In this document: one piece after another, positions 1-64,000 of the stretch
Numbering within the stretch: the stretch's first letter is position 1
Layout: the number at the start of each line of letters is the position of its first letter
NCBI GenBank assembly: GCA_904397865.1
Contig: CAJFOS010000013.1
Span: 1-64,000 of the forward strand
DNA: 64,000 bases
DNA from: Candidatus Allochristensenella caecavium
GTDB taxonomy: Bacteria; Bacillota; Clostridia; Christensenellales; QAND01
Direction: 5' to 3'
The notes under the pieces: generated by a model
What the model was told of the DNA's origin: nothing
The model's input: only the letters and a program-made list of their open reading frames with translations
Databases searched by the model: none
Made by a program: the position numbers and the translations under genes

Positions 1-173
1 ATATAATTTAAAATAAAATTGATATATCAGTTTTTTCTCCTATTGATAAGAAAACATAACAAAAGAGGAATGGAACGAAATTGTCTGATTTTCCGCGCAA
101 GGTAAAGCCGGTGATGCAACAAACCAAAGGCCTCACAAATATGAAATGAAGGCAGTCGGTGAGATTTTCAGAA

Positions 174-204
174 AGTAACCGGTAGAAATGTCGGTTACTT
201 TTTT
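174..204 (+). terminator. Rho-independent terminator of an upstream gene outside the window
   Basis: GC stem gtaaccg/cggttac with a 4-6 nt loop, followed by TTTTTT, immediately before the kinase gene RBS. Confidence 0.5.
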
Positions 205-226
205 GATAAGAGTGAGGTGAGACCGT

Positions 227-1513
227 ATGAGTGAACTGAGGTATGCCAATATCGCGCTGGATATTTTCAGCATGATGCTATCCTCGCTGCCCGTTATTTA
301 TCTGATTAGCAACCATCGATATCGGCTAAAGCTGAATCAATATTTTTTGGGAATATGTCTTTCGAATATTCTCATGACAGTGGGAGACTTGGGGGACTGG
401 ATGATGCCCGCCGTCATCACGCTATCGGATAGGGTGACGCTGATGGTTCTTACGGTTCTCTATTATGCGGCCTCTGCATTTATCTTATATTTTTTTATAC
501 GGTATATCATAGAATACCTGCAACTGAGAGGGCGTGTAAAACAGGCATGCTTGCTTTACACAATATGCCTTTGCAGCGTACAGATTATTTTTGCCGCAAT
601 AAGCCCGTTTACCGGTTCGATTTTTCGTGTTACGGTTGACGGATATCAACGCGGTCCGTTGTTTTTGTTATCACAGTTCATCCCGTTGTTTTGCTATATT
701 CTTTGCATCGTGCTGGTGATTGCCTATCGAGATAAGCTTTCGCGGCGGGAAACGATGTTCTTTTTGCTCTATATCTTTCTTCCGTTGGGCAGCGGTACTG
801 CCCAGATGGCCATGCGAGGAATTGCCGTAGTCAATGCAAGCCTCACCATTGCCATGTTATTGATTTTAATGAATATTCAATTTGAACATGAGGTGGCGAT
901 GAAAGAGCAGGAAAAGGAGCTGGCCGAACGGCATATTGATGTCATGCTCAGCCAGATACAGCCCCATTTTCTATATAATTCGCTAAGTGTTATCTATCAT
1001 TTGTGCGAAGAAAATCCTGGAAAGGCGCAAAAGTCCATCAAAGAATTTTCCGCATTTCTGCGCGGAAATATGAATAGTTTGAAAGCCCGCAAACCGATTC
1101 CGTTTGAAACGGAACTCAACCATGTTATGAATTACCTTTATTTGGAACGGCAGCGGTTTCAGGAACGGCTGCATGTGGTCTGCCAGATACAGACGACGGA
1201 TTTTTACATTCCGCCTTTAACGCTCCAACCGCTGGTAGAAAATGCCGTGCAGCACGGGATTCTCAACAAAGACGAAGGCGGCACTATTTCCATCTGTACA
1301 AACAGGACGGCGGAATATGCCATTGTGACCATCATGGATAACGGAATTGGTATGGAAAAGGCGAAGACCTATACGGCGCATGGCGCGCACGCCCACATCG
1401 GGATTGAAAATGTCCGCCAGCGATTGAAAAGCATGGTCAACGGCACATTGGATATTGAAAGCAATGAACGTGGAACAGTGGTTACGCTGCAAATTCCGTG
1501 GACGGGGAGATAG
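227..1513 (+). CDS. Sensor histidine kinase, LytS/YehU-type, multi-TM N-terminus
   Basis: About 6 hydrophobic helices N-terminal. QIQPHFLYNSLSVI matches the His_kinase (PF06580) phospho-His motif. C-terminal GHKL ATPase motifs (ENAVQHG, DNGIGM, GTVVTLQIP). RBS GAGGTGAG upstream. Confidence 0.85.
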   Translation: MSELRYANIALDIFSMMLSSLPVIYLISNHRYRLKLNQYFLGICLSNILMTVGDLGDWMMPAVITLSDRVTLMVLTVLYYAASAFILYFFIRYIIEYLQLRGRVKQACLLYTICLCSVQIIFAAISPFTGSIFRVTVDGYQRGPLFLLSQFIPLFCYILCIVLVIAYRDKLSRRETMFFLLYIFLPLGSGTAQMAMRGIAVVNASLTIAMLLILMNIQFEHEVAMKEQEKELAERHIDVMLSQIQPHFLYNSLSVIYHLCEENPGKAQKSIKEFSAFLRGNMNSLKARKPIPFETELNHVMNYLYLERQRFQERLHVVCQIQTTDFYIPPLTLQPLVENAVQHGILNKDEGGTISICTNRTAEYAIVTIMDNGIGMEKAKTYTAHGAHAHIGIENVRQRLKSMVNGTLDIESNERGTVVTLQIPWTGR

Positions 1514-1525
1514 GAGGCGAGCACG

Positions 1526-2332
1526 ATGCGTTTTTTAGCGGTAGACGACGAAATCTATATACTGGAAGAAATGGTCAAAATCCTCCGCCGTGTCCAGCCC
1601 AAAACGGAAGTGCTGTCCTTTACGCGCCCGGATGAAGCGATTCGGGCGGCTGAGCGACAAACAATTGATGTTGCGTTTTTAGACATCCATCTGGGGAAAA
1701 TGTCCGGTTTGGAGCTTGCAGTGAGACTCAAAAATATCAAGCCGGATATGCACATTATTTTCGTAACGGGCTATCAGGAATACGCTGTGGATGCATTCCG
1801 CATGCATGCAACGGGATATCTGCTCAAGCCGGTGGATGAAAATGATGTAAAGCGGGAATTAACGTTTATTTACGAGGAAGCCCCCCAGAGAAAGAGGATA
1901 TCGGTACAAACCTTTGGCGGATTTGAACTGTTTGTAGACGGACGGCCAGTTCATTTCGGCCGTGCGAAATCCAAAGAGCTGCTGGCCTACCTGGTGGACC
2001 ATCGGGGGGCAGTCGTTACGGCGGCGGAAGCGCGAGCTGCGCTGTTTGAGGAAATGGGGAATACTGGTACGTCCAAGAGTTACTTTCATCAACTGGTGTA
2101 TGAACTAAAAAATGCCTTAAAGAAGGCAGGGGCGTCGGAAATCCTTACCAAAGGATTTAATGGCTATGCCGTTGTCCCGGAAAAATTTGACTGCGATTAT
2201 TACCGGCTCCTGCAAGGGGACCCAATTGCCATTAATCAATACCAGAATGATTATATGCCGTTATATAGTTGGGGAGAAGCGCACAACGCCGAACTCTGGC
2301 TCAAGCATGTATATGCCACCCCGCCTGAATAA
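1526..2332 (+). CDS. Response regulator: receiver domain plus OmpR/SARP-type winged-helix DNA-binding domain
   Basis: Receiver signature (VDDE...DIHL...K). C-terminal FGGFELFVDGRPVHFGRAKSKELLAYLV...LWL pattern typical of trans_reg_C/SARP wHTH. 13-nt gap to the kinase gene, so an operon. Confidence 0.8.
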   Translation: MRFLAVDDEIYILEEMVKILRRVQPKTEVLSFTRPDEAIRAAERQTIDVAFLDIHLGKMSGLELAVRLKNIKPDMHIIFVTGYQEYAVDAFRMHATGYLLKPVDENDVKRELTFIYEEAPQRKRISVQTFGGFELFVDGRPVHFGRAKSKELLAYLVDHRGAVVTAAEARAALFEEMGNTGTSKSYFHQLVYELKNALKKAGASEILTKGFNGYAVVPEKFDCDYYRLLQGDPIAINQYQNDYMPLYSWGEAHNAELWLKHVYATPPE

Positions 2333-2397
2333 AAAGCAATATCCGTTCATCGGGGAACCAATGGCAGGGTAGCTGCATCAGCGCACCATTGCCGGCA

Positions 2398-2436
2398 AGC
2401 AAAAGCTCCGGGAGAAACTCCTCGGAGCTTTTGCTT
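2398..2436 (+). terminator. Rho-independent terminator after the two-component pair
   Basis: Inverted repeat aaaagctccggg-agaaac-tcctcggagctttt followed by a T-rich tail. Confidence 0.55.
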
Positions 2437-2523
2437 ATTGTGATTTAACCGGCGGATTTGTAAGGGTTTTGTGATGCGCGGTCAGTAGAATGAAATTGTA
2501 TAAGCAAAGAAGTGGGGGATACC

Positions 2524-3516
2524 ATGACAATTTTGCTCGTTGACAGCGATAAAAGGGCGCTGGACCGGGAAGCCAAACGCCTGGCGGACCAGCAATCTGC
2601 CGCCATGGTTGTCCTGCACAGCAACGCCAACGATGCCTTGAAATTTGCAATGTATCATGATGTGCATATTGTTTTTACAAGACCCGCACTGGTGGAGATG
2701 TCCGGCCAAGAATTGATTGAAAAAATACTTCGCTTCAAGCCGGAAGTGGAATGCCATATGCTCGCACAGGGCGAGGAAGTTCCGCTTGTGTACTTTCTGG
2801 GTAAAGACAAAGATGCGTTCCGTTCCGAGAACGTAAGTGACAGCCACACAAAGATGAATGATACAAAAGGTGAAATGCATACAATCAAGAATAAGAAGAG
2901 GTCGGGAAACGATTCTCCTCAAGAGGGGCAAAAGAAAGGCGATACACATATGACGGAACGGCAGTTACGCAGTTTGGGCAGAAAAGAACTTTTGGAAATG
3001 ATGATTGAACAGGGAAAAGAACTGGAGTTTGTCAAATCGGAACATGCAAAAGATTTGGAATTTGTAAAAGCGGAGCACGAGAAAGAAATAAATGCGTTAA
3101 AACAAGAGCTGGAGAAAGCCCGCGCAGCCCTGCAGAACCGGGAAATCGCTATCAATGAAGCGGGCTCGATTGCGGTGGCGGCCCTTCAGATAAACGGGAT
3201 TTTTGAAGCGGCGCAGGCCGCGAGCCAGCAATATATCGAAAATATCCGTACGCTCAATGACCGGCAGGCGGCGCTCTGTGCCCAGCGGGAGGAAGCAAGC
3301 CGGGCCGAAGCCGAACGGCGGCTGAGAGAGACGGCCGCCAAATGTAAGACCATGGAGGCGGCGTGCCGGGACAAATGCGCGGCGATGGAACGCGATGCAC
3401 AACAGCGTTCGGAAGCATACTGGACGGAGGTTTCCAAACGCCTGCAATCATTCTATGAGAATCATCAGGAGCTGAAAAAACTCCTGGGTTATAGCATCCC
3501 AGGGATTCAAATATAA
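2524..3516 (+). CDS. Hypothetical protein: degenerate (pseudo-)receiver domain fused to a long coiled-coil
   Basis: N-terminal 100 aa align to the upstream receiver (ILLVDSD...VHIVFTRPALVEMSGQEL), but the phospho-acceptor Asp position is T/R. Low-complexity linker, then a heptad-rich coiled coil with the tandem repeat ELEFVKSEHAKDLEFVKAEHEKE. RBS GTGGGGGA. Confidence 0.6.
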   Translation: MTILLVDSDKRALDREAKRLADQQSAAMVVLHSNANDALKFAMYHDVHIVFTRPALVEMSGQELIEKILRFKPEVECHMLAQGEEVPLVYFLGKDKDAFRSENVSDSHTKMNDTKGEMHTIKNKKRSGNDSPQEGQKKGDTHMTERQLRSLGRKELLEMMIEQGKELEFVKSEHAKDLEFVKAEHEKEINALKQELEKARAALQNREIAINEAGSIAVAALQINGIFEAAQAASQQYIENIRTLNDRQAALCAQREEASRAEAERRLRETAAKCKTMEAACRDKCAAMERDAQQRSEAYWTEVSKRLQSFYENHQELKKLLGYSIPGIQI

Positions 3517-3529
3517 ACGGAGTGCCGGT

Positions 3530-4114
3530 ATGAAACGCAAATCAATCACCTGTTTGCCCACGGTACAGCAACTGGAGCAGGAACTGAAACGGGAAGCCTA
3601 TCGGAAGCGGTATCGGAGAATGTTGGGCAGTACGATTTCGACGCTCATCGTTGTGGCGGCGGCTGTCGTGCTGATATCCCATCTTTTGCTGCCCATCCTG
3701 CGGATTTACGGTACGTCGATGACGCCGACTCTGACGGACGGCAACATTGTTGCAGCTATAAGAAAAGGTTCCTATGAGCGCGCAGACATCATCGCTTTTT
3801 ATTACAATAACAAAATTCTGGTAAAACGTGTGATTGGCTTGCCGGGGGAATGGATAGACATGGATGAAAACGGCAATGTGAGCATCAACGGGCAAACCTT
3901 GCAGGAGCCGTATTTGAAAGAAAAAGCGTTCGGGGAATGTGATATCCAGTTCCCTTACCAGGTGCCTGACAGCCGATATTTTGTCATGGGAGACCATCGC
4001 AGTGTTTCCAGCGATTCCCGTAACAGCGATGTAGGGTGTGTGTCAGAGGAGGATATCGTGGGGACGTTGGTCTTTCGGCTCTGGCCGCTGAACGAATTGG
4101 GCGAGATTGAATAG
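3530..4114 (+). CDS. Signal peptidase I, SipW/archaeal-ER type, pilus-associated
   Basis: N-terminal TM. Box B GTSMTPTL (Ser nucleophile). Box D VMGDHRSVSSDSR (His general base, SipW type). Sits immediately upstream of the pilin genes, as SipA/LepA does in streptococcal pilus islands. Confidence 0.8.
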   Translation: MKRKSITCLPTVQQLEQELKREAYRKRYRRMLGSTISTLIVVAAAVVLISHLLLPILRIYGTSMTPTLTDGNIVAAIRKGSYERADIIAFYYNNKILVKRVIGLPGEWIDMDENGNVSINGQTLQEPYLKEKAFGECDIQFPYQVPDSRYFVMGDHRSVSSDSRNSDVGCVSEEDIVGTLVFRLWPLNELGEIE

Positions 4115-4134
4115 TTTTGGGAGGGAGGTTTGCC

Positions 4135-7100
4135 ATGAAACCACAGGATAAACAAAATAAAATCCAGGAATATATACGGGAACACAAGTTGAGAAAACGC
4201 TGGCATAAGCTGACCGCTGTCCTGGCGGCAGCAGCGATTGTGGTAACGACTACCGTTATGGTTCTGCCGGCTCTTACCCTGGAGAACGGCCCGAAAGTGC
4301 TGGCGTGCCAGCTGAATCTCCATACCCATATTGCCAGCTGTTATGACGAATCGGGCAGCCTTGTTTGCGGATATGCGGATTTTGTTGCACATGTTCATAA
4401 CGAATCCTGCTACGCCGAAGACGGAACGTGCATTTGTTCGCTGGAAGAAATCCGGCCTCACACGCACGATGAATCATGCTACCAGGAAACACTCGCCCAA
4501 GTGTGTGGATTTGATGGTGAGGAGCATGCGCATACGGATGCTTGCTATATGATGGCGGACGAATTGGTTTGCGGGCAGGAAGAAACAGCGCCGCATGCCC
4601 ATACGGAAGATTGCTATGATGCGAATGAGGGCCTGGTTTGCAAACAATCGACAGACGCACATGTCCATACGGAACAATGTCATGCGCGTTCTGAGGAGCC
4701 AATCTGCGGCAAGGACGAGCAAATACATACGCATACCGACGCCTGTTATGAAGCCCATAGGGAATTGGTTTGCGGCAAAGAGGAAATCGTTTTGCATACC
4801 CACACTGCCAGCTGCTTTGATGCGGACGGCAAGCCGGTTTGCGGCAAGATGGAAGTCAGGGAACATATCCATGACGCCAGCTGCCTTCCTGCTGAAATCA
4901 AAACGGACAAACAAACAAGCTGGGCGACGGTGGATAAGAACGGATTCAAGGCTGCAAGAAGGCGCACTGCCGCCACAAACGCCTTGCGCGCGGCGCAGAG
5001 CGTGGACTTCACGCAGTATATTACACAAATGTCCCTTTCCAAAGCGGTTGATGGACAATGGGTACCGGTTACAGAGGTCACGACCGGCGATTCCATCCGG
5101 CTGAACATCCACTACACGATTCCAGAAAATGTGGTGGGGCCGGATTCTCGGGTGATTCACTACCAGCTGCCCAAGGGAATCGGGCTGGAGGAACAGGCAA
5201 CCGGACCGGTCACCATCGAAGGCAGTTATGCCGGCGAATACGTGATACAACCGGGAGGACTTATCCAGATTACCTTCACCCAGGCATTTGCCGACAACCG
5301 CCCCTTTACAGGGGAGCTGGAATTCCAAGGCATTGTTACCGCCACTGGCCAGGAAGGAGAAGAAGAAATTGATTTGGGCACTGCCGGCGGCACGGTCACG
5401 GTAAAACCGGATGAGGAGGCAACCGACCTTACCGTGGCCAAAGAAGGATGGTATGACAAGGAAAATAATCTTATTTACTACAGCATCACGGTGTCCAGTG
5501 AACAGGGAACGGATGGGCCGCTGACAATGGAAGATGCCTTTATGCATCAGCCGGATTATGGGGTTGTCAATTATAAAGAGGTAGTTGAATTCTATAAGCT
5601 GAATGCCGATGGAACCAAAACCCATCCCTTGGATGAGCAAAGCCTCTTGGCACTTTTGCATATAAGTGGCCAGACACCGGACAAAACCGCCTCTTTCACG
5701 CTGGGGCCCTTGCCGGCTTTAGGGGCTGGAGAATCGTATGTGTTTGCCTATACCGCTGAACCGGACCTGAATGTATCCGGCGACGCAAACGGCTATACGC
5801 AGTTTGCCAACACAGCGGTAGCCCATGACGACAGCCATTCCGCCCAAGCCAGTGTGAACATCAAAGTATCGGATACAATGGTTCACAAGGAAGGCGTATA
5901 CGACCCGTTGACGCAGAAAATCAAATGGTCGATTTATCTCAACGAGAGCCAGCGGGACATCGGCGGGCTGCGGCTGGAGGACACGCTTACCTACACGGCC
6001 AACGGACAGATATACACGGCGGATTTGCCGGAGACTGTCCAGATTGAACTGTTCCGGGATTACCAGCCGCTGGGGATTGTTGAAAACATATCGATTCCAT
6101 TCACCTTCCCGGAAAATTCCAACGTACAGTATCTGGTTACTTATGAAACGGAGATGCCGGCCAATCTCCCAGATGGAAGCTATGTTACTTTCCACAATAC
6201 GGTGCGGCTGGGAAGGTACGAGGTGGAAATTGACGTTGACGGTTACGCCCCCGGCGATTATGGGGTGATAAAGGGAATGACGGACGCCGATTCAGATACG
6301 GGCATTGTGGAATGGGCCGCGTCTATCGCACACCCGACACCCCTGGATATTCAAAAGCTGCACTATGTGGATTGGATTCCCAATCTGCTTCTGGCAGACG
6401 GCACATTTTTGCCGGGTAGCCATTACACTACCCCGCGGCTTCTGGCCGATTCGCTTCGGATTCAGGCGGTGGAGGGAGCGTTTCTGCAATACGGAACCGA
6501 CTATACGCTGCAGGCAGTCTCCAAAGCAGACGTTGAAGCCCTGATGGAGGAACTTAACCTGACGGATGAGAACCTGACCTGGGCAGTGCAGGAACTTTCA
6601 TATGAAGAGCTGTCGCAATACTTCCGCCTGCAGCCTATCGGAAGCTTTGAGCAGGATGAACCGCTTGGGCTGTTCTCCATCGAATTTCAGACGAGCGCCA
6701 TAGGGAAAATCGGCGAAGCCAGTCTTTTGCTTACCTACCACACGCAAGTGAATGTGAGCAATTTACCCGCAGGGGTTGAACGGGCGACGGTGGGGAATCT
6801 GGGGCGAATTCCGGATGGCTATATGCTGGCGCGGGGCAACATGTCCTTTGGTGCGAGGCTGAATAAACAGGCCAGCCAGACCGGTATCCCTGAGGCGGGC
6901 AAGGATTCCAGCTCCTATACCGATGTTCCGCTGACCGTCCATTCAGGCGATACAGATGGAATCCTACACTACCGAATCCTGATTTCCGATTATAGCAAAT
7001 ATAACGATGAGAATGCAGTCACGGTGACGGATACGCTGCCGGCCGGGGCCAAGCTTGTAAAGGATTCAGTCGTCTTGCGCAGCCATCCCAACGGGTTTAA

Positions 7101-8700
7101 CACCTTCGATGTCCAAACGACGGACCCCTGGTATATAGCGCAAGTTTCCACAGTTGAAAACCCGGACGGAACGACGGCGGTCACTTTCTTCATCTCGCAT
7201 ATCAAGGACCTAAGCGGAGCTCCCTTCGGCATCTACTATGACGTTTCCGTTGCGCAAGACGGAGAACTTATCAGCAGCGGCGAAAAGCAATATACCAACA
7301 CCGTGGCCTGGGATGGGGAAACCGACAGCACGACCACCACGGTAAAACACACCTTGCCCCGTCTGGAAAAGGTGGGAGAGCGGCTCCAAGCGGCGGAGGG
7401 GGCGGAAGAGCTTTCCGACAGGTTGCGCTACTATGTCACTATCAACCCGACGGGCGAACGGCTGAATCCGTATGACAACCACCTGACCTTGGAGGATGTG
7501 CTGAGCATCCCGGCTGGCAGCAGTGCGAGTTTTCCGCCGGATAGCGTAAGGCTTTACCGCTATAATTCAGCCGATGCGGAAAACCACTTCTGCGGGGAAG
7601 CCATCGACCCGTCGCTGTATTCCGCCGAGTACGATGGTGCGACACGGACGATTACGTTCACAATACCGGACCGGACCGCCTGCGTCCTGGTTTATGACTA
7701 TATCATTGACCGTGGAACAGCCGCCGGGGATTTGAACATCTTTAACACGGTAAAACTCAGCGGGCATGGGGAATTCTCTTCCGAATCGGGAATCGTTATG
7801 GAAGAGGAACAATCCTCCGCCACGGTGAATAAGGCGACGGTGACGATTTATAAGCACGAAAGCGGCAACTCGCTGCATCTGCTGCCTGGAGCAACGTTCC
7901 GGCTGGAACGATATGAACAGACCGGCGCTGGATACGAATGGCGGCAGACCTCCGCCACGGCGACAGGTGCGGGCGGATTGTTCGTAGTCGGTGAGGAAGG
8001 CAAGATTGTGCTGAGCTTTGTGAACGAAACCTCGCTGTACAATACGCTGTACCGCCTGCAGGAGATTGACGCCCCGGATGGGTATTTGAAGAGCGACGCC
8101 ACGTACTACTTTATCTGGGGTGAGCGGGGCGAGACAAAAGAGGCGGCGCTTGCGCGGATGCAGGAAAACGGAGCGCTGGGCAATGTGCCCCTGGAACAGA
8201 TTGGCTTTGTTGCTTTTTCCACCTCCCATGCCATCTATGTTCCCAATGAGCCCGATGCGTTGACCGTCGTCAAGACATGGCGCAACGACGCGGGCGAGGT
8301 TTTAGAACAAGCGCCGATAGGGGAGGTTACCATCCAGCTGTACCAGTGGAAGGACGGCGTGAAGACCGCCTATGGCAATCCGGTGGAACTAAATGCCGGA
8401 AACGGCTGGTCGTATACCTGGAATGCGCTGCCCAAAGTGGATGGGGACGGGAAATCTTATCATTACACGGTGGAGGAAGACCCCTTATCCGGTTTCCAGA
8501 TTGCATATGTCAACAATGAAGGCGTTCAGACTGGGATGATTGAGGTCGTCAATACGCAAAACGAATATGTCCTGCCGGAAACCGGTGGAGCGGGGCCAAG
8601 GTTCTTTTTCCTTGCAGGGCTGCTTCTTGCCGGAGCGTCTGCCGCCGGATACGTATATTTGAGGCGCAGACATCGGAAGGAGGGAATGCCCCTTCAATAA
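4135..8700 (+). CDS. Pilus tip adhesin / LPXTG surface protein with N-terminal Cys/His-rich tandem repeats
   Basis: Signal/TM segment. About 9 tandem H-x-H...C-Y...L-V-C-G units (aa 64-256). Central beta-rich region. E-box-like YRLQEIDAPDGY. C-terminal CnaB/SpaA-type isopeptide domain (VVKTWRND...YHYTVEE). LPETGG, hydrophobic span, then RRRHRK tail. The ORF track starts at TTG 4117; ATG 4135 follows RBS GGGAGGGAGG. Confidence 0.85.
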   Translation: MKPQDKQNKIQEYIREHKLRKRWHKLTAVLAAAAIVVTTTVMVLPALTLENGPKVLACQLNLHTHIASCYDESGSLVCGYADFVAHVHNESCYAEDGTCICSLEEIRPHTHDESCYQETLAQVCGFDGEEHAHTDACYMMADELVCGQEETAPHAHTEDCYDANEGLVCKQSTDAHVHTEQCHARSEEPICGKDEQIHTHTDACYEAHRELVCGKEEIVLHTHTASCFDADGKPVCGKMEVREHIHDASCLPAEIKTDKQTSWATVDKNGFKAARRRTAATNALRAAQSVDFTQYITQMSLSKAVDGQWVPVTEVTTGDSIRLNIHYTIPENVVGPDSRVIHYQLPKGIGLEEQATGPVTIEGSYAGEYVIQPGGLIQITFTQAFADNRPFTGELEFQGIVTATGQEGEEEIDLGTAGGTVTVKPDEEATDLTVAKEGWYDKENNLIYYSITVSSEQGTDGPLTMEDAFMHQPDYGVVNYKEVVEFYKLNADGTKTHPLDEQSLLALLHISGQTPDKTASFTLGPLPALGAGESYVFAYTAEPDLNVSGDANGYTQFANTAVAHDDSHSAQASVNIKVSDTMVHKEGVYDPLTQKIKWSIYLNESQRDIGGLRLEDTLTYTANGQIYTADLPETVQIELFRDYQPLGIVENISIPFTFPENSNVQYLVTYETEMPANLPDGSYVTFHNTVRLGRYEVEIDVDGYAPGDYGVIKGMTDADSDTGIVEWAASIAHPTPLDIQKLHYVDWIPNLLLADGTFLPGSHYTTPRLLADSLRIQAVEGAFLQYGTDYTLQAVSKADVEALMEELNLTDENLTWAVQELSYEELSQYFRLQPIGSFEQDEPLGLFSIEFQTSAIGKIGEASLLLTYHTQVNVSNLPAGVERATVGNLGRIPDGYMLARGNMSFGARLNKQASQTGIPEAGKDSSSYTDVPLTVHSGDTDGILHYRILISDYSKYNDENAVTVTDTLPAGAKLVKDSVVLRSHPNGFNTFDVQTTDPWYIAQVSTVENPDGTTAVTFFISHIKDLSGAPFGIYYDVSVAQDGELISSGEKQYTNTVAWDGETDSTTTTVKHTLPRLEKVGERLQAAEGAEELSDRLRYYVTINPTGERLNPYDNHLTLEDVLSIPAGSSASFPPDSVRLYRYNSADAENHFCGEAIDPSLYSAEYDGATRTITFTIPDRTACVLVYDYIIDRGTAAGDLNIFNTVKLSGHGEFSSESGIVMEEEQSSATVNKATVTIYKHESGNSLHLLPGATFRLERYEQTGAGYEWRQTSATATGAGGLFVVGEEGKIVLSFVNETSLYNTLYRLQEIDAPDGYLKSDATYYFIWGERGETKEAALARMQENGALGNVPLEQIGFVAFSTSHAIYVPNEPDALTVVKTWRNDAGEVLEQAPIGEVTIQLYQWKDGVKTAYGNPVELNAGNGWSYTWNALPKVDGDGKSYHYTVEEDPLSGFQIAYVNNEGVQTGMIEVVNTQNEYVLPETGGAGPRFFFLAGLLLAGASAAGYVYLRRRHRKEGMPLQ

Positions 8701-8768
8701 CGCATGCCCCACGAATGTGAAATAACCTAAGGCGACCATGTTTCAAACAAAGGGAGGAGAATATTTCC

Positions 8769-10487
8769 ATGAAAAAACTGAAAAAACTGGCGGCGGCTTT
8801 ACTGTCGCTGGCCATGACGGCGATGCTCGCTGTCCCGGCCTTTGCGCAGGCAGGTGATTATTCCATCACCATCAGCAACACAAATGCAAACCATACCTAT
8901 ACCGCCTACCAGATTTTCAAGGGCGATGTTTCCGGCGGGACTGGGGATGGCACAACGGGCAACAGCACCTATCTTTTATCCAACATTGAATGGGGCTCCG
9001 GCGTGCAGAATATCAGCGGTCTGCTCACTGCGCTGAAAACCCAAGCGGGATTTACATCGCTAACCGACCAGTCCACCGCTGCTGATGTGGCAAAGCTGCT
9101 GGACAGTGCCGCGGATTTGGAGACCTTCCTGACGGTGCTCAATGGGACGCCCGGTTACCTGAGCAGTACGGCCGCGGGGACAGCTACGCCTGGCGCAGGG
9201 ATGACTGCATGCACCATCAACCTGACCGAGGGCGGTTATTATCTGGTCAAGGATAGCCTTGCCGGAGAAACCCCCGACGACTTCGTCAGCGATTATATCG
9301 TTCAGGTCCTGGGCCAGGAAACCATGGCCCCCAAAGGCGATAAGCCCACCGTTGAAAAGAAGGTCTATGAGGAGAGTCTCTCCGCCGCCACCACGGACTG
9401 GGGCAATGGCTACAACGACGTAGCGGACTATGATATCGGTGATGCCGTCCCCTTTAAGATTGTTGCCTCCATCCCTGACATGACCGGTTATAACGGTTAT
9501 GAGTTTGTTATCACTGACACCCTCTCCAATGGACTGACCTTGGCCGAGGACACGCTTCAGGTCTACGTAACCGCTGCCAAGGACACCGCGCTGGATGCGC
9601 TGACTCCGCTGAGTGCGGGAACGGATTACACGCTGGCCACTACGGACATTGGTGATGCGAGTTTTACCCTCACCTTTGAGAACATGGAGGAGAATGAGGA
9701 TTTTACCGCTTCAGATGATAATTACATCATTGTCACTTATACTGCAACGCTGAATGAAAATGCGGAAATTGGCCTGGACGGCAATCCCAACGAGGTTGAC
9801 CTGACCTATTCCAATGACCCCAACGGCAAAGGCAAAGGGAAAACCCCCAAGGATTATGTTGTCGTGTTCACGTATGAACTGGACGGCACGAAGGTCGATG
9901 GAAAAAATACGGAGACCAAACTTAAGGATGCGGAATTTGTCCTGTTGAACAACGCCGGTACTCAGGTAGCGAAGATAGACAGCAACGGCAAGTTTGACGG
10001 CTGGGTGAATGTGCCGGATGGTTCCGGTGACGCCGGTGCAATCACCTATGGTGACTGGACGACATTTAATCAGACCCACAAGGTCATCATGACCTCTGCG
10101 GAGACATCCGGCAGCTTCGGCATTTCCGGGCTGGACGAGGGCGCCTATCTCCTGCGGGAGATAAAGGCTCCTGAGGGCTACAATCTAATCAAGAACGACC
10201 AGACGCTGGTCATCGCCGCCAGCACCGGCGAAGTGCAGAATTATAATGGGACGGCTTCCAGTGTACTGACTACCCTGACGCTTAAAGTCGGCGAGGAGGA
10301 ACCGAAGGCCGGCAATGTGGCCGACGGTACCGTGGCCATTGAGGTGCCCAATAATGCCGGCGCTACGCTGCCTGAAACCGGGGGCGTCGGTACGACTATC
10401 TTCTTCGTGCTGGGCGGTGTGATGTTGCTTGGAGCGGGCATCCTTCTGACTGTGCGAATTCGCATGAAGGCTACCAATCGCCAATAA
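8769..10487 (+). CDS. Major (backbone) pilin subunit, LPXTG-anchored
   Basis: Signal peptide MKKLKKLAAALLSLAMTAMLAVPAFA. E-box YLLREIKAPEGYNL. LPETGG plus TM plus RIRMK tail. Thr/Gly-rich Ig-like regions. Strong RBS GGGAGGAG. Confidence 0.85.
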   Translation: MKKLKKLAAALLSLAMTAMLAVPAFAQAGDYSITISNTNANHTYTAYQIFKGDVSGGTGDGTTGNSTYLLSNIEWGSGVQNISGLLTALKTQAGFTSLTDQSTAADVAKLLDSAADLETFLTVLNGTPGYLSSTAAGTATPGAGMTACTINLTEGGYYLVKDSLAGETPDDFVSDYIVQVLGQETMAPKGDKPTVEKKVYEESLSAATTDWGNGYNDVADYDIGDAVPFKIVASIPDMTGYNGYEFVITDTLSNGLTLAEDTLQVYVTAAKDTALDALTPLSAGTDYTLATTDIGDASFTLTFENMEENEDFTASDDNYIIVTYTATLNENAEIGLDGNPNEVDLTYSNDPNGKGKGKTPKDYVVVFTYELDGTKVDGKNTETKLKDAEFVLLNNAGTQVAKIDSNGKFDGWVNVPDGSGDAGAITYGDWTTFNQTHKVIMTSAETSGSFGISGLDEGAYLLREIKAPEGYNLIKNDQTLVIAASTGEVQNYNGTASSVLTTLTLKVGEEEPKAGNVADGTVAIEVPNNAGATLPETGGVGTTIFFVLGGVMLLGAGILLTVRIRMKATNRQ

Positions 10488-10500
10488 TCCCTTTTTTATG

Positions 10501-10544
10501 GCTGCCACGGCCGGGGGCGTTCTCCCTTCCGGCCGTGTGGCAGT
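10501..10544 (+). promoter_or_regulatory. GC-rich stem-loop between the major pilin and sortase genes (partial terminator/attenuator)
   Basis: gctgccacggccgg-(15 nt loop)-ccggccgtgtggcag is a 13-bp stem with one 2-nt bulge. No U-tract, so read-through into srtC is likely. Typical pilin>sortase stoichiometry device. Confidence 0.45.
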
Positions 10545-10558
10545 AGGGAGAACCTTGC

Positions 10559-11419
10559 ATGAAAAATGATGATTTAAAAAAGAACAAGAGAGTTTCCATC
10601 CTGTTGATAATCGTTTTTTTTGCAGGGTTGTTTTTACTGCTGTATCCAGTGGTCAGCGATTATTGGAACTCGCTGTATCAATCACGTGCTATTTCCTCTT
10701 ATGTAGATGTGGTGACGGAGATGGATGACGACTCGTATGAAGACATGTGGAAGCAAGCGCAGGCGTATAACGCCGCCCTGCAGGGCAATCCAAACCGTTT
10801 CCAGCCCAGTGAGGAGCAAAGGAAAAACGGTGAAAAGCTGTTGGATGTCACGGGGAATGGCATCATCGGCTATGTCGAAATTCCATCGATTGACGTCATG
10901 CTGCCCATTTATCACGGAACCGATGAGGAGGTTTTGCAAGTCGCCATTGGACATGTTGAAGGCTCCTCTCTCCCGATAGGCGGTGCAGGAACGCATTGTG
11001 TCATATCCGGTCACCGTGGGCTGCCTTCCTCCAGATTGTTTACCGACCTGGACCAGCTGGCGGAGGGAGATATCTTCATTCTGCGGGTGTTGGATGAAAC
11101 GCTGACCTATGAGGTGGACCAAATCCGCATTGTAGAGCCGGAGGATATCTCTTTATTGGGAATCGAAGAGGGGAAGGACTTTTGTACCTTGGTGACCTGT
11201 ACGCCGTATGGCGTCAATTCCCACCGCCTTTTGGTACGGGGCCATCGGGTAGAGAATCAGCAGACATTCCAAACGCTGCGCGTTACGGCGGATGCGATGC
11301 TGGTTGATGCACGCCTGGTTGCACCAATACTCGCAATCCCCATTCTGCTGGTTCTTGTATTGCTGGTGGCGCTGCGGCCGCTGATGAGAAAAAGAAAATC
11401 CGAAAGAGGTGATAAATAG
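10559..11419 (+). CDS. srtC: Class C (pilus-polymerising) sortase
   Basis: N-terminal TM. Catalytic His (VISGHRG). TLVTCTPYG Cys motif. LLVRGHRV Arg. C-terminal hydrophobic anchor plus KRK tail, typical of class C. Confidence 0.85.
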   Translation: MKNDDLKKNKRVSILLIIVFFAGLFLLLYPVVSDYWNSLYQSRAISSYVDVVTEMDDDSYEDMWKQAQAYNAALQGNPNRFQPSEEQRKNGEKLLDVTGNGIIGYVEIPSIDVMLPIYHGTDEEVLQVAIGHVEGSSLPIGGAGTHCVISGHRGLPSSRLFTDLDQLAEGDIFILRVLDETLTYEVDQIRIVEPEDISLLGIEEGKDFCTLVTCTPYGVNSHRLLVRGHRVENQQTFQTLRVTADAMLVDARLVAPILAIPILLVLVLLVALRPLMRKRKSERGDK

Positions 11420-12364
11420 ATGAAAATCCGCATGCCTTGGAAGCGCATTGGAGCGACGTTATTGGCTGTCGTGATGGGAATCGGCTGCATATCGGCTGCC
11501 GCGTTTGCCCGGGAAAGTATCGAGACTGACAGGGCAACTTCGCTAAGCATATATTTTGGTGCAGATGGAATCGGGTTTTCTGCAGTGAACTTTTCCATTT
11601 ATCGCGTGGCAAATACTTCGGAAAACGGCGCCTTCACATTGACGGGAGATTTTGCCGACTATTCCGTCAACCTGGAGGACCTGGATAGCTCCGGCTGGCG
11701 GGCGCTGGCCCAGACGCTCGCCGTTTATACGGCACGGGATGAATTGAAACCGCTTCGTACGCAGAGAACCGGACAGGGTGGACGGGTCAGCTTTGCGGGC
11801 CTTGCCGTGGGATTGTATTTGGTAATCGGTGAGGAATATGCAGATGCAAACGCCATCTATACCCCGGAACCCATGTTGGTATCCCTTCCGGAATGGACGG
11901 AGGAGGGGGACTGGAACTACGGCATAGAGGCCACATGTAAATTTGACCGTAGGGATAAGACGCCTGGGCGGGTAAGCCGTAAGGTACAGAAGGTTTGGAA
12001 GGATGACGGCAATGAGGACACGCGGCCCAAAGAGATTTCCGTGCAGCTTCTGGAGAACGGGACTGTTGTCGATACCGTCCTATTGAACAAGAAAAATAAC
12101 TGGGAATATACGTGGGAGAATTTAGACAGCAACGCAAGGTGGCAGGTGGTCGAATCGGAAGTGCCGGCTGGATACACCGTCACCGTAGCGCAGGAAGGAA
12201 CGATATTTGTCATAACGAATACCCGCCCGTATGAACCGCCGCCCAAACTGCCTCAAACAGGAATGCTGTGGTGGCCAGTGCCAGTGCTTGCCTGCGGCGG
12301 ATTGTTGTTGGTATTAGCTGGATGGATGGTGCGGCGTAAGCAGGGAGATTCCCATGGAAAGTAA
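11420..12364 (+). CDS. Minor/basal pilin with CnaB-type domain, LPQTG-anchored
   Basis: Signal peptide. CnaB-like KVQKVWKDDGNEDTRPKEISVQLLENG...YTVTV. Pro-rich PYEPPPK preceding LPQTGM plus TM plus RRKQ. Start overlaps the srtC stop (translational coupling). Confidence 0.75.
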   Translation: MKIRMPWKRIGATLLAVVMGIGCISAAAFARESIETDRATSLSIYFGADGIGFSAVNFSIYRVANTSENGAFTLTGDFADYSVNLEDLDSSGWRALAQTLAVYTARDELKPLRTQRTGQGGRVSFAGLAVGLYLVIGEEYADANAIYTPEPMLVSLPEWTEEGDWNYGIEATCKFDRRDKTPGRVSRKVQKVWKDDGNEDTRPKEISVQLLENGTVVDTVLLNKKNNWEYTWENLDSNARWQVVESEVPAGYTVTVAQEGTIFVITNTRPYEPPPKLPQTGMLWWPVPVLACGGLLLVLAGWMVRRKQGDSHGK

Positions 12365-12980
12365 AAGAAAAGGAGGAACAGCCCTTATAGCGCTCGGGCT
12401 GCTGCTCATTGCAGCGGCCCTTTTTCTAATCGGATATAATCTGTTTGACGAATACAGAGCCGGGAAAACGGCTCGCCGAGTATTGGCAATGCTGCGGGAA
12501 CAAGCCCCCATTGACGCTGGCATCCCGGAAGTATCGTCGCCGGGCAAGGAAGTCGTTCCAGATTACGTGCGCAACCCGGACATGGAGATGCCGACCAGAG
12601 AGGTTGAAGGCAATGATTATATCGGGATTTTAGAGATTCCGTCATTAGAGCTTTCTTTACCGGTGATGAGCAGATGGAGCTATCCCAAGCTGAAAATTGC
12701 GCCATGCCGCTACAGCGGCTCCGCTTACGAGGGAAACCTGACGATTGTAGCGCATAATTACCGCACCCACTTTGCATCGGTGCGAGATGTTCCGGTTGGG
12801 ACCCGGGTGCTGTTTACCGATGTAAAAGGGCGCATCTTTGCTTATGAGGTTGCGGCGATTGAAACAGTTGAAGCCAATGCCGTCCAGGAAGTGGTGAACG
12901 CTGCATGGGATTTGACGCTTGTTACTTGTACGCCAGGCGGGCAGGCCCGTGTCGCTGTGCGATGTGTAAAGGCGGGATAA
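12354..12980 (+). CDS. Second sortase-family transpeptidase
   Basis: N-terminal TM. His (IVAHNYRTHF). LTLVTCTPGG Cys motif. conserved Arg (ARVAVRC). Overlaps the basal pilin gene end. Confidence 0.7.
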   Translation: MESKRKGGTALIALGLLLIAAALFLIGYNLFDEYRAGKTARRVLAMLREQAPIDAGIPEVSSPGKEVVPDYVRNPDMEMPTREVEGNDYIGILEIPSLELSLPVMSRWSYPKLKIAPCRYSGSAYEGNLTIVAHNYRTHFASVRDVPVGTRVLFTDVKGRIFAYEVAAIETVEANAVQEVVNAAWDLTLVTCTPGGQARVAVRCVKAG

Positions 12981-13218
12981 TTATACTCACCCGTTACCAC
13001 ACATTACTTCCAGTATATAAAAGGATGCAATCAAAAATCATTTTATAGAGAGATAAGACAATCAGCCCATAGCAAAATGAGAAAATGCAAGCATAAAAAC
13101 AGGTGAACCCCATCCCGTGTGGTTGCATCTGGGTTGGGTAGGGATGAGGAAAAAGGGAATGTGTGACACTACTGCCTGTGAAAATGGCGGGGGGTATAGT
13201 GTAAAGAAATAAAAAGTG

Positions 13219-13253
13219 AAAACCCGGCCGCGTAAATGCGCGGCCGGGTTTTA
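13219..13253. terminator. Bidirectional Rho-independent terminator closing the pilus operon and the convergent gene
   Basis: aaaacccggccgcg-taaat-gcgcggccgggtttt is a perfect 13-bp GC stem flanked by A and T runs on both sides. Confidence 0.7.
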
Positions 13254-13269
13254 TAAACAAAGGAATTTT

Positions 13270-14100
13270 TTACAGAGAGGAACGAAGCGAAACCGTTGTA
13301 CAAGGAACGGTTCCATCAAGCAAATCATGCAGACGATGACGGGCATGTCCAATTAGTACGCGCGTTCCTTCCATGGCCGGACCCAGGACATATTCCAATT
13401 TAGCTCGTGCACCGTTGGCGCCGGCACGGCTGGCACCGATACAATGCTCTTGCTGTTTGCGGACATTTTGCAACAGTTCTTCCGGTGTATCGCCAACAAT
13501 CTCCTGAATCAGGGTGGAGGGGTCATGCGGGTCTTCATAAATGCCCTCCACACTGGAGAGAATTACCAGCGTATTGGCTTGCACAAGGCTGGTAATCACA
13601 GCGGCTGTTTCGTCGTTGTCAATACATTCCACGACCTGCTGATGTTGTGCACGCAAAGCCGAAAGTTCCATGCGTCGGTTTTCCTTGGCAGAAACGGGGT
13701 CATTATAGTTGACGATGGGAATAGCGCCCTGTGCAGGACAGCGGAGTAGCATTTGGCGGATATGTTCACGCTTTTGTGGATTATTGAAGTGCTGATGTTC
13801 GACCAACACCTGCCGGATGGAAAAGGACGGGTCGACAAAACGGCGGTAATTTTCCATCAGAATAGCCTGCCCCTGTGCTGCATAGTCGGTTTTGATATCG
13901 TCCAGTTCCCCCTGTAGCTCATGGCCGGTACGATGGCAGTAATCCACACGCCCAATTTCCGTTGCTCCGGAAGAGACAACAATCATCCCCGGACGCAAAT
14001 CTGCGCTTAATCGGGAAAGGGTATTGTAGTCGACTGCGTTATCCTCTTGACGAATCAGGGCCATTGAGCCTATCTTGACGACAAGATTGATGGCGTCCAT
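13270..14100 (-). CDS. Amino-acid kinase family protein, glutamate 5-kinase-like (no PUA domain)
   Basis: VVKIGSMALI, VVSSGA, IPIVNYNDPV and LVILSSVEGIYEDP align with ProB core motifs. ATG at 14100 is preceded by AGGAGG. The ORF track start 14133 is probably too long. Confidence 0.5.
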   Translation of the reverse strand: MDAINLVVKIGSMALIRQEDNAVDYNTLSRLSADLRPGMIVVSSGATEIGRVDYCHRTGHELQGELDDIKTDYAAQGQAILMENYRRFVDPSFSIRQVLVEHQHFNNPQKREHIRQMLLRCPAQGAIPIVNYNDPVSAKENRRMELSALRAQHQQVVECIDNDETAAVITSLVQANTLVILSSVEGIYEDPHDPSTLIQEIVGDTPEELLQNVRKQQEHCIGASRAGANGARAKLEYVLGPAMEGTRVLIGHARHRLHDLLDGTVPCTTVSLRSSL

Positions 14101-14104
14101 GGGA

Positions 14105-15454
14105 TTATTCCTCCTCTTGTGATTCAAAATCATCTTCCGTCACACCTGTATCCAGCGACAACAGGGCGGCGGTATCTGTTTCCGGCAGGCTTTCAACGCT
14201 GCGTAGTTTGCGTTGGATTTGCCGTGTACGCACGCCAACCAAATCCTCCAGTTTATTGTTGGCCTGTTCCAACTGCTTCTGGGTGGCAGCGAGTACATCG
14301 CCGAATTTATTAAATTCGGTTTTTACGGCCCCCAGGATATTCCATACCTCGCTGGAATGCTTTTGAATCGCCAGCGTGCGGAATCCCATCTGCAAGCTGT
14401 TGAGGATAGCGGCCATGGTTGTGGGGCCGGCAATGTTGATATGATAATCCCGTTGGAGCGTTTCGACAAGCCCCCTGCGCACCACTTCGGCATACAGCCC
14501 TTCAAAAGGAAGGAACATAATGCCAAAATCCGTGGTATTGGGCGGGTCGATATACTTATCGCGGATATCCTTAGCAAACTGTTTGATGGTTTTATCCAGG
14601 TTTTTACCAGCGGCGTCAATCGCAAGCTTGTCGCCTGCCTCATAAGCATCTTGCAGGGCGCTGTAGGCGTCCATGGGGAATTTGGCATCTATGGGGAGGT
14701 AAACCGTGCCGGTGTCATCGCCAGGAAGCTTGATGGCGAATTCAACCGGTTTTCCACTGCCGCGTTTGGTCACGACGTTGGTCTCGTATTGTTCGGGCGG
14801 CAGAATTTGTTCTAAAATCGCGCCCAGTTGAATTTCGCCCAGAATACCGCGTGTTTTAACACCGGAGAGCACTTTTTTCAAATCCCCTACACCGGTGGCC
14901 AGCGTTTGCATTTCGCCCAAGCCTTTATAGACCTGTTCCAACCGGTCGCTGACGAGTTGAAAGGACTGACCAATGCGGTCTTCCAACGTTTTTTGCAGTT
15001 TTTCATCAACGGTAGCGCGCATCTGTTCCAGCTTTTTGCTATTATCCTCCTGCAGGGAGGTCAGCTGTTTTTCCATGGTAGTACGAACGTTTTCCAGTTT
15101 CTGTTCGGTTTCTTTGGAAAAATGCGCCAACCGGAGGTCGATATTGCGCATGCTATCGTTGACGGTTTTTTGCAGCATATCGTTGCGCTGAGTTAGCTGG
15201 GCGTTCAATTCGCCCAGCCGCTTATCCTGCACCTGATTGGTTTGTGTCTGTGAAGATTTGAGCATCTCGCCCAAGGTAAGCAAATTGCTCTGGATGGATT
15301 GCGCAACCTCTTGCCTGGTGGCTCGCAGTTCACGCTGCAATTCCTGGCGAAGCGAATCGTTTTGTCCACGGCGGGCACATAAACGCACTTGAATCAAAAT
15401 AAACACACAGAGCAGTACGGCGATGACTGAACAGCCAAGGACGACCCATTCCAT
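14105..15454 (-). CDS. rmuC: DNA recombination protein RmuC
   Basis: N-terminal TM, long coiled coil (QELQRELRATRQEV...), C-terminal RmuC nuclease-like domain (GEIQLGAILEQILPPEQYETN...LPIDAKFP). Confidence 0.8.
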   Translation of the reverse strand: MEWVVLGCSVIAVLLCVFILIQVRLCARRGQNDSLRQELQRELRATRQEVAQSIQSNLLTLGEMLKSSQTQTNQVQDKRLGELNAQLTQRNDMLQKTVNDSMRNIDLRLAHFSKETEQKLENVRTTMEKQLTSLQEDNSKKLEQMRATVDEKLQKTLEDRIGQSFQLVSDRLEQVYKGLGEMQTLATGVGDLKKVLSGVKTRGILGEIQLGAILEQILPPEQYETNVVTKRGSGKPVEFAIKLPGDDTGTVYLPIDAKFPMDAYSALQDAYEAGDKLAIDAAGKNLDKTIKQFAKDIRDKYIDPPNTTDFGIMFLPFEGLYAEVVRRGLVETLQRDYHINIAGPTTMAAILNSLQMGFRTLAIQKHSSEVWNILGAVKTEFNKFGDVLAATQKQLEQANNKLEDLVGVRTRQIQRKLRSVESLPETDTAALLSLDTGVTEDDFESQEEE

Positions 15455-15520
15455 GCAAAAACCCCCTTTGGAAAAAAGCGCTGTGCCACGCGTGCGTGTA
15501 CAGCGCTGAAATGACGGACA

Positions 15521-17497
15521 TTAAGCACGTTGCATACTGGTTTTGGCTTTTCCCACGACGTTTTCAGCAGTGAAGCCATATGCCTCAAATAACTTTGCCG
15601 CCGGTGCACTGCCGCCAAAATGGTCGATGCAGACCAGCTCGCCTGCATCGCCAACGATAGCGCGCCAGCCGAAAGAGCTGCCAGCTTCCACACCCACACG
15701 CGCCCGGCATGCCGGGGGCAGAACACTTTGCTGATAATCAACGTCCTGACGAAGGAATACCTCCATGCTTGGCATGCTGACGATGCGCACTGCAGTGCCT
15801 TGCGCACGCAGCATCTGTGCTGCTTTGACGCACAGCTCAAGTTCGCTGCCGGTACCGATAAGGATGACATCCGGCATTCCTTCGCAATCTTCCAACACAT
15901 AAGCGCCTTTGAGCGCCTGGATACCCGTCCCTTCATAGAGGGGCAGGTTTTGGCGTGAAAGGGCGAGCAGTGTCGGGCCGGCATGCCCTAAGCCATATAC
16001 GTATGCCGCTGCAACCTCCCGCGCATCTGCAGGGCGGAAAATGGAACAGTTGGGCATGCAACGATACGATGCTAAATGTTCAATCGGTTCATGTGTGGGG
16101 CCATCTTCACCAACGCCGATACTGTCGTGCGTCAGGATATACAAAACGCTCTGCTTCATCAAAGCACTCAGGCGTACAGCGTGGCGCAAATAGTCGGAGA
16201 AGACCATGAATGTAGCACAATAGGGACGTACGCCGCCGTGAAGCGCCATACCGTTGCAGATGGCAGCCATGGCAAATTCACGGATGCCGAAATGGATATT
16301 ACGGCCTTGGCGGCAGGTGGGGCTGAAATAGGGTTCGTCATGGAGCAGTGTCTTGTTACTGGGCGCCAAGTCGGCGCTGCCGCCGAACAAGCTGGGCACC
16401 ATATCCTTGAGCAGGTTCAACACCGTGCCGGAAGAACTGCGCGATGCGGCCGGTTTAGCCGCCGCCATCAAGGCTTCCACATCGACACTCGGCGGCAGGC
16501 CGGGCGTATGGGCCTGTTGGTAGGCCTCTGCTTTTTGCGGATACGCCTGGGCATAACGAATCATCATATCCTCCCAGGCCTGATGTGCATCGCGGCCATG
16601 CTGTGTACGTTCGCGGCAAATGGCATAGACCTCCTGCGGTACGGCAAAAGGTTCGTCAAACGGCCATTGCAGCGTTTGGCGGAGAGCGGCAACGTTTTCT
16701 TCGCCCAGCGGTTCGCCATGCGTTTTTTCACTGCCTTCCAATGCACTGTATTTACCAATCTTGGTATTAACGACCAACAGCGAGGGCGCGTTAGCCTGCT
16801 TGGCTGCAGCGATTGCCTGGCTGATGGCATGCGTATCCTCTCCATCAATATTTTCGATGACATGCCAGCCATATGCACGATATCGTGCAGCAACATCCTC
16901 ATCAAAAGCGACATTGATATCGCCTTCGATGCTGATTTGGTTACGGTCATAAAGGACGATTAGTTTATTCAGTTTGAGTGTACCGGCTAAGGAACACGCT
17001 TCACTGGAAACACCTTCTTGCAGACAGCCATCGCCTACCAGCGCATAAGTATAATGGTCGACGACCGGATAATCCGGTTCGTTGAATTGCGCAGCCAGAT
17101 GTGCTTCTGCCATGGCCATGCCGACGGCCATGGAAACGCCTTGCCCCAGCGGGCCGGTGGTAGCGTCAATGCCGGGCGTATGACCGACTTCTGGATGTCC
17201 GGGCGTCAGGCTGCCCCATTGGCGGAATTGGGAAAGTTCTTCGACGGGGATTGCATAGCCAAAGATGTGCAGCAGGGCATAGGCAAGCATGCTGCCGTGT
17301 CCGGCCGAGAGAATGAAACGGTCCCGGTTATCCCAACTGGGGCAGGAGGGGTCATGTTTCATCTGTTCCGCATAGAGCGTGTACGCCATGGGTGCGGCAT
17401 CCAATACGATACCGGGATGGCCACTCTTGGCCTTTTGAATGGCGTCGACGCCAAGAATGCGGATGGCGTTGATACAAAGGGTGTCTTTGGGATACAT
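15521..17497 (-). CDS. tkt: Transketolase
   Basis: SGHPG thiamine-PP motif near the N-terminus. Full-length 658 aa with pyrimidine-binding and C-terminal domains. RBS AGGAGGAG. Confidence 0.95.
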   Translation of the reverse strand: MYPKDTLCINAIRILGVDAIQKAKSGHPGIVLDAAPMAYTLYAEQMKHDPSCPSWDNRDRFILSAGHGSMLAYALLHIFGYAIPVEELSQFRQWGSLTPGHPEVGHTPGIDATTGPLGQGVSMAVGMAMAEAHLAAQFNEPDYPVVDHYTYALVGDGCLQEGVSSEACSLAGTLKLNKLIVLYDRNQISIEGDINVAFDEDVAARYRAYGWHVIENIDGEDTHAISQAIAAAKQANAPSLLVVNTKIGKYSALEGSEKTHGEPLGEENVAALRQTLQWPFDEPFAVPQEVYAICRERTQHGRDAHQAWEDMMIRYAQAYPQKAEAYQQAHTPGLPPSVDVEALMAAAKPAASRSSSGTVLNLLKDMVPSLFGGSADLAPSNKTLLHDEPYFSPTCRQGRNIHFGIREFAMAAICNGMALHGGVRPYCATFMVFSDYLRHAVRLSALMKQSVLYILTHDSIGVGEDGPTHEPIEHLASYRCMPNCSIFRPADAREVAAAYVYGLGHAGPTLLALSRQNLPLYEGTGIQALKGAYVLEDCEGMPDVILIGTGSELELCVKAAQMLRAQGTAVRIVSMPSMEVFLRQDVDYQQSVLPPACRARVGVEAGSSFGWRAIVGDAGELVCIDHFGGSAPAAKLFEAYGFTAENVVGKAKTSMQRA

Positions 17498-17509
17498 GAT
17501 GCTCCTCCT

Positions 17510-18175
17510 TTAAATGGAAAAAGTTTGGAAAAACGAATACAAAGGTTGCAGAGTGCGGAAATCCTCAGCCAGTTGGTCGACCAGTGCAGGCTGCATGGTT
17601 TGCTGCAAGGAAATGGGTTTTTCATAGGCCAGCCATTTGCGGCTGACAACATCCATCAGTATGGGGTCGTCTGAACGCAGTGGCGGCCGTTTGTAACGTG
17701 AACCATGGAGCGAAAATCCAGCACTGACCACTTCGAGATGCAAGGCTTTATACCGCGCGCCGTTGGCGAGGATATGCTGACGCAACAAGGTCATTTGCGA
17801 AGGGGTCAGCCCATGTACGCCGATACCGCAGTCTGCGCCGCGGGGGGAAAGGTCAAAATAGAGACCGAAATGTCCCTGTTCCCGTTTGCGCCGGAATTCA
17901 AGCCACATATTATCCCGATAAGGCGATTTATCGCGTGTAAAGCGGGTATCTCTGCGGATACGGGAGATGGTTCCCCCCATCACCGGACGCAGGTCCATCT
18001 GCGGGTCAATGGCCATCATGGTGGGTGCCAGGGCGTTGGATAACGCCTTCAGTGGCGTCAACACATGCGCTTGAAAAGCAGGCCGGTTCTGTTCAAAACA
18101 GGAAGGGGTATTATTGAATGCAATCATCATGAAAAAGGAGAACGTATCCTCCGTAAATCCAGTAAACGTATGCAT
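17510..18175 (-). CDS. DUF2461/TIGR02453-family conserved hypothetical protein
   Basis: FTEDTFSFF...FEQNRPAFQAHV...FRIRRDTRFTRDKSPY pattern characteristic of this family. ATG at 18175 follows GGAGG. Confidence 0.6.
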   Translation of the reverse strand: MHTFTGFTEDTFSFFMMIAFNNTPSCFEQNRPAFQAHVLTPLKALSNALAPTMMAIDPQMDLRPVMGGTISRIRRDTRFTRDKSPYRDNMWLEFRRKREQGHFGLYFDLSPRGADCGIGVHGLTPSQMTLLRQHILANGARYKALHLEVVSAGFSLHGSRYKRPPLRSDDPILMDVVSRKWLAYEKPISLQQTMQPALVDQLAEDFRTLQPLYSFFQTFSI

Positions 18176-18338
18176 GATTTCCTCCAAGCATTTATTATAT
18201 CCTGATTTGCGGGGACTTTAAAGCCCCCGCCTGAACAAATAGGGAAGGAAATAAAGGAAAAGAATTGAACGAGGGAATACGGACATGCCAGACCCCAAAA
18301 ACAAAACCCCTACGATTCGTTCGCAGGGGTTTTGTCCT

Positions 18339-20741
18339 TTAACGTTTACGCGTGCGGCGCGGAATATCCAAATCGTCCTCCTCCAAAGAACGGGAACGAC
18401 GACGCGGCACATCATCTTCTTCCCAATCGCGTGCGGTTTCACGGCGGGCTACGGGACGCCGTACAGCCTCCTCTTCATGCATGGTACGCCGGCTGATACG
18501 GCGCGCCGGCACGGGCGCGGTATCGTCCAAATCCGCCACGGTCATCCGCCGGCGCGTACGCGGCACATCTTCTTCCCAATCCGTCACGGGACGGCGTGTA
18601 CTGCTGCGGCGTGAAACAGGCGTATCCTCCTCCAAATCAGCTACGGTTGCGCGGCGCCGTGAAGGCCGGTTTTCTTCTGGAGAATCCGGTGCCGTGCGCC
18701 GGCTGGAACGACGGGAGGAGACCGATGGTTCGTCATCCAAATCCGCCACCGTCCGGCGCCGTGCCCGCGGTTCATTGGAGGCATCTGATGATTTACGGTT
18801 CGAATCTGTTGGACGAACGGGCGCAAACATTTGCGTCTCCTCGGCATTTTCCGAAGGGTTCAACGGCGTGCGATGCCCTTCCTCATCGAGCGTATACACC
18901 TTGCGGCGCGAGGAAGCGTCGGCGGCGACTGCACCGGCAAACAGGCCGGCTGCAGCGGCTTGGGTTCCCATGTGTTCCTGGGAATTCGACGCGCGCAAGT
19001 CCTCGTTATAAGGCGTGTTGGATTTGGGTAGAGAAGTCACGGAAGCATCATCCGCGTCCACCGGCGGCCGCCGACGGACCGGACGTACATTTTCATCAGA
19101 CGTCCGGCGTTCCTTGTTACGGGAAGCGGAATCCGGCTCATGCGGGAGGGCACGGTCACGGCTGTTGCGCACGCCGCTGGACGGGCCTTTGCCATCCGGG
19201 CCTTTACCGCCTGGTCCTTTTCCGTTGGGGCCCTTTCCTTTTGGGCCTTTTCCGTTTTTTGCCCGTTTTTCCTGAATCATCAAAACGGTGAGCGCTACAC
19301 CGGCGAGAATAATCAATACGACGATGATAATCATCCAGACGAACAACGAGCCAAGCTGCCCGGAATCTGCCGGATTGATGACATCCGGGGTCGGCGTGGC
19401 CGAATCCGTCAGCGCCACAGTGGGAGCCACATTGGTTTGCGTACTGCCGTCTTCTCCGGTACCGGAAACTTCAAAGACATAGCTGGAAGCCGAGGTGACC
19501 ACCGCTTCCTTGGTAACGGTTTTGCTTTCGCCCGCTTTCAGGGTGTCAATTGTAGCGATGGTTCCCAAACGCGATTCACTGACCACGACGTTGGTCAAGT
19601 CCGTTGCGCCGGAGTTTTTTACTTCAATCGTAAAGACAACGTTGCCGGGGAAGGTCATTTCCGTTGGGGAAGCGGATGCAGTAATGGACAGGTATGAAGA
19701 AGTGCCCGGAGCCGGCGTAGAAAAGCCGGATACATGGACATAGATAGCATCGCTGGACACGGATTTCGTATCATCGCCCGACTTAAACGTAGCGGTAAAG
19801 ACCGCGTTGCGCGGCTGATTGACGACGGTTTCATAGGTGATGGATTTCATCTGCGGGTTGTCGTCCGAGCCGGCCGGTACATCGATGGAGGAACGAACGA
19901 CATTGCCTTGTTCGTCTACCACCTTGATATCATTGACCGCCACCTTGCCTGCATTGCGCAGGGCAATGGTGAAGGTGACCTTATCACCAGCCTCTACAGT
20001 GGACTTATCCGCGATGGCGGAAATGGAAAGGGAAGGATTGCTGACCGTAATCCTTTCGCTGTCCAGGTTTTTGGTATATGTTTTGCCATTTGCTGTATAG
20101 GACAGTTTGGGCGTGGAGGTAACGGATTTATCGACCGTAATGGTTTTGCTGTATTGTTTGGATGAACCGGCCGTGATGGTCACGCCGGAAGCAATCGCAT
20201 CGCTGCCGACGGCGGCATCGGTCAGTTTGACGTCGGTGATGTCGGCGGTGCCGGTGTTTTTGATGTTATAGGTCAGTTTTACGCTGGAGCCGGGCGCCAC
20301 AGTGGTCTTGCTCAACGTGCGGGTGAATGAAACGCTGACCGTCTCCGCCTTCTTATTGACGCGGAAGGTGGTGGTTGCCGTCCCCGCGTTGGTATCGGCG
20401 GTCAGCGTAACGCTATTGCCGACATCAGCTGCAGCAAAGGGTACCCCGGTCAGTGAAAACGTACGCGAACTGCCTACAGCAATTGTTATATTTTCAAATA
20501 GTTTGCTGTAGTCCGCATTATTGCTGAATGTAAATTTAACACTGGTGATTTCTGTATCCGAATTGTTTTTGACTGTGGCTTTCACCGTGGCATTTCCACC
20601 ACCAGCAGGAACGGTCACATCCTCCGCCGTGACGGTCACGCCGGCGGCTTGCGCCGTGGGTGCCGGAGCCTGGAACACGGCTAGGCTCAGCAACATGCAA
20701 AACGCCAGGAACAGCGCAATACGAGATTGTCGTTTTTTCAT
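18339..20741 (-). CDS. Type I membrane protein: signal peptide, tandem DUF11/CARDB-like ectodomains, single TM, 311-aa Arg-rich repetitive cytoplasmic tail
   Basis: Signal peptide MKKRQSRIALFLAFCMLLSLAVFQAPAPTAQA after RBS AGGAGG. Repeated VxxGxxVTxTxxVKNxGxxxxTxVKxTD modules. TM LGSLFVWMIIIVVLIILAGVALTVLMI. Tail has GKGP x5 and three RRR-x-TVADL-[DE][DE] repeats. Confidence 0.8.
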   Translation of the reverse strand: MKKRQSRIALFLAFCMLLSLAVFQAPAPTAQAAGVTVTAEDVTVPAGGGNATVKATVKNNSDTEITSVKFTFSNNADYSKLFENITIAVGSSRTFSLTGVPFAAADVGNSVTLTADTNAGTATTTFRVNKKAETVSVSFTRTLSKTTVAPGSSVKLTYNIKNTGTADITDVKLTDAAVGSDAIASGVTITAGSSKQYSKTITVDKSVTSTPKLSYTANGKTYTKNLDSERITVSNPSLSISAIADKSTVEAGDKVTFTIALRNAGKVAVNDIKVVDEQGNVVRSSIDVPAGSDDNPQMKSITYETVVNQPRNAVFTATFKSGDDTKSVSSDAIYVHVSGFSTPAPGTSSYLSITASASPTEMTFPGNVVFTIEVKNSGATDLTNVVVSESRLGTIATIDTLKAGESKTVTKEAVVTSASSYVFEVSGTGEDGSTQTNVAPTVALTDSATPTPDVINPADSGQLGSLFVWMIIIVVLIILAGVALTVLMIQEKRAKNGKGPKGKGPNGKGPGGKGPDGKGPSSGVRNSRDRALPHEPDSASRNKERRTSDENVRPVRRRPPVDADDASVTSLPKSNTPYNEDLRASNSQEHMGTQAAAAGLFAGAVAADASSRRKVYTLDEEGHRTPLNPSENAEETQMFAPVRPTDSNRKSSDASNEPRARRRTVADLDDEPSVSSRRSSRRTAPDSPEENRPSRRRATVADLEEDTPVSRRSSTRRPVTDWEEDVPRTRRRMTVADLDDTAPVPARRISRRTMHEEEAVRRPVARRETARDWEEDDVPRRRSRSLEEDDLDIPRRTRKR

Positions 20742-20882
20742 TGGATTCCTCCTAACAGCAAAGAGCGCTGTGGGATTTTGCCGAATTTCGTTCGGCCATA
20801 AGAATAGGAAGAGGGCGCGTGCAAGCACCCCTTTTTCCATTATGTTCCGTTTTTGGCTTCCTCATACCAAACACGGACGGTT

Positions 20883-21947
20883 TTATAGCGAGAGCGTCCA
20901 GCCCATCGGGTCTTCTTGCGTGCCGAACTGGATACCCGTTAATGTATCGTAAATCTTCTGTGCGGCGGGGCCCATTTCGCCGCCGTTAATGGCGATTTCC
21001 TTTTCCCCCCAGACCAGCGCGCCCACCGGCGAAATAACGGCCGCCGTACCAGTGCCGAACACTTCTTCCAAGGTGCCGTTTGCATGCGCGTTGAACACGT
21101 CTTCGATGGTCAGCCGCTCCTCGCGGACGGGATAGCCGAGCGTCGGGGCGAGCTTGAGCACACTGTCACGCGTGATGCCGCCCAGGATGGAGCCCAGCAG
21201 GGGCGGGGTAATCAATTCCCCGTTTATCTTGAAGAAAATGTTCATGGAACCGACTTCTTCGATGTATTTACGCTCTACGCCGTCGAGCCAGAGCACCTGT
21301 GCGCAGCCGTGGTCCTGCGCGGCATGTTCGGCAATCAAACTGGCGGCATAGTTGCCTGCCGTTTTGGCGAAGCCCATTCCTCCGCGTACGCTGCGCACAT
21401 AATCATTTTCCACAAAGATGCGCACCGGTTTGAGGCCTTCGGCATAATATGCGCCGACAGGCGAGAGAATGATGAAAAATACATAGTGTTTAGCTACATG
21501 CACGCCCAGCGTCGCGTCCATAGCAATGGCCGTCGGACGAATGTACAGCGATGTACCGGGATTGTGCGGCACCCAGTCTTTTTCGATATCGACCAGCGTT
21601 TTCATGCATTCGAGCACAAAATCCGTATCAATCGGCGGGATACATAACCGTGCGGCGCTGCGATTAAAACGCTTAAGATTATCCATCGGACGGAACATCT
21701 GTACCGAACCGTCCGGTTTGCGATAAGCTTTGAGTCCTTCAAAAATCGATTGTCCATAATGGAGAACCATGGCGGACGGGTCCATTTGCAAAGGCGCGTA
21801 GGGAACGATGCGGGGGTCATGCCATCCCTGGCCCTCAGTATAGTCCATCATAAACATGTGGTCGGTGAAAATCTGCCCAAATCCGAGCTTGCTTTCATCG
21901 GTGGGTTTTGCCTTCGGTTGTTTCGTCCTTTCAATCGTAAGTTGCAT
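20883..21947 (-). CDS. ilvE: Branched-chain amino acid aminotransferase (class IV PLP)
   Basis: FTDHMF...YGQSIFEGLKAYR...EVGSMNIFF motifs. ATG at 21947 follows AGGGGG. Confidence 0.9.
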   Translation of the reverse strand: MQLTIERTKQPKAKPTDESKLGFGQIFTDHMFMMDYTEGQGWHDPRIVPYAPLQMDPSAMVLHYGQSIFEGLKAYRKPDGSVQMFRPMDNLKRFNRSAARLCIPPIDTDFVLECMKTLVDIEKDWVPHNPGTSLYIRPTAIAMDATLGVHVAKHYVFFIILSPVGAYYAEGLKPVRIFVENDYVRSVRGGMGFAKTAGNYAASLIAEHAAQDHGCAQVLWLDGVERKYIEEVGSMNIFFKINGELITPPLLGSILGGITRDSVLKLAPTLGYPVREERLTIEDVFNAHANGTLEEVFGTGTAAVISPVGALVWGEKEIAINGGEMGPAAQKIYDTLTGIQFGTQEDPMGWTLSL

Positions 21948-22010
21948 GCGAGATATACCCCCTGTTTGTTGTGCGTTTATTGTAGCTTTTCCATTTTGTG
22001 GTGTCAATTC

Positions 22011-22655
22011 TTATGCTCCACTTGGCGCAGGCCAAGCAACCAGTTCCTCGCCCAGCAGGCCAATTTCCACTTTACCGTCACAGAAATTCCGCAATTGGGT
22101 CTGAAAGTTTTCGGCGTGGGTTGTCTGTACCAGGACTGTGCAGCGAACATCAGCGGCAAAATCCGTTGTTTGCACCAGCACGTTCTGCAAGCCCAACCAA
22201 TGCTCCACCCGTCCCCATAACGGATAGGAACAGGCACACTGGATGCGCTGTGCCGGCGTCATGACGCTTATGCCCGCTGCATCCACTGCCGCGCCGGCTG
22301 CACCGGCATAAGCGCGCACCAGACCGCCGGCGCCCAGCAGCGTTCCGCCAAAATAACGGGTGACGATAACCAGCACATTGGTCAGGTCTTTCTTTTGCAG
22401 GACATCCAGCATTGGCATGCCTGCCGTCCCCTGTGGTTCGCCATCATCCGAAAAGCGTTTTTGTTCGCTATTTTCTCCGATAATATAGGCGTAACAATGA
22501 TGGCTGGCATCCCAGGATTGCTTGCGGACAGCCTCAAGGTGGACAAGCGCCTCATCCACCGTTTGTACAGGATATGCTGCACCGATAAAACGGCTTTTTT
22601 TGATAACATGTTCCACCGCCGCCCTCTGTGCGATGGTACGAAATCCCTTTTTCAT
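22011..22655 (-). CDS. yigZ: YigZ/IMPACT-family protein
   Basis: [42 protein letters not shown]0029 signature. Confidence 0.8.
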
Positions 22656-23878
22656 TCGCCCAAGAGAATGCGGTGATAGACCTTTTTGCCCTTGCGCAAA
22701 ACAATCCCCTTACGCAAGGCGGCCTCCTCCGGTTCCGCAGCAATATCGGTCACCTTCGCGTCATCGATGGTGACGCCGCCGCCTTCAATCAACCGCCGGG
22801 CTTCGCCTTTGCTTTTTGCTACGCCGGTCAGCGCCATCAGGTCGACGACCTTTGGATTCTCCGCCCATTGCACCGGAGTGAGCACCGTGGTGGGCATATG
22901 TTCCAGAGAGCCGCCGGCGCCGAACAGTGCTTCACTGGCTTCGGCCGCTTTCTGCGCATCTTCTTCGCTATGAACGAGTTTGGTGACCTCAAAAGCGAGT
23001 ACCTTTTTGGCTTCATTGATGGCGCTGTCCTTCAGCGCGCCCAACCTGCGCACCTCATCCATGGGCAGGTAGGTCAGCAATGCCAGACATTTCTCCACGC
23101 TTGCATCCTCGATATTGCGCCAGTACTGGTAGAATTCATACGGGCTTGTCCGCTGCGGGTCAAGCCAGAGCGCGCCTTTAACGGTTTTGCCCATCTTCAC
23201 TCCATCAGAAGTGGTCAGTAGCGAGAAAGTCATCGCAAAAGCGTCGGCATGGTCGACACGGCGAATCAAATCCGCGCCGGAAAGAATGTTGCTCCACTGG
23301 TCGTCGCCACCCAGCTGTAAGGTTGCGCCGTGTGTGCGGAACAGGTGCAAAAAGTCGTAGCTCTGCATGAGCATGTAGTTGAATTCGAAGAAGGTCAGCC
23401 CGCGTTCCAGACGGTTTTTATAGCATTCCGCGGCCAGCATACGGTTGACGGAAAAATGCACGCCGATTTCACGCAAAAACTGAATGTAATTCAAATCCAG
23501 CAGCCAGTCACCATTGTTGACGGCAATGGCGTCGGACGGCCCGTCTCCGAAGGTCAGGAATTTTTTCATCTGGCTGAGCATCGCCGCACCGTTGGCATCA
23601 ATCTGTTCGCGGGAAAGCATCTGGCGCATGTCCGTTTTGCCGGAAGGGTCGCCGACCATCGTCGTGCCGCCGCCGATAAGCACAATGGGCTTATGACCCG
23701 CACGCTGCATATGGCTCATGGCCATCAGCTGCAGGAAGTGACCGACATGCAGGCTGCCTGCCGTGGGGTCGTAACCGGTATAGAAGGTGACGTTTTTTTG
23801 CGCCAACACATCCCGGAGCTCCGGATGGCTTACCTGTTTGATAAAACCGCGTTCCATCAATACGTCATATACGTTCAT
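22652..23878 (-). CDS. tyrS: Tyrosine--tRNA ligase
   Basis: HVGHF (HIGH) and KMGKT (KMSKS) motifs. C-terminal S4 domain. Confidence 0.95.
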
Positions 23879-23912
23879 CGTGTAAACTCCTCATCGTTTT
23901 TTGGGGATTGGT

Positions 23913-25094
23913 TTATTTTTGTTGCGCCTGCGTGAACACCTGGCCCAGCGTCCGCATGCCCGAGGCAATCTGTTCAACGGAACACATGGAGAAATTCAGC
24001 CGGAAAGTATGGTCATGCCCACCTTCGGGATAAAAATGCGTGCCTGGGACATAGGCCACTTTGTGGTCGACCGCGGTTTGCATCAGAGCAGTGGCGCTGA
24101 GGGAACCGGGCAGTTCACACCAGACGAACAGACCACCTTGCGGAGTGGTGTGCATTGTGCCCTGTGGGAAATGGACGAAACCGTCAAGCATGGTATGTAG
24201 TTTATCCCGATAAGCCGGGATAATTTCCGCGATATGCGGGAAATAACGGTCTTGGCGGATGTACGCATCAATCAACGCCTGGCTGAGGTTGCTGGTGTGG
24301 GTATCCATACCCTGCTTATTCACAGTCATTTTGCGCAGAATATCCGGTTTGCCAATGGCAGCCCCGACACGCAGCCCCGGCGAGACGGTCTTGGAGAAAC
24401 TGAGTAGATGGATGACGTGCCCGCTTGGGTCCAGCGAATATATGCTGGGTAAGTCCTCTCCAGCATAGCGCAGGCTTCCATAGGGGTCGTCTTCCAAGAC
24501 CATGGTGTCCGTCTGTGCGGCCAGTGTAGCCAGCTGCTGCCGCTTGGCAGGGCTCATGGTGATGCCCGTGGGATTCTGAAAGGTGGGGATGGTATAGATG
24601 AACTTGGGCCGATACTGCGCGATAGCCCGCTCCAGTGCGGCCATTTCCATCCCGTCCTCTTCCATGGGAATACCAACCACTTTGGCCTGGTAGGTGGCAA
24701 ACGTTTGCAACGCACCGAGGAACGTCGGCGTTTCACAGAGAATGACATCGCCTGGATTGATGGAGATTTTGGTGAACAATTCAATCCCCTGGCTGGAACC
24801 GGTGAGAATCAGAACTTCTTCCGGCGAGACGCGCATCCGGCGGGGTTTGACAACCTGGCAGATGGATTCCCGCAGCGGCGCCCAACCCTCCGTCGTCCCA
24901 TATTGCAGAATACGTGCGCCTTCTGATTGCAGAAGCGAGCAGGACAGCTCGGCCAGTTCTTCGGTGGGGAAGCTGTCTGCACTGGGGTTGCCGCCGGCAA
25001 AGGAAATGATGGCAGGGTCGACCATCAGTTTAAGAATTTCACGTATGGCGCTGCCGCTAATTCCATCCGTACGGGCAGCAAACGAAAAGGACAT
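23913..25094 (-). CDS. PLP-dependent aminotransferase, class I/II (aminoadipate/MocR-like fold, no HTH)
   Basis: ISFAGGNPSADSFP start, PLP-Lys region SFSKTVSPGLRVG, typical length 393 aa. Confidence 0.75.
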   Translation of the reverse strand: MSFSFAARTDGISGSAIREILKLMVDPAIISFAGGNPSADSFPTEELAELSCSLLQSEGARILQYGTTEGWAPLRESICQVVKPRRMRVSPEEVLILTGSSQGIELFTKISINPGDVILCETPTFLGALQTFATYQAKVVGIPMEEDGMEMAALERAIAQYRPKFIYTIPTFQNPTGITMSPAKRQQLATLAAQTDTMVLEDDPYGSLRYAGEDLPSIYSLDPSGHVIHLLSFSKTVSPGLRVGAAIGKPDILRKMTVNKQGMDTHTSNLSQALIDAYIRQDRYFPHIAEIIPAYRDKLHTMLDGFVHFPQGTMHTTPQGGLFVWCELPGSLSATALMQTAVDHKVAYVPGTHFYPEGGHDHTFRLNFSMCSVEQIASGMRTLGQVFTQAQQK

Positions 25095-25207
25095 CCAAAT
25101 TCCCCCAATCTATCTATTCTTTTTATTATACAACATCACCGGGGGAGGTCAACGGGCAAGGCGATATAAAAACTTGCATAAAACCCATAAAATCCGTGGG
25201 AAAATGC

Positions 25208-25235
25208 TTGTTCCCATCCGCGGTTGTGGTATAAT
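25208..25235 (+). promoter_or_regulatory. Sigma-70-type promoter for the NifU-like/GGGtGRT pair
   Basis: TTGTTC-16 nt-TGG TATAAT (extended -10) about 58 nt upstream of the ATG at 25294. Confidence 0.4.
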
Positions 25236-25293
25236 AAAGTGGTTTTTCAAGAAGAAACTATTTTTGTAAAAAAGGGTAAGGAGGAACATTCCA

Positions 25294-25985
25294 TGCAGTA
25301 TTCACACGAAGTGGAACAGATGGTTTGCGTGGCCAAAGGCCCCAAACACGGCCCTGCACCCATTCCTGAAGAGGGGAAATGGGTCAAAGCCAAAGAAATA
25401 AAGGACATCAGCGGCCTGACGCACGGCATTGGCTGGTGTGCACCGCAGCAGGGCGCCTGTAAATTGACATTGAACGTAAAAGAGGGAATCATCCAGGAGG
25501 CGTTGGTTGAAACGATTGGTTGCTCCGGGATGACGCACAGCGCCGCCATGGCGGGTGAAATTCTGGTGGGGAAAACGATTTTGGAAGCGCTGAACAGCGA
25601 CTTGGTTTGCGATGCAATCAACACCGCGATGCGCGAACTCTTTTTGCAAATCGTATATGGCCGCAGCCAGACTGCGTTCAGTGAAAACGGCCTGCCGATT
25701 GGCGCGGGACTGGAAGACCTGGGCAAAGGCCTGCGCAGCCAGGTAGGAACCATTTTCTCGACAAAAGAAAAAGGCGTCCGTTATCTGGATTTGGCAGAAG
25801 GCTACATCCTGCAGATGGGCCTGGATGAAAACGGAGAGACCATCGGATATAAATTCCTCAAGGTCGGCCCGTTCCTGGAAGAACTGAAAAAGGGCGGCGA
25901 CGCAAACGCGCTGATGGAAAAATACACTGCCGTCTATGGTCGCTTCAACGATGCGGTTCAATTCATTGACCCGCGTCACCAATAA
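25294..25985 (+). CDS. IscU/NifU-like Fe-S scaffold-domain protein
   Basis: GWCAPQQGACKLTLNVKEGIIQEALVETIGCSGMTHSAAMAGEILVGKTILEAL parallels the IscU GAPACGD...GCGSAIASSS...GKTL core, with the three Cys retained. RBS AAGGAGGA. Confidence 0.6.
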
Positions 25986-25999
25986 GGAGGGACAGTGCA

Positions 26000-26995
26000 A
26001 TGATTCGCTTTGAAGGATATGAACGCCGGATTGCCAAGATTGAAGCCGAGATGAAAAAATACGGCATCAACAGCTTGGAAGAGGCGAAAGAAATTTGTGA
26101 CCAGAAGGGTGTAGACGTGGACAGCATTGTCCGTGGCGTACAACCCATCTGCTTCGAAAATGCGGTATGGGCGTATACGCTGGGTGCAGCGATTGCAATT
26201 AAAAAAGGTTGCACCACGGCGGAAAAAGCGGCGGAAGCCATCGGCTTGGGTCTGCAGGCGTTCTGTGTGCCGGGTTCGGTAGCAGACCAGCGTAATGTAG
26301 GACTGGGGCATGGTAACCTGGCGGCGATGCTGCTGCGTGAAGAGACCAAATGCTTCTGTTTCCTGGCCGGGCACGAGTCCTTTGCGGCGGCCGAAGGTGC
26401 GATTGGCATTGCGCGTACGGCCAACAAGGTGCGTACGGAACCGTTGCGCGTCATCCTCAACGGCTTGGGCAAAGACGCGGCTTACATCATCAGCCGCATC
26501 AACGGCTTTACCTATGTGGATACGGAATACAACCAGGAGACGGGCGAGCTGACCATTAACTACGAAAAAGCATATTCCGATGGCGACCGTGGCAAGATTC
26601 GCTGCTATGGTGCGGATGATGTATCCGAAGGCGTAGCCATTATGCGCAAAGAAGGCGTGGATGTTTCCATCACGGGCAACTCCACCAATCCCACGCGCTT
26701 CCAGCATCCGGTAGCGGGCACCTATAAAAAATGGGCGACGGAGAATGGTGTAAAATATTTCTCCGTGGCTTCTGGTGGTGGCACGGGCCGTACGCTGCAC
26801 CCGGATAACATGGCGGCGGGTCCGGCTTCGTACGGCATGACCGATACCATGGGCCGCATGCATTCCGATGCGCAGTTCGCAGGTTCTTCCTCCGTTCCGG
26901 CGCACGTGGAAATGATGGGCCTCATTGGCATGGGCAACAACCCGATGGTTGGCGCGACGGTCGCAGTCGCCGTTGCGATTCAGGAAGCCAACTAA
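26000..26995 (+). CDS. GGGtGRT-family conserved hypothetical protein
   Basis: Contains the eponymous SGGGTGRTLHP motif. Several conserved Cys/His. 14 nt after the NifU-like gene, same strand. Confidence 0.6.
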   Translation: MIRFEGYERRIAKIEAEMKKYGINSLEEAKEICDQKGVDVDSIVRGVQPICFENAVWAYTLGAAIAIKKGCTTAEKAAEAIGLGLQAFCVPGSVADQRNVGLGHGNLAAMLLREETKCFCFLAGHESFAAAEGAIGIARTANKVRTEPLRVILNGLGKDAAYIISRINGFTYVDTEYNQETGELTINYEKAYSDGDRGKIRCYGADDVSEGVAIMRKEGVDVSITGNSTNPTRFQHPVAGTYKKWATENGVKYFSVASGGGTGRTLHPDNMAAGPASYGMTDTMGRMHSDAQFAGSSSVPAHVEMMGLIGMGNNPMVGATVAVAVAIQEAN

Positions 26996-27016
26996 TATAG
27001 TACAAAAGACAGGGGA

Positions 27017-27054
27017 AAACAGAGCATCGTTTGATGCTCTGTTTTTATTTTTTT
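27017..27054 (+). terminator. Rho-independent terminator
   Basis: aaaacagagcatcg-tttg-atgctctgttttt followed by a T-run. Confidence 0.7.
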
Positions 27055-27152
27055 GAAATAAAGAACCGAAAATACGGTTAAAAGATTGCTTATAGAAAAT
27101 ACTAGATTGTTATTTACAGTCAAATGACCGTATGATATAATCGTAAAAAGAG

Positions 27153-27728
27153 GTGGGAGAGATGAAAATGTTTTTGCCGGGCACTGTCCTGGAGATGAAA
27201 ACCAAAGGGCCGGACGAAGCGGCCATGATTTTAGGGCACATCTTTGCCGGCGGCGGGCTGGTGCTTTCACAGGTTTCCAATTTAAGCGGCGCTCCGTTGC
27301 ATACGATTCAAAACTGGGTAAAGCGGGGATTTTGCTCATCGCCGGTGGCTAAGAAATATTCCAAACGCCAGTTTTGCCGGCTGGTAATGATTAATGCGCT
27401 AAAAGACAGCCTGTCAATTCCACAGATTGTGCAGCTGATGTCCTCGCTCAACGGACATCTGGACGACGAAAGCGATGACATGATTGAGGATGACGTGTTG
27501 TATCTGTATTTTGTCCAGCTCATATTGCGGTTGGAGGATAGGAACGTATCGGAGCAGACGCTCTATCAGGGGATTGAGGAGGTGCTCGATGCATACCGGG
27601 AACCCTTTTCCGGCGCAAGAGAGCGGCTGGCCAAGGCGTTGCAGATTATGACCTATGCGTATTTTTCAGCCCATTTGCAAAAAATGGCGGTTACGCAGTT
27701 GGAGAGATTGAAACAGGAGGAAGTATGA
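27153..27728 (+). CDS. Hypothetical protein, DUF1836-like putative HTH
   Basis: TIQNWVKRGF...KKYSKRQFCRLVMINALKDSLSIPQI pattern. First gene of the NfeD-flotillin cluster. DUF assignment is from memory. Confidence 0.45.
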   Translation: MGEMKMFLPGTVLEMKTKGPDEAAMILGHIFAGGGLVLSQVSNLSGAPLHTIQNWVKRGFCSSPVAKKYSKRQFCRLVMINALKDSLSIPQIVQLMSSLNGHLDDESDDMIEDDVLYLYFVQLILRLEDRNVSEQTLYQGIEEVLDAYREPFSGARERLAKALQIMTYAYFSAHLQKMAVTQLERLKQEEV

Positions 27729-27729
27729 T

Positions 27730-28380
27730 ATGACAGCGTGGTGGGAAAGCCTGTCGATTCTTGAACAGGCGTTTGCTTGCATTGCAGTTCCTGCGACGAT
27801 TGTGTTGCTTATCCAGACCGTACTGCTGCTGATTGGCCTGGGCCATGATGGGCAAGCAGATATCGCTGTGGAAACGGATGTGGATGGCGATTTGGACCTG
27901 GATACGGCGAATGCCGGCGATGGTGTGTTTGGCGAATCCAATATGGAGGAATATGCCCATGATGTTAATGACCACGGGCTGCGTTTGTTTTCCGTTCGTA
28001 CAATCGTTGCATTCTTTACGGTGATGGGATGGACGGGGCTGGTCATTTCACGCGGCGGCGGAAGTCCGGCGTGGGCGATTGCGGGCGCGCTGCTAGCCGG
28101 CGTTGCGGCCATGTTCTTGATGGCAATAGCCATGCGTGCGTTTACAAAACTGCAGACGGATGGAAACATCGATATCCGCCATGCTATCGGAAAGGAAGCA
28201 ACCGTTTATTTGACGATTCCAGCCCAGCGCGGCGGAATGGGCAAGGTGCATATGGTGTTGCAGAATACGTATTCAGAATGGAATGCCGTGACGGATGAAC
28301 CGGAGCCACTCGTTTTTGACACGCCTGTTGTCGTGACAGCTATTGTGGGCGAAAGCACACTGGTTGTTGCGCGCAAATAA
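27730..28380 (+). CDS. NfeD-family membrane protein (YuaF-like)
   Basis: Two N-terminal TMs, acidic spacer, two more TMs, C-terminal OB-fold beta region (KEATVYLTIPAQRGGMGKVHMVLQN...VVVTAIVGESTLVV). Confidence 0.7.
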   Translation: MTAWWESLSILEQAFACIAVPATIVLLIQTVLLLIGLGHDGQADIAVETDVDGDLDLDTANAGDGVFGESNMEEYAHDVNDHGLRLFSVRTIVAFFTVMGWTGLVISRGGGSPAWAIAGALLAGVAAMFLMAIAMRAFTKLQTDGNIDIRHAIGKEATVYLTIPAQRGGMGKVHMVLQNTYSEWNAVTDEPEPLVFDTPVVVTAIVGESTLVVARK

Positions 28381-28398
28381 CCAAGAGGGGGAATCAAT

Positions 28399-29802
28399 AT
28401 GCCAGTTGAAACCATTATTCTAATCAGCGTAATCGCAGTGCTTGCTTTTTCGCTGCTGCTTATGCTGCTGACACGGTATAAGAAATGCCCATCGGATAAA
28501 ATCATGGTGATTTATGGACGGGTGGGGCAAAACAAGGACGGTACGGCACGCAGTGCCAAATGCATTCACGGCGGTGCGGCCTTTATCTGGCCAGTCATTC
28601 AATCGTATGAGTTTTTGGATTTGACGCCGATTTCCATTTCGGTGGATTTGCAGAATGCGCTTTCGCGCCAGAACATCCGTATTGATGTGCCCTCCCGTTT
28701 TACGGTAGGCATTTCGACGGAACCGGGTGTGATGCAAAACGCGGCTGAACGGTTGCTTGGCCTGGACCTGAATGAAATTCAGGAACTTTCACGCGACATC
28801 ATTTTTGGCCAGTTGCGGTTGATTATCGCGACGATGGACATTGAGGAAATCAATACTGACCGCGATAAATTCCTTGAACAGGTCAGCCGCAATGTTGAAA
28901 CGGAATTGAAGAAAATTGGACTGCGGCTGATAAACGTTAATGTTACGGATATCAGCGATGAATCCGGTTATATCATCGCATTGGGAAAAGAAGCGGCCGC
29001 CAAAGCGATTAACGATGCGAAAAAAAGCGTGGCGGAAAAAGAGCGCGATGGCTCCATTGGTGAATCGCAAGCCAATATGACCGAACGAATTGAGGTATCC
29101 AAGGCCAATTCACAGGCGATTAAAGGCGAAAACGATTCCAAAATTGAAATTGCGATGTCCAATGCGAATTTACGGGAAAAAGAGGCGGAAGCGCAGCGCA
29201 TTGCAACGACTGCGGAAAAAATCCAGGCAGCCCGCGCGCTGGAAGAGGCATATGCAGCGGAACAATCCGCCGAGCAGGCACGTTCGGCCCGCGAAAAAGC
29301 AACGCTGGAAGCAGACGTCATTGTCAGCACGGAAATCGCCAAACGCAAAATGGAATTAGAAGCTGAGGCGGAAGCAGAACAAATCCGCCGGCGTGCGCAG
29401 GGTGATGCGGATGCAATTTATGCAAAAATGCTGGCCCAAGCCAAGGGCATTGAGGAAATTTTGACACGGCAGGCGGCCGGCTTTGAAAAGGTGGTCACAG
29501 CAGCAGGCGGCAATGCGGAAGACGCGATGAAACTGATGATTGCGGATAAGCTTGAAGAGTTGATGCGCGTACAGGTGGATGCGATAAAGAACATCAAGAT
29601 TGATAAAGTTACCGTCTGGGACGGTGGTGAAAAGGGAGATGGAAAGAATGCCACGGCGTCCTTCCTCGCAGGGCTGATGAAATCCATCCCACCGATGAAC
29701 GAGGTGTTTGCGATGGCAGGTATGCAGCTGCCGGAAATTTTAGGCAAGGCAAACGAACCTCAGGCTCCGCAGGCGATGGATGCGCCGCAGAAGGAAGTGT
29801 GA
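28399..29802 (+). CDS. floT: Flotillin-like SPFH/Band-7 protein (FloT/YuaG-like)
   Basis: N-terminal TM, SPFH domain, long EA-rich coiled coil (AEAQRIATTAEKIQAARALEEAYAAEQSAEQA...). Confidence 0.85.
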   Translation: MPVETIILISVIAVLAFSLLLMLLTRYKKCPSDKIMVIYGRVGQNKDGTARSAKCIHGGAAFIWPVIQSYEFLDLTPISISVDLQNALSRQNIRIDVPSRFTVGISTEPGVMQNAAERLLGLDLNEIQELSRDIIFGQLRLIIATMDIEEINTDRDKFLEQVSRNVETELKKIGLRLINVNVTDISDESGYIIALGKEAAAKAINDAKKSVAEKERDGSIGESQANMTERIEVSKANSQAIKGENDSKIEIAMSNANLREKEAEAQRIATTAEKIQAARALEEAYAAEQSAEQARSAREKATLEADVIVSTEIAKRKMELEAEAEAEQIRRRAQGDADAIYAKMLAQAKGIEEILTRQAAGFEKVVTAAGGNAEDAMKLMIADKLEELMRVQVDAIKNIKIDKVTVWDGGEKGDGKNATASFLAGLMKSIPPMNEVFAMAGMQLPEILGKANEPQAPQAMDAPQKEV

Positions 29803-29850
29803 AGACAGACCGTCGATGGTGAAGTGGTGAAGGGTTGCAGTTGAAAAATA

Positions 29851-29879
29851 AAAAAGCAGGCGGGTATCGCCTGCTTTTT
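29851..29879. terminator. Bidirectional terminator between floT and the convergent membrane-protein gene
   Basis: aaaaagcaggcgggtatcgcctgcttttt. Confidence 0.7.
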
Positions 29880-29892
29880 GCATATGGAATGT

Positions 29893-31020
29893 TTAGGCTT
29901 CCTTATCCGGCTGTACAGGAACGCCGCGTGATTTGGCGCTGCTGACACCCAGCGCACCGCGCATACCATCATACATGACGAAAAACGAACCGAAAAGGAT
30001 GTTGGCATAATAGGTAGCGAACCGCCAGAGCAACATGGCCAGCGGCATAATGGTGCCGGGAAAAATCAGGGCAAAAAACAGATAAAATCCACCTTCACTT
30101 GCTCCGGCAGCCCCTGGCAGAGGTACAAACGAAACCGTGAGGAACAAAAATGCCTGCATGAAGATGATGTTCCAATACGAAACGCCCGAAAGGTCAAACG
30201 CGCGGTAGATACAATACGTGATGGAATACTGAATCAGCATCTGCCCCGCCATAAGCAGAAAACTGCCGATTAGAACACGCTTGTTTCCGCGCAAAAGGCC
30301 GGCGCTGGAAGCAAATTCGTTCAGGGTGTTGTTTAGGGAATCCAGCGCCCGTTGTGGATTTTTAATCAGGTAAAACCGGCCGATATGGATTTTATGCAGC
30401 CATACAACCAGCCGTGCAGCCAACACCTGCAATTTGTGTTTGCTGAAAATAGCAGCCAGTGCCAGCGAAGCCAAAAAGGCATTGAGTGCAAATCCAAGGC
30501 AGGTCAGATAGAAAACCTGTGTCCGCCCACTGAAAAAAGACAGCCCATCGACCGCCAGACCAACGATAAAAAACGTACACACAACAAATTCAAACACGAT
30601 AAATTTGACACAGAACATACTGGTGCTACGGCCTACCGGCACGCCATCGCGTTTCATATGCATGACCTGCATGGGTTGCCCGCCAGAAGAAAACGGCGTC
30701 AAGGCGCTGTAATAGACGCCAATCATCGCGGTTTTGAATGATTTGAGATGACCAAATCCCCGATGGATAAATTTGGTCATGTAATGCACGGTTTCGCCTT
30801 CCAGGAGCCAAAATAACAGCATGCCAAACAGCGCCGCCCCAATCCACATCGGTTTAAGGGTGGTGAGCAGGTGCGGGATATTGCGCGCATTCGGGTCCAA
30901 CAAACAGATAACGACCATGATACAGATGGTCAAAAAAATATAGAATACGTTCCAAAGAATCCGTTTCTTGGGTGATTTGGCCTTTGCTTTTGTGGTTGTG
31001 TTGTCATTGTCCATCCCCAT
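29893..31020 (-). CDS. UPF0104 / lysyl-phosphatidylglycerol-synthase-TM-like (flippase-like) membrane protein
   Basis: 8 predicted TM helices. KAKAKSPKKR N-terminus. Topology and length typical of the UPF0104 family. Confidence 0.55.
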   Translation of the reverse strand: MGMDNDNTTTKAKAKSPKKRILWNVFYIFLTICIMVVICLLDPNARNIPHLLTTLKPMWIGAALFGMLLFWLLEGETVHYMTKFIHRGFGHLKSFKTAMIGVYYSALTPFSSGGQPMQVMHMKRDGVPVGRSTSMFCVKFIVFEFVVCTFFIVGLAVDGLSFFSGRTQVFYLTCLGFALNAFLASLALAAIFSKHKLQVLAARLVVWLHKIHIGRFYLIKNPQRALDSLNNTLNEFASSAGLLRGNKRVLIGSFLLMAGQMLIQYSITYCIYRAFDLSGVSYWNIIFMQAFLFLTVSFVPLPGAAGASEGGFYLFFALIFPGTIMPLAMLLWRFATYYANILFGSFFVMYDGMRGALGVSSAKSRGVPVQPDKEA

Positions 31021-31227
31021 GACAACCTCCCCTCCCGGATATCTATCCTATGTTATCATCGATTTTTGAGAAACACAACCCTTTGCAGGAACGCTTTACC
31101 GGCAACGTCATATTTTAACAGGGAGAGGCGGCGCGTGGAAGCGCGCACCTATCCCGTGTATCCGGCATGCACCGGATACCGTTTTTATAAAAATCCCCCT
31201 CCCGTATGCGGGAGGGGGATGTGTTTT

Positions 31228-31875
31228 CTAACGCAGTAATTCAGGTGGAACAGGGGCGGTGAAGGTCATGCGCTCTTTCCGGGTCGGATGTAAAAACGAC
31301 AATCGGTATGCCCACAACGCCAGTTGGCGGCCGCCCGACCCATACCGTGCATCGCCTGCCAGCGGCCACCCGCGTGAAGCAAATTGAACGCGGATTTGAT
31401 GCGCTCGGCCGGTATGGAGAGCAACTTCACATACGGAACCGCCGCCCGGCATACGTTCAAGCACCTGATAGGAAAGCTCTGCATACTTTCCACCGGGCGT
31501 ATCAGCCGGTACGGCGCGTACCATACCATCTGCCCCCTTTTGCAGTGTGTCAACCAGTATTCCGCTTTCATCCGCCGGGCCGTTTGCCGTGCGCAGTCGA
31601 TAGGTTTTTTGCATGGCATGGCAGCGTACCTGTTCGCTTAGCCGGGCCGCGGCTTTGCTGGTGCGGGCAAAGACCATCACGCCTCCTGTCGGCCGGTCCA
31701 GCCGATGTACCAGGCCTAAATACACGGCACCGGGTTTTTGATATTTTTCTTTTATATAGGCCTTACATAGCGACAACATATCCATATCGCCGCTGCTATC
31801 CGCCTGTGAAGGCACGTTACAGGGTTTGACGGCAACCAACACATGATTGTCTTCGTACAGAATATCTAACGCCAT
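31228..31875 (-). CDS. RluA-family pseudouridine synthase
   Basis: HRLDRPTGGVMVFARTSKAA catalytic-Asp motif. Probable start MALDILYEDNHVLVAVKP (31875). The ORF track start 32067 overlaps the upstream gene by 200 nt. Confidence 0.75.
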   Translation of the reverse strand: MALDILYEDNHVLVAVKPCNVPSQADSSGDMDMLSLCKAYIKEKYQKPGAVYLGLVHRLDRPTGGVMVFARTSKAAARLSEQVRCHAMQKTYRLRTANGPADESGILVDTLQKGADGMVRAVPADTPGGKYAELSYQVLERMPGGGSVCEVALHTGRAHQIRVQFASRGWPLAGDARYGSGGRQLALWAYRLSFLHPTRKERMTFTAPVPPELLR

Positions 31876-32726
31876 GGCGTCCACCGAGCTGTTGCTCCGC
31901 AGGGCAGCACCATGCCGCGTCCCATAGGCAGACCGATGTTCTCGCTCTGCACGTGCCCTTTGGGTAGGGCGCATGTAAGCGCGTTGCCGGCCACAGCCGG
32001 CGCAAAGCCAGCCGTGTAACTGTTTAACACAAAGAACAGCGGCGTATCTGAAAGAATCCGTGCACAAGCCTGGATGAGCGGATAGACGTCCTTTTCGAAT
32101 TTGAACATCTGTCCATTAGGCCCCCGGCCATAGGACGGCGGGTCCATCACGATGCCGTCATAACGGTGCCCACGTCGTTCCTCTCGCTGAACAAATTTGA
32201 GCGCATCATCCACGATATATCGAATGGGTGCGCTTTCCAGTTTGCTTTTCTGCGCATTTTCCTTGGCCCAGGCCACCATGCCCTTGGCCGCATCCACATG
32301 CACGACACTGGCGCCTGCTGCGGCGCAGGCCAGCGTTGCGCCGCCCGTATAAGCGAACAGATTCAGCACGCTGACCGGACGATTGGCCCCGCGAATGGCC
32401 TGTGCCATCCAATCCCAGTTGGTGGCCTGTTCGGGGAAAAGCCCCGTGTGTTTAAACCCGGTCGGCCGTACTTGAAAACGGAGCGAGCGCCCATAGGTAA
32501 CCTCCCATGCATCGGGCAGCGTTCGCCGGAATTCCCAGTGCCCGCCGCCTTCACTGCTTCGATGATAGACGGCGTCTGCCTGTTGCCAGGCTGCCTGTTC
32601 CTGCTGTGGCCAGATAGCCTGCGGTTCCGGCCGGGCGAGAAGAATCTCGCCCCACCGTTCCAACTTCATGCCATCGCCGGTATCCAGCAGTTGATAATCG
32701 CGCCAGGTATCGGAAAGCCACATCAC
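31866..32726 (-). CDS. Class I SAM-dependent RNA methyltransferase (RlmI/YccW-like)
   Basis: VLNLFAYTGGATLACAAAGASVVHVD SAM motif I. DPPSYGRGPNG motif IV. Confidence 0.75.
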   Translation of the reverse strand: MMWLSDTWRDYQLLDTGDGMKLERWGEILLARPEPQAIWPQQEQAAWQQADAVYHRSSEGGGHWEFRRTLPDAWEVTYGRSLRFQVRPTGFKHTGLFPEQATNWDWMAQAIRGANRPVSVLNLFAYTGGATLACAAAGASVVHVDAAKGMVAWAKENAQKSKLESAPIRYIVDDALKFVQREERRGHRYDGIVMDPPSYGRGPNGQMFKFEKDVYPLIQACARILSDTPLFFVLNSYTAGFAPAVAGNALTCALPKGHVQSENIGLPMGRGMVLPCGATARWTPWR

Positions 32727-35700
32727 GCATTCACTCGCTTTACATACAAGGTAGCGGCCAGTCCATTAATCTTCCATTCCTTTTGTACGCCCTCATGAGC
32801 ATCAGGGGTTACCTGTACGGCCAGCACGTCCTTTTGAATCATTTCCGCATTGTCCGCAATGGCCTTAGCCAAGGCCTCCTCGGCTTGATAACCAACGATG
32901 ATACGGTCGGTGACCTCAAAATCCGCTTCCTTGCGCATGGTCTGAATCTTGGAAATGACTTCGCGCACCAGACCTTCTTCCATCAGTTCTGGCGTCAGGC
33001 GAACATCCAGCACCACGCATACGCCGTGGTCACTTTGCGCGGCAAAGCCCTCCTTTTGCACCGTTTCAACCAACAGGTCCTCCGCGGTGAGCGATACAGT
33101 CTGGCCGCCGATTTCCACGGTGAAGGTGCCGCCGTTTTCTACAGCTGCCACAATGGCCGTACCGTCTGCCTGTTGCAGATAGGTGCGGATGGCGGGCAGA
33201 ATCTTTCCGTACTTGGGCCCCAGCGTTTTCAACTGCGGCTTGACGGCATAGGCGATATAGTCACTGGCGTCGTCGATGGCTTCCATGGCTTTGACGTTCA
33301 GCTCATCCAGAATGATGGACTGTACCGCTTCACTGGTCACAGATTCTCCCTGAACGAGCATACGCGCCAGCGGCTGCCGGTTTTTCACTTTGGAAGCATT
33401 CCGTGCTGCCCGCCCCAGGACGACGATATCGCGTGCAGCGTCCATTTCCGCCTCCAGCGCGGAGTCTATCCAGCGTTCATCCACGGTGGGGAAATCGCAC
33501 AGGTGCACGCTTTCCGGGGCGTCCGGATGGACGGAGCGCACCAGATTTTGATAGATGGATTCCGTCATAAACGGGACAAACGGCGCGCACAGCCGGGCCA
33601 GCGTTTCCAGCACGGTGTAGAGCGTGAAGAATGCGGCCGATTTGTCCGCCGTGCGTTCACCGCCCCAATACCGGTCACGGCCGCGGCGAACATACCAATT
33701 GGACAGTTCGTCCACAAAGGCATTGATAGCCCGTGCCGCCTCGGTGACATGATAGCCATCCAGCTCTTCCGTCACGGTCTTGACCAGCGAATGCAGCTTG
33801 CTCAGCACCCATTTATCCATTGTATTATAGGCTGGCTCCGGCCAAGATGTATCAAAGGGGCTGTATTGGTCAATATCCGCATAGAGGATGTAGAACGCAT
33901 AGGTGTTCCAAAGCGTACCCATGAATTTACGCTGCGCTTCGGATACCGCTTCGTCATAGAAACGCGAAGGTAGCCAAGGCGCGCTGCCGGTGTAAAAATA
34001 CCACCGGATAGCATCAGCCCCTTGTTTGTTCAGTACATCCCAGGGATTGATGACGTTGCCCTTATGCTTGCTCATCTTCTGGCCGTCCTTGTCCTGCACG
34101 TGGCCCAGGACGATGCAGTTCTGGAAGCTGGGTTCGTCAAACATCAGCGTCGAAATGGCCAGCATGGTATAGAACCAGCCACGCGTCTGGTCCACGGCTT
34201 CAGAAATGAACTGTGCCGGATAGAATCGTTCAAACAGTTCCTTGTTTTCAAACGGATAATGGAACTGGGCAAACGGCATGCTGCCGCTGTCATACCAGCA
34301 GTCAATCACTTCTGGCACACGATGCATGGGCTTGCCGCAATGCGGGCAGGGGAAGGTAACGCGGTCGATAAACGGCTTGTGCAGTTCGATGGTATCCGCA
34401 TCCTCCACGCCGCGGTCTTTCAAATCCTGCCGCGAACCGATGGCTTCCATATGGCCACATTCACACGTCCAGATGGGAAGCGGCGTACCCCAGTAACGTT
34501 CGCGCGAGAGGCCCCAATCCACCACGTTTTCCAGGAAATTGCCCATACGGCCTTCTTTGATGGTCGCAGGCAACCAGTTAATCATGCGGTTGCGTTCGAC
34601 CAGCTGGTCACGCAATTCGGTCATGCGGATGAACCAGGTGCTGCGGGCGTAATAGATAAGCGGCGTGTCACAGCGCCAGCAGAACGGATAGCTGTGTTCA
34701 AATTCCGGCGCATCGAACAGCGCGCCGCTCTGTTCCAGTGCCTCGATGATTTTGGGGTCAGCGTCTTTGACAAACAGACCGTCCCACGGCGTGCCGCCGC
34801 ACATTTCGCCTTTGGTATTGACCAGCTGAATAAATGCGATGCCGTTCTCACGGCACACGCGTGCGTCGTCTTCACCGAAGGCAGCCGCGTTGTGTACGAT
34901 GCCGGTGCCGTCGGTGGTTGTGACGTAATCGTCGGCAATGACGATGTGAGCCTTCTGTCCCTGGCAAGCTTTCTGCGTACACGCAAACAGTGGTTCATAG
35001 GAGCGGCCGACCAATGCGCTGCCCGGGAAGGTATCCAGCACTTGTACATCTTCGCCCAGCACGGAGGCGACCAAATCACGGGCGAGGATATAAACCACGC
35101 CGTCCTTTTTCGCCCGGCAATAGGAAACCGAAGCATTGACGCACAGTGCAACATTGCTCGGAAGCGTCCAAGGGGTGGTCGTCCAAGCCAAATAGTAAGC
35201 ATCTTCATCTGTGCATTTGAATTTGGCAGTGGCGGAACGTTCCTTGATATCCTTATATCCCTGCGCCACTTCATGGGAGGAAAGCGCTGTGCCGCAGCGC
35301 GGGCAATAGGGGACGACTTTGTGGCCCTTGTATAATAGGCCGCGGTCGAAGATTTTTTTCAGCGACCACCATTCGCTTTCGATGTAGTTGTTGTCATAGG
35401 TAATATAGGGGTTTTCCATATCCGCCCAATAGGCGATACGGTCGCTCATCGCTTCCCATTCACCCTTATATTTCCAGACGCTTTCCTTGCACTTTTCAAT
35501 GAAAGGTTCCACGCCGTAGGTTTCAATTTGCTCTTTTCCATCCAGGCCGAGCTGTTTTTCTACTTCCAGTTCCACAGGCAGCCCGTGCGTGTCCCATCCT
35601 GCTTTGCGCAGCACATCATAACCGCGCATGCGGTAATAGCGCGGAAACAGGTCCTTAAAGCTCCGCGTAATCAGATGGCCGATGTGCGGCATGCCGTTGG

Positions 35701-35848
35701 CTGTGGGTGGGCCGTCGAAGAATGTCCACGGTTCCCGTTCCGGCCGCGGTTCCAAGCTTTTGCGGACGATATCATGGTCCTTCCAAAAATCCAGCACTTC
35801 TTTTTCGCGCGTGTTGAAATCCAGGTCTGTTGACACTTTGCGATACAT
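32723..35848 (-). CDS. ileS: Isoleucine--tRNA ligase (type 2, archaeal/eukaryote-like)
   Basis: PTANGMPHIGH (HIGH), KMSKHKGN (KMSKS), CP1 editing domain. No C-terminal Zn-finger extension of type 1. Start MYRK at 35848 chosen relative to the leader. Confidence 0.9.
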   Translation of the reverse strand: MYRKVSTDLDFNTREKEVLDFWKDHDIVRKSLEPRPEREPWTFFDGPPTANGMPHIGHLITRSFKDLFPRYYRMRGYDVLRKAGWDTHGLPVELEVEKQLGLDGKEQIETYGVEPFIEKCKESVWKYKGEWEAMSDRIAYWADMENPYITYDNNYIESEWWSLKKIFDRGLLYKGHKVVPYCPRCGTALSSHEVAQGYKDIKERSATAKFKCTDEDAYYLAWTTTPWTLPSNVALCVNASVSYCRAKKDGVVYILARDLVASVLGEDVQVLDTFPGSALVGRSYEPLFACTQKACQGQKAHIVIADDYVTTTDGTGIVHNAAAFGEDDARVCRENGIAFIQLVNTKGEMCGGTPWDGLFVKDADPKIIEALEQSGALFDAPEFEHSYPFCWRCDTPLIYYARSTWFIRMTELRDQLVERNRMINWLPATIKEGRMGNFLENVVDWGLSRERYWGTPLPIWTCECGHMEAIGSRQDLKDRGVEDADTIELHKPFIDRVTFPCPHCGKPMHRVPEVIDCWYDSGSMPFAQFHYPFENKELFERFYPAQFISEAVDQTRGWFYTMLAISTLMFDEPSFQNCIVLGHVQDKDGQKMSKHKGNVINPWDVLNKQGADAIRWYFYTGSAPWLPSRFYDEAVSEAQRKFMGTLWNTYAFYILYADIDQYSPFDTSWPEPAYNTMDKWVLSKLHSLVKTVTEELDGYHVTEAARAINAFVDELSNWYVRRGRDRYWGGERTADKSAAFFTLYTVLETLARLCAPFVPFMTESIYQNLVRSVHPDAPESVHLCDFPTVDERWIDSALEAEMDAARDIVVLGRAARNASKVKNRQPLARMLVQGESVTSEAVQSIILDELNVKAMEAIDDASDYIAYAVKPQLKTLGPKYGKILPAIRTYLQQADGTAIVAAVENGGTFTVEIGGQTVSLTAEDLLVETVQKEGFAAQSDHGVCVVLDVRLTPELMEEGLVREVISKIQTMRKEADFEVTDRIIVGYQAEEALAKAIADNAEMIQKDVLAVQVTPDAHEGVQKEWKINGLAATLYVKRVNA

Positions 35849-35877
35849 GGTTGTTGGTTCCATCCTTTCCAAGAAAA

Positions 35878-36130
35878 ATCAAAAAAGCCTTTCCATCCCA
35901 AACGGGACGGAAAGGCTTTGCTTCCGCGGTACCACCCGAATTGACGCCGCCCAGCAACAGGGCTTCGTCCACTCTTTTATCCTTTTAACGCAAGGAAAAC
36001 GTTTCGGCCTACTTGCTTCAGCCGAACCCTCCGAGGTGATGTCCGCTGCGGTTTTCCGTGGCGCGGCTTCCACCGTTTCCGCGTTCGCTTGCCGGAGATG
36101 CGCCGCAGGGCGCGTCCTCATCGCTGGTTT
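35878..36130 (-). ncRNA. T-box riboswitch leader controlling ileS
   Basis: Minus strand reads ...AATTCGGGTGGTACCGCG... (T-box consensus AGGGUGGNACCGCG at 35927..35945). Then terminator aaagcctttccgtcccgtttgggatggaaaggcttttttg. UGGU bulge fits a discriminator-A tRNA-Ile. AUC-A specifier candidate in GGACAUCACC. Confidence 0.8.
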
Positions 36131-36136
36131 GTCCAT

Positions 36137-36165
36137 CCATTATAAAGGCCGGATTTACTTTTGTA
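36137..36165 (-). promoter_or_regulatory. Sigma-70 promoter of the ileS T-box leader
   Basis: Minus strand TTTACA-17 nt-TATAAT, near-consensus. Confidence 0.65.
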
Positions 36166-36180
36166 AAGCCCTGCGTGGGG

Positions 36181-37527
36181 TCACTGTCCGGCGATGCTCA
36201 AACCACTGACCAGCAGCGATGGACTGCCAAAGCACATGCCGCTTGGTATGCCCATGTACAAATCGTTCCCGATGCCCTCGACGGATTGGAGCAGGGCATA
36301 AAAATTGCCGCTGAGCACAATCTGTTCAACCGGCGCGCCCAGCTGGCCGTCCACGATGCGCTGCCCTTTGCTCAGCAACGAAAAATCGCCCGACACAGCG
36401 TTGACTCCGGCATGCAGCCCGCTGACTTCCTTGATAAACACGCCGTTCTGCGCCTTTTCGTACAGGACTTGCGCGTCGTCGTGGCCGGGTTCGATATAGA
36501 AATAGTATGGGCCGATGACCACGGATGAGCTGTATCCGCGCCGTGCATTGCCCGTCGGTGCCACCCCGGCACGCTTGGCTGTGGTCGCGCTGTGCAGCAG
36601 CGTGGTGAGCGTACCGTGGTCAATCACGGCTTTTTTATGCGTAGGCATGCCTTCGCCGTCAAAAGGCGTGGCAAAGGGAAGCGTCGGATGCTGTGGGTCA
36701 TCCCAGAGCGTGATATCGGGTTTGGCAATGACTTGTCCTTCTTTGCCTTTGAGGAAGGAAAGCCCCTTTTGCGCCTGGTCGGCAGAGAAAACCGGTACAA
36801 AAGCCTGCAATAAATCCGCCATGGCTTCGCCGGCCAGCACCACCGGCATTTTACCGGAGGGAATTGAGGTGGCGCCGTAATAGGCCATGGTACGGTCCAT
36901 CGCACGCTGTGCAGTGCTCTCGATATCCAGAGCATCCATGGTTTCCGCGACATCAAATGCCCAGTTGCTGTCCGTCCAGTCGCCTTTTTTGGCCACGGGC
37001 TGCGCAACAAGCGCGGACGCGTTCTGCCCATAACTGCCGCATACACCGGCACTGTTGGCGAACCAGATGCGAGATTGTTCGGTTTCCGCCTCACAGCCCT
37101 GCGTATTGACCGCGCCGCGCGCCTTCAACGCTGCGAACAGCTGCAGCGCCGCTTGTACCACCGCCGCTTCATCCATTTCCTGTACAGGTAGGGCGGTGGA
37201 TTCTATGCCCGGGCCTTCAAAGATGCATGCGGCCGGGTCAGCGTCCGTGATGGCGGCGCTTTGCAGGGCTGCCTGGGCGGTGGAGGCAATTTCCTCTGGA
37301 TTTTCCGTATAGGCATAGCCCACGCGCTGGTCCTTGATAACGCGCACGCCTGCACCGCGCATCAGGCTATGGGTAAAGGATTCCACTTCCCCATCGTATA
37401 CATTGGCGCCGATACTGGTCGTTTCCATACAGATGGCGTCTGCGGCGTCTGCACCCAAGGCCATCGCGCTTTCAACGAGTTGCTGACAAATTTTCTGCAT
37501 GATTTCAGTCCTCCCTTCCGCCGACAA
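36181..37527 (-). CDS. pmbA: TldD/PmbA-family metalloprotease component (PmbA/TldE-like, no HExxxH)
   Basis: Family-typical length and Gly-rich C-terminal segments. Overlaps the tldD gene end. Confidence 0.75.
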   Translation of the reverse strand: MSAEGRTEIMQKICQQLVESAMALGADAADAICMETTSIGANVYDGEVESFTHSLMRGAGVRVIKDQRVGYAYTENPEEIASTAQAALQSAAITDADPAACIFEGPGIESTALPVQEMDEAAVVQAALQLFAALKARGAVNTQGCEAETEQSRIWFANSAGVCGSYGQNASALVAQPVAKKGDWTDSNWAFDVAETMDALDIESTAQRAMDRTMAYYGATSIPSGKMPVVLAGEAMADLLQAFVPVFSADQAQKGLSFLKGKEGQVIAKPDITLWDDPQHPTLPFATPFDGEGMPTHKKAVIDHGTLTTLLHSATTAKRAGVAPTGNARRGYSSSVVIGPYYFYIEPGHDDAQVLYEKAQNGVFIKEVSGLHAGVNAVSGDFSLLSKGQRIVDGQLGAPVEQIVLSGNFYALLQSVEGIGNDLYMGIPSGMCFGSPSLLVSGLSIAGQ

Positions 37528-38905
37528 TCATTTCGCTGACGCGAATGCGCGGCTGGCCGACGTTGGTTGGTACGCTGCCCGAAACCGAACCGCACATGCC
37601 CTGGCCCAACGAGACGCCTTTTTCCACGCCGTCGATACGCATGAGCACTTCGCTGCCTTTGCCAATCAGCGTTGCGCCGCGAACCGGGCGGTCAATCTGT
37701 CCATTTTGAATCCAGTATCCTTCTGTGACGGCGAAGTTAAATTCGCCCGTCAACGGATTGACACTGCCGCCGCCCATCCGCTTGGCGTACAAGCCGTTAG
37801 GGACTTCCCCGAGCACGTTTTCATCCGTCCCGTCGGCGATAAAGGTATTGGTCATGCGGGAGGTCGGCGCAAAGCGATAATTCTGCCGCCGCCCGCTGCC
37901 GGTAGGCGCCATGTTCATGCGGCGGCCGCCCAGAATATCAATCATATAGCCGGTTAAAATGCCATCGCGAATCAGTACGTTGCATTGGCTGGGATTGCCT
38001 TCATCATCATAACCGATGCTGCCCCATTCGCCCTGCATCGTTCCGTCGTCGATGGCCGTCACTTTTTTATTGGCAATCTGCTGGCCCATCTTGCCAGCAA
38101 ATTCGCTGTTGCCGCGCGCGACAGCTGTTGCCTCCAGCGAATGACCGCATGCTTCGTGGAAAATCACGCCGCCGAATCCGCCGTCAATCACAACCGGTAC
38201 GCGTCCGGCCGGACAAAACGGCGCATGCAGCATGGTCACGGCTGTTTCAGCCGCTGTGCGTGCCGTGCCTTCAATATCCAGCGTGTCGAAGAATTCAAAG
38301 CCGGCGCCGGCGCCCGGGCCTTCAAAGCCAGTCTGCATTTCGGCCCCCTGTGCAGCGACGGCCTGGATGGCCAGCCGCGCGCGGGAACGTTCGTCCTCTA
38401 CCCATACGCCGGTAGAATTGGCGATGACAACATGCTGGTGCACGTCCATCACCGTGCTCATCGCCTGCACAATCTCCGGTGAAAACGCTCGCGCGGCCTC
38501 ATAGGCGCGCTTGGCCACCTGAGCACGTTGTGCCATGCTAACATCCTGGGGGTGGATGGCGGCGGGTTGCAACGGCCGTGCGGGGCGCAGAACAAAGTCT
38601 TTGCACATCTCGCCTTTTGCAGCCTGTAAGGTCTGCGCGGCAGCCAGGGCCGCCTGTTTAAGCGCCGCTTCAGAAACGTCGCACGTGTAGGCGTATGCAC
38701 AGTTGGTGCCGCTCAGTACACGTACGCCCGCTCCATAATCACAGCCGGAAAGCGCCGTTTCGACCTTTCCATCCTTGTACCCAACGGTCGTGCGCCGCGT
38801 ATCTTCAAAAAAGACCTCGGCAAAATCCGCCCCGTTGGCAATACCGGCCGCAAGAGCGGCCTGAATCGCTTGCTTGTCAATCATGATTCGGTTCCTTTCT
38901 TCCAT
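37505..38905 (-). CDS. tldD: TldD-family metalloprotease
   Basis: HEACGHSLEA HExxxH motif. GGFGGVIF. 466 aa. Confidence 0.8.
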   Translation of the reverse strand: MEERNRIMIDKQAIQAALAAGIANGADFAEVFFEDTRRTTVGYKDGKVETALSGCDYGAGVRVLSGTNCAYAYTCDVSEAALKQAALAAAQTLQAAKGEMCKDFVLRPARPLQPAAIHPQDVSMAQRAQVAKRAYEAARAFSPEIVQAMSTVMDVHQHVVIANSTGVWVEDERSRARLAIQAVAAQGAEMQTGFEGPGAGAGFEFFDTLDIEGTARTAAETAVTMLHAPFCPAGRVPVVIDGGFGGVIFHEACGHSLEATAVARGNSEFAGKMGQQIANKKVTAIDDGTMQGEWGSIGYDDEGNPSQCNVLIRDGILTGYMIDILGGRRMNMAPTGSGRRQNYRFAPTSRMTNTFIADGTDENVLGEVPNGLYAKRMGGGSVNPLTGEFNFAVTEGYWIQNGQIDRPVRGATLIGKGSEVLMRIDGVEKGVSLGQGMCGSVSGSVPTNVGQPRIRVSEMIVGGRED

Positions 38906-40200
38906 TGTCCGCGCCGTATCATCGTTTCGCGGATATTTTTTTCCTGCCCCATATCGCTGGGCTGATAATACACATGCCCTTTGACCGATGGCGGCGCATA
39001 CTCCTGTTCAATATAATGCCCCGGAAAATCATGAGGATACTTGTATCCAACGCCATGCCCCAGTTGTTCGGCGCCGCTGTAATGCGTATCACGCAAATGG
39101 ATAGGCACGGGTTCTTCGGCATAATCGCCCACGTCGGCCATTGCGCTGTCAATTGCCATCACCACACTGTTGCTTTTCGGGCTTTGGCATACGTAGATAA
39201 TCGCTTGCGCGAGGGATAGTTTGGCCTCTGGCATGCCGATAAATTCCAGCGCCTGCGCGGCGGCGACCGCCTGCACCATGGCCTGCGGGTTGGCCAAGCC
39301 CACATCTTCGCTGGCGTGGGCGATGACACGCCGCGCAATGACGCGCGGGTCAACCCCGGCATAAATCATGCGTGCAAACCACGCCAGCGCCGCATCGGCA
39401 TCGCTGCCGCGCAGGGATTTGCAGAACGCGCTGAGCATATTGTAAAAATGTTCGTCATCGATGTTCATCATCCGTTTCTGGATGCTTTCCTGTGCCACTT
39501 CCATGGTGATGTGCACGCTGCCGTCCGCCTCCGGCGGCGTACTGCCCACGGCCAGTTCCAGCGCGTTGAGCGCGGTGCGCGCATCGCCGTTTGCAACGTT
39601 GGCCCAGTGTTCCCGCACGCCGGGGTCCAGTATGATTGTGCGGTCTCCATAGCCGCGTGGGTCGGTAAGGGCACGGTCGATGGCGGTGATGACGTCCGCA
39701 GCCCGCAAGGGATAGAACTGAAAAACGCGGCAGCGGCTGACGATGGCGGCGGTCATAGCAATCATGGGGTTCTCCGTCGTTGAGCCAATGAAGCGAATCG
39801 TCCCACTTTCCAACGCCGGCAGGATGGTGTCGCTCTGTGCGCGCGTCCACCGGTGACATTCATCCAGTAAAACGTAGGTGGATTTGCCGTACAGTTTTAA
39901 ATCGCTCTGCGCCTGTTCGATGATGCTGCGCATCTCCTTAACGCCGGTGGAAACAGCGTTGATTTTCACAAAATGGCTTTGCGTGGCGTTGGCGATGATG
40001 GATGCCAACGTCGTCTTGCCGCACCCGGGCGGCCCAAAGAAGATGCTGCTGGTCAGCGAATCGGTCTCAATGGCGCGGCGCAGCAGTTTGCCGGGGCCTA
40101 CGATGTGCTGTTGACCGATGAATTCATCCAGCGTACGCGGACGCATGCGGTCGGCCAGCGGAGCCCGTTGGGCTGCCGCTGCGGAGAAGAGATCGAACAC
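38881..40200 (-). CDS. rarA: Replication-associated recombination protein A (AAA+ ATPase)
   Basis: Walker A GPPGCGKTT, Walker B LLDECHRW, MgsA C-terminal domain. Confidence 0.9.
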   Translation of the reverse strand: MFDLFSAAAAQRAPLADRMRPRTLDEFIGQQHIVGPGKLLRRAIETDSLTSSIFFGPPGCGKTTLASIIANATQSHFVKINAVSTGVKEMRSIIEQAQSDLKLYGKSTYVLLDECHRWTRAQSDTILPALESGTIRFIGSTTENPMIAMTAAIVSRCRVFQFYPLRAADVITAIDRALTDPRGYGDRTIILDPGVREHWANVANGDARTALNALELAVGSTPPEADGSVHITMEVAQESIQKRMMNIDDEHFYNMLSAFCKSLRGSDADAALAWFARMIYAGVDPRVIARRVIAHASEDVGLANPQAMVQAVAAAQALEFIGMPEAKLSLAQAIIYVCQSPKSNSVVMAIDSAMADVGDYAEEPVPIHLRDTHYSGAEQLGHGVGYKYPHDFPGHYIEQEYAPPSVKGHVYYQPSDMGQEKNIRETMIRRGQWKKGTES

Positions 40201-40407
40201 GGAACCAAACCTCCTTTGCGTCGATTGGTCCGCAGAAAACGGACAAAAGGAAAAGAAAATCCCTACAAATCGTACAAATTAAATTGGAAATGATTGTTTT
40301 CTTATTATAGCACTGATATAATAAAACCTAATATAAAATTTAGCCCATTGCGGGCCATTATTTTCTTACGGTGTGGGTCAAAGCCGCCCGTGAAAGGAGA
40401 AAGCCAA

Positions 40408-41496
40408 ATGAAGAAAAGGGTCTACAACTTTTCAGCTGGCCCTGCGGTAATGCCGGAACCGGTCTTGCAGCAAGCGGCACAAGAACTCCTCTGCCACGGT
40501 GACGATGGTATGAGCGTCATGGAAATGTCCCACCGATCTTCGATGTTTACCAAGATTTTTGACGAAGCGGAAGCCAATCTGCGCACCTTGATGCACATTC
40601 CGGACAATTATAAGGTTCTGTTTTTGCAGGGCGGCGCTTCGCTTCAGTTTTCCATGATTCCGCTTAACCTGATGCAAAAGGGCCATGCGGATTATATCAA
40701 TACGGGCTCGTGGAGCAAAAAGGCAATCAAGGAAGCAAAAAAGGTCGGTGAAGTGAACATCGTTGCTTCCAGTGAAGAGCAAAACTTCAGTGAATTGCCG
40801 CAGATTGACGCGGCCAAGATGAACCCGGACGCGGATTACCTGTACATCGTGACCAACAACACGATTTACGGCACCTGTTATCCGGAACTGCCCAAACCGC
40901 CTGCGGGCGTGCCGCTGGTAGCGGACGCTTCGAGCAATATCCTTTCCCGGCCGTATGACATCAATGATTTTGGCCTGCTTTATTTCGGAGCGCAGAAAAA
41001 CGTCGGGCCTGCGGGACTGACGATTGTTATTGTACGTGAGGATTTAATTGGACACTGCCCGGCCAATACGCCCACCATGCTGGATTATCAGACGCATGCG
41101 GATAACGGGTCCATGTTCAATACCCCGCCTACCTTTGCCATTTATATGGCGGGCCTGGTCTTCAAGTGGATGCTGGATAACGGCGGCGTAGAGGCCATGT
41201 GGGAAACCAATAAGAAAAAGGCGGCGCTGTTGTATGACTATATTGACCAGAGCGGGTTTTATAAAGGTACAGTGACCAACAAAGCGCACCGTTCCATCAT
41301 GAATGTACCGTTTGTGTTGCCGGATGAAGCGCTCAACAAGCCGTTTTTAGAACAGGCGGAAGCACGGGGCCTGGTCAACTTGAAAGGCCACCGCAGCGTC
41401 GGTGGCATGCGCGCCTCGATTTACAATGCCATGCCGGTGGAAGGCGTACAGACGCTGGTGGATTTTATGCGTGAGTTTGCGCAGAGCCACCGTTAA
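40408..41496 (+). CDS. serC: 3-phosphoserine aminotransferase
   Basis: MKKRVYNFSAGPAVMPEPVL start after RBS GAAAGGAGAAAG. PLP-Lys region FGAQKNVGPAG. The track ORF starts earlier at 40294, with no RBS there. Confidence 0.9.
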   Translation: MKKRVYNFSAGPAVMPEPVLQQAAQELLCHGDDGMSVMEMSHRSSMFTKIFDEAEANLRTLMHIPDNYKVLFLQGGASLQFSMIPLNLMQKGHADYINTGSWSKKAIKEAKKVGEVNIVASSEEQNFSELPQIDAAKMNPDADYLYIVTNNTIYGTCYPELPKPPAGVPLVADASSNILSRPYDINDFGLLYFGAQKNVGPAGLTIVIVREDLIGHCPANTPTMLDYQTHADNGSMFNTPPTFAIYMAGLVFKWMLDNGGVEAMWETNKKKAALLYDYIDQSGFYKGTVTNKAHRSIMNVPFVLPDEALNKPFLEQAEARGLVNLKGHRSVGGMRASIYNAMPVEGVQTLVDFMREFAQSHR

Positions 41497-41517
41497 AGGA
41501 TGGATGAGGAGAAAACG

Positions 41518-42693
41518 ATGAAAAAACGAATTGCGTTACTGAATAATATTTCGTCAATCATTTACAGCGCCTTTCCGGCGGACCGATATGAAGTCGGCAA
41601 GGACGTAGACGACCCGCAGGGCATTATTGTCCGCAGCGCAGACTGCAAGGAGATGCAGTTCAATCCCTCTTTGCTGGGAATTGCCCGTGCCGGCGTTGGG
41701 TATAACAACATCCCGATTGACCGCTGCACCGAAGCGGGGATTTGCGTATTCAACACCCCGGGCGCCAATGCGAACGCCGTTAAGGAATTGGTGCTCGCTT
41801 CGGCCATCATGGCGGGCCGCAACGTCTTTGAAGGCGTGCAATGGACGCAGAGCCTCAAGGGGACGGAGGGCGTCGAAAAAGCGGTGGAAGCCGGTAAAAA
41901 ACAGTTTGTCGGTCCGGAAATCAAAAACAAAAAACTGGGTGTCATCGGCCTGGGCGCTATCGGTGCCATGGTGGCCAACGATGCATATGCGCTGGGGATG
42001 GAAGTGATAGGATACGACCCGTTCCTGACGGTGGAAGCGGCTTGGACGCTGCACCGCAACATTCAACGCGCGGCAACGTTAGAGGCCCTGGTGGCGGATT
42101 GCGATATCATCACCATTCATATTCCGCTGATGGACAAAACGCGCAACATGATTGATGAAGAGATTTTCAACAAAATGCAGAAGGGGGCTATTTTGCTCAA
42201 CTTCGCGCGTGGCGGTTTGGTGGATGAGCAGGCCTTGAAGGTGGCGTTGGAAAAAGGGACGGTACGCAAGTACATCACGGATTTTCCCAACGATACCATC
42301 ATCAATTATCCCAATACCATCTGCGTACCGCATCTGGGTGCCTCTTCGCCGGAAAGCGAGGAAAATTGTGCAGAGATGGCTGCCGCTCAACTGTATGATT
42401 ACCTGCAGACGGGCAATATCCGCAATTCGGTCAATCTGCCGGCTTGCCAGCTGCCGCCGTATGAGGGTGGCCGCCTGACCATGATTCACAAGAACATGCC
42501 GAACATGGTCAGCCAGATTACCAGCGTATTGGCCAAGGAAAATGTCAACATCGCGCATATGAACAACCGCTCGCGCGGGGCGGTAGCATATACGATGATT
42601 GATGTCGACCAACCCGTGTCTGAACAGACGGTGGAAGCCATCAGTGCGATTGAAGGCATGATACGCGTACGCGTTATCAAAAGTGCTTATTGA
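41518..42693 (+). CDS. serA: D-3-phosphoglycerate dehydrogenase with C-terminal ACT domain
   Basis: NAD Rossmann GLGAIGAMVA, catalytic HIPLMDKTRNMI...FARGGLVDE...PHLGASS, C-terminal ACT. Confidence 0.9.
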   Translation: MKKRIALLNNISSIIYSAFPADRYEVGKDVDDPQGIIVRSADCKEMQFNPSLLGIARAGVGYNNIPIDRCTEAGICVFNTPGANANAVKELVLASAIMAGRNVFEGVQWTQSLKGTEGVEKAVEAGKKQFVGPEIKNKKLGVIGLGAIGAMVANDAYALGMEVIGYDPFLTVEAAWTLHRNIQRAATLEALVADCDIITIHIPLMDKTRNMIDEEIFNKMQKGAILLNFARGGLVDEQALKVALEKGTVRKYITDFPNDTIINYPNTICVPHLGASSPESEENCAEMAAAQLYDYLQTGNIRNSVNLPACQLPPYEGGRLTMIHKNMPNMVSQITSVLAKENVNIAHMNNRSRGAVAYTMIDVDQPVSEQTVEAISAIEGMIRVRVIKSAY

Positions 42694-42715
42694 GAAAAAA
42701 CCATATGGAAATAGC

Positions 42716-42747
42716 ACAAACACCCGGTGGGAACCGGGTGTTTGTTT
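42716..42747 (+). terminator. Rho-independent terminator after serA
   Basis: acaaacacccggtgggaaccgggtgtttgttt. Confidence 0.7.
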
Positions 42748-42943
42748 CATCGAAAACAAAGCCGTGCGGGCATGCAGAGTGTACGCGCGAGCAAGGGCCG
42801 CTGCATGCGCCAAATAGAAGAATGTGCGTAAATTCCCAACAAATTATTGTTGCGTGCCGGTGTTGTACAGATGCGGCCAAAGACCGTATAAGCCACCATT
42901 TCATGCGTAAGCCTCTTTTTACATACGATTAATGGGACGCTGC

Positions 42944-42971
42944 TTGACAGAACGCAAGCTGTTTTCTATGC
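42944..42971 (+). promoter_or_regulatory. Candidate promoter for selD
   Basis: TTGACA-16 nt-TATGCT about 30 nt upstream of the selD start. Confidence 0.3.
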
Positions 42972-43000
42972 TTGGCATAAAGCAAAGGAGGAATACAGAC

Positions 43001-44038
43001 ATGGCCGACCGGATTCAACTGACCAAACTGGCACATTGTGCGGGTTGTGGTGCCAAAGTGGGGGCGGGCACGTTGAGTAAGATGCTCAAAAGCTTGCCCG
43101 TGCATCATGATGAACGCCTGCTGGTCGGATTTGATACCAGCGACGATTGTTCGGTTTATCAATTGACCGATGACTGTTGTGTCATTCAAACGCTGGATTT
43201 CTTCCCGCCGATTGTGGATGACCCGTATACGTTTGGGCAAATTGCAGCGGCCAATGCGCTCAGTGACATCTTTGCCATGGGTGCCGAACCAAAGCTGGCC
43301 ATGAACATTCTCTGTACGTCCACAAAGATGACGGACATGGATGTGCAAGCGCTGTTGCAGGGTGGTTATGAAAAGGTTTATGAAGCGGGCGCGCTGATTA
43401 CGGGCGGCCATTCTATCATGGGAGAGGAACCCAAATATGGTTTATCGGTCACTGGGTTTGCTCACCCGGAGGCTGTGCTGCTTAATTCCAAAGCCAAGCC
43501 GGGCGACTGCCTGATTCTGACAAAGCCGTTGGGGATTGGCATTTTGACTACCGCCGCCAAAGGGGAGCTGGTTGAACCCGAGCTGTATCAGCGGGCGGTT
43601 GTGCAGATGTGCACGCTCAATAAGCAAGCGCGGGATATTATGGTGCAGTATGAGGTGCACGCTTGTACGGATGTGACGGGATTTGGTCTGTTAGGACATG
43701 CGTATGAAATGGCACAGGGTGCGAAAGTGACGCTGGCGGTTCAGGCGGATGCTGTGCCGGTGCTGCCAGGCGTACGCACCTGGGCAGAGATGGGCCTGTT
43801 GCCCGAAGGCATGTACCGCAACCGCATGTTTGCCGAGCCGGGGGTGCACGCAGCGCCAGGTGTGGATGCAGCCTTGCAGGATATCCTATACGACCCCCAG
43901 ACATCCGGTGGGTTGTTGATAGCTGTTGCAGAAAAGCAAGCGGATGCGCTGTGCCGCCAGCTGGCGGACACCATTCCCTGTGCATGCATCATTGGGCAGG
44001 TCGAACCGCAGCAGGAGGCGTTTGTGCATCTTTCTTGA
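43001..44038 (+). CDS. selD: Selenide, water dikinase (selenophosphate synthetase), Cys-type
   Basis: N-terminal LTKLAHCAGCGAKVG aligns with E. coli HGAGCGCKI (Cys17 and Lys20 equivalents present, no in-frame TGA). AIR-synthase-like fold motifs. RBS AAAGGAGGAA. Confidence 0.85.
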   Translation: MADRIQLTKLAHCAGCGAKVGAGTLSKMLKSLPVHHDERLLVGFDTSDDCSVYQLTDDCCVIQTLDFFPPIVDDPYTFGQIAAANALSDIFAMGAEPKLAMNILCTSTKMTDMDVQALLQGGYEKVYEAGALITGGHSIMGEEPKYGLSVTGFAHPEAVLLNSKAKPGDCLILTKPLGIGILTTAAKGELVEPELYQRAVVQMCTLNKQARDIMVQYEVHACTDVTGFGLLGHAYEMAQGAKVTLAVQADAVPVLPGVRTWAEMGLLPEGMYRNRMFAEPGVHAAPGVDAALQDILYDPQTSGGLLIAVAEKQADALCRQLADTIPCACIIGQVEPQQEAFVHLS

Positions 44039-44050
44039 AGAGTGAAGATA

Positions 44051-44078
44051 AGCGCCGGCGAACAGCCGGCGCTTTTTT
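44051..44078 (+). terminator. Rho-independent terminator after selD
   Basis: agcgccggcgaacagccggcgcttttttg. Confidence 0.7.
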
Positions 44079-44148
44079 GTATAGGCTTGTATAGGCGAAT
44101 CAGGAAGCACCCCTTGCAAATTTCATCCAAATCCATATACTGGTAGTA

Positions 44149-44174
44149 GCGTTCTATTTTTAAAAATAGAACGC
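44149..44174 (+). promoter_or_regulatory. Perfect 26-bp palindrome, probable ModE operator
   Basis: GCGTTCTATTTTT|AAAAATAGAACGC, 19 nt upstream of the modE-like start. Resembles the E. coli ModE site CGnTATATA-N-TATATAnCG. Confidence 0.5.
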
Positions 44175-44192
44175 ATGGAAAGGAATGTTTGC

Positions 44193-44573
44193 ATGAACGA
44201 ACCCAGCTTGCAGTTCACGATGCGGCTACGGCTGTATCGCTCCGATTTCTTTTTTGGACCGGGTGTGGAAGAACTTTTTACCCGCATTGAACAGACCGGG
44301 TCCATCCAAAGAGCGGCGGCCGGTATGGAGATGTCTTACAGCAAAGCACTGCGGATGATTCGCCAGTTTGAACAGGAAATGGGCGTATCTGCTGTACAGC
44401 GGCACACAGGCGGCATCGGTGGCGGACATTCATCGCTGACGCCGGCGGGCAAAGCGTTTTTGCAGCAGTATATCGCGTTTAAGCAGGCTGTATACGAAGC
44501 GGCGGATGCGTTGTTTCCACAGTATTTTGGGCCGGCAAACGTACATGCAATCACAGGAGGGGAAGAAGAATGA
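44193..44573 (+). CDS. modE: ModE-family transcriptional regulator, N-terminal wHTH domain only
   Basis: GSIQRAAAGMEMSYSKALRMIRQFEQEMGVSAVQRHTGGIGGGHSSLTPAGKAFLQQY matches the ModE N-domain (GSISQGAK...SYKSAW...ERATGGKGGGGA.LT..G..L). No C-terminal TOBE/Mop domains (about 127 aa). Confidence 0.7.
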   Translation: MNEPSLQFTMRLRLYRSDFFFGPGVEELFTRIEQTGSIQRAAAGMEMSYSKALRMIRQFEQEMGVSAVQRHTGGIGGGHSSLTPAGKAFLQQYIAFKQAVYEAADALFPQYFGPANVHAITGGEEE

Positions 44574-45346
44574 AAAAGTGGATGAGTGGAGTATTGGCGC
44601 TTGGCGTGGCGTTGTGCCTGGTGGGCTGCGGCGGTGGTCAATCCGCTGAACCTGTGGAAATCCATGTTTCCGCGGCAGCGAGTTTGACGGACTGTATGAA
44701 CGAGCTCAAACAAATGTATGAAACCGAACATCAGGGTGTTACCATCACCTGCAACTACGGGTCCTCCGGCGCGCTGCAGCAGCAGATTGAGCAGGGAGCA
44801 CCGGCAGATCTGTTCTTTTCCGCAGGAAAAAAACAGATGACGGCCCTGCAGGACAAGCAGTTGATGGCGGACGATACCGTTTCCGATATGCTGGAAAACA
44901 AGGTTGTACTGATTACGCCGAAAGAAGGCGGGCAGGCATTGGCGGATTTCCAGGCATTAAAAGGGAATTCGATTCGCAAAATCGCCGCAGGTGACCCGGC
45001 CAGCGTGCCGGTAGGCCAGTATACGGAAGAGATTTTTAAAAACCTGGATTTGCAGGACGCACTCACGGAAAAACTTGTGTCGATGTCGGATGTGCGGGCG
45101 GTGCTTTCGGCGGTTGAAACGGGCAATGCGGATGCGGGTATCGTATATGAAACCGATGCCAAAATCAGTGATAACGTGCAGATTTGCTGCCAGGCGCCTA
45201 GTGGCTCTCATACACAGGTCATCTATCCCATCGGGTTGACGGTAGAAGGAGCCAAAAATGAGGCCGCCCAGGATTTTCTGACCTTTTTAAAGAGCGAACA
45301 GGCAAGGCAGATATTTATTCAATACGGCTTTACGCCTGTGCAATAA
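44570..45346 (+). CDS. modA: Molybdate ABC transporter substrate-binding lipoprotein
   Basis: Lipobox LVGCGG. ModA fold motifs (VSAAASLTD...YGSSGAL...DLFFSA). Start overlaps the modE stop. Confidence 0.85.
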   Translation: MKKWMSGVLALGVALCLVGCGGGQSAEPVEIHVSAAASLTDCMNELKQMYETEHQGVTITCNYGSSGALQQQIEQGAPADLFFSAGKKQMTALQDKQLMADDTVSDMLENKVVLITPKEGGQALADFQALKGNSIRKIAAGDPASVPVGQYTEEIFKNLDLQDALTEKLVSMSDVRAVLSAVETGNADAGIVYETDAKISDNVQICCQAPSGSHTQVIYPIGLTVEGAKNEAAQDFLTFLKSEQARQIFIQYGFTPVQ

Positions 45347-45355
45347 GAGGTTCGT

Positions 45356-46039
45356 ATGGCTTTTGATGTCTCTCCGTTATGGATTTCCCTGCGTACGTCG
45401 GTGTGCGCAGGGGTCATTGTTTTTGTGCTCGGTCTTTGCTGTGCGCGTGCATGTTTATACGCAAAAGGCTGGGTCAAATGGTTGACGGACGTGCTGTTTA
45501 CCCTCCCGCTTGTGCTGCCACCGACAGTGCTGGGCTATTTTTTACTGATTGCCATTGGGAAAAACAGCCCGTTGGGACAGGTTTTGATGCAGTGGGACGT
45601 TTCGCTGATTTTTACCTGGCCGGCAACGGTGATTGCCGCAGTCGTTGTTGCATTTCCGCTGATGTATCGGGCGGCCAAGGGCGCGCTGGAACAGGTGGAT
45701 ATGGATATGGTCTGGGCAGCGCGCACACTGGGCATGAATGAATGGCGGATTTTCATACGCATCATGCTGCCGCAGGCATGGCCGGGCATCGCGGCCGGGC
45801 TGGTGCTGGCGTTTGCACGGGCGTTGGGTGAATTTGGCGCAACGATGATGATTGCCGGCAACATCCCCGGCCAGACGCAGACCATTCCCATGGCCATTTA
45901 TTTTGCGACCGCCGCAGGAAACATGCGGACTGCGGGCATCTGGGTGGCTATTATCACAGCGGTGTCCTGTTTGGCGTTGGCGGTTATGCAGTATTACCAG
46001 GCGCGTGCAGCCCGTACCCGCGGAAAGGGACTTTCATGA
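45356..46039 (+). CDS. modB: Molybdate ABC transporter permease
   Basis: 5-6 TM. EAA-like loop ARTLGMNEWRIFIRIMLPQAWPGI. Confidence 0.85.
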   Translation: MAFDVSPLWISLRTSVCAGVIVFVLGLCCARACLYAKGWVKWLTDVLFTLPLVLPPTVLGYFLLIAIGKNSPLGQVLMQWDVSLIFTWPATVIAAVVVAFPLMYRAAKGALEQVDMDMVWAARTLGMNEWRIFIRIMLPQAWPGIAAGLVLAFARALGEFGATMMIAGNIPGQTQTIPMAIYFATAAGNMRTAGIWVAIITAVSCLALAVMQYYQARAARTRGKGLS

Positions 46040-47043
46040 GCGTTTATGTGGACATACAGAAAAACCTGGGTTCCTTTGCGCTGGATATTCGGCTTCAGGC
46101 TGGACCCGGTATCATGGGTATTTTGGGCGCTTCCGGCAGCGGAAAAAGCATGACGCTGCGTTGCCTGGCGGGGGCGGTTACGCCGGATGCAGGTCGTGTT
46201 GTGCTGAACGACCGTGTATTGTTTGACGCCGGGCAAAATATCAACCTGCCGGCACGTGAACGGCGTGTGGGACTGATGTTTCAAAACTACGCGTTGTTTC
46301 CGCATATGACGGTGGAACAGAATATTGCCAGCGGCATCCGGGAAAGAGAACGCCGGGAAGATATTTTAATGCGCTATCTGTCTTTGTTGCAACTGGAACC
46401 GTTGCGTCAGCGCAGGCCTTCGCAGCTCTCCGGCGGGCAGCAGCAAAGGGTAGCCTTGGCGCGCATGATGGCGAGTGAGCCGCAACTGATGATGCTCGAT
46501 GAGCCGTTTTCGGCTCTGGATATGCATCTGCGTGAACAGATTGAACCGGCATTGCTGCACGCGCTACAGGCGTATAAGGGAACGGTGTTGTACGTTTCGC
46601 ACAACATGGAAGAATTATATCGCATCTGTTCAACGGTGTTGGTCATTGAACAGGGCCATGTCATTGAGCAGGGGCCGACGCGCACGTTGTTTCGTCGCCC
46701 CAAACGGGTGGAAACCGCCCGGCTTCTATCCTGCCGAAACCTTTCGCCGGTGTGCAATGGAAGGACACACTGGGGGATAAGTTTGCCGGTACAGACGTCG
46801 CATGTGGGCATCTTTGGGGAAAACGTACACCTGCTAAGCGCAGCGCAACCGGATGCCTGGCCTGCAAGCGTGGTGTCGATACAGGAGGAACGCAGCCAAT
46901 GCGTCATATCGGTGCAGCTGACCGCCTCGGGCGTGCCGCTTCAGGCCATTTGCCCATTGGGATACCGCGAGCGATGGGGCTTGGGCCAGTCGGTATATGT
47001 ACGCGTCCAAAAGGACGATATGCTTCCTTTACAGGGGAAATAA
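46036..47043 (+). CDS. modC: Molybdate ABC transporter ATP-binding protein with C-terminal TOBE domain
   Basis: Walker A GASGSGKS, signature LSGGQQQRVALAR, Walker B LMMLDEP, about 120-aa C-terminal Mop/TOBE extension. Confidence 0.85.
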   Translation: MSVYVDIQKNLGSFALDIRLQAGPGIMGILGASGSGKSMTLRCLAGAVTPDAGRVVLNDRVLFDAGQNINLPARERRVGLMFQNYALFPHMTVEQNIASGIRERERREDILMRYLSLLQLEPLRQRRPSQLSGGQQQRVALARMMASEPQLMMLDEPFSALDMHLREQIEPALLHALQAYKGTVLYVSHNMEELYRICSTVLVIEQGHVIEQGPTRTLFRRPKRVETARLLSCRNLSPVCNGRTHWGISLPVQTSHVGIFGENVHLLSAAQPDAWPASVVSIQEERSQCVISVQLTASGVPLQAICPLGYRERWGLGQSVYVRVQKDDMLPLQGK

Positions 47044-47067
47044 AAAGCATGGGCATGCCCATGCTTT

Positions 47068-47883
47068 TTATTTTGAGCTCTTGGCTTCATCACGATGTAT
47101 TTCATCAGCCAAAGCCGCATGCCTGGTAAAAAATGTTTTGTATCCGAGTGTGACAAACAGCACGACCGTCAGCGCCGTACAGCCCAGAATGGCCAGCATG
47201 ATACCGATTTGGTATTTAATTGCAGTGAGGGGAAACGTACCGGACAAAATTTGGCCAGTCATCATACCGGGCAAGGAAACGATGCCCATGGTAAGCATGT
47301 TGTTCATCGTGGGCAGGATGGCGCTGTCAAACGCATCGTTGACCACTTCATGCGCGGCCATCGCCGGCGTAGCGCCCAGCATCAATGAATTTTCAATCAT
47401 GGCGCGCTTGCTTCGCATTTCACTGCACAGCTTGTCGGCTCCCAATGCGATACCGGTCATGGAGTTGCCGATAATCATACCGGAGATAGGGATACAGTAC
47501 TGTGGGTCGAACCATGGCTGAATCCGCAGTACAATTAAAATGAAAACAGCGGCTGCGACCGCATAGCCGGCCATCATGGATAGGGCCATCAACCGGATAA
47601 GTGCAGGCGGCATGGCCGTTTTGACGCGTTTGTATGCGTTGTAGATGGCAAAGAACAGCATGACGGCCAGCATGAGCAACGTCAGCCACCAGCTTGGGTT
47701 TTCAAACACAAACATCAGCACATACCCCATCAGGGTCAGCTGAACGGTCATGCGCGTGGTGGCAATGAGTATCTGCCGTTCCCGGCGGATGCCGCGCCGT
47801 TTGAAAATAACCAGCAGCACCAGTACAAATATATAGGCAATGGCTAGGTTTAGCACGGGTAAATCCATCACGGCGTTATGCAT
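47068..47883 (-). CDS. fetB: Iron-export ABC permease FetB (YbbM/UPF0014 family)
   Basis: 7 TM. Family-typical 271 aa. Paired with the upstream ATPase. Confidence 0.7.
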   Translation of the reverse strand: MHNAVMDLPVLNLAIAYIFVLVLLVIFKRRGIRRERQILIATTRMTVQLTLMGYVLMFVFENPSWWLTLLMLAVMLFFAIYNAYKRVKTAMPPALIRLMALSMMAGYAVAAAVFILIVLRIQPWFDPQYCIPISGMIIGNSMTGIALGADKLCSEMRSKRAMIENSLMLGATPAMAAHEVVNDAFDSAILPTMNNMLTMGIVSLPGMMTGQILSGTFPLTAIKYQIGIMLAILGCTALTVVLFVTLGYKTFFTRHAALADEIHRDEAKSSK

Positions 47884-48619
47884 GTGCAGCCCCTCCTATC
47901 CGCCCCTTTTCAATGCGGATACACGCATCCGCATACCGCGCCGCTATCTGTTGGGAATGCGTGACCATAATCAGGTGTTTGCCGCGGCTTTGCACAAAAT
48001 GTTCCAGGCTTTGGATGATGAATTGTTCTGTCTGCGGGTCGAGTGCGGCAGAGGGCTCGTCCAGCAAATAGGTTTGGGCATCCATCAGTAAGACGCGAGC
48101 CAGGCACAGCCGTTGACGCTCCCCGCCGGAAAGGGTGTCGCAATACGCCTGCAATGGCTGCGCGAGCCCCACCTGTTCGAGCATGTAGGCCAGTGTATCT
48201 CGGGTAGCAGGCGGCTTTTGTGCAAAACGCAGGCCAATTTGTAGATTCTCTTCGATTGTGCCGCTATAGATTACAGGAGTCTGTCCCAGCATGACTACCT
48301 GGCGGCGCAGCACAATGGGGTCAATATCGTCCAACGAAACACCTTGATAATCAATCGTCCCGCTATCCGGCACATACAAACGGTTCAGGTGTCGTAAAAG
48401 CGTTGTCTTACCGCTGCCTGAGGCGCCCACGATACAGGTAACTGGGTGGGTGATGGTCAGATGGGGGATATCCAGAATCCGTTTATAAATCAAATGGTCA
48501 ATGGTAAAAACCGGAACCTGTCCCATGATGCCTCCTTGTACAATCTCTTGCATGTCCGTCATGGCGGTAAAGGCGGGCCTCATAGAAAGAGCAAAGCCTT
48601 TTCCATGCGTTATAGACAA
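47876..48619 (-). CDS. fetA: ABC transporter ATP-binding protein FetA/YbbL-like
   Basis: Walker A GASGSGKTT, LSGGERQRLCLAR, Walker B YLLDEP. No TM. Confidence 0.75.
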   Translation of the reverse strand: MSITHGKGFALSMRPAFTAMTDMQEIVQGGIMGQVPVFTIDHLIYKRILDIPHLTITHPVTCIVGASGSGKTTLLRHLNRLYVPDSGTIDYQGVSLDDIDPIVLRRQVVMLGQTPVIYSGTIEENLQIGLRFAQKPPATRDTLAYMLEQVGLAQPLQAYCDTLSGGERQRLCLARVLLMDAQTYLLDEPSAALDPQTEQFIIQSLEHFVQSRGKHLIMVTHSQQIAARYADACIRIEKGRIGGAAHA

Positions 48620-48773
48620 AGCTTATAAGATTATACCACTGAAGGCGCAATAAAAAACATGCATGCAAACAGCGGAAGTAATGCTGCACACCCCCGCAAT
48701 TGGGGAACATGACGGCATGCACAAATAAGAAACGGCCGCGCTTTTTCTGCTACAGCCGTTTTTTGTTTGAGGG

Positions 48774-49181
48774 TTATAGGATGCGATGGTTTTTTTGTTC
48801 GTATAAAATCAGCAGGCTCCTCAGATTTTGTGACACTGCCTGCGGACAATCCTGTATCAGCTGCAGGAGCAACAGAATTTCTGTTTCCTGTAGGACGGAA
48901 TGCATGGCTTGCTCTATCTGTCCAGCAGGATGCAAAAATTCTACCACCGACACGCCAAAGTAATCGCAGATGTCGCACAATCCCTGCAGAGAGGGAACGA
49001 ATAATTTAGCATACAGCTTACTGAGATAGGAGGCATCCTTGCCCATTTCCAGGCTGATTCGGCTATCGCTGTAATTTGTTTTTCCACTATACGCCTGCAG
49101 ACGCCCACAAATTAAATCAAGCAATTCTTCCAGCGCTTCACTTTTTTGCTTTTCTGAAGGACGGTTTTTCTTCTCTTGCAA
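48774..49181 (-). CDS. XRE-family helix-turn-helix transcriptional regulator
   Basis: ISLEMGKDASYLSKLYAKLFVPSLQGLCDICDYFGVSVVEFL HTH_3-like segment. Confidence 0.6.
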   Translation of the reverse strand: MQEKKNRPSEKQKSEALEELLDLICGRLQAYSGKTNYSDSRISLEMGKDASYLSKLYAKLFVPSLQGLCDICDYFGVSVVEFLHPAGQIEQAMHSVLQETEILLLLQLIQDCPQAVSQNLRSLLILYEQKNHRIL

Positions 49182-49259
49182 AATGATGCCTCCTTTCCTT
49201 TCTTAATTTCATTATAGAGAATTAGATTCAACACCAAGCGCCGCGGATTCTATAAAATC

Positions 49260-50015
49260 ATGTATTTCGCTTGTTTTTTTGAATTGCTGTCATTATTATG
49301 GTTTTATCGCCTAATTTTTTCGGGAATATCCGGCAATTTTTACGCGCGTTTCTTTATTTTTAGGATAAGGAAACCAGAAACGAAAGGAGGAGGATTTGAA
49401 ATCGGCACGAATTATCAGCCCGCTACATATGGGGAAAAGTTGTTGTTTGACCTGCGCATTTCGGCCGCGTTCAAAGGCCATGATTATTTGGCAAAAGCGA
49501 TAGATTTGTCGTTGCAGGATGTAGCGCTCCTGGAGAAAGGAGGGATATTCGAACGGGTTGCGCAGTTTTATCAGGTGGACGCGTCGTGCATTCAAACGGT
49601 CATCAAGACCGCGCTGGGTCACGCCCAAAACGGAACGCTTCTCTATACGATTATCGGGACGGATTATTCGCTGAATATCCATCCGATGAAGTTCCTGGGC
49701 AGCGTGTATTGGTATATCAACGGCGTACGGCCATTGTTACACCCTGGCGTACGAAACCGGCTGACGCCGCTCGGATACGCGGCGCTGGTGCTGCGGCACC
49801 GGGAGAATCATACCTTTGCTGAAATTGCGCAGATAAAGGGGACAACTTACAGCAATGTCTGCGCGGCTTACCGGTATGCGTTGCGAGTGGCGCGCTGCCT
49901 GCTTTTTGACCGGCAGAACAGGCCGAATCAATACCTGATGTATATGTACTGCGTGGACGAGGAGCAGATTGAAACCATTGTCGCCATGGAAAAGCGTCTG
50001 CAGGTACGGCGTTGA
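49260..50015 (+). CDS. Hypothetical regulator-like protein; start codon uncertain
   Basis: Open frame with RBS AAAGGAGGAGG at 49383 but no canonical ATG nearby (possible TTG 49438). C-terminal LVLRHRENHTFAEIAQIKGTTYSNVCAAYRYALRV resembles a sigma-70 region-4/LuxR-type HTH. Confidence 0.35.
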   Translation: MYFACFFELLSLLWFYRLIFSGISGNFYARFFIFRIRKPETKGGGFEIGTNYQPATYGEKLLFDLRISAAFKGHDYLAKAIDLSLQDVALLEKGGIFERVAQFYQVDASCIQTVIKTALGHAQNGTLLYTIIGTDYSLNIHPMKFLGSVYWYINGVRPLLHPGVRNRLTPLGYAALVLRHRENHTFAEIAQIKGTTYSNVCAAYRYALRVARCLLFDRQNRPNQYLMYMYCVDEEQIETIVAMEKRLQVRR

Positions 50016-50050
50016 AGAAGGGTCGGTCATCACGCGGGACCGTCAGGAAG

Positions 50051-50470
50051 TCACCACCGTACTTCGGATGAATACAGGGTGTAATCTCCTGCATCGGTGA
50101 AGAATAATACGCGTGCCCGATAGCGATATCCTTTGGTGGGCGATACGTATTTTTGCAGATAGACTTCACCTTTTCCACTTTGTTCGAAGGTGTTCACACC
50201 TACCCAACTCACACCGTTATACCGTTCCAAAACCGCATAAATACGGGCATTGGTAGAATCGTTGTTGGCAACGGCAGAAGCGTAGAGTTTCATCTGCTTG
50301 CTGTCGTATTTGGTCAGGCTGCATGCGACTTGCACAGCAGCGCGGGGCTGTACGTCTTGCGTGACTATGTGTTCCGTGCTCGGAACAGCGCTGGCAGGCG
50401 CGGCATATGCTGGGACGCACCCCAGCAGCACAAGCGCGGCACACAGGGCGCCAATTAACTGTCTTTTCAT
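50051..50470 (-). CDS. Small secreted protein of unknown function
   Basis: Signal peptide MKRQLIGALCAALVLLGCVPAYAAPASA after RBS AAAGGAGAAAG. Beta-rich, no recognisable domain. Confidence 0.55.
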   Translation of the reverse strand: MKRQLIGALCAALVLLGCVPAYAAPASAVPSTEHIVTQDVQPRAAVQVACSLTKYDSKQMKLYASAVANNDSTNARIYAVLERYNGVSWVGVNTFEQSGKGEVYLQKYVSPTKGYRYRARVLFFTDAGDYTLYSSEVRW

Positions 50471-50561
50471 TTCTTTCTCCTTTGATTGGGTTATCCGTGA
50501 TGACCGATCAATTAATAAGTCCGGCCAAAATACCAAAACCGGACAAAAAAGGAGAGATAAA

Positions 50562-51071
50562 ATGAAAACATTTGAAGACCTATGGCTGGCCCACAAACAA
50601 AATCTGTATCAATACTTACTTGTTTGTGCCCGCCAACGTACCGATGCGGACGATTTGCTGCAAACCGTTGCATGCAGAGCGGGTAAATCGTTTGACAAGT
50701 TGCGCAACCCCGAGCGTTTCACCGCCTGGTTGATGCGCATCGCACGCCGCGTAGTAGCGGATTATTACACAGAACTAAATAAGTTGCCGTATTATGAAGC
50801 CAATCCGAATAAGTTAACCACACTTACGCAGATGACTGGTTGTTATGTACGGGATTTCTCCGATGACGTTTTGATGACTGCCGTCGTCACCGATTTTATT
50901 CTCAGTTTGGATGAACCATGGGCGTCCGCATACTATCTGTATTTCTTTATGGGCATTCCCATTCGGGAATTGAGCACGATGGTCAATAAGACGCAAGTGG
51001 CTACATACAAACACATCTATCGGCTGACGCAGGAATTGAAAAAGCGGCTCAAAGGAGGAAATGAACATTGA
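50562..51071 (+). CDS. ECF-subfamily RNA polymerase sigma factor
   Basis: Region 2 (DADDLLQTVACRA...FTAWLMRIARRVVADYY) and region 4 HTH (IPIRELSTMVNKTQVATYKHIYRLTQELKKRL). RBS AAAAGGAGAGA. The track ORF at 50298 starts too early. Confidence 0.75.
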   Translation: MKTFEDLWLAHKQNLYQYLLVCARQRTDADDLLQTVACRAGKSFDKLRNPERFTAWLMRIARRVVADYYTELNKLPYYEANPNKLTTLTQMTGCYVRDFSDDVLMTAVVTDFILSLDEPWASAYYLYFFMGIPIRELSTMVNKTQVATYKHIYRLTQELKKRLKGGNEH

Positions 51072-51681
51072 ATACCTGGAAAAAAATCCGTACAGAAAAC
51101 CGAAAAAAATGGAAACACAACGAGGGTTTTTACACGTTTCAATTTCCGATGAAAAGATGAAGGCATGTTTGACACAGGCACCGCAAACGCAAACGTCCCG
51201 GCGCGTGCGGAGACGGCCGGTGGTGGCAGCGATATGCACGCTGGGGCTTGTGCTGGCCATGGTCTGTACGCCTTTGGGCAGTTACGCCACGCAGCTTCTG
51301 TTTCAGCCCGTTTCTACACAAAAACCGACGGAACAGATTCACCCCCATTATGGATTCCAGCAAGAGGCGCCCCTTACATGTCTGAGTGAAAAGACGCTGG
51401 ATGGAGTTATCACGCGCGTCTATCAGTACAGGGATTTTCACGTGCGACTGACAGAGGACCACAATCAGATGGATGCTTCTGCCCAGATTCAGGACAAAAC
51501 GGACGGGACGTTTTTTACAGCAGAGCTATGCGGGACACAGGCACAGTGTTATCAGGATGCAGACGGTGCAATCGCTTTTATCAGCGATGTTTCATTACCT
51601 TGTACATTACGAATCGCTGTTTCAGGCGCCATTGCGCGCGAAGACTTTCTCTTTCTGCTTTCGCAGATTCAACGCCTATAA
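51061..51681 (+). CDS. Putative anti-sigma factor (single-pass membrane protein)
   Basis: Start overlaps the sigma gene stop. Short cytoplasmic N-terminus, one TM (VVAAICTLGLVLAMVCTPL), extracytoplasmic C-domain. Confidence 0.5.
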   Translation: MNIEYLEKNPYRKPKKMETQRGFLHVSISDEKMKACLTQAPQTQTSRRVRRRPVVAAICTLGLVLAMVCTPLGSYATQLLFQPVSTQKPTEQIHPHYGFQQEAPLTCLSEKTLDGVITRVYQYRDFHVRLTEDHNQMDASAQIQDKTDGTFFTAELCGTQAQCYQDADGAIAFISDVSLPCTLRIAVSGAIAREDFLFLLSQIQRL

Positions 51682-51689
51682 CGTCCTAT

Positions 51690-51718
51690 AAAAAGGAAGG
51701 GAATTTCCCTTCCTTTTT
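51690..51718 (+). terminator. Rho-independent terminator
   Basis: aaaaaggaagggaatttcccttccttttt. Confidence 0.7.
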
Positions 51719-52090
51719 ATGTATGTTCATTTTTGGATAGAAGATAAAAGAAGACAGACAGGCTATCCAATGCACGCAAACGCCGGAGAAAACTTTGAAA
51801 AACAGCTTAAATGGGGATTTATCCATAAAAAAGAGGTCAAATTGGACTCATCTGATTTTTGAGTTCCAAATTTTGGCCTCTATTGACGTGGGCTTACATT
51901 ACAAAGAGACATTCGACCAAAAACATGCGTGAACAGGCAAAATAAAAAACTGAGCTTGGAACGCGATTTACATCCAGGTTCAGTCCTGTGGGTTTGCGCT
52001 ACAAAAAGAGATACCGTTATAAAAGCGAGCACAAAGCCATAGATAAAAAATAGAGCCCCGCACGCGAATTGCGTGCCGAGGCTCGCGGCT

Positions 52091-52166
52091 GGCGTCCCCG
52101 GCGCGATTCGAACGCGCGGCCTTTCGCTTAGGAGGCGAACGCTCTATCCGACTGAGCTACGGAGAC
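52091..52166 (-). tRNA. tRNA-Arg (anticodon CCU), CCA encoded
   Basis: Reverse complement GTCTCCGTAGCTCAGTCGGATAGAGCGTTCGCCTCCTAAGCGAAAGGCCGCGCGTTCGAATCGCGCCGGGGACGCCA. 7-bp acceptor stem, D-loop AGTCGGATA, anticodon loop CUCCUAA, T-loop GTTCGAATC. Confidence 0.85.
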
Positions 52167-52585
52167 ACATGATGCAGAACACTTCTGCATCCCACTTGTT
52201 ACACATTGCTCATTGTAAGGCGGGGACATTTTATTTGTCAACCAGGGATTGCCGCTGCCTGCTGTGCATAGGATGAAGGGGAGGTGGACCAGATATGCGG
52301 ATGCCTTATGGATGCCCCAGGGGGATGTGGGTACAGATGAACAAAGGAGAGAGTTTGCTGGCGTTTTCCCTGCGTTGCCGGCTGACTGTCTACACGTTAT
52401 TACGATGGAATCAGGCTGTATACCTGCCGGATATTTGCCCGGGCATGGTCTGGTTAATCCCTGCCGGGCGAAGCGGAAGAGAAAGGTGAAACGGCTGGCT
52501 ATACCCGCTTGTCAGAGGGGGGACAAGCCATTACAATAAAATGGGTGTAAGGAGATACAACTAGGCAAAAAGGGGAGGAAATTCT

Positions 52586-53521
52586 ATGGCAAAGCCAACG
52601 GCCGCACAGATTGCAGAAGTCAAAGCAAAAGGTTTTTTACACAATCGTGGAACGGAATGCTTTTCCGGCCGCGCGATTACGGAAAATGGCGTACTGACGG
52701 CAGCCCAACTGAAAAATTTAGCGGAATGTGCAGAAAAATATGGAAATGGGACGGTGACCTTCACCACGCGATTGACGGTGGAGATGCCCGGCATTCATTT
52801 CGATGATATCCCGGCTGTGCAGGCGCACGTTGCGCAGGAAGGGATGATAACGGGAGGAACGGGCGCAAAAGTGCGTCCGGTCGTAGCTTGCAAGGGGACC
52901 ACATGCGTCTACGGGAATTTTGATACGCAGGCGTTGGCTAAGGAAATCCACGACCGGTACTTTATGGGATGGAGCGAGGTGCGGCTGCCACATAAATTCA
53001 AGATTGCGGTTGGGGGATGTCCGAATAGCTGCTTGAAGCCAAGTTTGAATGACTTTGGGATTGAAGGACACAGCCATCTGATGGTGGATATGGCAAAATG
53101 CCGGCATTGCAAACGATGTTTGGTAGCGGAGCGATGCCCGATGAAGGCCGTGCAGGTGGTTGACGGCGCGCCCGTGCGCGATGAAAAGTTATGCACGACC
53201 TGCGGCGTTTGTACGCGGACGTGCCCGTTTGGCGCTTACAGCAGCCAGGGCGATGCGCTGTATCGGATTTTTGTCGGAGGGACATGGGGCAAAAAGACGC
53301 GTATGGGGACGGCGCTATCCCGCCTGGTGACACGGGAGGAGATTTTTCCGCTGCTGGAAAAGACCATGTTGTGGTTCAAGGAGAATGCGTATCAGAAGGA
53401 ACGTCTGGGTGCGGCGATTGACCGCGTAGGTGTGGACAAGCTGGAAGCCGCGCTGTTTGCGGATGACCTTATGAAAAGAAAAGAAGAAATCTTGGCAGCA
53501 CCGATTTTACAACGGGGGTAA
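52586..53521 (+). CDS. Nitrite/sulfite-reductase-family protein with siroheme/4Fe-4S motif and 2x[4Fe-4S] ferredoxin insert (AsrC-like small sulfite reductase)
   Basis: KIAVGGCPNSC siroheme-[4Fe-4S] Cys motif. CRHCKRCLVAERCP and CTTCGVCTRTCP ferredoxin motifs. RBS AAAGGGGAGGAA. Confidence 0.6.
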   Translation: MAKPTAAQIAEVKAKGFLHNRGTECFSGRAITENGVLTAAQLKNLAECAEKYGNGTVTFTTRLTVEMPGIHFDDIPAVQAHVAQEGMITGGTGAKVRPVVACKGTTCVYGNFDTQALAKEIHDRYFMGWSEVRLPHKFKIAVGGCPNSCLKPSLNDFGIEGHSHLMVDMAKCRHCKRCLVAERCPMKAVQVVDGAPVRDEKLCTTCGVCTRTCPFGAYSSQGDALYRIFVGGTWGKKTRMGTALSRLVTREEIFPLLEKTMLWFKENAYQKERLGAAIDRVGVDKLEAALFADDLMKRKEEILAAPILQRG

Positions 53522-53523
53522 AA

Positions 53524-54447
53524 ATGCAGAAAAAGAGACGGTGGATGGGCGGATGTTTGGCCTGTCTGCTATTATTGGCAGGCTGTAGCGCGCAGCTGGA
53601 GAAGCCGCAAGCGGAGGGCGTTTCCTTTACCGACGCCAATGGCAATGCGGTAACGGTAGCCTCGCATGACCGTGTTGTATCGCTGTATGGCTCATTTGCG
53701 CAGACATGGATGTTGGCAGGCGGGACGCTGGTTGGAACAACTTCGGATGCGATTGAGGAAAGGAAGCTGGATTTGGGCGAGGGCGTGCAAAATATTGGCA
53801 CGGTCAAACAACCCAACTTGGAGGCTGTGTTTGCCCTGGAACCGGACTTTGTCATCCTCAGCGCGGATATTGAAGCGCAGGCAAAATTGGACGCACCGCT
53901 TACACAGGCGGGAATTGCCCATGCCTATTTCCGAGAGGATTCACTGGAAGAATACTTATCCATGCTACAGCTGTTCTGTTCGATGACCGGCCGGGCAGAT
54001 TGCTATCAGCAATATGGAGCGGAGGTAGAGCAGCAGATTGAGCAGGTGGTGGCATCGGTACAGGGAAAACCGGCGCCCACAGTATTGTTGTTACGTGCGT
54101 ACTCATCGGGCGTAAAAGCTAAAACGGATGATAATTTAGCAGGTGTTATCCTCAAAGACCTGGGGTGTGATAACATCGCCGACCGGGTGCCGTCGCTTTT
54201 GGAAGAATTGAGCCTGGAAGCCATTGTCGCAGAGGACCCGGATTTTATCTTTGTCACAACCATGGGGGATGAACAGAAGGCATTGGACGCGCTGGAGGCC
54301 AATATGCAGACGCAGCCCGCATGGCAGGGGCTAACGGCGGTCAAAGAAGGTCGTTATGTAGTTCTGCCAAAAGATTTATTCCACTATAAACCCAATAACC
54401 GCTGGGGAGAAAGTTATGCGTATCTGGCCGATATCCTCTATCCATAA
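53524..54447 (+). CDS. ABC transporter substrate-binding lipoprotein, class III (Fe-siderophore/cobalamin/heme-type, BtuF/FecB-like)
   Basis: Lipobox LLLAGCSA. PBP fold with V(V)SLYGSFAQTWML...DFVILSADI layout. Confidence 0.7.
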   Translation: MQKKRRWMGGCLACLLLLAGCSAQLEKPQAEGVSFTDANGNAVTVASHDRVVSLYGSFAQTWMLAGGTLVGTTSDAIEERKLDLGEGVQNIGTVKQPNLEAVFALEPDFVILSADIEAQAKLDAPLTQAGIAHAYFREDSLEEYLSMLQLFCSMTGRADCYQQYGAEVEQQIEQVVASVQGKPAPTVLLLRAYSSGVKAKTDDNLAGVILKDLGCDNIADRVPSLLEELSLEAIVAEDPDFIFVTTMGDEQKALDALEANMQTQPAWQGLTAVKEGRYVVLPKDLFHYKPNNRWGESYAYLADILYP

Positions 54448-55462
54448 ACATCCTTCGAGAAAAACGACAGCCGTCCGCAACCGCGGATGGCTCTTTGCTG
54501 TGCCAGTGGCGCTAGCGGCTGTAGGGATAGTGAGCGTATGCGTGGGCGCTTCGGGCGTGTCCATCGGCCAAAGCCTGCATGCGCTTTTACAGGGTGATAC
54601 GCAGAGCGTGGCGTATCGGGTGCTGATGTATATTCGTCTGCCGCGGCTGTTAGGGGCGGTGCTGGCTGGCGCTGCACTTGCGGCTAGCGGCACGCTGATT
54701 CAGGCCGTGTTGCACAATCCGCTGGCGGGGCCCAACGTTATTGGCGTAAACGCAGGCGCAGGCTTTTTCGCCCTGTTGGGGATTTTATGCTTTCCTGGCG
54801 TGCAGGCAGCTGTACCAACGCTTGCGTTTATCGGCGCGTTGTTTACCTGCTTGCTGATTTATGGAATTGCACAGCGAACCGGCGCTTCCCGTTTAACGCT
54901 GGTGCTCGCCGGCATTGCAATCAGTGGGATTCTGGGTGCGGGCATCGATACCATTACTACGCTGGATGCAGATGTGCTTTTGCAGTATCAAAGTTTCCGC
55001 ATCGGCGGATTTTCCGGGCTCTCCTTTTCCATGTTGCAACCGGCTGTCTGGTATATTGGATTGGGGTTGATAGCTGCACTTTGCTGCGGAGCAGATATGA
55101 ACGTACTGATGCTGGGGGAACAGACGGCGGCCAGTTTGGGGTTGCACGTGCGCCGGATACGGTTTTTGCTTTTGACAACGGCGGCGGTATTGGCCGGCAG
55201 CGCGGTTAGTTTTGCTGGACTGCTGGGTTTTGTAGGGTTGATTGTACCGCATATCTGCCGACAGATTTGGGGCGAGGACCACCGCATCCTATTGCCGGCG
55301 TCCATGGGTGTGGGTGCGCTGTTTGTACTGCTGTGCGATTTGCTTAGCCGCGTTTTATTTATTCCGTATGAAATACCGGTGGGTATTCTGATGTCGTTGA
55401 TTGGTGGCCCATTTTTCCTCTGGTTACTTTTTCGGTATAGAAGGGGGCGTGCGCATGATTGA
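54416..55462 (+). CDS. FecCD-family ABC permease
   Basis: MYIRLPRLLGAVLAGAALAASGTLIQAVLHNPLAGPNVIGV signature. 9-10 TM. Confidence 0.8.
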   Translation: MRIWPISSIHKHPSRKTTAVRNRGWLFAVPVALAAVGIVSVCVGASGVSIGQSLHALLQGDTQSVAYRVLMYIRLPRLLGAVLAGAALAASGTLIQAVLHNPLAGPNVIGVNAGAGFFALLGILCFPGVQAAVPTLAFIGALFTCLLIYGIAQRTGASRLTLVLAGIAISGILGAGIDTITTLDADVLLQYQSFRIGGFSGLSFSMLQPAVWYIGLGLIAALCCGADMNVLMLGEQTAASLGLHVRRIRFLLLTTAAVLAGSAVSFAGLLGFVGLIVPHICRQIWGEDHRILLPASMGVGALFVLLCDLLSRVLFIPYEIPVGILMSLIGGPFFLWLLFRYRRGRAHD

Positions 55463-56225
55463 AGTTTGCCAGCTGTGCGCCGGCTATGCAGACCGCACGG
55501 TGTTAAAGCAGCTTTCCTTTACGATTGAGCCGGGCGAATGGGTGACGATTGTGGGGCGCAATGGAAGCGGCAAGTCCACCCTGCTGCGTTCGATGGCCCG
55601 GCTGTTGCCGCCTTTGCAGGGAGATATTCGCCTGCAAGGGAAACCCCTGGTTGATTACGGCCGTAAAGAGCTGGCGCGCACCGTCTCGGTTTTACCGCAA
55701 AGCCGTGATGTACCATCCATCAGTGTGGAGGGTCTTGTCAGCCATGGCCGATTTCCCTATCTGGGTTTATCACGCAGATTAACGGAAGAGGATGAACAAA
55801 AGATTGAGTATGCGCTCTGTTGCACCGGTGCGCAGGCATACCGGCATAGGCTGCTGCAGGAACTATCCGGCGGAGAGCGGCAGAAAGCGTATCTGGCAAT
55901 GACCATTGCCCAGGATGCGCCCGTTCTTTTTCTGGATGAACCGACGACCTATTTGGACATTGCAACACAATTTGAACTGCTTGCATTGATTGACCGCTTG
56001 CATAAAAAGGGGAAGACTATTGTCATGGTGCTGCACGATTTACAGCAGGCGCTGGCTGTCAGCCAACGTATGTTGCTTTTGGAACAGGGACGGCTGGTGC
56101 AGTTTGCACCGCCGGAAGAGATGATACGGAGCGGCGCGCTGCAGGAGTGCTTTTCGATACGGATTGAATCAGTTCGAAGCAAAAGCGGATGCACGCACTA
56201 CTGTTTTGAACCAAAAGACCGGTGA
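55455..56225 (+). CDS. ABC transporter ATP-binding protein (FecE/BtuD-like)
   Basis: Walker A GRNGSGKST, LSGGERQKAYLAM, Walker B LFLDEPT. Start MIEVCQL overlaps the permease gene end. Confidence 0.8.
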   Translation: MIEVCQLCAGYADRTVLKQLSFTIEPGEWVTIVGRNGSGKSTLLRSMARLLPPLQGDIRLQGKPLVDYGRKELARTVSVLPQSRDVPSISVEGLVSHGRFPYLGLSRRLTEEDEQKIEYALCCTGAQAYRHRLLQELSGGERQKAYLAMTIAQDAPVLFLDEPTTYLDIATQFELLALIDRLHKKGKTIVMVLHDLQQALAVSQRMLLLEQGRLVQFAPPEEMIRSGALQECFSIRIESVRSKSGCTHYCFEPKDR

Positions 56226-56398
56226 GTTTCACCGGTTTTTTGGTATACACCGACAGGACGATTATTAAAAAATATTTTGCGGAACAATAATCTTAAAAAA
56301 TGAGAATGAGATAAACAACGCAATAAGCCCTTCGGCGGGGGACGGGCCCAAACATCCTTTTACAGAAGGATGCATATACATGGGGCAGGTGATGCTTC

Positions 56399-57475
56399 AT
56401 GCAAAAAAAACGTCGGCGTATGGCGATGCGCATACGGCCGGCCCGCCCGATGCGCCGCTCGCTTGGCATGCGGCTCGGCGCTGGGCGAAAAACACGGATG
56501 CCATGGCTGTGGGATGCCCGTCGTTTGGCATGGATGCTGGGCGGTTGTGTGTTGCTGATGGGCTTGTTTGCGTATTTTCGCCTGCCTAAGGAAGACGATA
56601 CGCTGCCCCCTGTGGCGAGCAATGTGACGATTCGTGTGTATAATCACCGCGCGGATACAGTGGAAACCCTGCCGCTGGAAACCTACGTGCTGGGTGTGCT
56701 GGCTGGTGAGATGCCCGCTTCGTACGAGCTCGAAGCGCTTAAGGCGCAGGCGGTGGCCGCGCGTACGTATGCCTATGCTAAAATGATTGGCGGTGGCTGT
56801 GACCGCAAGGATACGGATATCTGTACGGACAGCAGTCACTGCCAGGCGTATTGCGACCAGCAGGCGCGCAAGGAAAAATGGGGCGGCCATTTTGAAACCA
56901 ATGAAGCCAAATTGATAAAGGCTGTCAACGAAACGGCGGGGCAGGTCATTTATTATGATGGCAAACCCATTGACGCGTTGTTCCATTCTACTTCCGGTGG
57001 ACGAACGGAAGATGTGGAAAATGTATACGCCAACGCACTGCCTTATTTGCGCGGTGTGGAGAGTGAAGGAGAGGAAGGCGCGCCGCGGTTTGAACGGACG
57101 ATGACGTTTTCCATCCAAGTTTTTAAGGAGAAATTGGAAAAAATCAATCCAAAAGTGAAATGGAACCGAAACATCGGCAAAAGCATCGGAAAGGCAAAAC
57201 GCTTTGATTCCGGACGGGTTGATACCATCGAACTGGGCGGGCAAACGTTTACCGGCAAACAGGTTCGCTCCGCTTTTGGACTCGATTCTACAAATTTTAC
57301 CATCGAGGCGCAGAATCAAACAATTGCAATTACTACCCGTGGATATGGACACGGCGTCGGCATGAGCCAAGTAGGGGCAGACGCTATGGCCAAGGACGGA
57401 AGCGGTTATCGGGACATTTTGCTGCATTACTACACAGGTGTGGAAATCGCGGCTATACAAATTCCTTCTCCCTAA
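56399..57475 (+). CDS. spoIID: SpoIID/LytB-domain protein (lytic transglycosylase / amidase enhancer)
   Basis: AQAVAARTYAYAK...DTDICTDSSHCQAY...ALFHSTSGGRTEDVENVY SpoIID signature. N-terminal TM. Confidence 0.75.
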   Translation: MQKKRRRMAMRIRPARPMRRSLGMRLGAGRKTRMPWLWDARRLAWMLGGCVLLMGLFAYFRLPKEDDTLPPVASNVTIRVYNHRADTVETLPLETYVLGVLAGEMPASYELEALKAQAVAARTYAYAKMIGGGCDRKDTDICTDSSHCQAYCDQQARKEKWGGHFETNEAKLIKAVNETAGQVIYYDGKPIDALFHSTSGGRTEDVENVYANALPYLRGVESEGEEGAPRFERTMTFSIQVFKEKLEKINPKVKWNRNIGKSIGKAKRFDSGRVDTIELGGQTFTGKQVRSAFGLDSTNFTIEAQNQTIAITTRGYGHGVGMSQVGADAMAKDGSGYRDILLHYYTGVEIAAIQIPSP

Positions 57476-57530
57476 CGAGTATGAATCCCTCCTTGCGCGG
57501 CAACAATAGGCGCAAGGAGGTGTTTGATGT

Positions 57531-58280
57531 ATGGACAACCGAAATTTTCCGCGCCGCACGCGTAAACCCAGCGTGGGCCGCGGTGGTGTAGCAGAATTTA
57601 TCAATCGACAAGGCGTATATCTCGTGCTATTCGTGTGCCTGGCTGTCATTGGCGTCACAGCGTATTTCACCATGGGACAAAGCAATGATGTAGCGCAGGT
57701 GCCCTCGCCGTCTCCACAGGGACAGGCCGCGGCGAACCCGCAGGTTCCTACGCTGGATGAAGAGATTAAGCGCCTGCAGCAGGCGGCCAGCCCCACGCCG
57801 GCGGTAACCGCCACGCCGGCGCCGACGGCGACGCCCAGCCCTACGCCCGCAGCAACGGCCACGCCGGCGGCAAAGCAGACGGCCATTCTGCCGGTACAGG
57901 GCGAAGTACTCCGCGGTTTTTCTGCCAAGGACCCCGTGTTTTTTCCCACGCTGAACCAGTGGATGGTGCACAAGGCAACCGATATCCAGGCTGCGGAGGG
58001 AACCGAAGTGAAGGCGGCGCTGGATGGAACGGTGAAAAGCGTTGGCAACGATGCGGAGACAGGCTACACAGTCGTGTTGGAACATGACGGCGGCATTCAA
58101 ACCGTCTATGGGAATTTGCAGGCTCCCGAGAACATAAAGAAGGGACAAACCGTGCAACAGGGCGATGTGATTGGCAAAGTTGGCAAAAGTGCGGCCAATG
58201 TACAGGATGACCCAGCCCATCTGCATTTTGCATACCTGGTCAAAGGAACAGCCAAAGACCCGATGAAAGTATGTAAGTAA
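57531..58280 (+). CDS. M23-family peptidoglycan metalloendopeptidase with N-terminal TM and Pro/Thr/Ala linker
   Basis: HKATDIQA (HxxxD), catalytic HLHFAY, N-terminal anchor, PTPAATATPA linker. RBS AGGAGG. Confidence 0.75.
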   Translation: MDNRNFPRRTRKPSVGRGGVAEFINRQGVYLVLFVCLAVIGVTAYFTMGQSNDVAQVPSPSPQGQAAANPQVPTLDEEIKRLQQAASPTPAVTATPAPTATPSPTPAATATPAAKQTAILPVQGEVLRGFSAKDPVFFPTLNQWMVHKATDIQAAEGTEVKAALDGTVKSVGNDAETGYTVVLEHDGGIQTVYGNLQAPENIKKGQTVQQGDVIGKVGKSAANVQDDPAHLHFAYLVKGTAKDPMKVCK

Positions 58281-58283
58281 AAC

Positions 58284-58317
58284 AAAAAAAGAGATGCTTC
58301 AAGCATCTCTTTTTTTG
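58284..58317. terminator. Bidirectional terminator
   Basis: aaaaaaagagatgcttcaagcatctctttttttg. Confidence 0.7.
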
Positions 58318-58327
58318 TTTCATACGG

Positions 58328-59524
58328 CTACAGATGAAGTTCCCGCGCCCGGTCGGGCGTATAAGCATAGAGCAGTTTGACATATTCAGTATAAACCCGG
58401 TCTACGATGGATTCCCAGCTTGGCGCGAGCGTCTGCTGAGCCCGCCGGCCGATGGCCGCTGCCCGCAGCGGGTCCTCCAGCACCGCCTGCATCTGCGCGC
58501 ATAGACTATCCAGATTGTTTTCGCATAAAAGGCCGTTTTCACCATCCACCATCCCCTGGGCTGCATTGCAGCCGCGCACAGTGATGGTGGGACAGCCCAT
58601 GGCGCTGGCCTCCTTGACCACGCAGGGCGCGTTATCATACACGGAGGGGAAGACGAAGGCATTGGCGCGCAGATACAGAGCGCTCAACAGTTCACGGTCT
58701 TGCACGACGCCGGCAAACTGGATGACGTCATGCAAGCCTTGTTCCTCAGTCCAAGCCTGCAGTTCATGCCGGGCAATTCCATCACCGACCATCAGAAGGC
58801 GAAACCCCGGGTGGTGCTGATGAAGTTTCTGTGCCGCCTGAGCGATAAGACGAATGTTCTTTTGCCAGATATGCTGGCCGACGAACATAAAAAGGGGTTG
58901 TTCGTCCGTGACGCCGGCGAAAGTGTTGGCTTGCTGACGAGCTGCCTGGGGGTCAGCGGGCATGTGGAAATCCGTGCCGTTGGGTACCACGGTGATTTCG
59001 CCCTTATATCCATAAGAGCGAAGCGTTTCCACGGTTGAATCGCTGACCGTCCAGACGCTATTCACTTTGTTAAAGAAATGAATCACGATATCCACGCCGG
59101 TTTTGGCAAGCGTTTTGCTTTTGGTATATTCGAAAAAATCATCGTAGAACTTGGAATGAAAAGTGGCTACGATGGGAATATTTCGCTTGCGTGCGATGCG
59201 CAACGCCTCACTGCCGGAAGAAAAGGGCGAGTGGGTATGGACAAGGTCAAAGGGGATGTTATTGACCGTGCGGCGGTAGCCCCGGTCTATCTTGGGCACG
59301 CCGACCCGATAGGGCGGCCGCTTGGGCAGGGCAAAGGAGCGATAGCCCACCACGTCAAACGCTTCATGAAAAGACTGGTCGGTCTTGGTAGGTGCAAAGA
59401 GCATACATTTGGCATACTTCTGATTGAGCCAATACGTATAATTACGCGCGACGGTAACGACCCCGTCGGTCACGGGCAGATAACCGTCGTTGAATTGTCC
59501 AATAGTAAGTGGCATAGCGTCCAC
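58328..59524 (-). CDS. Family-4 glycosyltransferase (GT4)
   Basis: GT-B fold. C-terminal E-x7-E-like region FVFPSVYDNAPCVVKEASAMGCP. N-terminal PLTIGQFNDGYLPVTDGV. Confidence 0.75.
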   Translation of the reverse strand: MDAMPLTIGQFNDGYLPVTDGVVTVARNYTYWLNQKYAKCMLFAPTKTDQSFHEAFDVVGYRSFALPKRPPYRVGVPKIDRGYRRTVNNIPFDLVHTHSPFSSGSEALRIARKRNIPIVATFHSKFYDDFFEYTKSKTLAKTGVDIVIHFFNKVNSVWTVSDSTVETLRSYGYKGEITVVPNGTDFHMPADPQAARQQANTFAGVTDEQPLFMFVGQHIWQKNIRLIAQAAQKLHQHHPGFRLLMVGDGIARHELQAWTEEQGLHDVIQFAGVVQDRELLSALYLRANAFVFPSVYDNAPCVVKEASAMGCPTITVRGCNAAQGMVDGENGLLCENNLDSLCAQMQAVLEDPLRAAAIGRRAQQTLAPSWESIVDRVYTEYVKLLYAYTPDRARELHL

Positions 59525-59585
59525 TTCCTTTCCAAGCGGTGTGCATGTTTTTTTATATCGTGATTCTTACGAATGCAGTGCGAAG

Positions 59586-60287
59586 TCAACCCTCGCTGTG
59601 CAGGAGCGCCTGAGCAAAAAGCAGGTCCTCTGGCGTGGTGACTTTGATATTGCGCTTTTCCCCGGGACACAGCGCAACAGGATGGCCCATGGCATGTACG
59701 AGCGTGCAATCATCGGTGATGGGCTGTGAGATGCGTCCGTCCAGGCGTGCCTGGTGCGCCTGCCAAATCCATGCAAAACGAAAGGTCTGCGGCGTCTGCA
59801 TCTGAAAAAGGGTTTGCCGGTCCGGCGTATGGTGCATGAAGCGCCCATCTGGACTGTGTAAGATGGTATCCTGTGCAGCGATGACGGTATTGACCGCACC
59901 GTATTGGCGCCCCAGCGTGATATTGGTTTCAATGATGCGCTGTGAAACCAGCGGCCGGGCTGCGTCATGCAAAAGAACGAGGTCGTCCGGTGCACAGACG
60001 TCCCGCAGTGAGCAGAGCGCGGCAAAAGCGGAATCCGCCCGCGTTGCACCGGGCTTTGCCCAAAACCGCACTTTTGGAATGTGGGCCTGGGCAATCCACT
60101 GCCGGGCCGCATCCTGCCATGCGTCGGCTATGACAAGGCCGATGGCATCGATGGAAGGGCACCGGGCAAAGGCGCGCAGGGAATGCAGCAGCAACGGCTG
60201 GCCATCGAGGGAAAGGAACTGCTTGGGCGTGGGAGAAGAACCCATACGCGTGCCGGTCCCGCCGGCCAGAACATATGCAATTGGCAC
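59586..60287 (-). CDS. ispD: 2-C-methyl-D-erythritol 4-phosphate cytidylyltransferase
   Basis: IAYVLAGGTGTRMG...PKQFL nucleotide-binding motif. GTG start at 60287 follows AAGGGGGGTG. The track ORF start 60329 lacks an RBS. Confidence 0.85.
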   Translation of the reverse strand: MPIAYVLAGGTGTRMGSSPTPKQFLSLDGQPLLLHSLRAFARCPSIDAIGLVIADAWQDAARQWIAQAHIPKVRFWAKPGATRADSAFAALCSLRDVCAPDDLVLLHDAARPLVSQRIIETNITLGRQYGAVNTVIAAQDTILHSPDGRFMHHTPDRQTLFQMQTPQTFRFAWIWQAHQARLDGRISQPITDDCTLVHAMGHPVALCPGEKRNIKVTTPEDLLFAQALLHSEG

Positions 60288-60457
60288 GCGTTCACCCCCC
60301 TTGTGACGAAAGGAAAATCGAAACAACACTTTGTTTGCGTTTTAGTATACCAATTTAGCGAGCGATTTACCAGCCTTGGGCAGATGTGCTATAATCATGC
60401 AGGTCATCGGAGCGGATTTTATCCGCTCTTATGAATAAGGAGTCAGGAGGTACAACG

Positions 60458-61453
60458 ATGAAAAAGCGAATGGCATGCATGCTTGCCCTGTTGGTGGTTG
60501 GTATGGTGGCAATTGGCTGCGGCGGCGATAAACAGGAACCACAAGCGTCGGTCAGCCCGTCGCCGGCCCAGGGCGATGTGGCGCGCGACCCGCTGAACGG
60601 GTCAACGGAGGTGCACGAATATAAACCCATCATTTCGACGATTGATAACGCGGAGCAAGCGCGCCCACAGGAAGGGATTCAGGCGGCCGATATCGTATAT
60701 GAAATGCAGGTTGAGGGCGGAATGACGCGCTTGATGATTGTGTTGAACAGCGAAATACCCGAACAGATTGGGCCGGTGCGCAGCCTGCGGCAGTATTATG
60801 CGCAGGTTGCCCAGGAGTACGACGCAGTGGTCTCGCATGTCGGAGGACCGCATAACGGTGACGTGCTGGATATATACAAATATCTGGAGAAAAACCCAAT
60901 CAAGGTGCGCGTCGACGGGCTGTATGACAGTAAGCGGATTTATCGGGTGAGCGAGCGTAAAAAACCGCATAATGCGATGCTGGACACCAAGGCGGCGTTG
61001 GAAAAATACGATTATACACCGACGGTACGCAGCTTCCCGTTTGACCCGGCCTACGTGCCCACGGATGGCGATGCGACCCAGGTGACGATTGAGTTTGCCG
61101 CCAACGGGTTTGATGTAACGTACACATATGATGCGGCCACGGGCCTGTATACCCGCAGCCAGGGGGGCAAGGAGCATAAGGATGCGTTGACCAATAAAGC
61201 GGTGACGGTGAAAAACATCATCGTGCAAAAGGTAAAATATACGAATTACCCGGGTGGCCAGTTGGCAGATGTGATAGGCAGCGGAGAGGCGACGGTGATT
61301 AGCAACGGGAAAAAGACGGTAGGCACGTGGAGCAAAAAGAGCGCGACGGAGCCCACGGTATTCAAAGATGCCAATGGAAATGAGATTCCGTTGCAACCGG
61401 GCAATACCTGGATTCATATTCAACCGGATAATTTATCCTTGACCTGTGAATAA
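60458..61453 (+). CDS. DUF3048-domain lipoprotein (YerB-like)
   Basis: Lipobox AIGCGG. IISTIDNAEQARPQEGIQAADIVYEMQVEGGMTRLMIV typical DUF3048 N-domain. RBS GGAGTCAGGAGG. Confidence 0.6.
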   Translation: MKKRMACMLALLVVGMVAIGCGGDKQEPQASVSPSPAQGDVARDPLNGSTEVHEYKPIISTIDNAEQARPQEGIQAADIVYEMQVEGGMTRLMIVLNSEIPEQIGPVRSLRQYYAQVAQEYDAVVSHVGGPHNGDVLDIYKYLEKNPIKVRVDGLYDSKRIYRVSERKKPHNAMLDTKAALEKYDYTPTVRSFPFDPAYVPTDGDATQVTIEFAANGFDVTYTYDAATGLYTRSQGGKEHKDALTNKAVTVKNIIVQKVKYTNYPGGQLADVIGSGEATVISNGKKTVGTWSKKSATEPTVFKDANGNEIPLQPGNTWIHIQPDNLSLTCE

Positions 61454-61475
61454 AAAGAACAGGGCATAGGGAGTG

Positions 61476-61512
61476 AAAAAGGGCGCCGTGTATCGCACGG
61501 CGCCCTTTTTAT
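61476..61512 (+). terminator. Rho-independent terminator
   Basis: aaaaagggcgccgtgtatcgcacggcgcccttttt. Confidence 0.7.
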
Positions 61513-61710
61513 GAAAAAATGGAAGAGAACACGCCTTTTTTCGTCAAAGATTGGGGAATTTGCGCAAACAGAGGTTGACGCGGGCGATGGGCTCGCGTAT
61601 ACTCGATTTATTCCCACATATATATTGTTATCTGCGTTTTTTGGAAAAGACCTGCGATTTTCGCAGTGTCCCTTTGTTTTGTGTGTTTGCATATTGAGAG
61701 GAGTCATTTC

Positions 61711-63462
61711 ATGGACCGACAGACCTATATGAAAAAAGGCCTTTTGGAGCTGCGCAACATTGCGGCGTATTTAGAGATTCCAGACTGGGCGGATTTACGC
61801 AAGGCGGAATTGGTGGATGCGATTTTAGCGCACCCGCACCCCGTGGACAGCGTGCCGGAGGAAGCGGAACCGGTGGTGGAGAAAAAGCGCCGCGGGCGGC
61901 CGCCCAAACAAACCGATGCTGAAGCGAAAACGCCGGCCAAGCGCGGACGTCCTGCCAAGAAAAAGGAAGCGGACAGCCTGCCGGTTCCGGTGGGAGAAGA
62001 ACAGACGGCTGAACCGGAGACGGAAGCGGCGCCCGCTCCGGCCAAAAAGAGGGGACGGCCCCGCAAAGCGGCAGCCGAAACCGTGCCGGATGAGGTGCCC
62101 CAACAGGAGGAACAGGCGAAAGAAAATCCGGCAGAAAACACAACGGCCAGCCCAGCGGATGTACCACAGCTGTCTGTGGAAGAGCATAATGACCATGTAC
62201 CAAAATGGTCACGTCCCTGGAACCGGGGGCGCGGACAGGCGGAACCGTCTTCCAATGCGCCGAAGGAAGCGGTGGCGGAGTTGTTGCAGAGCGGAGAGTG
62301 CGGGGTGTGTGAAGGCACATTGGAAGTGCTGCCGGACGGATATGGATTTTTACGCAATTCGCAGATTCCGGGGCAGCGGGATATCTATGTATCCAACGCA
62401 CAAATTCGCCGGTTCAACCTGCGCACAGGCGACTGCATCCGTGGGAAGACAAGGCCCAACAGCGACGAGGACAGGCGGCTGGCGTTGTTGTATATTGATT
62501 CAATCAACGATATGGACCCGCATCAGGCAGCCCTGCGCACCCCATTTGACGAACTGACGCCGATTTATCCCAATGAACGGCTGACATTGGAAACACCGGG
62601 TACGCCGAGCGAGCTTTCCCTGCGGCTGATTGACCTGATTGCGCCGATTGGCAAAGGGCAGCGTGGAATGATTGTCGCCCCGCCCAAATCCGGCAAAACG
62701 GTGTTGCTGAAAAAGATTGCCAACGCGATTTCCGCCAACCATCCGGAGGTACAGCTGATTGTGCTGCTGATTGATGAACGGCCGGAAGAGATGACGGATA
62801 TGCAGCGTTCCATTCAGGGGGAGGTGGTGTATTCCACCTTTGATGAACAGCCCGAACACCACACGCGGGTGGCGGAAATGGTGCTGGAACGGGCCCAGCG
62901 CATGGTGGAGCACGGCAAGGATGTCGTGATTTTATTGGACAGCATCACACGGTTGGCGCGGGCCTACAACTTGACGATTTCACCAACGGGACGGTCGCTT
63001 TCCGGTGGGCTGGACCCTGGCGCCCTGTACAAACCCAAACGCTTTTTTGGCAGCGCGCGCAATATTGAAGAGGGCGGAAGCTTAACGGTTATCGCCACGG
63101 CGCTGGTGGATACGGGTTCGCGGATGGATGATATCATCTTTGAAGAGTTCAAAGGTACGGGCAATATGGAATTGCACCTGGACCGGAAGATGAGCGAAAA
63201 ACGCATTTTTCCCGCGATAGATATTTACAAAAGCGGCACGCGGCGCGATGATTTGTTGTTGGATGAGAAGGAGATACAGTGTGTCTGGGGGTTGCGCAAG
63301 GTGATGGCGCACACTTCACCGGCAGATGTGATGGAGACGTTGCTGAGCACCATGCGGCGCACGCCGAACAACGTCGCGTTTGTGCAGAACATGCAGGCAT
63401 ATCTGCGGATGATGGAAAAGGAAGGCTTCTCCTTCCCGCGTACGGATGACAAGCGTGGCTGA
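61711..63462 (+). CDS. rho: Transcription termination factor Rho with ~150-aa N-terminal insertion domain
   Basis: Rho_N helix bundle ([29 protein letters not shown]). K/R/P/A/E-rich insert. CSD RNA-binding ([13 protein letters not shown]). Walker [20 protein letters not shown] loops. C-terminal [26 protein letters not shown]. Confidence 0.9.
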
Positions 63463-63495
63463 ACATGATAGAATACGCCTGAGAAAGGCGGGTTT

Positions 63496-63801
63496 GTGCA
63501 TATGTTATATGCAGATTTGATTGCGATTGCAGTTCTTTCAACGATGGTGGACCGGATGTGCAAGGGCGCCGGCATCAAAAGCGGTCGGTATATTGGCGCG
63601 TTTGTGTGCATCTGGATTTCGGCAGAACTGATGGGATACGCAATTGGCACGTCGCTGCAGCTGACGGGCATATGGCTGGGGATTGTATCGCTGGCGGCAG
63701 GCGTTTTGGGCGGCATGATTGTATTTTTACAGACTAAAAAAGAGACGGACGCCTTGAAAAAGCAAAAAGAGGAACAACAAAGGCCGAAACTGGAAGATTG
63801 A
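63496..63801 (+). CDS. Small membrane protein of unknown function
   Basis: Three hydrophobic helices, KKQKEEQQRPKLED tail. Conserved position between rho and rpmE. Confidence 0.4.
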   Translation: MHMLYADLIAIAVLSTMVDRMCKGAGIKSGRYIGAFVCIWISAELMGYAIGTSLQLTGIWLGIVSLAAGVLGGMIVFLQTKKETDALKKQKEEQQRPKLED

Positions 63802-63868
63802 TGCTTGCAATTTCCAATAAGCACTGTTATAATAACGGTTGCTATTGATAAGGAAGAAGGTGGAACAA

Positions 63869-64000
63869 TTGAAGGAGAATATTCACCCGCAATATGGCGA
63901 ATGCACCGTACGCTGCGCTTGCGGAGAGACATTCACCACGGGTTCTGTGAAAAAAGAACTGAAGGTTGAAATCTGCTCCAAGTGCCACCCGTTTTATACC
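63869..64000 (+). CDS. rpmE: 50S ribosomal protein L31 (5' partial, runs off the window)
   Basis: TTG start after [37 protein letters not shown] with the IHP.Y and C-x-C Zn motifs. Confidence 0.8.

Follow-up and report, generated by a model that had tools for sequence, protein, structure and literature searches.

A selectively maintained repeat in the long, charged and probably cytoplasmic tail of an Ig-domain membrane protein from uncultured gut Clostridia

An uncultured gut Clostridia family of membrane proteins keeps, in most of its lineages, a charged and predicted disordered tail of 135-311 aa behind four Ig domains and a transmembrane (TM) helix. Such a tail is ancestral in this small family and its retention spans a deep divergence within a fixed housekeeping gene neighbourhood, while the tail sequence itself turns over between lineages. 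In one lineage, comparison with a sister species points to selection on a repeated unit of 12-14 aa and not on the spacers between the copies. In the protein encoded in the window (the whole 64-kb stretch of DNA analysed here), a type I membrane protein, the tail is a predicted disordered block polyampholyte at the C-terminus, and we put the probability at roughly 0.5 that it works in the cytoplasm as a multivalent array of stickers or docking sites.

The open reading frame extends over 18339..20840 on the reverse strand, and the ATG at 20741, with AGGAGG 7 nt upstream, starts the 800-aa form (Table 1). Gene length is intact in 13 more full-length copies that were assembled independently (800/796 aa), the sister species having 794 aa. 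The hairpin of the intrinsic terminator has a folding energy of -26.1 kcal/mol (z = -5.2 against shuffles) and a terminator-like hairpin lies upstream of the gene at 20812-20831, so that the transcription unit looks monocistronic from the sequence. The gene order tyrS - yigZ - ilvE - Ig/tail gene - DUF2461 - tkt is kept in four lineages, which establishes orthology by synteny, and the membrane protein is inherited vertically.

Table 1 Features of the gene and its product in the window.
Feature	Position	Strand	Remarks
Whole gene, 800-aa type I membrane protein	18339..20741	-	Listed ORF; stop codon 18339-18341
Signal peptide, aa 1-33	20643..20741	-	MKKRQSR, hydrophobic core, cleavage after AQA and before AG; read from sequence
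Four tandem Ig-like beta-sandwich domains (CLIPPER/DUF11, CLIPPER_2, CARDB)	19428..20639	-	Pfam, NCBIfam, AF2, Foldseek
Pro/Thr-rich stalk linker, aa 439-462	19356..19427	-	pLDDT <50 for aa 448-464
Single TM helix, aa 463-489	19275..19355	-	Kyte-Doolittle, AF2
Tail (very probably cytoplasmic), aa 490-800, 311 aa	18342..19274	-	18339-18341 is the stop codon
Juxtamembrane stop-transfer motif QEKRAK, aa 490-495	19257..19274	-	Conserved as [QK]E[KR][RK][AE]K in 10 aligned orthologues
Five xGKGP pentapeptide units, aa 496-520	19182..19256	-	Sequence, Tandem Repeats Finder
Central conserved island, aa 595-639	18825..18959	-	Ala/Gly-rich GxxxG patch, then RRKVYTLDEEGHRTPL; dN/dS 0.063
Motif unit 1, RRRTVADLDDEP, aa 661-672	18726..18761	-	Core invariant in 14/14 full-length close relatives listed
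Motif unit 2, RRRATVADLEEDTP, aa 695-708	18618..18659	-	
Motif unit 3, diverged copy, RRPVTDWEEDVP, aa 716-727	18561..18596	-	Aligns with sister-species RR[NT]VADLDEDVP
Motif unit 4, RRRMTVADLDDTAP, aa 730-743	18513..18554	-	
Motif unit 5, RRETARDWEEDDVP, aa 766-779	18405..18446	-	Sister species: RRETTRDWEEDNVP
C-terminal unit RRRSRSLEEDDLDIP and polybasic end RRTRKR, aa 780-800	18342..18404	-	
Intrinsic terminator	18297..18329	-	Directly past the stop codon; hairpin, then UUUUGUUUUU

The original prediction had described a signal peptide followed by Ig modules, one TM helix and a tail, and this type I layout was borne out. The signal peptide has no lipobox (regex search) and includes an AF2-predicted helix at aa 4-22. 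Behind it, AF2 models four all-beta domains at a pLDDT of ~85-93, with limits at aa 35-130, 137-233, 238-338 and 351-438, and the ectodomain model resembles tandem Ig-like arrays in Foldseek. Profile matches were obtained for DUF11 (PF01345, 41.5 bits vs cut-off 24.6), DUF7507/CLIPPER_2 (PF24346, 39.8 vs 27), CARDB (PF07705, 30.4 vs 22.7) and TIGR01451 (51.6 vs 24). A counterpart of the Pro/Thr-rich linker was found in all family members. The TM helix reaches a Kyte-Doolittle 19-residue maximum of 3.34, lies within an AF2 helix spanning aa 461-497 and contains the residues I471, I473, V474, G481, L484 and L487, all invariant in the family alignment.

The fold of DUF11 has since been characterised as the isopeptide-type, CnaA-like CLIPPER domain (PMC12617251). 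The isopeptide bond of such domains is an intramolecular one between Lys and Asn and goes with a catalytic Asp/Glu; some DUF11 domains do without the bond (PMC12617251). The same tandem CnaA-/Ig-like modules follow the signal peptide in CLIPPER/CLIPPER_2/CARDB surface proteins and in fibrillar adhesins (PMC12617251); in comparison to the latter, the window protein has four modules alone and thus a short stalk but no fibre. Gram-positive CLIPPER-type proteins usually end with LPXTG followed by a TM segment and then a tail that is short and basic, as seen for the distant matches P0017 and P0020 with LPFTG. The window protein, in contrast, lacks LPxT[GASN], NPx[TS]x, SPxTG and PPxTG over its entire 800 aa, so that the membrane is its sole anchor, and its tail measures 311 aa instead of being short and basic (~5-10 aa). 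Genes for sortases and LPXTG pilins are present in the same genome, and a pilin at 8769-10487 of the window carries a Gram_pos_anchor motif.

Six K/R residues lie within the 15 residues after the TM helix and none in the 15 before it. By the positive-inside rule, and with the AF2 helix in place, the tail is therefore very probably cytoplasmic, in agreement with the original prediction; its first 15 residues carry a net charge of +5. It is also predicted to be intrinsically disordered, as had been claimed, with an AF2 pLDDT of ~30-37. Charges are strongly segregated along the tail (blockiness z = +6.9 against 2000 shuffles), with a kappa of ~0.32 overall and 0.40 within the repeat array and a charge period of ~17.5 aa. 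Arginine accounts for 54 of the 311 residues, including RRSSRR-type clusters, and such Arg/Ser-rich clusters could be taken to bind nucleic acid or ribosomes in an RS-like or YidC-tail-like manner. We regard this as very improbable, since the Arg blocks are each balanced by an acidic one, leaving the tail near neutral (+0.04 per residue), orthologous tails range as far as net acidic, and neither Pfam nor a PDB sequence search returned an RNA-binding family.

Syntenic orthologues with 41-44% identity in the ectodomain have tails that are equally long and blocky and almost unrelated in sequence: when compared with shuffled sequences, similarity to the window tail reached z = 3.5 and 2.7 in the P0003 lineage and 0.4 in P0012. 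The tails of the window, P0003, L006 and P0012 lineages share a blockiness z of 5.6-6.9, a charged-residue fraction of 0.36-0.47 and a net charge of ~0. Non-syntenic, remoter members (P0021, P0037-P0042) all carry charged tails of 135-276 aa, and of 14 family tails tabulated, 9 are net positive over their last 12 residues. Tail indels are frequent within the P0003/L006 pair, and the P0036 tail is without 96 aa that are present in the near-identical L006, which suggests that the tail tolerates large deletions, unless the gap is an assembly artefact. The most distant syntenic orthologues (P0013-P0015, ~28% identity) have acidic, non-blocky tails of 67-83 aa, and that they manage with these counts against a sticker array.

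Persistence of length, charged fraction and blockiness while nearly all tail sequence is replaced between orthologues would fit a tail of which only bulk properties matter, namely length, disorder, charge and a basic membrane-proximal end, with the TVADL units being read by nothing specific. Such a tail could be a hydrophilic stopper, fixing topology and preventing the TM helix from being pulled out under load from the Ig stalk, or it could be an entropic spacer. The reliance on the membrane as sole anchor, in a protein without LPXTG whose genome nevertheless encodes sortases and LPXTG pilins, agrees with this, as does the precedent of Staphylococcus aureus Ebh, which is also anchored by a TM segment and has a positively charged stretch in the cytoplasm (PMC6952806). 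Even so, a few charges suffice for a stopper and 311 residues are not needed, and the selection on the motif units described below is not predicted. We therefore hold this explanation possible but doubtful.

The last 145 residues of the tail are five old internal duplicates of one unit together with one looser copy. Three exact TVADL cores lie at aa 664, 699 and 734 (18528-18752). The original description of ~33-aa TVADL repeats was right about the three cores and the flanks it quoted, which are exact, but the period is exactly 35 aa. Each 35-aa unit in turn consists of two basic-acidic half-units, so that five RR-x-[TV]xD[LW][DE][DE]-x-P units follow one another in the ~17.5-aa charge wave, with the sixth, looser copy RRRSRSLEEDDLDIP behind them. 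A unit comprises an Arg cluster, 1-2 small or hydrophobic residues, D-[L/W]-acidic-acidic and Pro; successive units are separated by just 2-3 residues or by a second Arg cluster, which contains Ser and comes with a short acidic stretch. D[LW][DE][DE] placed after RR and before P occurs in 5 copies compared with ~0 expected, a number reached in 0/2000 shuffles. The DWEED units are diverged VADL units, as the sister species has VADLDEDVP in their place ('PVTDWEEDVP' of the window corresponds to 'NVADLDEDVP' or 'TVADLDEDVP' there). Strict conservation of TVADL, as originally stated, holds within the window protein, whereas in close relatives the Thr is replaced in some copies by Asn (P0002, P0035) or Ile (P0034). 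VADL[DE][DE], on the other hand, never changes in close relatives and forms the invariant core, of which the Thr is not a part. DLDDTAPVPARR of unit 4 also resembles DLDEAAPMPPRR of the P0003 lineage.

Selection was assessed against one sister-species gene (84% identity overall). This comparison covers one species pair, in which dS is close to saturation (0.6-1.8), with 65-79 codons in each class; within aa 656-800 it yielded a dN/dS of 0.075 for motif units (65 codons), 0.405 for spacers (79 codons) and 0.055 for the 6-aa cores. For the same species pair, values were 0.149 for the whole tail and 0.066 for the ectodomain, where D1 gave 0.205 and D2-D4 gave 0.02-0.03. The three aligned VADL cores differ from the sister species by 7 synonymous changes and 1 conservative one; the six core codons of unit 2 have undergone 4 synonymous substitutions and one from E to D. 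Neither copy number nor cores vary among 14 full-length sequences from the two species. The difference between units and spacers is the signature of a linear motif and, at the level of this comparison, argues that the units are kept by selection and are not drifting. The suggestion of a short linear motif or docking repeat in the original prediction gains support from it. A tail valued for its bulk properties would not lead one to expect a five-fold lower dN/dS in the units, nor invariant VADL[DE][DE] cores with synonymous turnover.

The same data bear on neutral drift, by which the tail would be a functionless by-product of slippage in a GC-rich, Arg-codon-rich stretch. The tail is indeed lineage-private and not alignable between orthologues, and indels are frequent in the P0003/L006 pair. 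However, the three 35-aa units share just 51-55% nucleotide identity and their cores use different synonymous codons, which indicates old duplications held by selection at the protein level and not recent slippage; Tandem Repeats Finder reported the GKGP array as the only DNA repeat in the tail. With a dN/dS of 0.15 for the tail and half of that for the units at a dS of ~1, and with copy number fixed in the 14 sequences, drift is already disfavoured and carries a very small share of our belief.

A further explanation invokes phosphorylation: a Hanks-type Ser/Thr kinase would act on RRx[ST] and/or the Thr of TxxD[LW], with FHA or other phospho-binding proteins reading the sites, or with the charge blocks being tuned. 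RRx[ST] occurs 9 times in the tail compared with 1.5 expected (0/3000 shuffles reach 9), with 8 sites present in the sister species. TxxD occurs 5 times compared with 1.8 expected, and TxxD[LW] is found in 4/5 window units; pTxxD is a classical FHA-ligand pattern. The RRx[ST] excess is, however, not independent evidence, as the sites sit in duplicated units, and it is the Thr at -3 that becomes Asn or Ile in some close-relative copies while VADL stays constant. Eukaryotic AGC kinases as a rule favour sites with basic residues ahead of the phospho-acceptor, and we know of no established bacterial counterpart. No kinase or FHA gene was found among the annotated neighbours of the gene, and we consider a phospho-regulated docking array quite unlikely.

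Less probable still is a tether to the divisome or cytoskeleton, in which the acidic-hydrophobic-Pro units and EEDDLDIP-RRTRKR would imitate the C-terminal peptide of FtsZ or some other short tail that binds FtsA, SepF or DivIVA and thereby place the protein at septum or pole. The core of the FtsZ C-terminal peptide is D-[IL]-P-x-[FY]-[LI]-[RK] at the extreme C-terminus, as in Bacillus subtilis DDTLDIPTFLRNRNKRG, and DDLDIP with a polybasic end resembles it; MapZ offers the precedent of a single-pass protein with a disordered, FtsZ-binding cytoplasmic part. The FtsZ-peptide core is nevertheless absent from the C-terminus: the window protein ends in EEDDLDIPRRTRKR without xFL, so that the pocket-inserting P-x-F-L part is missing. 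Elsewhere the C-terminus reads DEFDLPRRPRKR in the sister species and GYGPSNPKRRKH or DDLPPLRPRRRR in other lineages, LDIP thus being replaced by FDLP in the former and by GYGPSN or DDLPPL in the latter. GpsB-binding cytoplasmic mini-domains of PBPs carry SRxxR[RK] near the membrane, a motif with 0 occurrences in the tail, and the annotated neighbours of the gene include no cell-division genes.

Pfam and NCBIfam gave nothing above threshold for the tail, a PDB sequence search returned 0 matches at E<=10, and a tail profile searched against 1.84 billion representative proteins retrieved its own lineage alone. The tail therefore fits no known family, as had been supposed. SARAF (PF06682) was rejected, as its match to the TM helix and tail only scored 16.0 bits (cut-off 30.8) and reflects a likeness in composition, both proteins having a charged tail behind a TM helix. 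The idea that the motif recurs on other proteins did not hold at the sensitivity of the profile search. No further copy was present within the 64-kb window, and two degenerate DNA patterns gave 0 matches in JGI metagenome contigs, a collection from which the lineage itself is absent, so that this negative is a weak one. By these searches the motif is confined to the window's species and its sister. Low-complexity repeats confined to one strain would have spoken against the original prediction, and the outcome lies halfway, with conservation in orthologues extending to one sister species.

Returning to the sticker or docking array, the motif units would act as multivalent stickers at the inner face of the membrane. 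They may bind one cytoplasmic partner in several copies or, alternatively, the Arg blocks of one tail may associate with acidic-hydrophobic blocks on the tails next to it. Either way the protein would be clustered and held in the membrane, linking the Ig stalk outside to the interior of the cell, and the Lys/Gly/Pro juxtamembrane array and Arg clusters could additionally lie on anionic lipid head groups. As no more than two sister species share the motif, a widely conserved partner would have to tolerate quite different orthologue tails.

Known systems offer parallels to both versions. In the C-terminal region of alpha-proteobacterial RNase E, the scaffold of BR-bodies, disorder is combined with alternating charge patches that drive self-association (PMC12691583), and the window tail likewise shows segregated, alternating charge blocks in predicted disorder. 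RNase E differs in being a cytoplasmic enzyme of another phylum without homology, whereas the window tail is membrane-tethered and its condensation purely hypothetical. Streptococcal MapZ/LocZ is single-pass too, with a folded extracellular part and a long disordered cytoplasmic part that binds FtsZ by a short conserved stretch and the membrane by others (PMC7055233), but it has the opposite topology (cytoplasmic N-terminus), no repeats and no sequence similarity to the window tail. With Ebh, a giant surface protein and likewise a Gram-positive envelope protein built of repeat domains, the protein shares a C-terminal TM anchor in place of sortase attachment and a charged, repetitive cytoplasmic extension (PMC6952806). 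Ebh is unrelated in sequence, with a helical (FIVAR/GA) ectodomain of about 1.1 MDa, and the window tail is a near-neutral polyampholyte with alternating blocks and not simply basic.

A bolder reading sees in the family a bacterial equivalent of the adhesion receptors of eukaryotes. A wall-spanning Ig stalk would be coupled, mechanically and functionally, to the interior by way of the long disordered tail, whose multivalent, lineage-specific motif array would recruit a cytoskeletal or divisome protein or nucleate a membrane-tethered, charge-driven condensate that clusters the receptor. We regard this as unlikely; if true, a Gram-positive bacterium would possess outside-in or inside-out coupling. 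Eukaryotic adhesion and signalling receptors commonly have long disordered tails with motif arrays in the cytoplasm, but such tails are, to our knowledge, hardly described on bacterial surface proteins; Gram-positive surface proteins are usually handed to sortase, with few basic residues left inside. Type I adhesion receptors such as CD44 share the topology, the adhesive ectodomain and a disordered tail with basic juxtamembrane residues and short motifs (PMC6439174), although this is analogy only, across kingdoms and with no cytoskeletal adaptor known on the bacterial side. Should the units bind a partner or each other, they would provide a simple, testable model of envelope-cytoplasm coupling in Gram-positive bacteria and a membrane-tethered addition to the few bacterial disordered regions with functional charge patterning; as a mere hydrophilic stopper, the tail would be a curiosity of one uncultured lineage.

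Between TM helix and motif units, the tail contains the five GKGP units that had originally been reported, present at 19182-19253 as given, and Tandem Repeats Finder detected a 15/30-nt array at 19183-19256. This array is a cationic, flexible, membrane-adjacent spacer with 94% identity to the sister species and a dN/dS of 0.04, and the P0003 lineage has KKKGPKGGPHPPKGGPGP in its position. The central island is the sole stretch of the tail in which the pLDDT rises to ~50; a TM segment was considered here and rejected at a Kyte-Doolittle maximum of 1.05. Counterparts of the island are found as RRRAYTLRDEEDG in P0012 and as AAAGMIVGG...YYRR...DDG in P0003.

The tail-bearing gene occupies an open reading frame on the minus strand (18339..20840) in which a strong Shine-Dalgarno sequence, AGGAGG, lies 7 nt 5' of the ATG at 20741. 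Translation therefore yields the 800-aa form of the protein, as assumed in the original prediction, whose other structural claims were recovered as well: the 311-aa tail, the single transmembrane segment, the five GKGP units and the TVADL cores were all found, and the peptides quoted were exact. In Pfam and NCBIfam, the ectodomain scored above thresholds for DUF11 (now CLIPPER), DUF7507 (now CLIPPER_2), CARDB and TIGR01451, and the tail gave no above-threshold match. An intrinsic terminator is located 3' of the stop codon (-26.1 kcal/mol, z = -5.2 versus shuffles, followed by a U-run) and a terminator-like hairpin between ilvE and the start codon, so that the gene looks monocistronic.

Features of the tail-bearing protein and of the pilus locus in the same window
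Feature	Residues (aa)	Window position	Strand	Basis or remark
Signal peptide	1-33		-	MKKRQSR, hydrophobic core, AQA↓AG
Ectodomain	to ~462		-	read from sequence
D1, beta-sandwich	35-130	20352-20639	-	AlphaFold2, pLDDT ~85-93
D2, beta-sandwich	137-233		-	AlphaFold2, pLDDT ~85-93
D3, beta-sandwich	238-338		-	AlphaFold2, pLDDT ~85-93
D4, beta-sandwich	351-438		-	AlphaFold2, pLDDT ~85-93
Transmembrane segment, single	463-489	19275-19355	-	read from sequence
Tail, 311 aa	490-800	18342-19274	-	read from sequence
GKGP units, five		19182-19253	-	after QEKRAK at tail start
Motif unit 1	661-672		-	RR-x(1-3)-[TVA]-x-D-[LW]-[DE]-[DE]-x(0-3)-P
Motif unit 2	695-708		-	same motif
Motif unit 3	716-727		-	same motif
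Motif unit 4	730-743		-	same motif
Motif unit 5	766-779		-	same motif
LytS-type histidine kinase + response regulator		227-2332	+	pilus locus
S26 signal peptidase		3530-4114	+	pilus locus
Tip-adhesin-like protein, 1527 aa		4117-8700	+	pilus locus; Cna_B/SpaA/collagen-binding domains
LPXTG backbone pilin		8769-10487	+	pilus locus
Sortase		10559-11419	+	pilus locus
Cna_B minor pilin		11420-12364	+	pilus locus
Sortase		12354-12980	+	pilus locus

Lysine and arginine are absent from the 15 residues preceding the transmembrane helix, and six occur in the 15 residues following it, which by the positive-inside rule would place the tail in the cytoplasm, in line with the proposed topology. An AlphaFold2 model built with a 10-sequence alignment showed a low-confidence P/T-rich linker and a helix at aa 461-497. 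Throughout the tail the pLDDT was 30-37, approaching 50 only near aa 617-639, so the disorder ascribed to it is also predicted by the model. Foldseek against the PDB returned generic tandem-Ig arrays only. A second transmembrane helix at AAAAGLFAGAVAA, the sole hydrophobic stretch of the tail, would render the repeats extracellular. This option was rejected because the Kyte-Doolittle maximum of 1.05 is far below the transmembrane level of 1.6 and because the patch is absent from two orthologous lineages (L006 and P0012). The 54 Arg downstream of the patch likewise argue against export of the repeats.

A motif search of the protein found neither an LPXTG-type motif nor a lipobox, which leaves the membrane helix as its anchor. 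A sortase B-like reading of NPADSG or NPSGGD before the helix was discarded, as NP[QK][TS]-type motifs are unmatched, and a SARAF similarity (Pfam E = 0.0097) is compositional and under threshold. The ectodomain is that of an ordinary CLIPPER/CARDB member (PMC12617251), and the unusual part of the protein comes after the transmembrane helix. At their C-terminus, Gram-positive proteins with such domains normally have LPXTG plus a short basic stub, as seen for the distant matches P0017 and P0020. The window protein has no LPXTG, although the same window encodes a sortase-dependent pilus locus whose backbone pilin bears LPXTG; this locus is complete (227-12980, plus strand) and about 5 kb away from the tail gene. 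A resemblance is found in Ebh of S. aureus, an envelope protein with a transmembrane anchor and a charged cytoplasmic stretch (PMC6952806).

The tail (aa 490-800) comprises 54 Arg, 31 Ser, 29 Pro, 29 Asp and 27 Glu, and 29 Ala were counted for the slightly different span aa 493-800. Three exact TVADL cores lie at aa 664, 699 and 734. The three repeats proposed earlier are thus present, but their period is exactly 35 aa and not ~33 aa. Each 35-aa unit is made of two basic-acidic half-units, and two DWEED motifs occur in the tail. Altogether, RR-x(1-3)-[TVA]-x-D-[LW]-[DE]-[DE]-x(0-3)-P is present in five copies, with a looser sixth copy, RRRSRSLEEDDLDIP, and the polybasic end RRTRKR after unit 5. 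The element D[LW][DE][DE] was observed five times versus ~0 expected (0/2000 shuffles reach five), [DE][DE]x(0-3)P 13 times versus 3.2, and RRx[ST] nine times versus 1.5. Charge autocorrelation over aa 656-800 peaks at lags of 16-19, 35 and 51-53, corresponding to a wave of ~17.5 aa. Blockiness (Das-Pappu delta) amounts to z = +6.9 against shuffles. For kappa, approximate values of 0.32 (whole tail) and 0.40 (repeat array) were obtained.

The three 35-aa units share only 51-55% nucleotide identity, their TVADL cores differ in synonymous codons, and the GKGP array is the only DNA repeat detected by Tandem Repeats Finder, which argues for old duplications rather than recent slippage. A reading of the cores as caspase-like cleavage sites (xVAD↓L) was dropped, as bacterial caspase homologues are not known to be Asp-specific and L or W at P1' is atypical. 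Antisense open reading frames overlap the tail-coding DNA on the plus strand at 18352-19011 (219 aa), 18596-19291 (231 aa) and 19015-19275 (86 aa), with low-complexity, Ser/Arg/Gly-rich translations. They were rejected as genes, since they appear to be by-products of CGN/GAN codon bias opposite a minus-strand frame under purifying selection.

The closest relative, the sister-species protein P0002 (locus L003), stems from another metagenome, is 84% identical and has a collinear tail with four [TN]VADL units, of which NVADLDEDVP aligns with PVTDWEEDVP in the window protein. Nei-Gojobori dN/dS between the two proteins was 0.066 for the whole ectodomain and 0.149 for the whole tail. Within the tail, we obtained 0.04 for the GKGP array, 0.063 for a central island (aa 595-639), 0.075 for the motif units within aa 656-800 and 0.055 for the 6-aa cores, whereas the spacers between units reached 0.405. 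The three aligned VADL[DE][DE] cores differ from P0002 by seven synonymous changes and one conservative change. Across 14 full-length sequences of the two species the motif copy number is fixed and polymorphisms are few, none of them in any VADL[DE][DE] core. Strict conservation, as claimed for TVADL, hence holds for this core and not for the preceding Thr, in place of which some copies have N or I. Neutral drift of the repeats is contradicted by the dN/dS values together with the fixed copy number. The data instead indicate that selection within the TVADL array acts on the repeated units and not on the spacers. Such motif-focused constraint is what short linear motifs in a disordered region classically show, matching the docking-repeat look noted before, and rests on one species pair, small codon classes and dS values of 0.6-1.8, near saturation.

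In the ectodomain, the tip domain D1 evolves ~6-9 times faster than D2-D4 relative to the sister species (dN/dS 0.205 versus 0.02-0.03; amino-acid identity 76% versus 94-97%) and contains small indels, a pattern that would be expected of an exposed or ligand-binding tip. A further protein, P0025 (879 aa, cluster of P0001), matches the window protein as far as ...PVPARRI, after which its sequence is unrelated. Most likely this reflects chimerism of the metagenome contig and not an alternative C-terminus.

Recurrence of the motif on other proteins, raised in the original prediction, was not observed: a HMMER profile of the two tails recovered its own cluster (E = 2.7e-183) and nothing beyond it at E<=1e-3 among 1.84 billion representative proteins. 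A PDB sequence search gave no match at E<=10, and the 64-kb window holds no second copy. In JGI metagenome contigs, 0 matches were obtained with two degenerate DNA patterns that call for two or three copies; the three-copy pattern recovers the window itself, and these negatives are weak because the collection is without this lineage. Within these searches, the array is a lineage-private elaboration of the tail. We classify the protein as a membrane-anchored repeat-domain envelope protein, the cytoplasmic tail of which is a block-polyampholyte motif array of no described family. That the tail belongs to no described family was already stated from the sequence and is consistent with both the profile and the domain searches.

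Orthologues were defined by the gene order tyrS - yigZ - ilvE - tail gene - DUF2461 - transketolase. Those at 41-44% ectodomain identity (P0003-P0012, L005, L006) have tails of 200-266 aa where measured, with a charged fraction of 0.36-0.47, a net charge of ~0 and blockiness z values of 5.6-6.9, matching the window tail in charge and blockiness. Hardly any sequence similarity with the window tail remains, with Smith-Waterman z scores against composition-preserving shuffles of 3.5 (P0003), 2.7 (L006) and 0.4 (P0012); conservation of the TVADL sequence in orthologues does not extend to this distance. What is left is micro-homology (DLDDTAPVPARR with DLDEAAPMPPRR, and RRKVYTLDEEG with RRRAYTLRDEEDG) and a common layout, with a QEKRAK-K/G/P start and an acidic-Pro-polybasic end. 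These lineages have conserved islands and duplications of their own, e.g., RRPPQ..HR[DE]E.LFA..DE.LSLPPRR, present twice in the L006 tail. The most distant syntenic orthologues (P0013-P0015, ~28% identity) have acidic, non-blocky tails of 67-83 aa. A profile of ectodomain plus transmembrane helix retrieved remote members of the same architecture (P0021, P0037-P0042), with charged tails of 135-276 aa and compositions different again. On this distribution, a long charged tail is an ancestral feature of the family. Family members are without any annotation. At least two MAGs bear orthologues (uncultured Clostridiales UMGS913, ERR260134-bin.48), and the named genomes among the matches listed are uncultured Clostridiales or Firmicutes MAGs only.

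Within the P0003 lineage, the near-identical proteins at L006:5932-8202 (756 aa) and P0036 (660 aa) differ by a 96-aa tail block flanked by RRRPP repeats, either a recombinational deletion of the most conserved tail island of this lineage or an assembly collapse. P0021, P0037 and P0038 share a juxtamembrane A-x-DHLE-x-A-x-RRDY ~10 residues past the transmembrane helix, the position taken by the GKGP array in the window lineage. P0039-P0041 instead end with polybasic residues and then the acidic tip DDDLIDxDDDLDxGEDDF.

We infer that the motif units most likely serve as multivalent stickers on the cytoplasmic side of the membrane. Their target would be either a partner in the cytoplasm or blocks of opposite charge on neighbouring tails, resulting in clustering and firm anchoring of the protein without covalent attachment to the wall. 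Both variants have precedents. Self-association of the disordered region of RNase E is reported to require alternating charge patches, which also suffice for it (PMC12691583), and the disordered cytoplasmic domain of single-pass MapZ binds FtsZ via a short conserved stretch and the membrane via others (PMC7055233). The main rival is a tail acting through its bulk properties, as a stopper or spacer, which accounts for the sequence turnover between lineages but leaves the motif-focused constraint unexplained. FtsZ-tail mimicry and the GpsB motif were rejected, as their defining features do not occur in the tail. A phosphorylation substrate, including an FHA-type pTxxD ligand, is a less probable reading, its Thr not being invariant, and so is a nucleic-acid binder, as the tail is close to neutral in net charge. 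The tail is real and under selection, and described bacterial parallels are few. It is confined to an uncultured lineage, and the motif is not kept beyond the sister species.

Directly downstream of the tail gene, a DUF2461/TIGR02453 gene (17510-18187, minus strand) has, in the window, a promoter-like site to itself (18194-18222), and the same gene follows in 4/4 lineages with that flank recovered (window, L001, L002, L004). A functional link to this gene or to ilvE was dismissed: synteny extends over the entire block and the tail gene is bounded by terminators of its own at either end, so adjacency is uninformative. In the P0014 genome, the transketolase of the block (L002:10603-12561) is called as fragments of 347, 152, 37 and 73 aa versus one protein of ~658 aa, which may reflect a pseudogene or sequencing frameshifts.

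What the first reader, a model, noticed from the sequence alone, without database searches (positions are those of the whole stretch)
43001..47043. Cys-type selD immediately followed by modE-like plus modABC: possible selenium-molybdenum link (orphan-SelD scenario)
selD has its own promoter and terminator. The very next transcription unit is a molybdate regulator and importer. No selA, selB, tRNA-Sec or 2-selenouridine synthase is seen in this 64-kb window. When selD occurs without those genes, the known third use of selenophosphate is a labile Se cofactor on molybdenum hydroxylases (xanthine/purine dehydrogenase family). Physical linkage of selD to Mo uptake would fit that model. serC-serA (the serine supply for a Sec pathway) lie just upstream, which keeps the classical pathway possible.
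Basis: inference. Interest (0 to 1): 0.5.

Follow-up and report, generated by a model that had tools for sequence, protein, structure and literature searches.

The report
selD beside a molybdate-uptake operon
A selenophosphate synthetase gene sits directly upstream of a molybdate regulator and importer operon in an uncultured gut Clostridia bacterium; relatives show this reflects the already known selenium-molybdenum enzyme pathway, but this genome's own use of selenium could not be checked.

Summary
Window 43001-47043 holds a monocistronic Cys-type selD, then a translationally coupled operon of a 126-aa ModE-N-terminal-like regulator plus modA, modB and modC.

The 64-kb window contains no selA, selB, selU, yqeB, yqeC, xdh-family gene or tRNA-Sec.

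The selenium-molybdenum reading is partly supported, by comparison only.
- This SelD lies at the base of an all-Cys clade of Clostridia SelDs.
- In 21 of 26 related loci, selD sits beside yqeB/yqeC, the markers of selenium-dependent molybdenum hydroxylase maturation.
- In 11 of 26, modA and modB lie within about 10 kb.
- In 45 loci of more distant SelDs, mostly Sec-type, both counts are 0.
- ModE-N-only regulators also recur inside xdh-yqeB-selD clusters.

Two limits remain. First, selD and the mod operon are separate transcription units; a sister species conserves each promoter, the selD terminator and a mod-only palindromic operator. Nothing indicates co-regulation. Second, the "orphan" claim could not be tested, because no whole genome of this organism was reachable.

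The underlying biology (SelD + YqeB + YqeC, Haft & Self 2008; Zhang et al. 2008) is already described. This is a rearranged new member of a known kind, of low to modest interest.

The parts
40408..41496 (+). serC (phosphoserine transaminase). Upstream neighbour, not part of the Se-Mo feature.
   Evidence: NF003764 at 556 bits. The gene call in L001 gives the start.
41518..42693 (+). serA (phosphoglycerate dehydrogenase with ACT domain).
   Evidence: Pfam 2-Hacid_dh_C and ACT; TIGR01327 at 265 bits, below its 454 cutoff. serC-serA is next to selD only in this species and its sister species, and in none of the more distant relatives.
42718..42750 (+). Hairpin plus T-rich tail after serA (ACAAACACCCGG-TGGGAA-CCGGGTGTTTGT); a putative terminator.
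   Evidence: Read directly from the sequence. The sister species has a different hairpin at the same place.
42944..42972 (+). selD promoter-like site: TTGACA, 17 nt, TATGCT.
   Evidence: Matches 10 of 12 consensus positions. The block from -35 to the RBS is conserved in the sister species L135, while the rest of the spacer is unalignable.
43001..44038 (+). selD: selenide, water dikinase (selenophosphate synthetase), Cys-type, monocistronic.
   Evidence: TIGR00476 at 399 bits and NF002098 at 343 bits. Aligns with PDB 3U0O, Cys16/Lys19 matching E. coli Cys17/Lys20. Lies at the base of the all-Cys clade.
44050..44081 (+). Intrinsic terminator of selD: 10-bp stem with 8 G-C pairs, then a T-run.
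   Evidence: The stem is conserved in L135.
44114..44141 (+). Promoter-like site of the mod operon: TTGCAA, 16 nt, TATACT.
   Evidence: Both hexamers are conserved in L135.
44149..44174 (.). 26-nt perfect palindrome GCGTTCTATTTTT|AAAAATAGAACGC just downstream of the -10 hexamer. Putative operator of the ModE-like repressor.
   Evidence: Unique in the window; 0 matches expected by chance. Perfectly conserved in L135. Absent upstream of selD and absent from more distant relatives. The operator role is inferred.
44193..44573 (+). ModE-N-terminal-like winged-HTH regulator, 126 aa, with no Mop/TOBE molybdate-binding domains.
   Evidence: TIGR00637 at 59.7 bits (cutoff 98.5); Pfam HTH_1 at 41 bits. 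It is 38% identical to the homologue inside the xdh-yqeC-yqeB-selD cluster of L014 and 35% to that of L141. The start was chosen from the RBS GGAAAGGAA and matches the gene call in L001.
44570..45346 (+). modA: molybdate-binding lipoprotein.
   Evidence: TIGR01256 at 206 bits (cutoff 62.5). ATGA overlap with the regulator gene.
45356..46039 (+). modB: permease.
   Evidence: TIGR02141 at 234 bits (cutoff 182.6).
46036..47043 (+). modC-like ABC ATPase.
   Evidence: TIGR02142 at 216 bits (cutoff 285). Only residues 4-222 match, and no TOBE domain was detected in the C-terminal ~110 aa. 4-nt overlap with modB.

Best explanation
Architecture. The region holds three independent transcription units.
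1. serC-serA.
2. A monocistronic Cys-type selD, which makes selenophosphate from selenide and ATP.
3. An autoregulated operon of a short ModE-N-terminal-type repressor plus the ModABC molybdate importer. I infer it is controlled through a 26-nt palindromic operator overlapping its promoter.

Most likely role. The adjacency is probably a rearranged remnant of a gene neighbourhood conserved in related Clostridia (Oscillospirales-type). There, selD sits with yqeC, yqeB and an xdhC-like gene, which mature the labile Se ligand on the molybdenum cofactor. It also sits with sclA, yedE, yedF and DUF3343 (selenium supply), and with modABC, moa/moe/mog and sometimes xdh genes.

On this reading, SelD supplies selenophosphate to YqeB/YqeC encoded elsewhere in the genome. 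These selenate the Mo cofactor of xanthine-dehydrogenase-family hydroxylases, while ModABC provides the molybdate.

Shown versus inferred. Gene identities, unit boundaries and the neighbourhood statistics in relatives are shown. The use of selenophosphate in this organism, the existence of yqeB, yqeC and a selenium-dependent hydroxylase elsewhere in its genome, and the repressor-operator pairing are inferred.
For: - Gene identities.
- Separate units with conserved promoter, terminator and operator footprints in a sister species.
- SelD tree: the window protein is basal in an all-Cys clade (LTKLAxCAGCGAKVGAG), and nearly all more distant SelDs are Sec-type.
- Neighbourhood counts. In Cys-clade loci with at least 5 kb of flank (n=26), yqeB/yqeC occur in 21, modA+modB in 11 and selA/selB in 1. 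In other SelD loci (n=45) the counts are 0, 0 and 10. Fisher p=3e-6 for modAB, not corrected for phylogeny.
- The modABC-selD proximity occurs in at least three different arrangements. It is downstream in the Gemmiger/Subdoligranulum type, upstream in the Oscillibacter type, and immediately adjacent here.
- NCBIfam confirms YqeB (TIGR03309, 335-359 bits) and YqeC (TIGR03172, 138-143 bits) in L014 and L019. In L014 alone it also confirms Se-dependent XDH (TIGR03311, 1064 bits), xdhABC and an EF2568-type desulfurase. YedE was confirmed in L016.
- L062 carries mogA-modCBA-moeA-MOSC-moaC-moaA next to yqeC-yqeB-selD.
- The closest relatives with usable context (67-69% SelD identity) carry yqeC-yqeB-xdhC-selD-yedE-yedF.
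- ModE-N-only genes lie inside the xdh-yqeB-selD clusters of L014 and L141. E. faecalis has the equivalent EF2572 (PMC2432076).
- C. difficile shows that yqeB, yqeC and selD can be dispersed and still work together genetically (PMC11448449).
Against: - No yqeB, yqeC, xdhC, sclA, yedE/yedF, Moco-biosynthesis gene or Mo hydroxylase occurs anywhere in the 64 kb, nor in the few kb beyond each end that could be reached (about 3 kb on the right, up to 8 kb on the left).
- selD has its own promoter and terminator and lacks the mod operator, so nothing ties its expression to molybdenum.
- The immediate selD-modE-modABC arrangement was seen only in this species and one sister species (90% SelD identity).
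- Two loci at 59-65% identity (L137, L138) have only the general selenium-supply genes, and L018 has selA-selB nearby.
- The window SelD is basal to the yqeBC-linked group, not nested inside it.
- The neighbourhood statistics are not phylogenetically independent.
Confidence: 0.5

Rival explanations
1. selD serves the classical selenocysteine pathway (or the selenouridine pathway), with selA, selB, selC or selU elsewhere in the genome. Any selenium-molybdenum connection would then run through a Sec-containing Mo/W formate dehydrogenase rather than a labile-Se hydroxylase. This can coexist with the best explanation, because many Clostridia have more than one selenium trait.
For: - L018, an Oscillospiraceae MAG inside the same Cys clade (63% identity), has selA-selB and a MocA-like gene 4-8 kb downstream of selD.
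- L009 (Acetobacterium fimetarium, 61% identity) has no yqeB/yqeC within 10 kb.
- Two thirds of organisms with the Se-cofactor markers also have the Sec or SeU trait (PMC2432076).
- serC-serA upstream supply serine, although this adjacency is not conserved beyond the genus.
Against: - No selA, selB, selU or tRNA-Sec occurs in the 64 kb.
- Only 1 of 26 Cys-clade loci has selA/selB nearby, against 21 with yqeB/yqeC.
- No SelU homologue was found in any fetched locus.
- A Cys-type SelD does not itself require Sec decoding.
Confidence: 0.25
2. The adjacency has no functional meaning. selD landed next to the mod operon by rearrangement, and the two units simply happen to be neighbours.
For: - The units are separate, with their own promoters and a strong terminator between them, and share no operator.
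- The exact arrangement is restricted to one genus-level lineage.
- serC-serA on the other side is also an unrelated neighbour.
Against: modA+modB lie within about 10 kb of selD in 11 of 26 related loci, in at least two other gene orders, and in 0 of 45 loci of other SelD clades. With one mod operon per genome of about 3 Mb, chance proximity would be under 1% per genome (my inference). ModE-like genes also recur in selD clusters (PMC2432076).
Confidence: 0.18
3. A true orphan SelD with another or unknown selenophosphate use, for example selenoneine or selenosugar synthesis, or an undescribed Se-Mo chemistry that does not need YqeB or YqeC.
For: At least 26 bacteria with SelD and no known selenium trait have been reported (PMC5029168). 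In this lineage selD has been separated from all usual partner genes.
Against: No senA/senB-like genes flank selD; its neighbours are serA and the mod operon. The SelD sequence is a typical member of the clade used by yqeBC systems. There is no positive evidence of any kind for this reading.
Confidence: 0.05

Closest known systems
Selenium-cofactor trait, i.e. the selenium-dependent molybdenum hydroxylase (SDMH) maturation system: SelD + YqeB (EF2563, TIGR03309) + YqeC (EF2564, TIGR03172). Haft & Self 2008 (PMC2276186); Zhang et al. 2008 (PMC2432076).
   Same: - A Cys-type SelD from the same clade as the SelDs embedded in yqeC-yqeB-selD clusters.
- Physical association with molybdenum genes.
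- A ModE-type HTH neighbour, as EF2572 is in E. faecalis.
- A Clostridia host seen only in metagenome and sequencing-run assemblies; the relatives recovered come largely from gut and rumen MAGs.
   Different: Here only selD and the Mo-uptake genes are together. yqeB, yqeC, xdhC, sclA, yedE/yedF and the hydroxylase are absent from the 64 kb. The ModE-like gene heads a modABC operon rather than sitting between xdh and yqeB. Whether the trait is present in this genome is untested.
Clostridioides difficile dispersed arrangement of selD, yqeB and yqeC (PMC11448449).
   Same: selD is not adjacent to yqeB or yqeC. In C. difficile, selD and yqeB mutants nevertheless share the same xanthine/urate growth defect, so dispersal does not exclude the trait.
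   Different: C. difficile also has the Sec trait and known selenium-dependent hydroxylase candidates. Nothing comparable is known for the window organism.
E. coli ModE-modABC regulation.
   Same: An HTH of the ModE N-terminal type, a palindromic AT-rich site overlapping the mod promoter, and ABC importer genes modA, modB and modC.
   Different: The regulator has 126 aa and no Mop/TOBE molybdate-sensing domains. It is the first gene of the mod operon rather than divergently transcribed. It scores below the TIGR00637 cutoff, and ModC lacks a detectable TOBE domain. How molybdate would be sensed is unknown.
Oscillospirales 'selenium island' seen in relatives here (L139, L140, L141, L016, L062).
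   Same: A homologous SelD (59-69% identity) and homologous modABC (34-56% identity).
   Different: The relatives keep yqeC-yqeB-xdhC-selD-sclA-yedE-yedF-DUF3343 together. In the window lineage selD is isolated between serA and the mod operon.

Membership tests
SelD (selenide, water dikinase; TIGR00476) | Score above the curated cutoff, with AIRS N- and C-terminal domains. | tested here: met
   TIGR00476 at 399 bits against a 125 cutoff; NF002098 at 343 against 299; PF00586 and PF02769 both hit.
SelD (selenide, water dikinase; TIGR00476) | Catalytic Cys or Sec, and Lys, in the N-terminal Gly-rich loop (E. coli Cys17 and Lys20). | tested here: met
   The alignment to 3U0O places Cys16 and Lys19 at those positions, with Ala at the Cys19 position.
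SelD (selenide, water dikinase; TIGR00476) | ATP-dependent selenophosphate synthesis. | not testable with these tools
   Needs an enzyme assay.
Se-cofactor trait (SDMH maturation: SelD+YqeB+YqeC) | yqeB (TIGR03309) present in the genome. | tested here: inconclusive
   Absent from the 64-kb window at E<=0.01. Present next to selD in 21 of 26 related loci.
Se-cofactor trait (SDMH maturation: SelD+YqeB+YqeC) | yqeC (TIGR03172) present in the genome. | tested here: inconclusive
   Same as for yqeB.
Se-cofactor trait (SDMH maturation: SelD+YqeB+YqeC) | A xanthine-dehydrogenase-family Mo hydroxylase (for example TIGR03311) as client enzyme. | tested here: inconclusive
   None in the window. Present in the relative L014.
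Orphan SelD (SelD without the Sec and SeU traits) | Genome-wide absence of selA, selB, tRNA-Sec and selU. | not testable with these tools
   They are absent from the window. The species is not among the GTDB representatives, and only metagenome contigs were found.
ModE (molybdate-responsive regulator) | N-terminal winged-HTH domain (TIGR00637). | tested here: inconclusive
   59.7 bits, E=2e-16, but below the 98.5 cutoff; PF00126 HTH_1 at 41 bits.
ModE (molybdate-responsive regulator) | C-terminal tandem Mop/TOBE molybdate-binding domains. | tested here: not met
   The protein has 126 aa and matches only the N-terminal part of full-length ModE (NF007957, profile positions 9-103 of 263).
ModABC molybdate ABC importer | ModA (TIGR01256) and ModB (TIGR02141) above cutoff, in one operon with an ABC ATPase. 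| tested here: met
   206 bits against 62.5, and 234 bits against 182.6. The genes are overlapping or contiguous.
ModABC molybdate ABC importer | ModC equivalog (TIGR02142), including the C-terminal TOBE regulatory domain. | tested here: not met
   216.5 bits against a 285 cutoff. Only the ABC domain (residues 4-222) matches, and there is no TOBE hit. By position it is still the operon's ATPase.

The most novel reading that the evidence does not exclude
In this genus SelD would be a true orphan, with no yqeB/yqeC, selA/selB/selC or selU anywhere in the genome. Its retention next to the Mo-uptake operon would then point to a selenophosphate-dependent step in molybdenum cofactor chemistry or molybdoenzyme maturation that works without the known YqeB/YqeC accessory proteins. 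Alternatively, the short ModE-N-only regulators that recur in selD clusters would form a dedicated Mo-responsive regulon for selenium-dependent enzymes.
Probability: 0.05. Interest if true: 0.6.

Novelty: new member of a known kind. Interest (0 to 1): 0.2.

Why it matters
If the inference holds, this uncultured Clostridia lineage is one more carrier of the selenium-dependent molybdenum hydroxylase trait. That trait underlies anaerobic purine and urate degradation in the gut (PMC11448449; bioRxiv 10.1101/2025.04.24.650524, seen only as a title).

The comparison also gives a modest general point. In Oscillospirales-type genomes selD, yqeB/yqeC, selenium-supply genes, Moco-biosynthesis genes and modABC form a loose but recurrent super-neighbourhood. 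ModE-N-only regulators are repeatedly part of it. That could guide annotation and regulon studies.

It does not open a new question. The Se-Mo link, its marker genes and even the ModE neighbour were described in 2008.

Tried and rejected
1. **Finding the organism's own yqeB.** I searched the 5.8-billion-protein collection with a profile of 11 relatives' YqeB proteins. More than 8000 candidates scored, and only the top 120 are listed. The one hit whose source and contig statistics resembled the window's proteins (P0032) belongs to another organism that has its own selD next to it. YqeB proteins of relatives are only 51-57% identical to each other. The target would therefore not rank among the listed hits, and I ran no further search on it.

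2. **Walking off both window ends**. This gave only housekeeping genes: rho, L31 and prmC on one side, PFOR on the other.

3. **Looking for the species in public collections.** Neither the GTDB representative genomes nor the JGI metagenomes hold a SelD above 64% identity.

4. **Trying to recover the NCBI assembly accession** that holds the identical SelD. It was not shown.

5. **Testing whether the mod operator palindrome also precedes selD or occurs in relatives**. It does neither.

6. **Apparent close SelD relatives P0136-P0139** (562-616 bits). These are assembly artefacts with internal duplications; their true identity is 59-65%.

7. **The promoter/terminator scan as evidence.** Rejected on its own, because its counts equal the shuffle expectation. 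I replaced it with footprinting against the sister species.

8. **A selenoneine (senABC-type) context.** Considered from my own knowledge of that pathway, and rejected because the neighbours do not fit.

Full report
**What is there.**

- serC is at 40408-41496 and serA at 41518-42693.
- selD is at 43001-44038 (TIGR00476, 399 bits against a 125 cutoff).
- A 126-aa ModE-N-terminal-like HTH gene is at 44193-44573. It scores 59.7 bits on TIGR00637, below the cutoff, and has no Mop/TOBE domains.
- modA is at 44570-45346 (TIGR01256, 206 bits) and modB at 45356-46039 (TIGR02141, 234 bits).
- A modC-like ATPase is at 46036-47043 (TIGR02142, 216 bits, below cutoff; only the ABC domain matches).
- Downstream, on the opposite strand, lie a FetB-like permease and an ABC ATPase (47068-48619).

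Alignment to E. coli SelD (PDB 3U0O) puts Cys16 and Lys19 at the catalytic Cys17 and Lys20 positions, so the enzyme is Cys-type.

The host carries sortase-dependent pilus genes and SpoIID, which suggests a Gram-positive, spore-forming lineage. Its G+C content is about 53%.

**Transcription units.**

The regulator gene overlaps modA by 4 nt, and modB overlaps modC by 4 nt. These four genes form one operon.

selD is followed by a 10-bp, G+C-rich hairpin with a T-run at 44050-44074. It is preceded by TTGACA-17-TATGCT at 42944-42972. The consensus scan by itself is no evidence, because its counts equal the shuffle expectation.

Footprinting gives the real support. A contig from a sister species (L135, SelD 90% identical) has the same gene order. 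In spacers that are otherwise unalignable it conserves exactly these elements:
- the selD -35/-10/RBS block;
- the selD terminator stem;
- the mod promoter hexamers TTGCAA and TATACT;
- a 26-nt perfect palindrome, GCGTTCTATTTTTAAAAATAGAACGC, at 44149-44174.

The palindrome is unique in the window, with 0 matches expected by chance. It is absent upstream of selD and absent from more distant relatives. I read it as the operator of the ModE-like repressor; this is an inference.

selD and the mod operon are therefore neighbours but separately controlled.

**What is not there.**

ARAGORN and Rfam find only a tRNA-Arg. tblastn at E<=0.01 finds nothing in the 64 kb. The queries were E. coli SelA, SelB, SelU, YqeB, YqeC, XdhA-D, YgfK, SsnA, YgfM and MocA, plus the SelA, SelB, YqeB and YqeC of relatives.

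Pfam annotation of the remaining genes shows housekeeping and surface functions only. The few kb reachable beyond each end add rho, L31 and prmC on one side and PFOR on the other.

**Where it comes from.**

The identical SelD occurs on about 10 metagenome or read-archive contigs, including ENA ERZ28618296 scaffold_72 (169.6 kb). It is also flagged as present in NCBI, without a name. No genome of the species is among the GTDB representatives. Neither the GTDB scan nor the JGI metagenome scan holds a SelD above 64% identity.

The genome-wide test that the finding calls for could therefore not be run.

**Comparative evidence.**

I fetched 113 SelD loci in all: 50 from genomes, 57 from metagenomes and 6 by exact-protein look-up. 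I screened them by tblastn.

A neighbour-joining tree places the window SelD at the base of a clade whose members are all Cys-type and share the motif LTKLAxCAGCGAKVGAG. Nearly all more distant SelDs are Sec-type.

| Loci with at least 5 kb of flank | n | yqeB/yqeC present | modA+modB present | selA/selB present |
|---|---|---|---|---|
| Cys clade | 26 | 21 | 11 | 1 |
| Other SelD loci | 45 | 0 | 0 | 10 |

Fisher p is 3e-6 for modAB, not corrected for phylogeny.

NCBIfam confirms the identities in relatives.
- Oscillibacter sp. PC13 (L019) has YqeC (TIGR03172, 138 bits) and YqeB (TIGR03309, 359 bits) directly upstream of selD. Its modCBA lies about 1.2-6 kb upstream of yqeC (3-7 kb from selD).
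- A Clostridiales MAG (L014) has Se-dependent XDH (TIGR03311, 1064 bits), xdhABC, a ModE-like gene, yqeC, yqeB, selD and an EF2568-type desulfurase. This matches the E. faecalis cluster.
- L062 has mogA-modCBA-moeA-MOSC-moaC-moaA abutting yqeC-yqeB-selD.
- In the Subdoligranulum locus L016, NCBIfam shows selD followed by sclA and yedE, with yqeC, yqeB and modABC located by tblastn. The Gemmiger/Subdoligranulum loci L010-L013 share the selD, yqeC, yqeB, modABC order by tblastn.
- After artefactual duplicated sequences are removed, the closest relatives with usable context (67-69% identity) carry yqeC-yqeB-xdhC-selD(-sclA)-yedE-yedF-DUF3343.
- L141 has a ModE-N-only gene between a Fer2_2-domain gene (by its position likely xdhC) and a yqeB homologue-selD.

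Counter-examples exist.
- L018 has selA-selB near selD.
- L009, L137 and L138 lack yqeB/yqeC within 10 kb.

**Interpretation.**

The selenium-molybdenum association of this SelD lineage is real. It recurs in several gene orders. The window's arrangement is most economically read as a rearranged remnant of that neighbourhood. On this reading SelD feeds a YqeB/YqeC-dependent selenation of the Mo cofactor of xanthine-dehydrogenase-family enzymes, and ModABC supplies the molybdate.

C. difficile shows that selD, yqeB and yqeC can be dispersed and still share a selenium-dependent purine phenotype (PMC11448449). Absence of yqeB/yqeC next to selD is therefore not evidence against the trait.

Nothing in the window, however, proves that the trait exists in this organism. 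The units are separately regulated. A Sec pathway elsewhere, possibly serving a Mo/W formate dehydrogenase, would fit equally well with a Se-Mo neighbourhood.

My estimates are about 0.5 for the hydroxylase reading, 0.25 for a Sec/SeU use (which is not exclusive of the first), 0.18 for meaningless adjacency and 0.05 for a true orphan or new chemistry.

**Comparison with what is known.**

The third selenium trait (SelD + YqeB + YqeC) and its link to Mo hydroxylases were described in 2008 (PMC2276186; PMC2432076). That work already lists a ModE gene (EF2572), a MobA-related gene and XdhC among the selD neighbours.

Later surveys defined the trait by the co-occurrence of SelD, YqeB and YqeC. They also reported true orphans (PMC5029168).

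I found no mention of molybdate transporters in the three of these papers I text-searched (PMC2276186, PMC2432076 and PMC5322559). The frequent modABC/moa proximity in Oscillospirales is thus a small addition rather than a new principle.

**Verdict.**

- This is a new member of a known kind.
- Interest is about 0.2.

Noticed in passing
L049 4801-5760 and 5861-6883; also L050, L051, L053, L055 and L120 (Coriobacteriia/Eggerthellaceae loci): Two adjacent selD-family genes lie next to selA/selB. The first is Sec-type (GGUAAKWGPG). The second is 31-38% identical to the window SelD and has Ala, Thr, Ser or Trp where Sec/Cys should be (GAAAKW, GGTTAKW, GGSASKW, GGWAAKW). This may be a non-catalytic or differently functioning SelD paralogue.
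   Followed up: no
window 44149-44174: A 26-nt perfect palindrome just downstream of the mod promoter. It is perfectly conserved in a sister species whose spacer has otherwise diverged, and is a likely operator for a ModE-N-only regulator. How a regulator without Mop domains would sense molybdate is unexplained.
   Followed up: partly
L014 8070-8411 (-) and L141 1094-1447 (-): Short ModE-N-only HTH genes sit next to yqeC/yqeB-selD in two unrelated MAGs: in L014 just after xdhC, in L141 just after a Fer2_2-domain gene. They are 35-38% identical to the window's regulator, and E. faecalis EF2572 occupies a comparable position. This suggests a recurrent regulator of selenium-dependent hydroxylase clusters.
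   Followed up: partly
L139, L140, L141 and L016 (relatives): A conserved 'selenium island': yqeC-yqeB-xdhC-like-selD-sclA-yedE-yedF(TusA)-DUF3343. None of these partner genes is in the window.
   Followed up: partly
P0136-P0139 (ENA/NCBI proteins; loci L137, L138, L141): SelD proteins of 434-472 aa contain internal duplications of about 100-140 residues. These are probably assembly or gene-call artefacts. They inflate bit scores and mimic close relatives.
   Followed up: yes
window 3530-12980: A sortase-dependent pilus locus: signal peptidase, a 1527-aa Cna_B adhesin, a pilin backbone subunit, two sortases and a second Cna_B protein. A histidine kinase and response regulator pair precedes it at 227-2332.
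   Followed up: no
window 47068-48619 (-): A FetB-like UPF0014 permease and a FetA-like ABC ATPase (putative metal exporter) converge on modC with a spacer of only 24 nt.
   Followed up: no
window 52586-56225: A small nitrite/sulfite-reductase-like protein (NIR_SIR, 311 aa) is followed by a Peripla_BP_2/FecCD/ABC importer. The pairing is conserved on other contigs of the species.
   Followed up: no
window 26000-26995: A very strong match to the uncharacterised GGGtGRT family (PF14057, 648 bits). Its function is unknown.
   Followed up: no

Follow-up and report, generated by a model that had tools for sequence, protein, structure and literature searches.

A Clostridia Rho factor with three AT-hooks in an N-terminal insertion predicted to be disordered: candidate anchors for nucleic acids

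Insertion domains are common in Rho proteins, and few of them have been studied. Those that have been are disordered and are required for RNA binding and for the choice of the rut site (PMC13650167, PMC12360218, PMC11347177). In the actinobacteria Mycobacterium tuberculosis and Micrococcus luteus an arginine-rich, disordered insertion of ~150 aa lies between Rho_N and the cold-shock domain, and its likely role is to extend the primary RNA-binding site and to shape rut-site choice (PMC13650167, PMC11347177). Lineage-specific disordered insertions at the same site also confer regulatory behaviour on the Rho of Bacteroides thetaiotaomicron and of Clostridium botulinum; the former has ~309 aa and phase separates (PMC12360218, PMC10284900), the latter is prion-like and rich in N and Q. 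A survey of Rho sequences (Moreira et al. 2024; PMC11347177) gave the name "Type 2b" to proteins in which an extra region of 25 aa or more separates Rho_N from the RNA-binding domain. The motifs that it reports for the insertions are compositional only ('RxR', 'APA', 'QN' and 'EDDV'), without AT-hooks, and for low-GC Bacillota it goes no further than to say that such regions may serve another purpose.

AT-hooks, as defined here, have a G-R-P core preceded by R, with K or R within 1-5 residues, in an unstructured segment (quoted in PMC4615771). The extended form (eAT-hook) of Tip5/BAZ2A, PTOV1 and GPBP1 follows the pattern (K/R)>3 - X6-20 - GRP - X6-20 - (K/R)>3 and shows that structured RNA, rather than DNA, can be the preferred ligand of a hook-type peptide; the canonical hooks of HMGA1 and Tip5 bind RNA stem-loops (PMC4615771). 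The bacterial AT-hooks studied by experiment, among those that we found, bound AT-rich DNA and not RNA. They are those of Myxococcus CarD (PMC4374960) and of WhiB7, together with RGR motifs in H-NS and Lsr2 that resemble hooks. No paper in the literature searched linked AT-hooks to Rho, although the 'RxR' motif of the survey might include RGRP.

Here we describe a Rho protein of Candidatus Allochristensenella caecavium that combines the two, i.e. three AT-hooks in an N-terminal insertion. The window is the whole stretch of 64,000 nucleotides that was analysed. We computed or predicted the identity of the gene, the place, disorder and charge pattern of the insertion, the identity of its motifs, how selection acts on the hooks and how often they recur in other Rho proteins. 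The features are as follows, in coordinates of the window.

61575-61603, plus strand: promoter-like site TTGACG-17-TATACT upstream of rho, a consensus match only.
61711-63462, plus strand: rho coding sequence, 583 aa plus stop; ATG after GAGAGGAG; supported by equivalog scores and matching gene calls on independent contigs.
61735-61827, plus strand: Rho_N helix bundle, aa 9-39 (Pfam PF07498, E = 3e-4; helices with pLDDT 83-90).
61834-62298, plus strand: N-terminal insertion, aa 42-196, predicted to be disordered, with alternating basic and acidic blocks.
61879-61908, plus strand: AT-hook 1, aa 57-66, conserved clade-wide (17.4 bits against Pfam AT_hook; G62 and R63 invariant).
61933-61965, plus strand: AT-hook 2, aa 75-85, in relatives of >92% identity only (15.2 bits; synonymous changes only in the RGRP codons).
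61966-62040, plus strand: acidic proline-rich spacer, aa 86-110 (7 D/E, no K/R).
62041-62067, plus strand: AT-hook 3, AKKRGRPRK, aa 111-119, in relatives of >92% identity only (21.1 bits; synonymous changes only).
62068-62196, plus strand: acidic tail-like segment, aa 120-162 (11 D/E, 1 K/R).
62197-62238, plus strand: fourth basic patch, aa 163-176, which is no AT-hook; at this place a basic R-P...R-R patch is loosely conserved among relatives.
62257-62286, plus strand: short helix, aa 183-192, where the N-terminal domain of Rho resumes after the insertion (AlphaFold2 model and alignments).
62299-62310, plus strand: CGVC (C197, C200), immediately 5' of the cold-shock domain, clade-specific; C197 is invariant in alignment A1.
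62311-62520, plus strand: Rho_RNA_bind cold-shock domain, the primary RNA-binding site, aa 201-270 (PF07497, E = 5e-26).
62620-63234, plus strand: RecA-type ATPase domain, aa 304-508 (PF00006, E = 1.5e-26).

The open reading frame at 61666-63462 (plus strand) encodes Rho, and its true start is the ATG at 61711, a start chosen also by independent gene calls on other contigs. The whole protein exceeds the cut-offs of both NCBIfam Rho equivalogs, NF006886 and TIGR00767 (618.6 bits vs 315 and 586.3 vs 509.45), and the gene order rho / 99-aa gene / rpmE / DUF1385 / prmC / prfA recurs on independent contigs. Judging from these scores and this gene order, it is the ordinary housekeeping Rho of the organism. 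The three-domain layout of Rho is present (PF07498 weakly, PF07497, PF00006), and Walker A and B are readable in the translation. Scans of the rho leader and flanks for Rfam families, promoters and terminators gave no match at gathering score. Among named proteins the nearest are those of "Clostridia bacterium" and of Christensenellales, with identities of 63% at most. The named near relatives are Christensenellales or unclassified Clostridia, and an affiliation of these relatives to the Oscillospirales is not demonstrable.

The limits of the insertion were set by the Pfam domains and by the alignment with the Escherichia coli protein, in which residue 43 stands opposite residue 192 here, which gives a length of 145-155 aa. 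The sequence-only reading of this DNA had placed an insertion of about 150 aa at 61834-62296, and this agrees with our limits. With Rho_N at the protein start and the extra region before the RNA-binding domain, the protein is of Type 2b. The AlphaFold2 model is folded everywhere except in the insertion, where pLDDT is below 50 over aa 51-196 (35-45), and the hooks lie in a segment predicted to be unstructured. The insertion had been described as rich in K, R, P, A and E. The composition is indeed of this kind (P 23, E 23, A 22, K 14, V 12 and R 11 out of 155), but the region is not basic; its net charge is -4. Basic hooks alternate with acidic spacers, the charged fraction is 0.35, and the segregation of charge is significant in comparison to shuffled sequences (p ~2e-4). 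A prion-like insertion of the C. botulinum type was considered and rejected, as N and Q make up 8.4% and the prevailing residues are P, E, A and K.

RGRP is found at aa 61, 78 and 114, i.e. at nucleotides 61891-61902, 61942-61953 and 62050-62061, each time with basic flanks; the range 61888-62067 reported before is right to within a few bases. All three have the G-R-P core, the preceding R and a K or R within 1-5 residues. Scanned alone, the insertion matches PF02178 (AT_hook) in three stretches with 22.0 bits against a cut-off of 17.4, which bears out the earlier assignment of the motifs to the AT-hook core. Taken singly, hook 1 scores 17.4 bits, hook 2 15.2 (below the cut-off on its own) and hook 3 21.1, and in the Pfam scan of the full-length Rho the family is absent from the matches. 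By these motif criteria the insertion holds three hooks of the pattern [KR][KR]-R-G-R-P-[PRA]-K, and they are canonical rather than extended because basic residues directly flank the core. The eAT-hook was rejected for all three for this reason, basic residues abutting the core on both sides. Hook 3 with the preceding proline equals the hook of yeast TFIIIC tau91 at 10 of 11 residues. Sequence searches of the PDB with the insertion gave nothing for one query and, for the other, only this tau91 hook (E = 0.98).

When the insertion was shuffled 200,000 times with its composition preserved, three RGRP motifs never arose, and at least one arose in 0.5% of the shuffles. In the six-frame open reading frames of at least 100 aa of the window (47,496 residues) RGRP is found at these three sites and at one antisense site over hook 3; the 64-kb window contains no other RGRP in a sense frame. 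A recent tandem duplication was rejected as the origin of the hooks, since no DNA repeats cover them and the codons differ among the three.

The hooks differ from the rest of the insertion in their conservation. Hook 1 is kept across relatives down to ~55% identity, where G62 and R63 never vary and conservation of R61 and P64 is at least 90%; between aa 35 and 191 only the columns R61-P64 are this conserved. Hook 1 is retained where the insertion is 20-28% identical and the remaining protein 70-75%. Hooks 2 and 3 can be compared among close relatives only. Here, all 6-7 changes in the RGRP codons are synonymous (0 nonsynonymous), whereas the remainder of the insertion has 19-37 nonsynonymous and 20-24 synonymous changes (Fisher p = 0.003 for P0003). 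By these substitution counts purifying selection acts on hooks 2 and 3 in relatives of 92-95% identity. The hooks are the only selected parts of the insertion, and the acidic proline-rich spacers evolve freely. The sequence-only reading would have been undermined by a lack of RGRP conservation even among close relatives, and this is not what we see. The hook is nevertheless not indispensable, since near relatives have lost it (P0011, P0022) or carry it in degraded form (P0019, P0021). Most relatives have a single hook in insertions that vary greatly in length and sequence, and the distance of the hook from Rho_N is roughly fixed inside the clade.

The recurrence of the motif was investigated in 132 Rho cluster representatives. 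Basic-flanked RGRP hooks are present in 30 of them, and in about a quarter of the insertion-bearing representatives nearest to the query; RGRP occurs 39 times versus 1.45 +/- 1.19 expected, a 27-fold excess. Other orderings of R, G, R and P are found 0-7 times each, except GRPR (24), which overlaps RGRP-R. The consensus is P-[AP]-[KP]-[KR]-[KR]-RGRP-[RPK]-K. Copy number and absolute position vary, and the hooks lean towards Rho_N: their median relative position is 0.21, and the first half holds 34 of the 39 (p = 2e-6). The carriers belong to several orders of Clostridia and, sporadically, to groups outside the Bacillota, which contradicts the earlier suggestion that the AT-hook insertion is specific to one lineage. 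Among cultured bacteria they include Christensenella sp. MSJ-20, Mageeibacillus indolicus, Mogibacterium timidum and Caldicoprobacter. In a background sample, apparently drawn from a broad mix of bacterial phyla rather than from the nearest species, RGRP was seen in 2 of 65 Rho loci, and a hook-like GRP in 4 of 22 insertion-bearing loci, both among the matches listed.

Compared with the described systems, the insertion resembles that of actinobacterial Rho in site, length, disorder and likely role. There is no sequence homology between the two, however, and the actinobacterial insertions are arginine-rich and come from high-GC genomes, whereas here the region is net acidic with its basic charge in three discrete hooks and the host genome is mid-GC (~53% GC). 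The similarity to the B. thetaiotaomicron and C. botulinum proteins is in the site, the disorder and the lineage-specific character of the insertion; the selected elements of the query are AT-hooks. CarD resembles the query as a protein of the bacterial transcription machinery with an unfolded module of ~140 aa that joins an acidic segment and repeated RGRP hooks (PMC4374960). In CarD the acidic part comes first and there are four hooks, whereas here hooks and acidic spacers are interleaved; moreover, the CarD domain is restricted to myxobacteria, and the present module sits within an RNA translocase. In HMGA1/2, too, a disordered module carries three canonical hooks, flanked as in P-[KR]-[KR]-RGRP-[KR]-K, and has an acidic region behind them; the query has three hooks, acidic spacers (7 and 11 D/E) and predicted disorder, an architectural resemblance only. 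Host protein and kingdom differ and homology beyond the hooks is undetectable; the resemblance is at the level of the motif and is probably convergent. The eAT-hooks have the GRP core and basic context in common with the query, but their basic patches lie 6-20 aa from the core.

We tentatively favour the interpretation that the HMGA-like hook array in the disordered insertion provides auxiliary nucleic-acid anchors that aid the loading of Rho, with RNA as the likeliest ligand. Binding of nucleic acid, a preference for RNA and an effect on termination are what we infer from the pattern described above. The Rho hexamer would present 18 hooks around the crown that carries the primary RNA-binding sites. 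As anchors of low specificity, the hooks could enter the groove of base-paired nucleic acid near the loading site, most likely where the nascent RNA forms stem-loops. Transcripts whose C-rich rut sites are weak would then be captured faster and for longer, in a similar way to the arginine-rich actinobacterial insertions, and the acidic spacers would probably temper the hooks, as does the acidic tail of HMGA. The net acidic charge of the insertion (-4), the DNA precedents for bacterial AT-hooks and the loss of the hook in near relatives count against RNA capture. If the hooks do bind RNA, they represent a new way to extend the primary binding site of Rho. In either case they are discrete, selected and mutable elements of 4-9 residues, which turns the function of the insertion into a question for point mutants.

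Somewhat doubtful, in our opinion, is that the hooks tether Rho to DNA. In this reading the hooks would attach Rho to the nucleoid, or to AT-rich stretches that are intergenic or were acquired horizontally, near transcribing RNA polymerase or R-loops, and DNA composition would influence termination in addition to the rut content of the RNA. The hook consensus of the Rho insertions is that of a canonical DNA-type hook, with an invariant proline and the flanks P-x-[KR][KR] and [RPK]-K; given this strict proline and the HMGA-type flanks, the minor-groove mode would suit the motif at least as well as the RNA mode. The near-identity of hook 3 to the tau91 hook and the precedent of CarD, with its acidic segment and four hooks in an unfolded domain of a transcription protein, point in the same direction, and so does the clustering of the hooks beside Rho_N, a member of the HeH/SAP clan, whose folds bind nucleic acids (PMC11347177). 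In a small random sample, hook loci have 33-54% GC and hooks are present in 0 of 6 loci at 60% GC or above, numbers too low for significance. On the other hand, Rho has no known requirement for DNA binding, the characterised insertions all act on RNA, and the host genome is not AT-rich. Hooks that do bind AT-rich DNA would tie Rho directly to DNA composition, and this would be a principle new to factor-dependent termination.

A broader version of DNA tethering, which we consider unlikely, is that in many Clostridia and a few other bacteria the AT-hooks and the SAP/HeH-like Rho_N together form a module that reads AT-rich duplex DNA and stations Rho on AT-rich chromatin, be it intergenic or of horizontal origin, or at R-loops. 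We know of no H-NS-type silencer in the hook-bearing lineages. If this version were true, termination could be targeted by DNA composition even on C-poor transcripts, which are bad rut substrates, and xenogeneic silencing or R-loop surveillance would be built into Rho itself.

The segregated charge pattern raises the possibility, quite unlikely in our view and compatible with both RNA and DNA binding, that the insertion drives condensates. Basic hooks and acidic spacers would then act as a multivalent block polyampholyte that regulates the activity of Rho by phase separation or clustering, with or without RNA. The charged fraction, a net charge near zero, the predicted disorder, the 18 hooks per hexamer and the precedent of B. 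thetaiotaomicron Rho are consistent with such a role. Selection, however, acts on a precise motif of 7-9 residues and not on bulk composition or charge; the spacers are nearly neutral, most relatives have a single hook, and a generic sticker could do without an invariant G-R-P.

The motif could also be a docking site for a protein, since it is short and conserved, lies in a disordered region, keeps much the same distance from Rho_N throughout the clade and has the same positional bias across lineages. The basic-flanked RGRP would be a short linear motif that recruits RNA polymerase, NusG or NusA, a protease or another regulator instead of nucleic acid. We think this very unlikely, as the consensus is indistinguishable from a nucleic-acid-binding AT-hook, and the recurrence in distant lineages with variable copy number and absolute position suits a generic ligand such as nucleic acid more than a co-evolving partner. 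To our knowledge there is no protein partner for an RGRP motif in Rho. Finally, neutral low-complexity filler, in which functionless RGRP would arise by chance in a spacer containing K, R, P and G, would fit the strong variability of the insertions and the absence of hooks from some relatives, but is scarcely credible and already contradicted by the shuffles, the 27-fold excess, the rarity of other orderings of the same residues, the purely synonymous changes in the core codons and the invariance of G62 and R63.

A further feature of the protein is the CGVC motif that follows the insertion. Among the 132 Rho cluster representatives this CxxC is confined to the 50% cluster of the query.

The rho product of the window (CDS 61711-63462, + strand; 583 aa) scores well over the cut-offs of both NCBIfam Rho equivalogs. 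The mechanically called open reading frame begins with a GTG at 61666; the true start, the ATG at 61711, is preceded by GAGAGGAG and is also the start in gene calls on independent metagenome contigs. The gene order is rho / 99-aa gene / rpmE / DUF1385 / prmC / prfA. Five contigs from different samples encode the same Rho, with G173A as the sole difference; the protein is not an assembly artefact. Its features are the following.

aa 9-39, + strand: Rho_N (Pfam)
aa 163-176 (nt 62197-62238), + strand: fourth basic patch, with two tryptophans; not an AT-hook
aa 201-270, + strand: Rho RNA-binding cold-shock domain (Pfam)
aa 304-508, + strand: ATPase domain (Pfam)

The alignment to E. coli Rho structures resumes with their residue 43 at query residue 192, which together with the Pfam domain limits means that about 145-155 residues (aa 42-196, nt 61834-62298) are inserted. 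The insertion lies where N-terminal insertion domains classically occur in Rho. From an alignment of 26 sequences, AlphaFold2 gave confident folds for the three canonical domains and predicted disorder over aa 51-196 (pLDDT below 50).

The sequence-only reading had described an insertion of about 150 aa with three RGRP motifs resembling AT-hooks. The motifs are indeed present at aa 61, 78 and 114 (hooks 1-3) and their identity is upheld by the Pfam AT_hook model (PF02178), against which the insertion scores 22.0 bits (gathering score 17.4). Scanned alone, the insertion shows three AT_hook stretches, and the single hooks 1, 2 and 3 score 17.4, 15.2 and 21.1 bits, respectively. Shuffling the insertion 200,000 times never gave three RGRP, and gave at least one in 0.5% of cases. 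Among the open reading frames of 100 aa or more in all six frames of the window (64 kb; 47,496 residues searched), RGRP occurs at these three sites and in one antisense-frame match over hook 3 only. The hooks are canonical; the 'extended' type (as defined in PMC4615771) was rejected because basic residues abut the GRP core. A recent duplication as their origin was also rejected, since no DNA repeats were found over the hooks and the three RGRP differ in their codons. In the PDB, the N-terminal region matches one sequence only, the yeast TFIIIC tau91 AT-hook, at 62038-62070 (aa 110-120); it shares 10 of 11 residues with hook 3 (E = 0.98), a match at the level of the motif only.

The insertion is acidic (net charge -4) and its charge is arranged in blocks: the three hook blocks carry six K/R apiece, and the acidic, proline-rich spacers between the basic blocks carry 4, 7 and 11 D/E. 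This segregation is greater than in all but 0.02% of shuffles. HMGA proteins, with three hooks and an acidic tail, share this architecture, as does Myxococcus CarD, whose unfolded HMGA-like domain has four RGRP hooks and an acidic segment (PMC4374960). With an N+Q content of 8.4%, the insertion is not prion-like. The fourth basic patch has a loosely conserved counterpart in relatives, a basic R-P...R-R patch equally far upstream of the AVxELL helix. The G173A change (62227-62229), which is the only difference from the near-identical database protein P0001, lies within the RGRG of this patch.

The suggestion that the hooks are specific to this lineage was not borne out. From 1.84 billion cluster representatives the search listed 150 diverse Rho, of which we used the 132 with a recognisable cold-shock domain. 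In this set, which is the neighbourhood of the window Rho (a member of the 50% cluster of the database relative P0007) and not an unbiased census, a basic-flanked RGRP upstream of the cold-shock domain is present in 30 representatives, six of them with two or three hooks, and about 12 more have [KR]-x-GRP-[PRK]-[KR] variants. RGRP was counted 39 times versus 1.45 +/- 1.19 in shuffles; the same four residues in other orders occur 0-7 times, except GRPR (24), which overlaps RGRP-R. The flank consensus, P-[AP]-[KP]-[KR]-[KR]-RGRP-[RPK]-K, is that of a canonical AT-hook. The hooks keep close to Rho_N, with a median relative position of 0.21 along the insertion and 34 of the 39 in its first half (p = 2e-6). 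Named carriers include Christensenella sp. MSJ-20, Caldicoprobacter faecalis, C. oshimai, Mogibacterium timidum, Mageeibacillus indolicus and a Lachnospiraceae metagenome-assembled genome. Among the 65 Rho loci listed for a broad mixed-phylum bacterial sample, two have RGRP, one in the spirochaete Pleomorphochaeta and the other in a Bacillota metagenome-assembled genome; two further loci, one in a Kapaibacterium, have a hook-like GRP.

At the aligned hook 1 position, about 20 residues past Rho_N, 23 of the 30 best homologues of the window Rho have RGRP; the remaining sites are [KR]GRP (2), degraded RGR (2) or nothing (3). Hook 1 is intact even in relatives whose insertion is merely 20-28% identical, the rest of the protein being 70-75% identical. 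The proposed ortholog alignment likewise showed conservation: in the 26 sequences, partly picked for having hooks, G62 and R63 are invariant, R61 and P64 are conserved in at least 90%, and no further column of aa 35-191 matches this.

Hooks 2 and 3 are present only in 92-95% identical relatives, in which they are constrained. The twelve RGRP codons show 6 synonymous changes versus P0002 and 7 versus P0003, two such relatives, and no amino-acid changes; the insertion outside RGRP shows 19 amino-acid and 20 synonymous changes versus P0002, and 37 and 24 versus P0003 (Fisher p = 0.03 and 0.003, respectively). Other lineages have their own extra hook copies, some through exact tandem repeats. The database relative P0010 has three hooks (aa 62, 83 and 104) in repeats of a 21-aa unit, and P0236, whose cluster includes a Mogibacterium timidum Rho, has three (aa 68, 137 and 210) in repeats of a unit of about 70 aa. 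In these two lineages hook copy number grows by duplication.

The window Rho is a normal Rho with a predicted-disordered insertion that carries selected canonical AT-hooks near the crown of primary RNA-binding sites. The hooks would act as extra nucleic-acid anchors, 18 per hexamer. We rank RNA capture first among their candidate roles, because the Rho insertions studied to date all increase or redirect RNA binding (PMC13650167, PMC12360218, PMC11347177) and RNA stem-loops are targets of the canonical HMGA1 and Tip5 hooks (PMC4615771). Tethering to DNA is a strong rival: the bacterial AT-hooks with experimental data that we found all bind AT-rich DNA, the proline and flanks that are kept correspond to minor-groove binding, and the hooks adjoin Rho_N, a member of the HeH/SAP clan. 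Phase separation is compatible with either the RNA or the DNA model. It leaves unexplained why G-R-P is preserved exactly in an insertion with drifting spacers. It is unlikely that the hooks are a protein-docking motif, or that they are neutral filler, which the shuffle, recurrence and codon statistics on RGRP contradict.

Rho insertion domains are well known, as are AT-hooks. In the literature searched, which was incompletely covered, we found no paper linking the two; automatic annotation in protein databases may already mark the hook motif. The finding is of moderate interest, since elements as small as the hooks can be mutated to probe a class of Rho insertions that is poorly understood.

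Within the motif SGECGxCEG there is a cysteine pair, CGVC (62299-62310, aa 197-200), immediately ahead of the cold-shock domain's first strand. All 26 aligned sequences have C197, and among the 132 representatives a CxxC at this site is restricted to the window Rho's own 50% cluster. The pair, placed where the insertion meets the RNA-binding domain, could be a site sensitive to redox state or metals. The gene at 63496-63801 (+ strand), whose position between rho and rpmE is kept on related contigs, has a small, hydrophobic product (called there as 99 aa) with no Pfam match. Upstream of rho, the product of 60431-61453 (+ strand) is a DUF3048 protein whose N-terminus resembles that of a lipoprotein (…AIGCGGD…), and this synteny is also conserved on related contigs. 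Window positions 1-4000 and 48001-52000, which would be candidate AT-richer islands under the DNA-tethering model, have a GC content of 47.5% and 48.1%, below the window average of about 53%.
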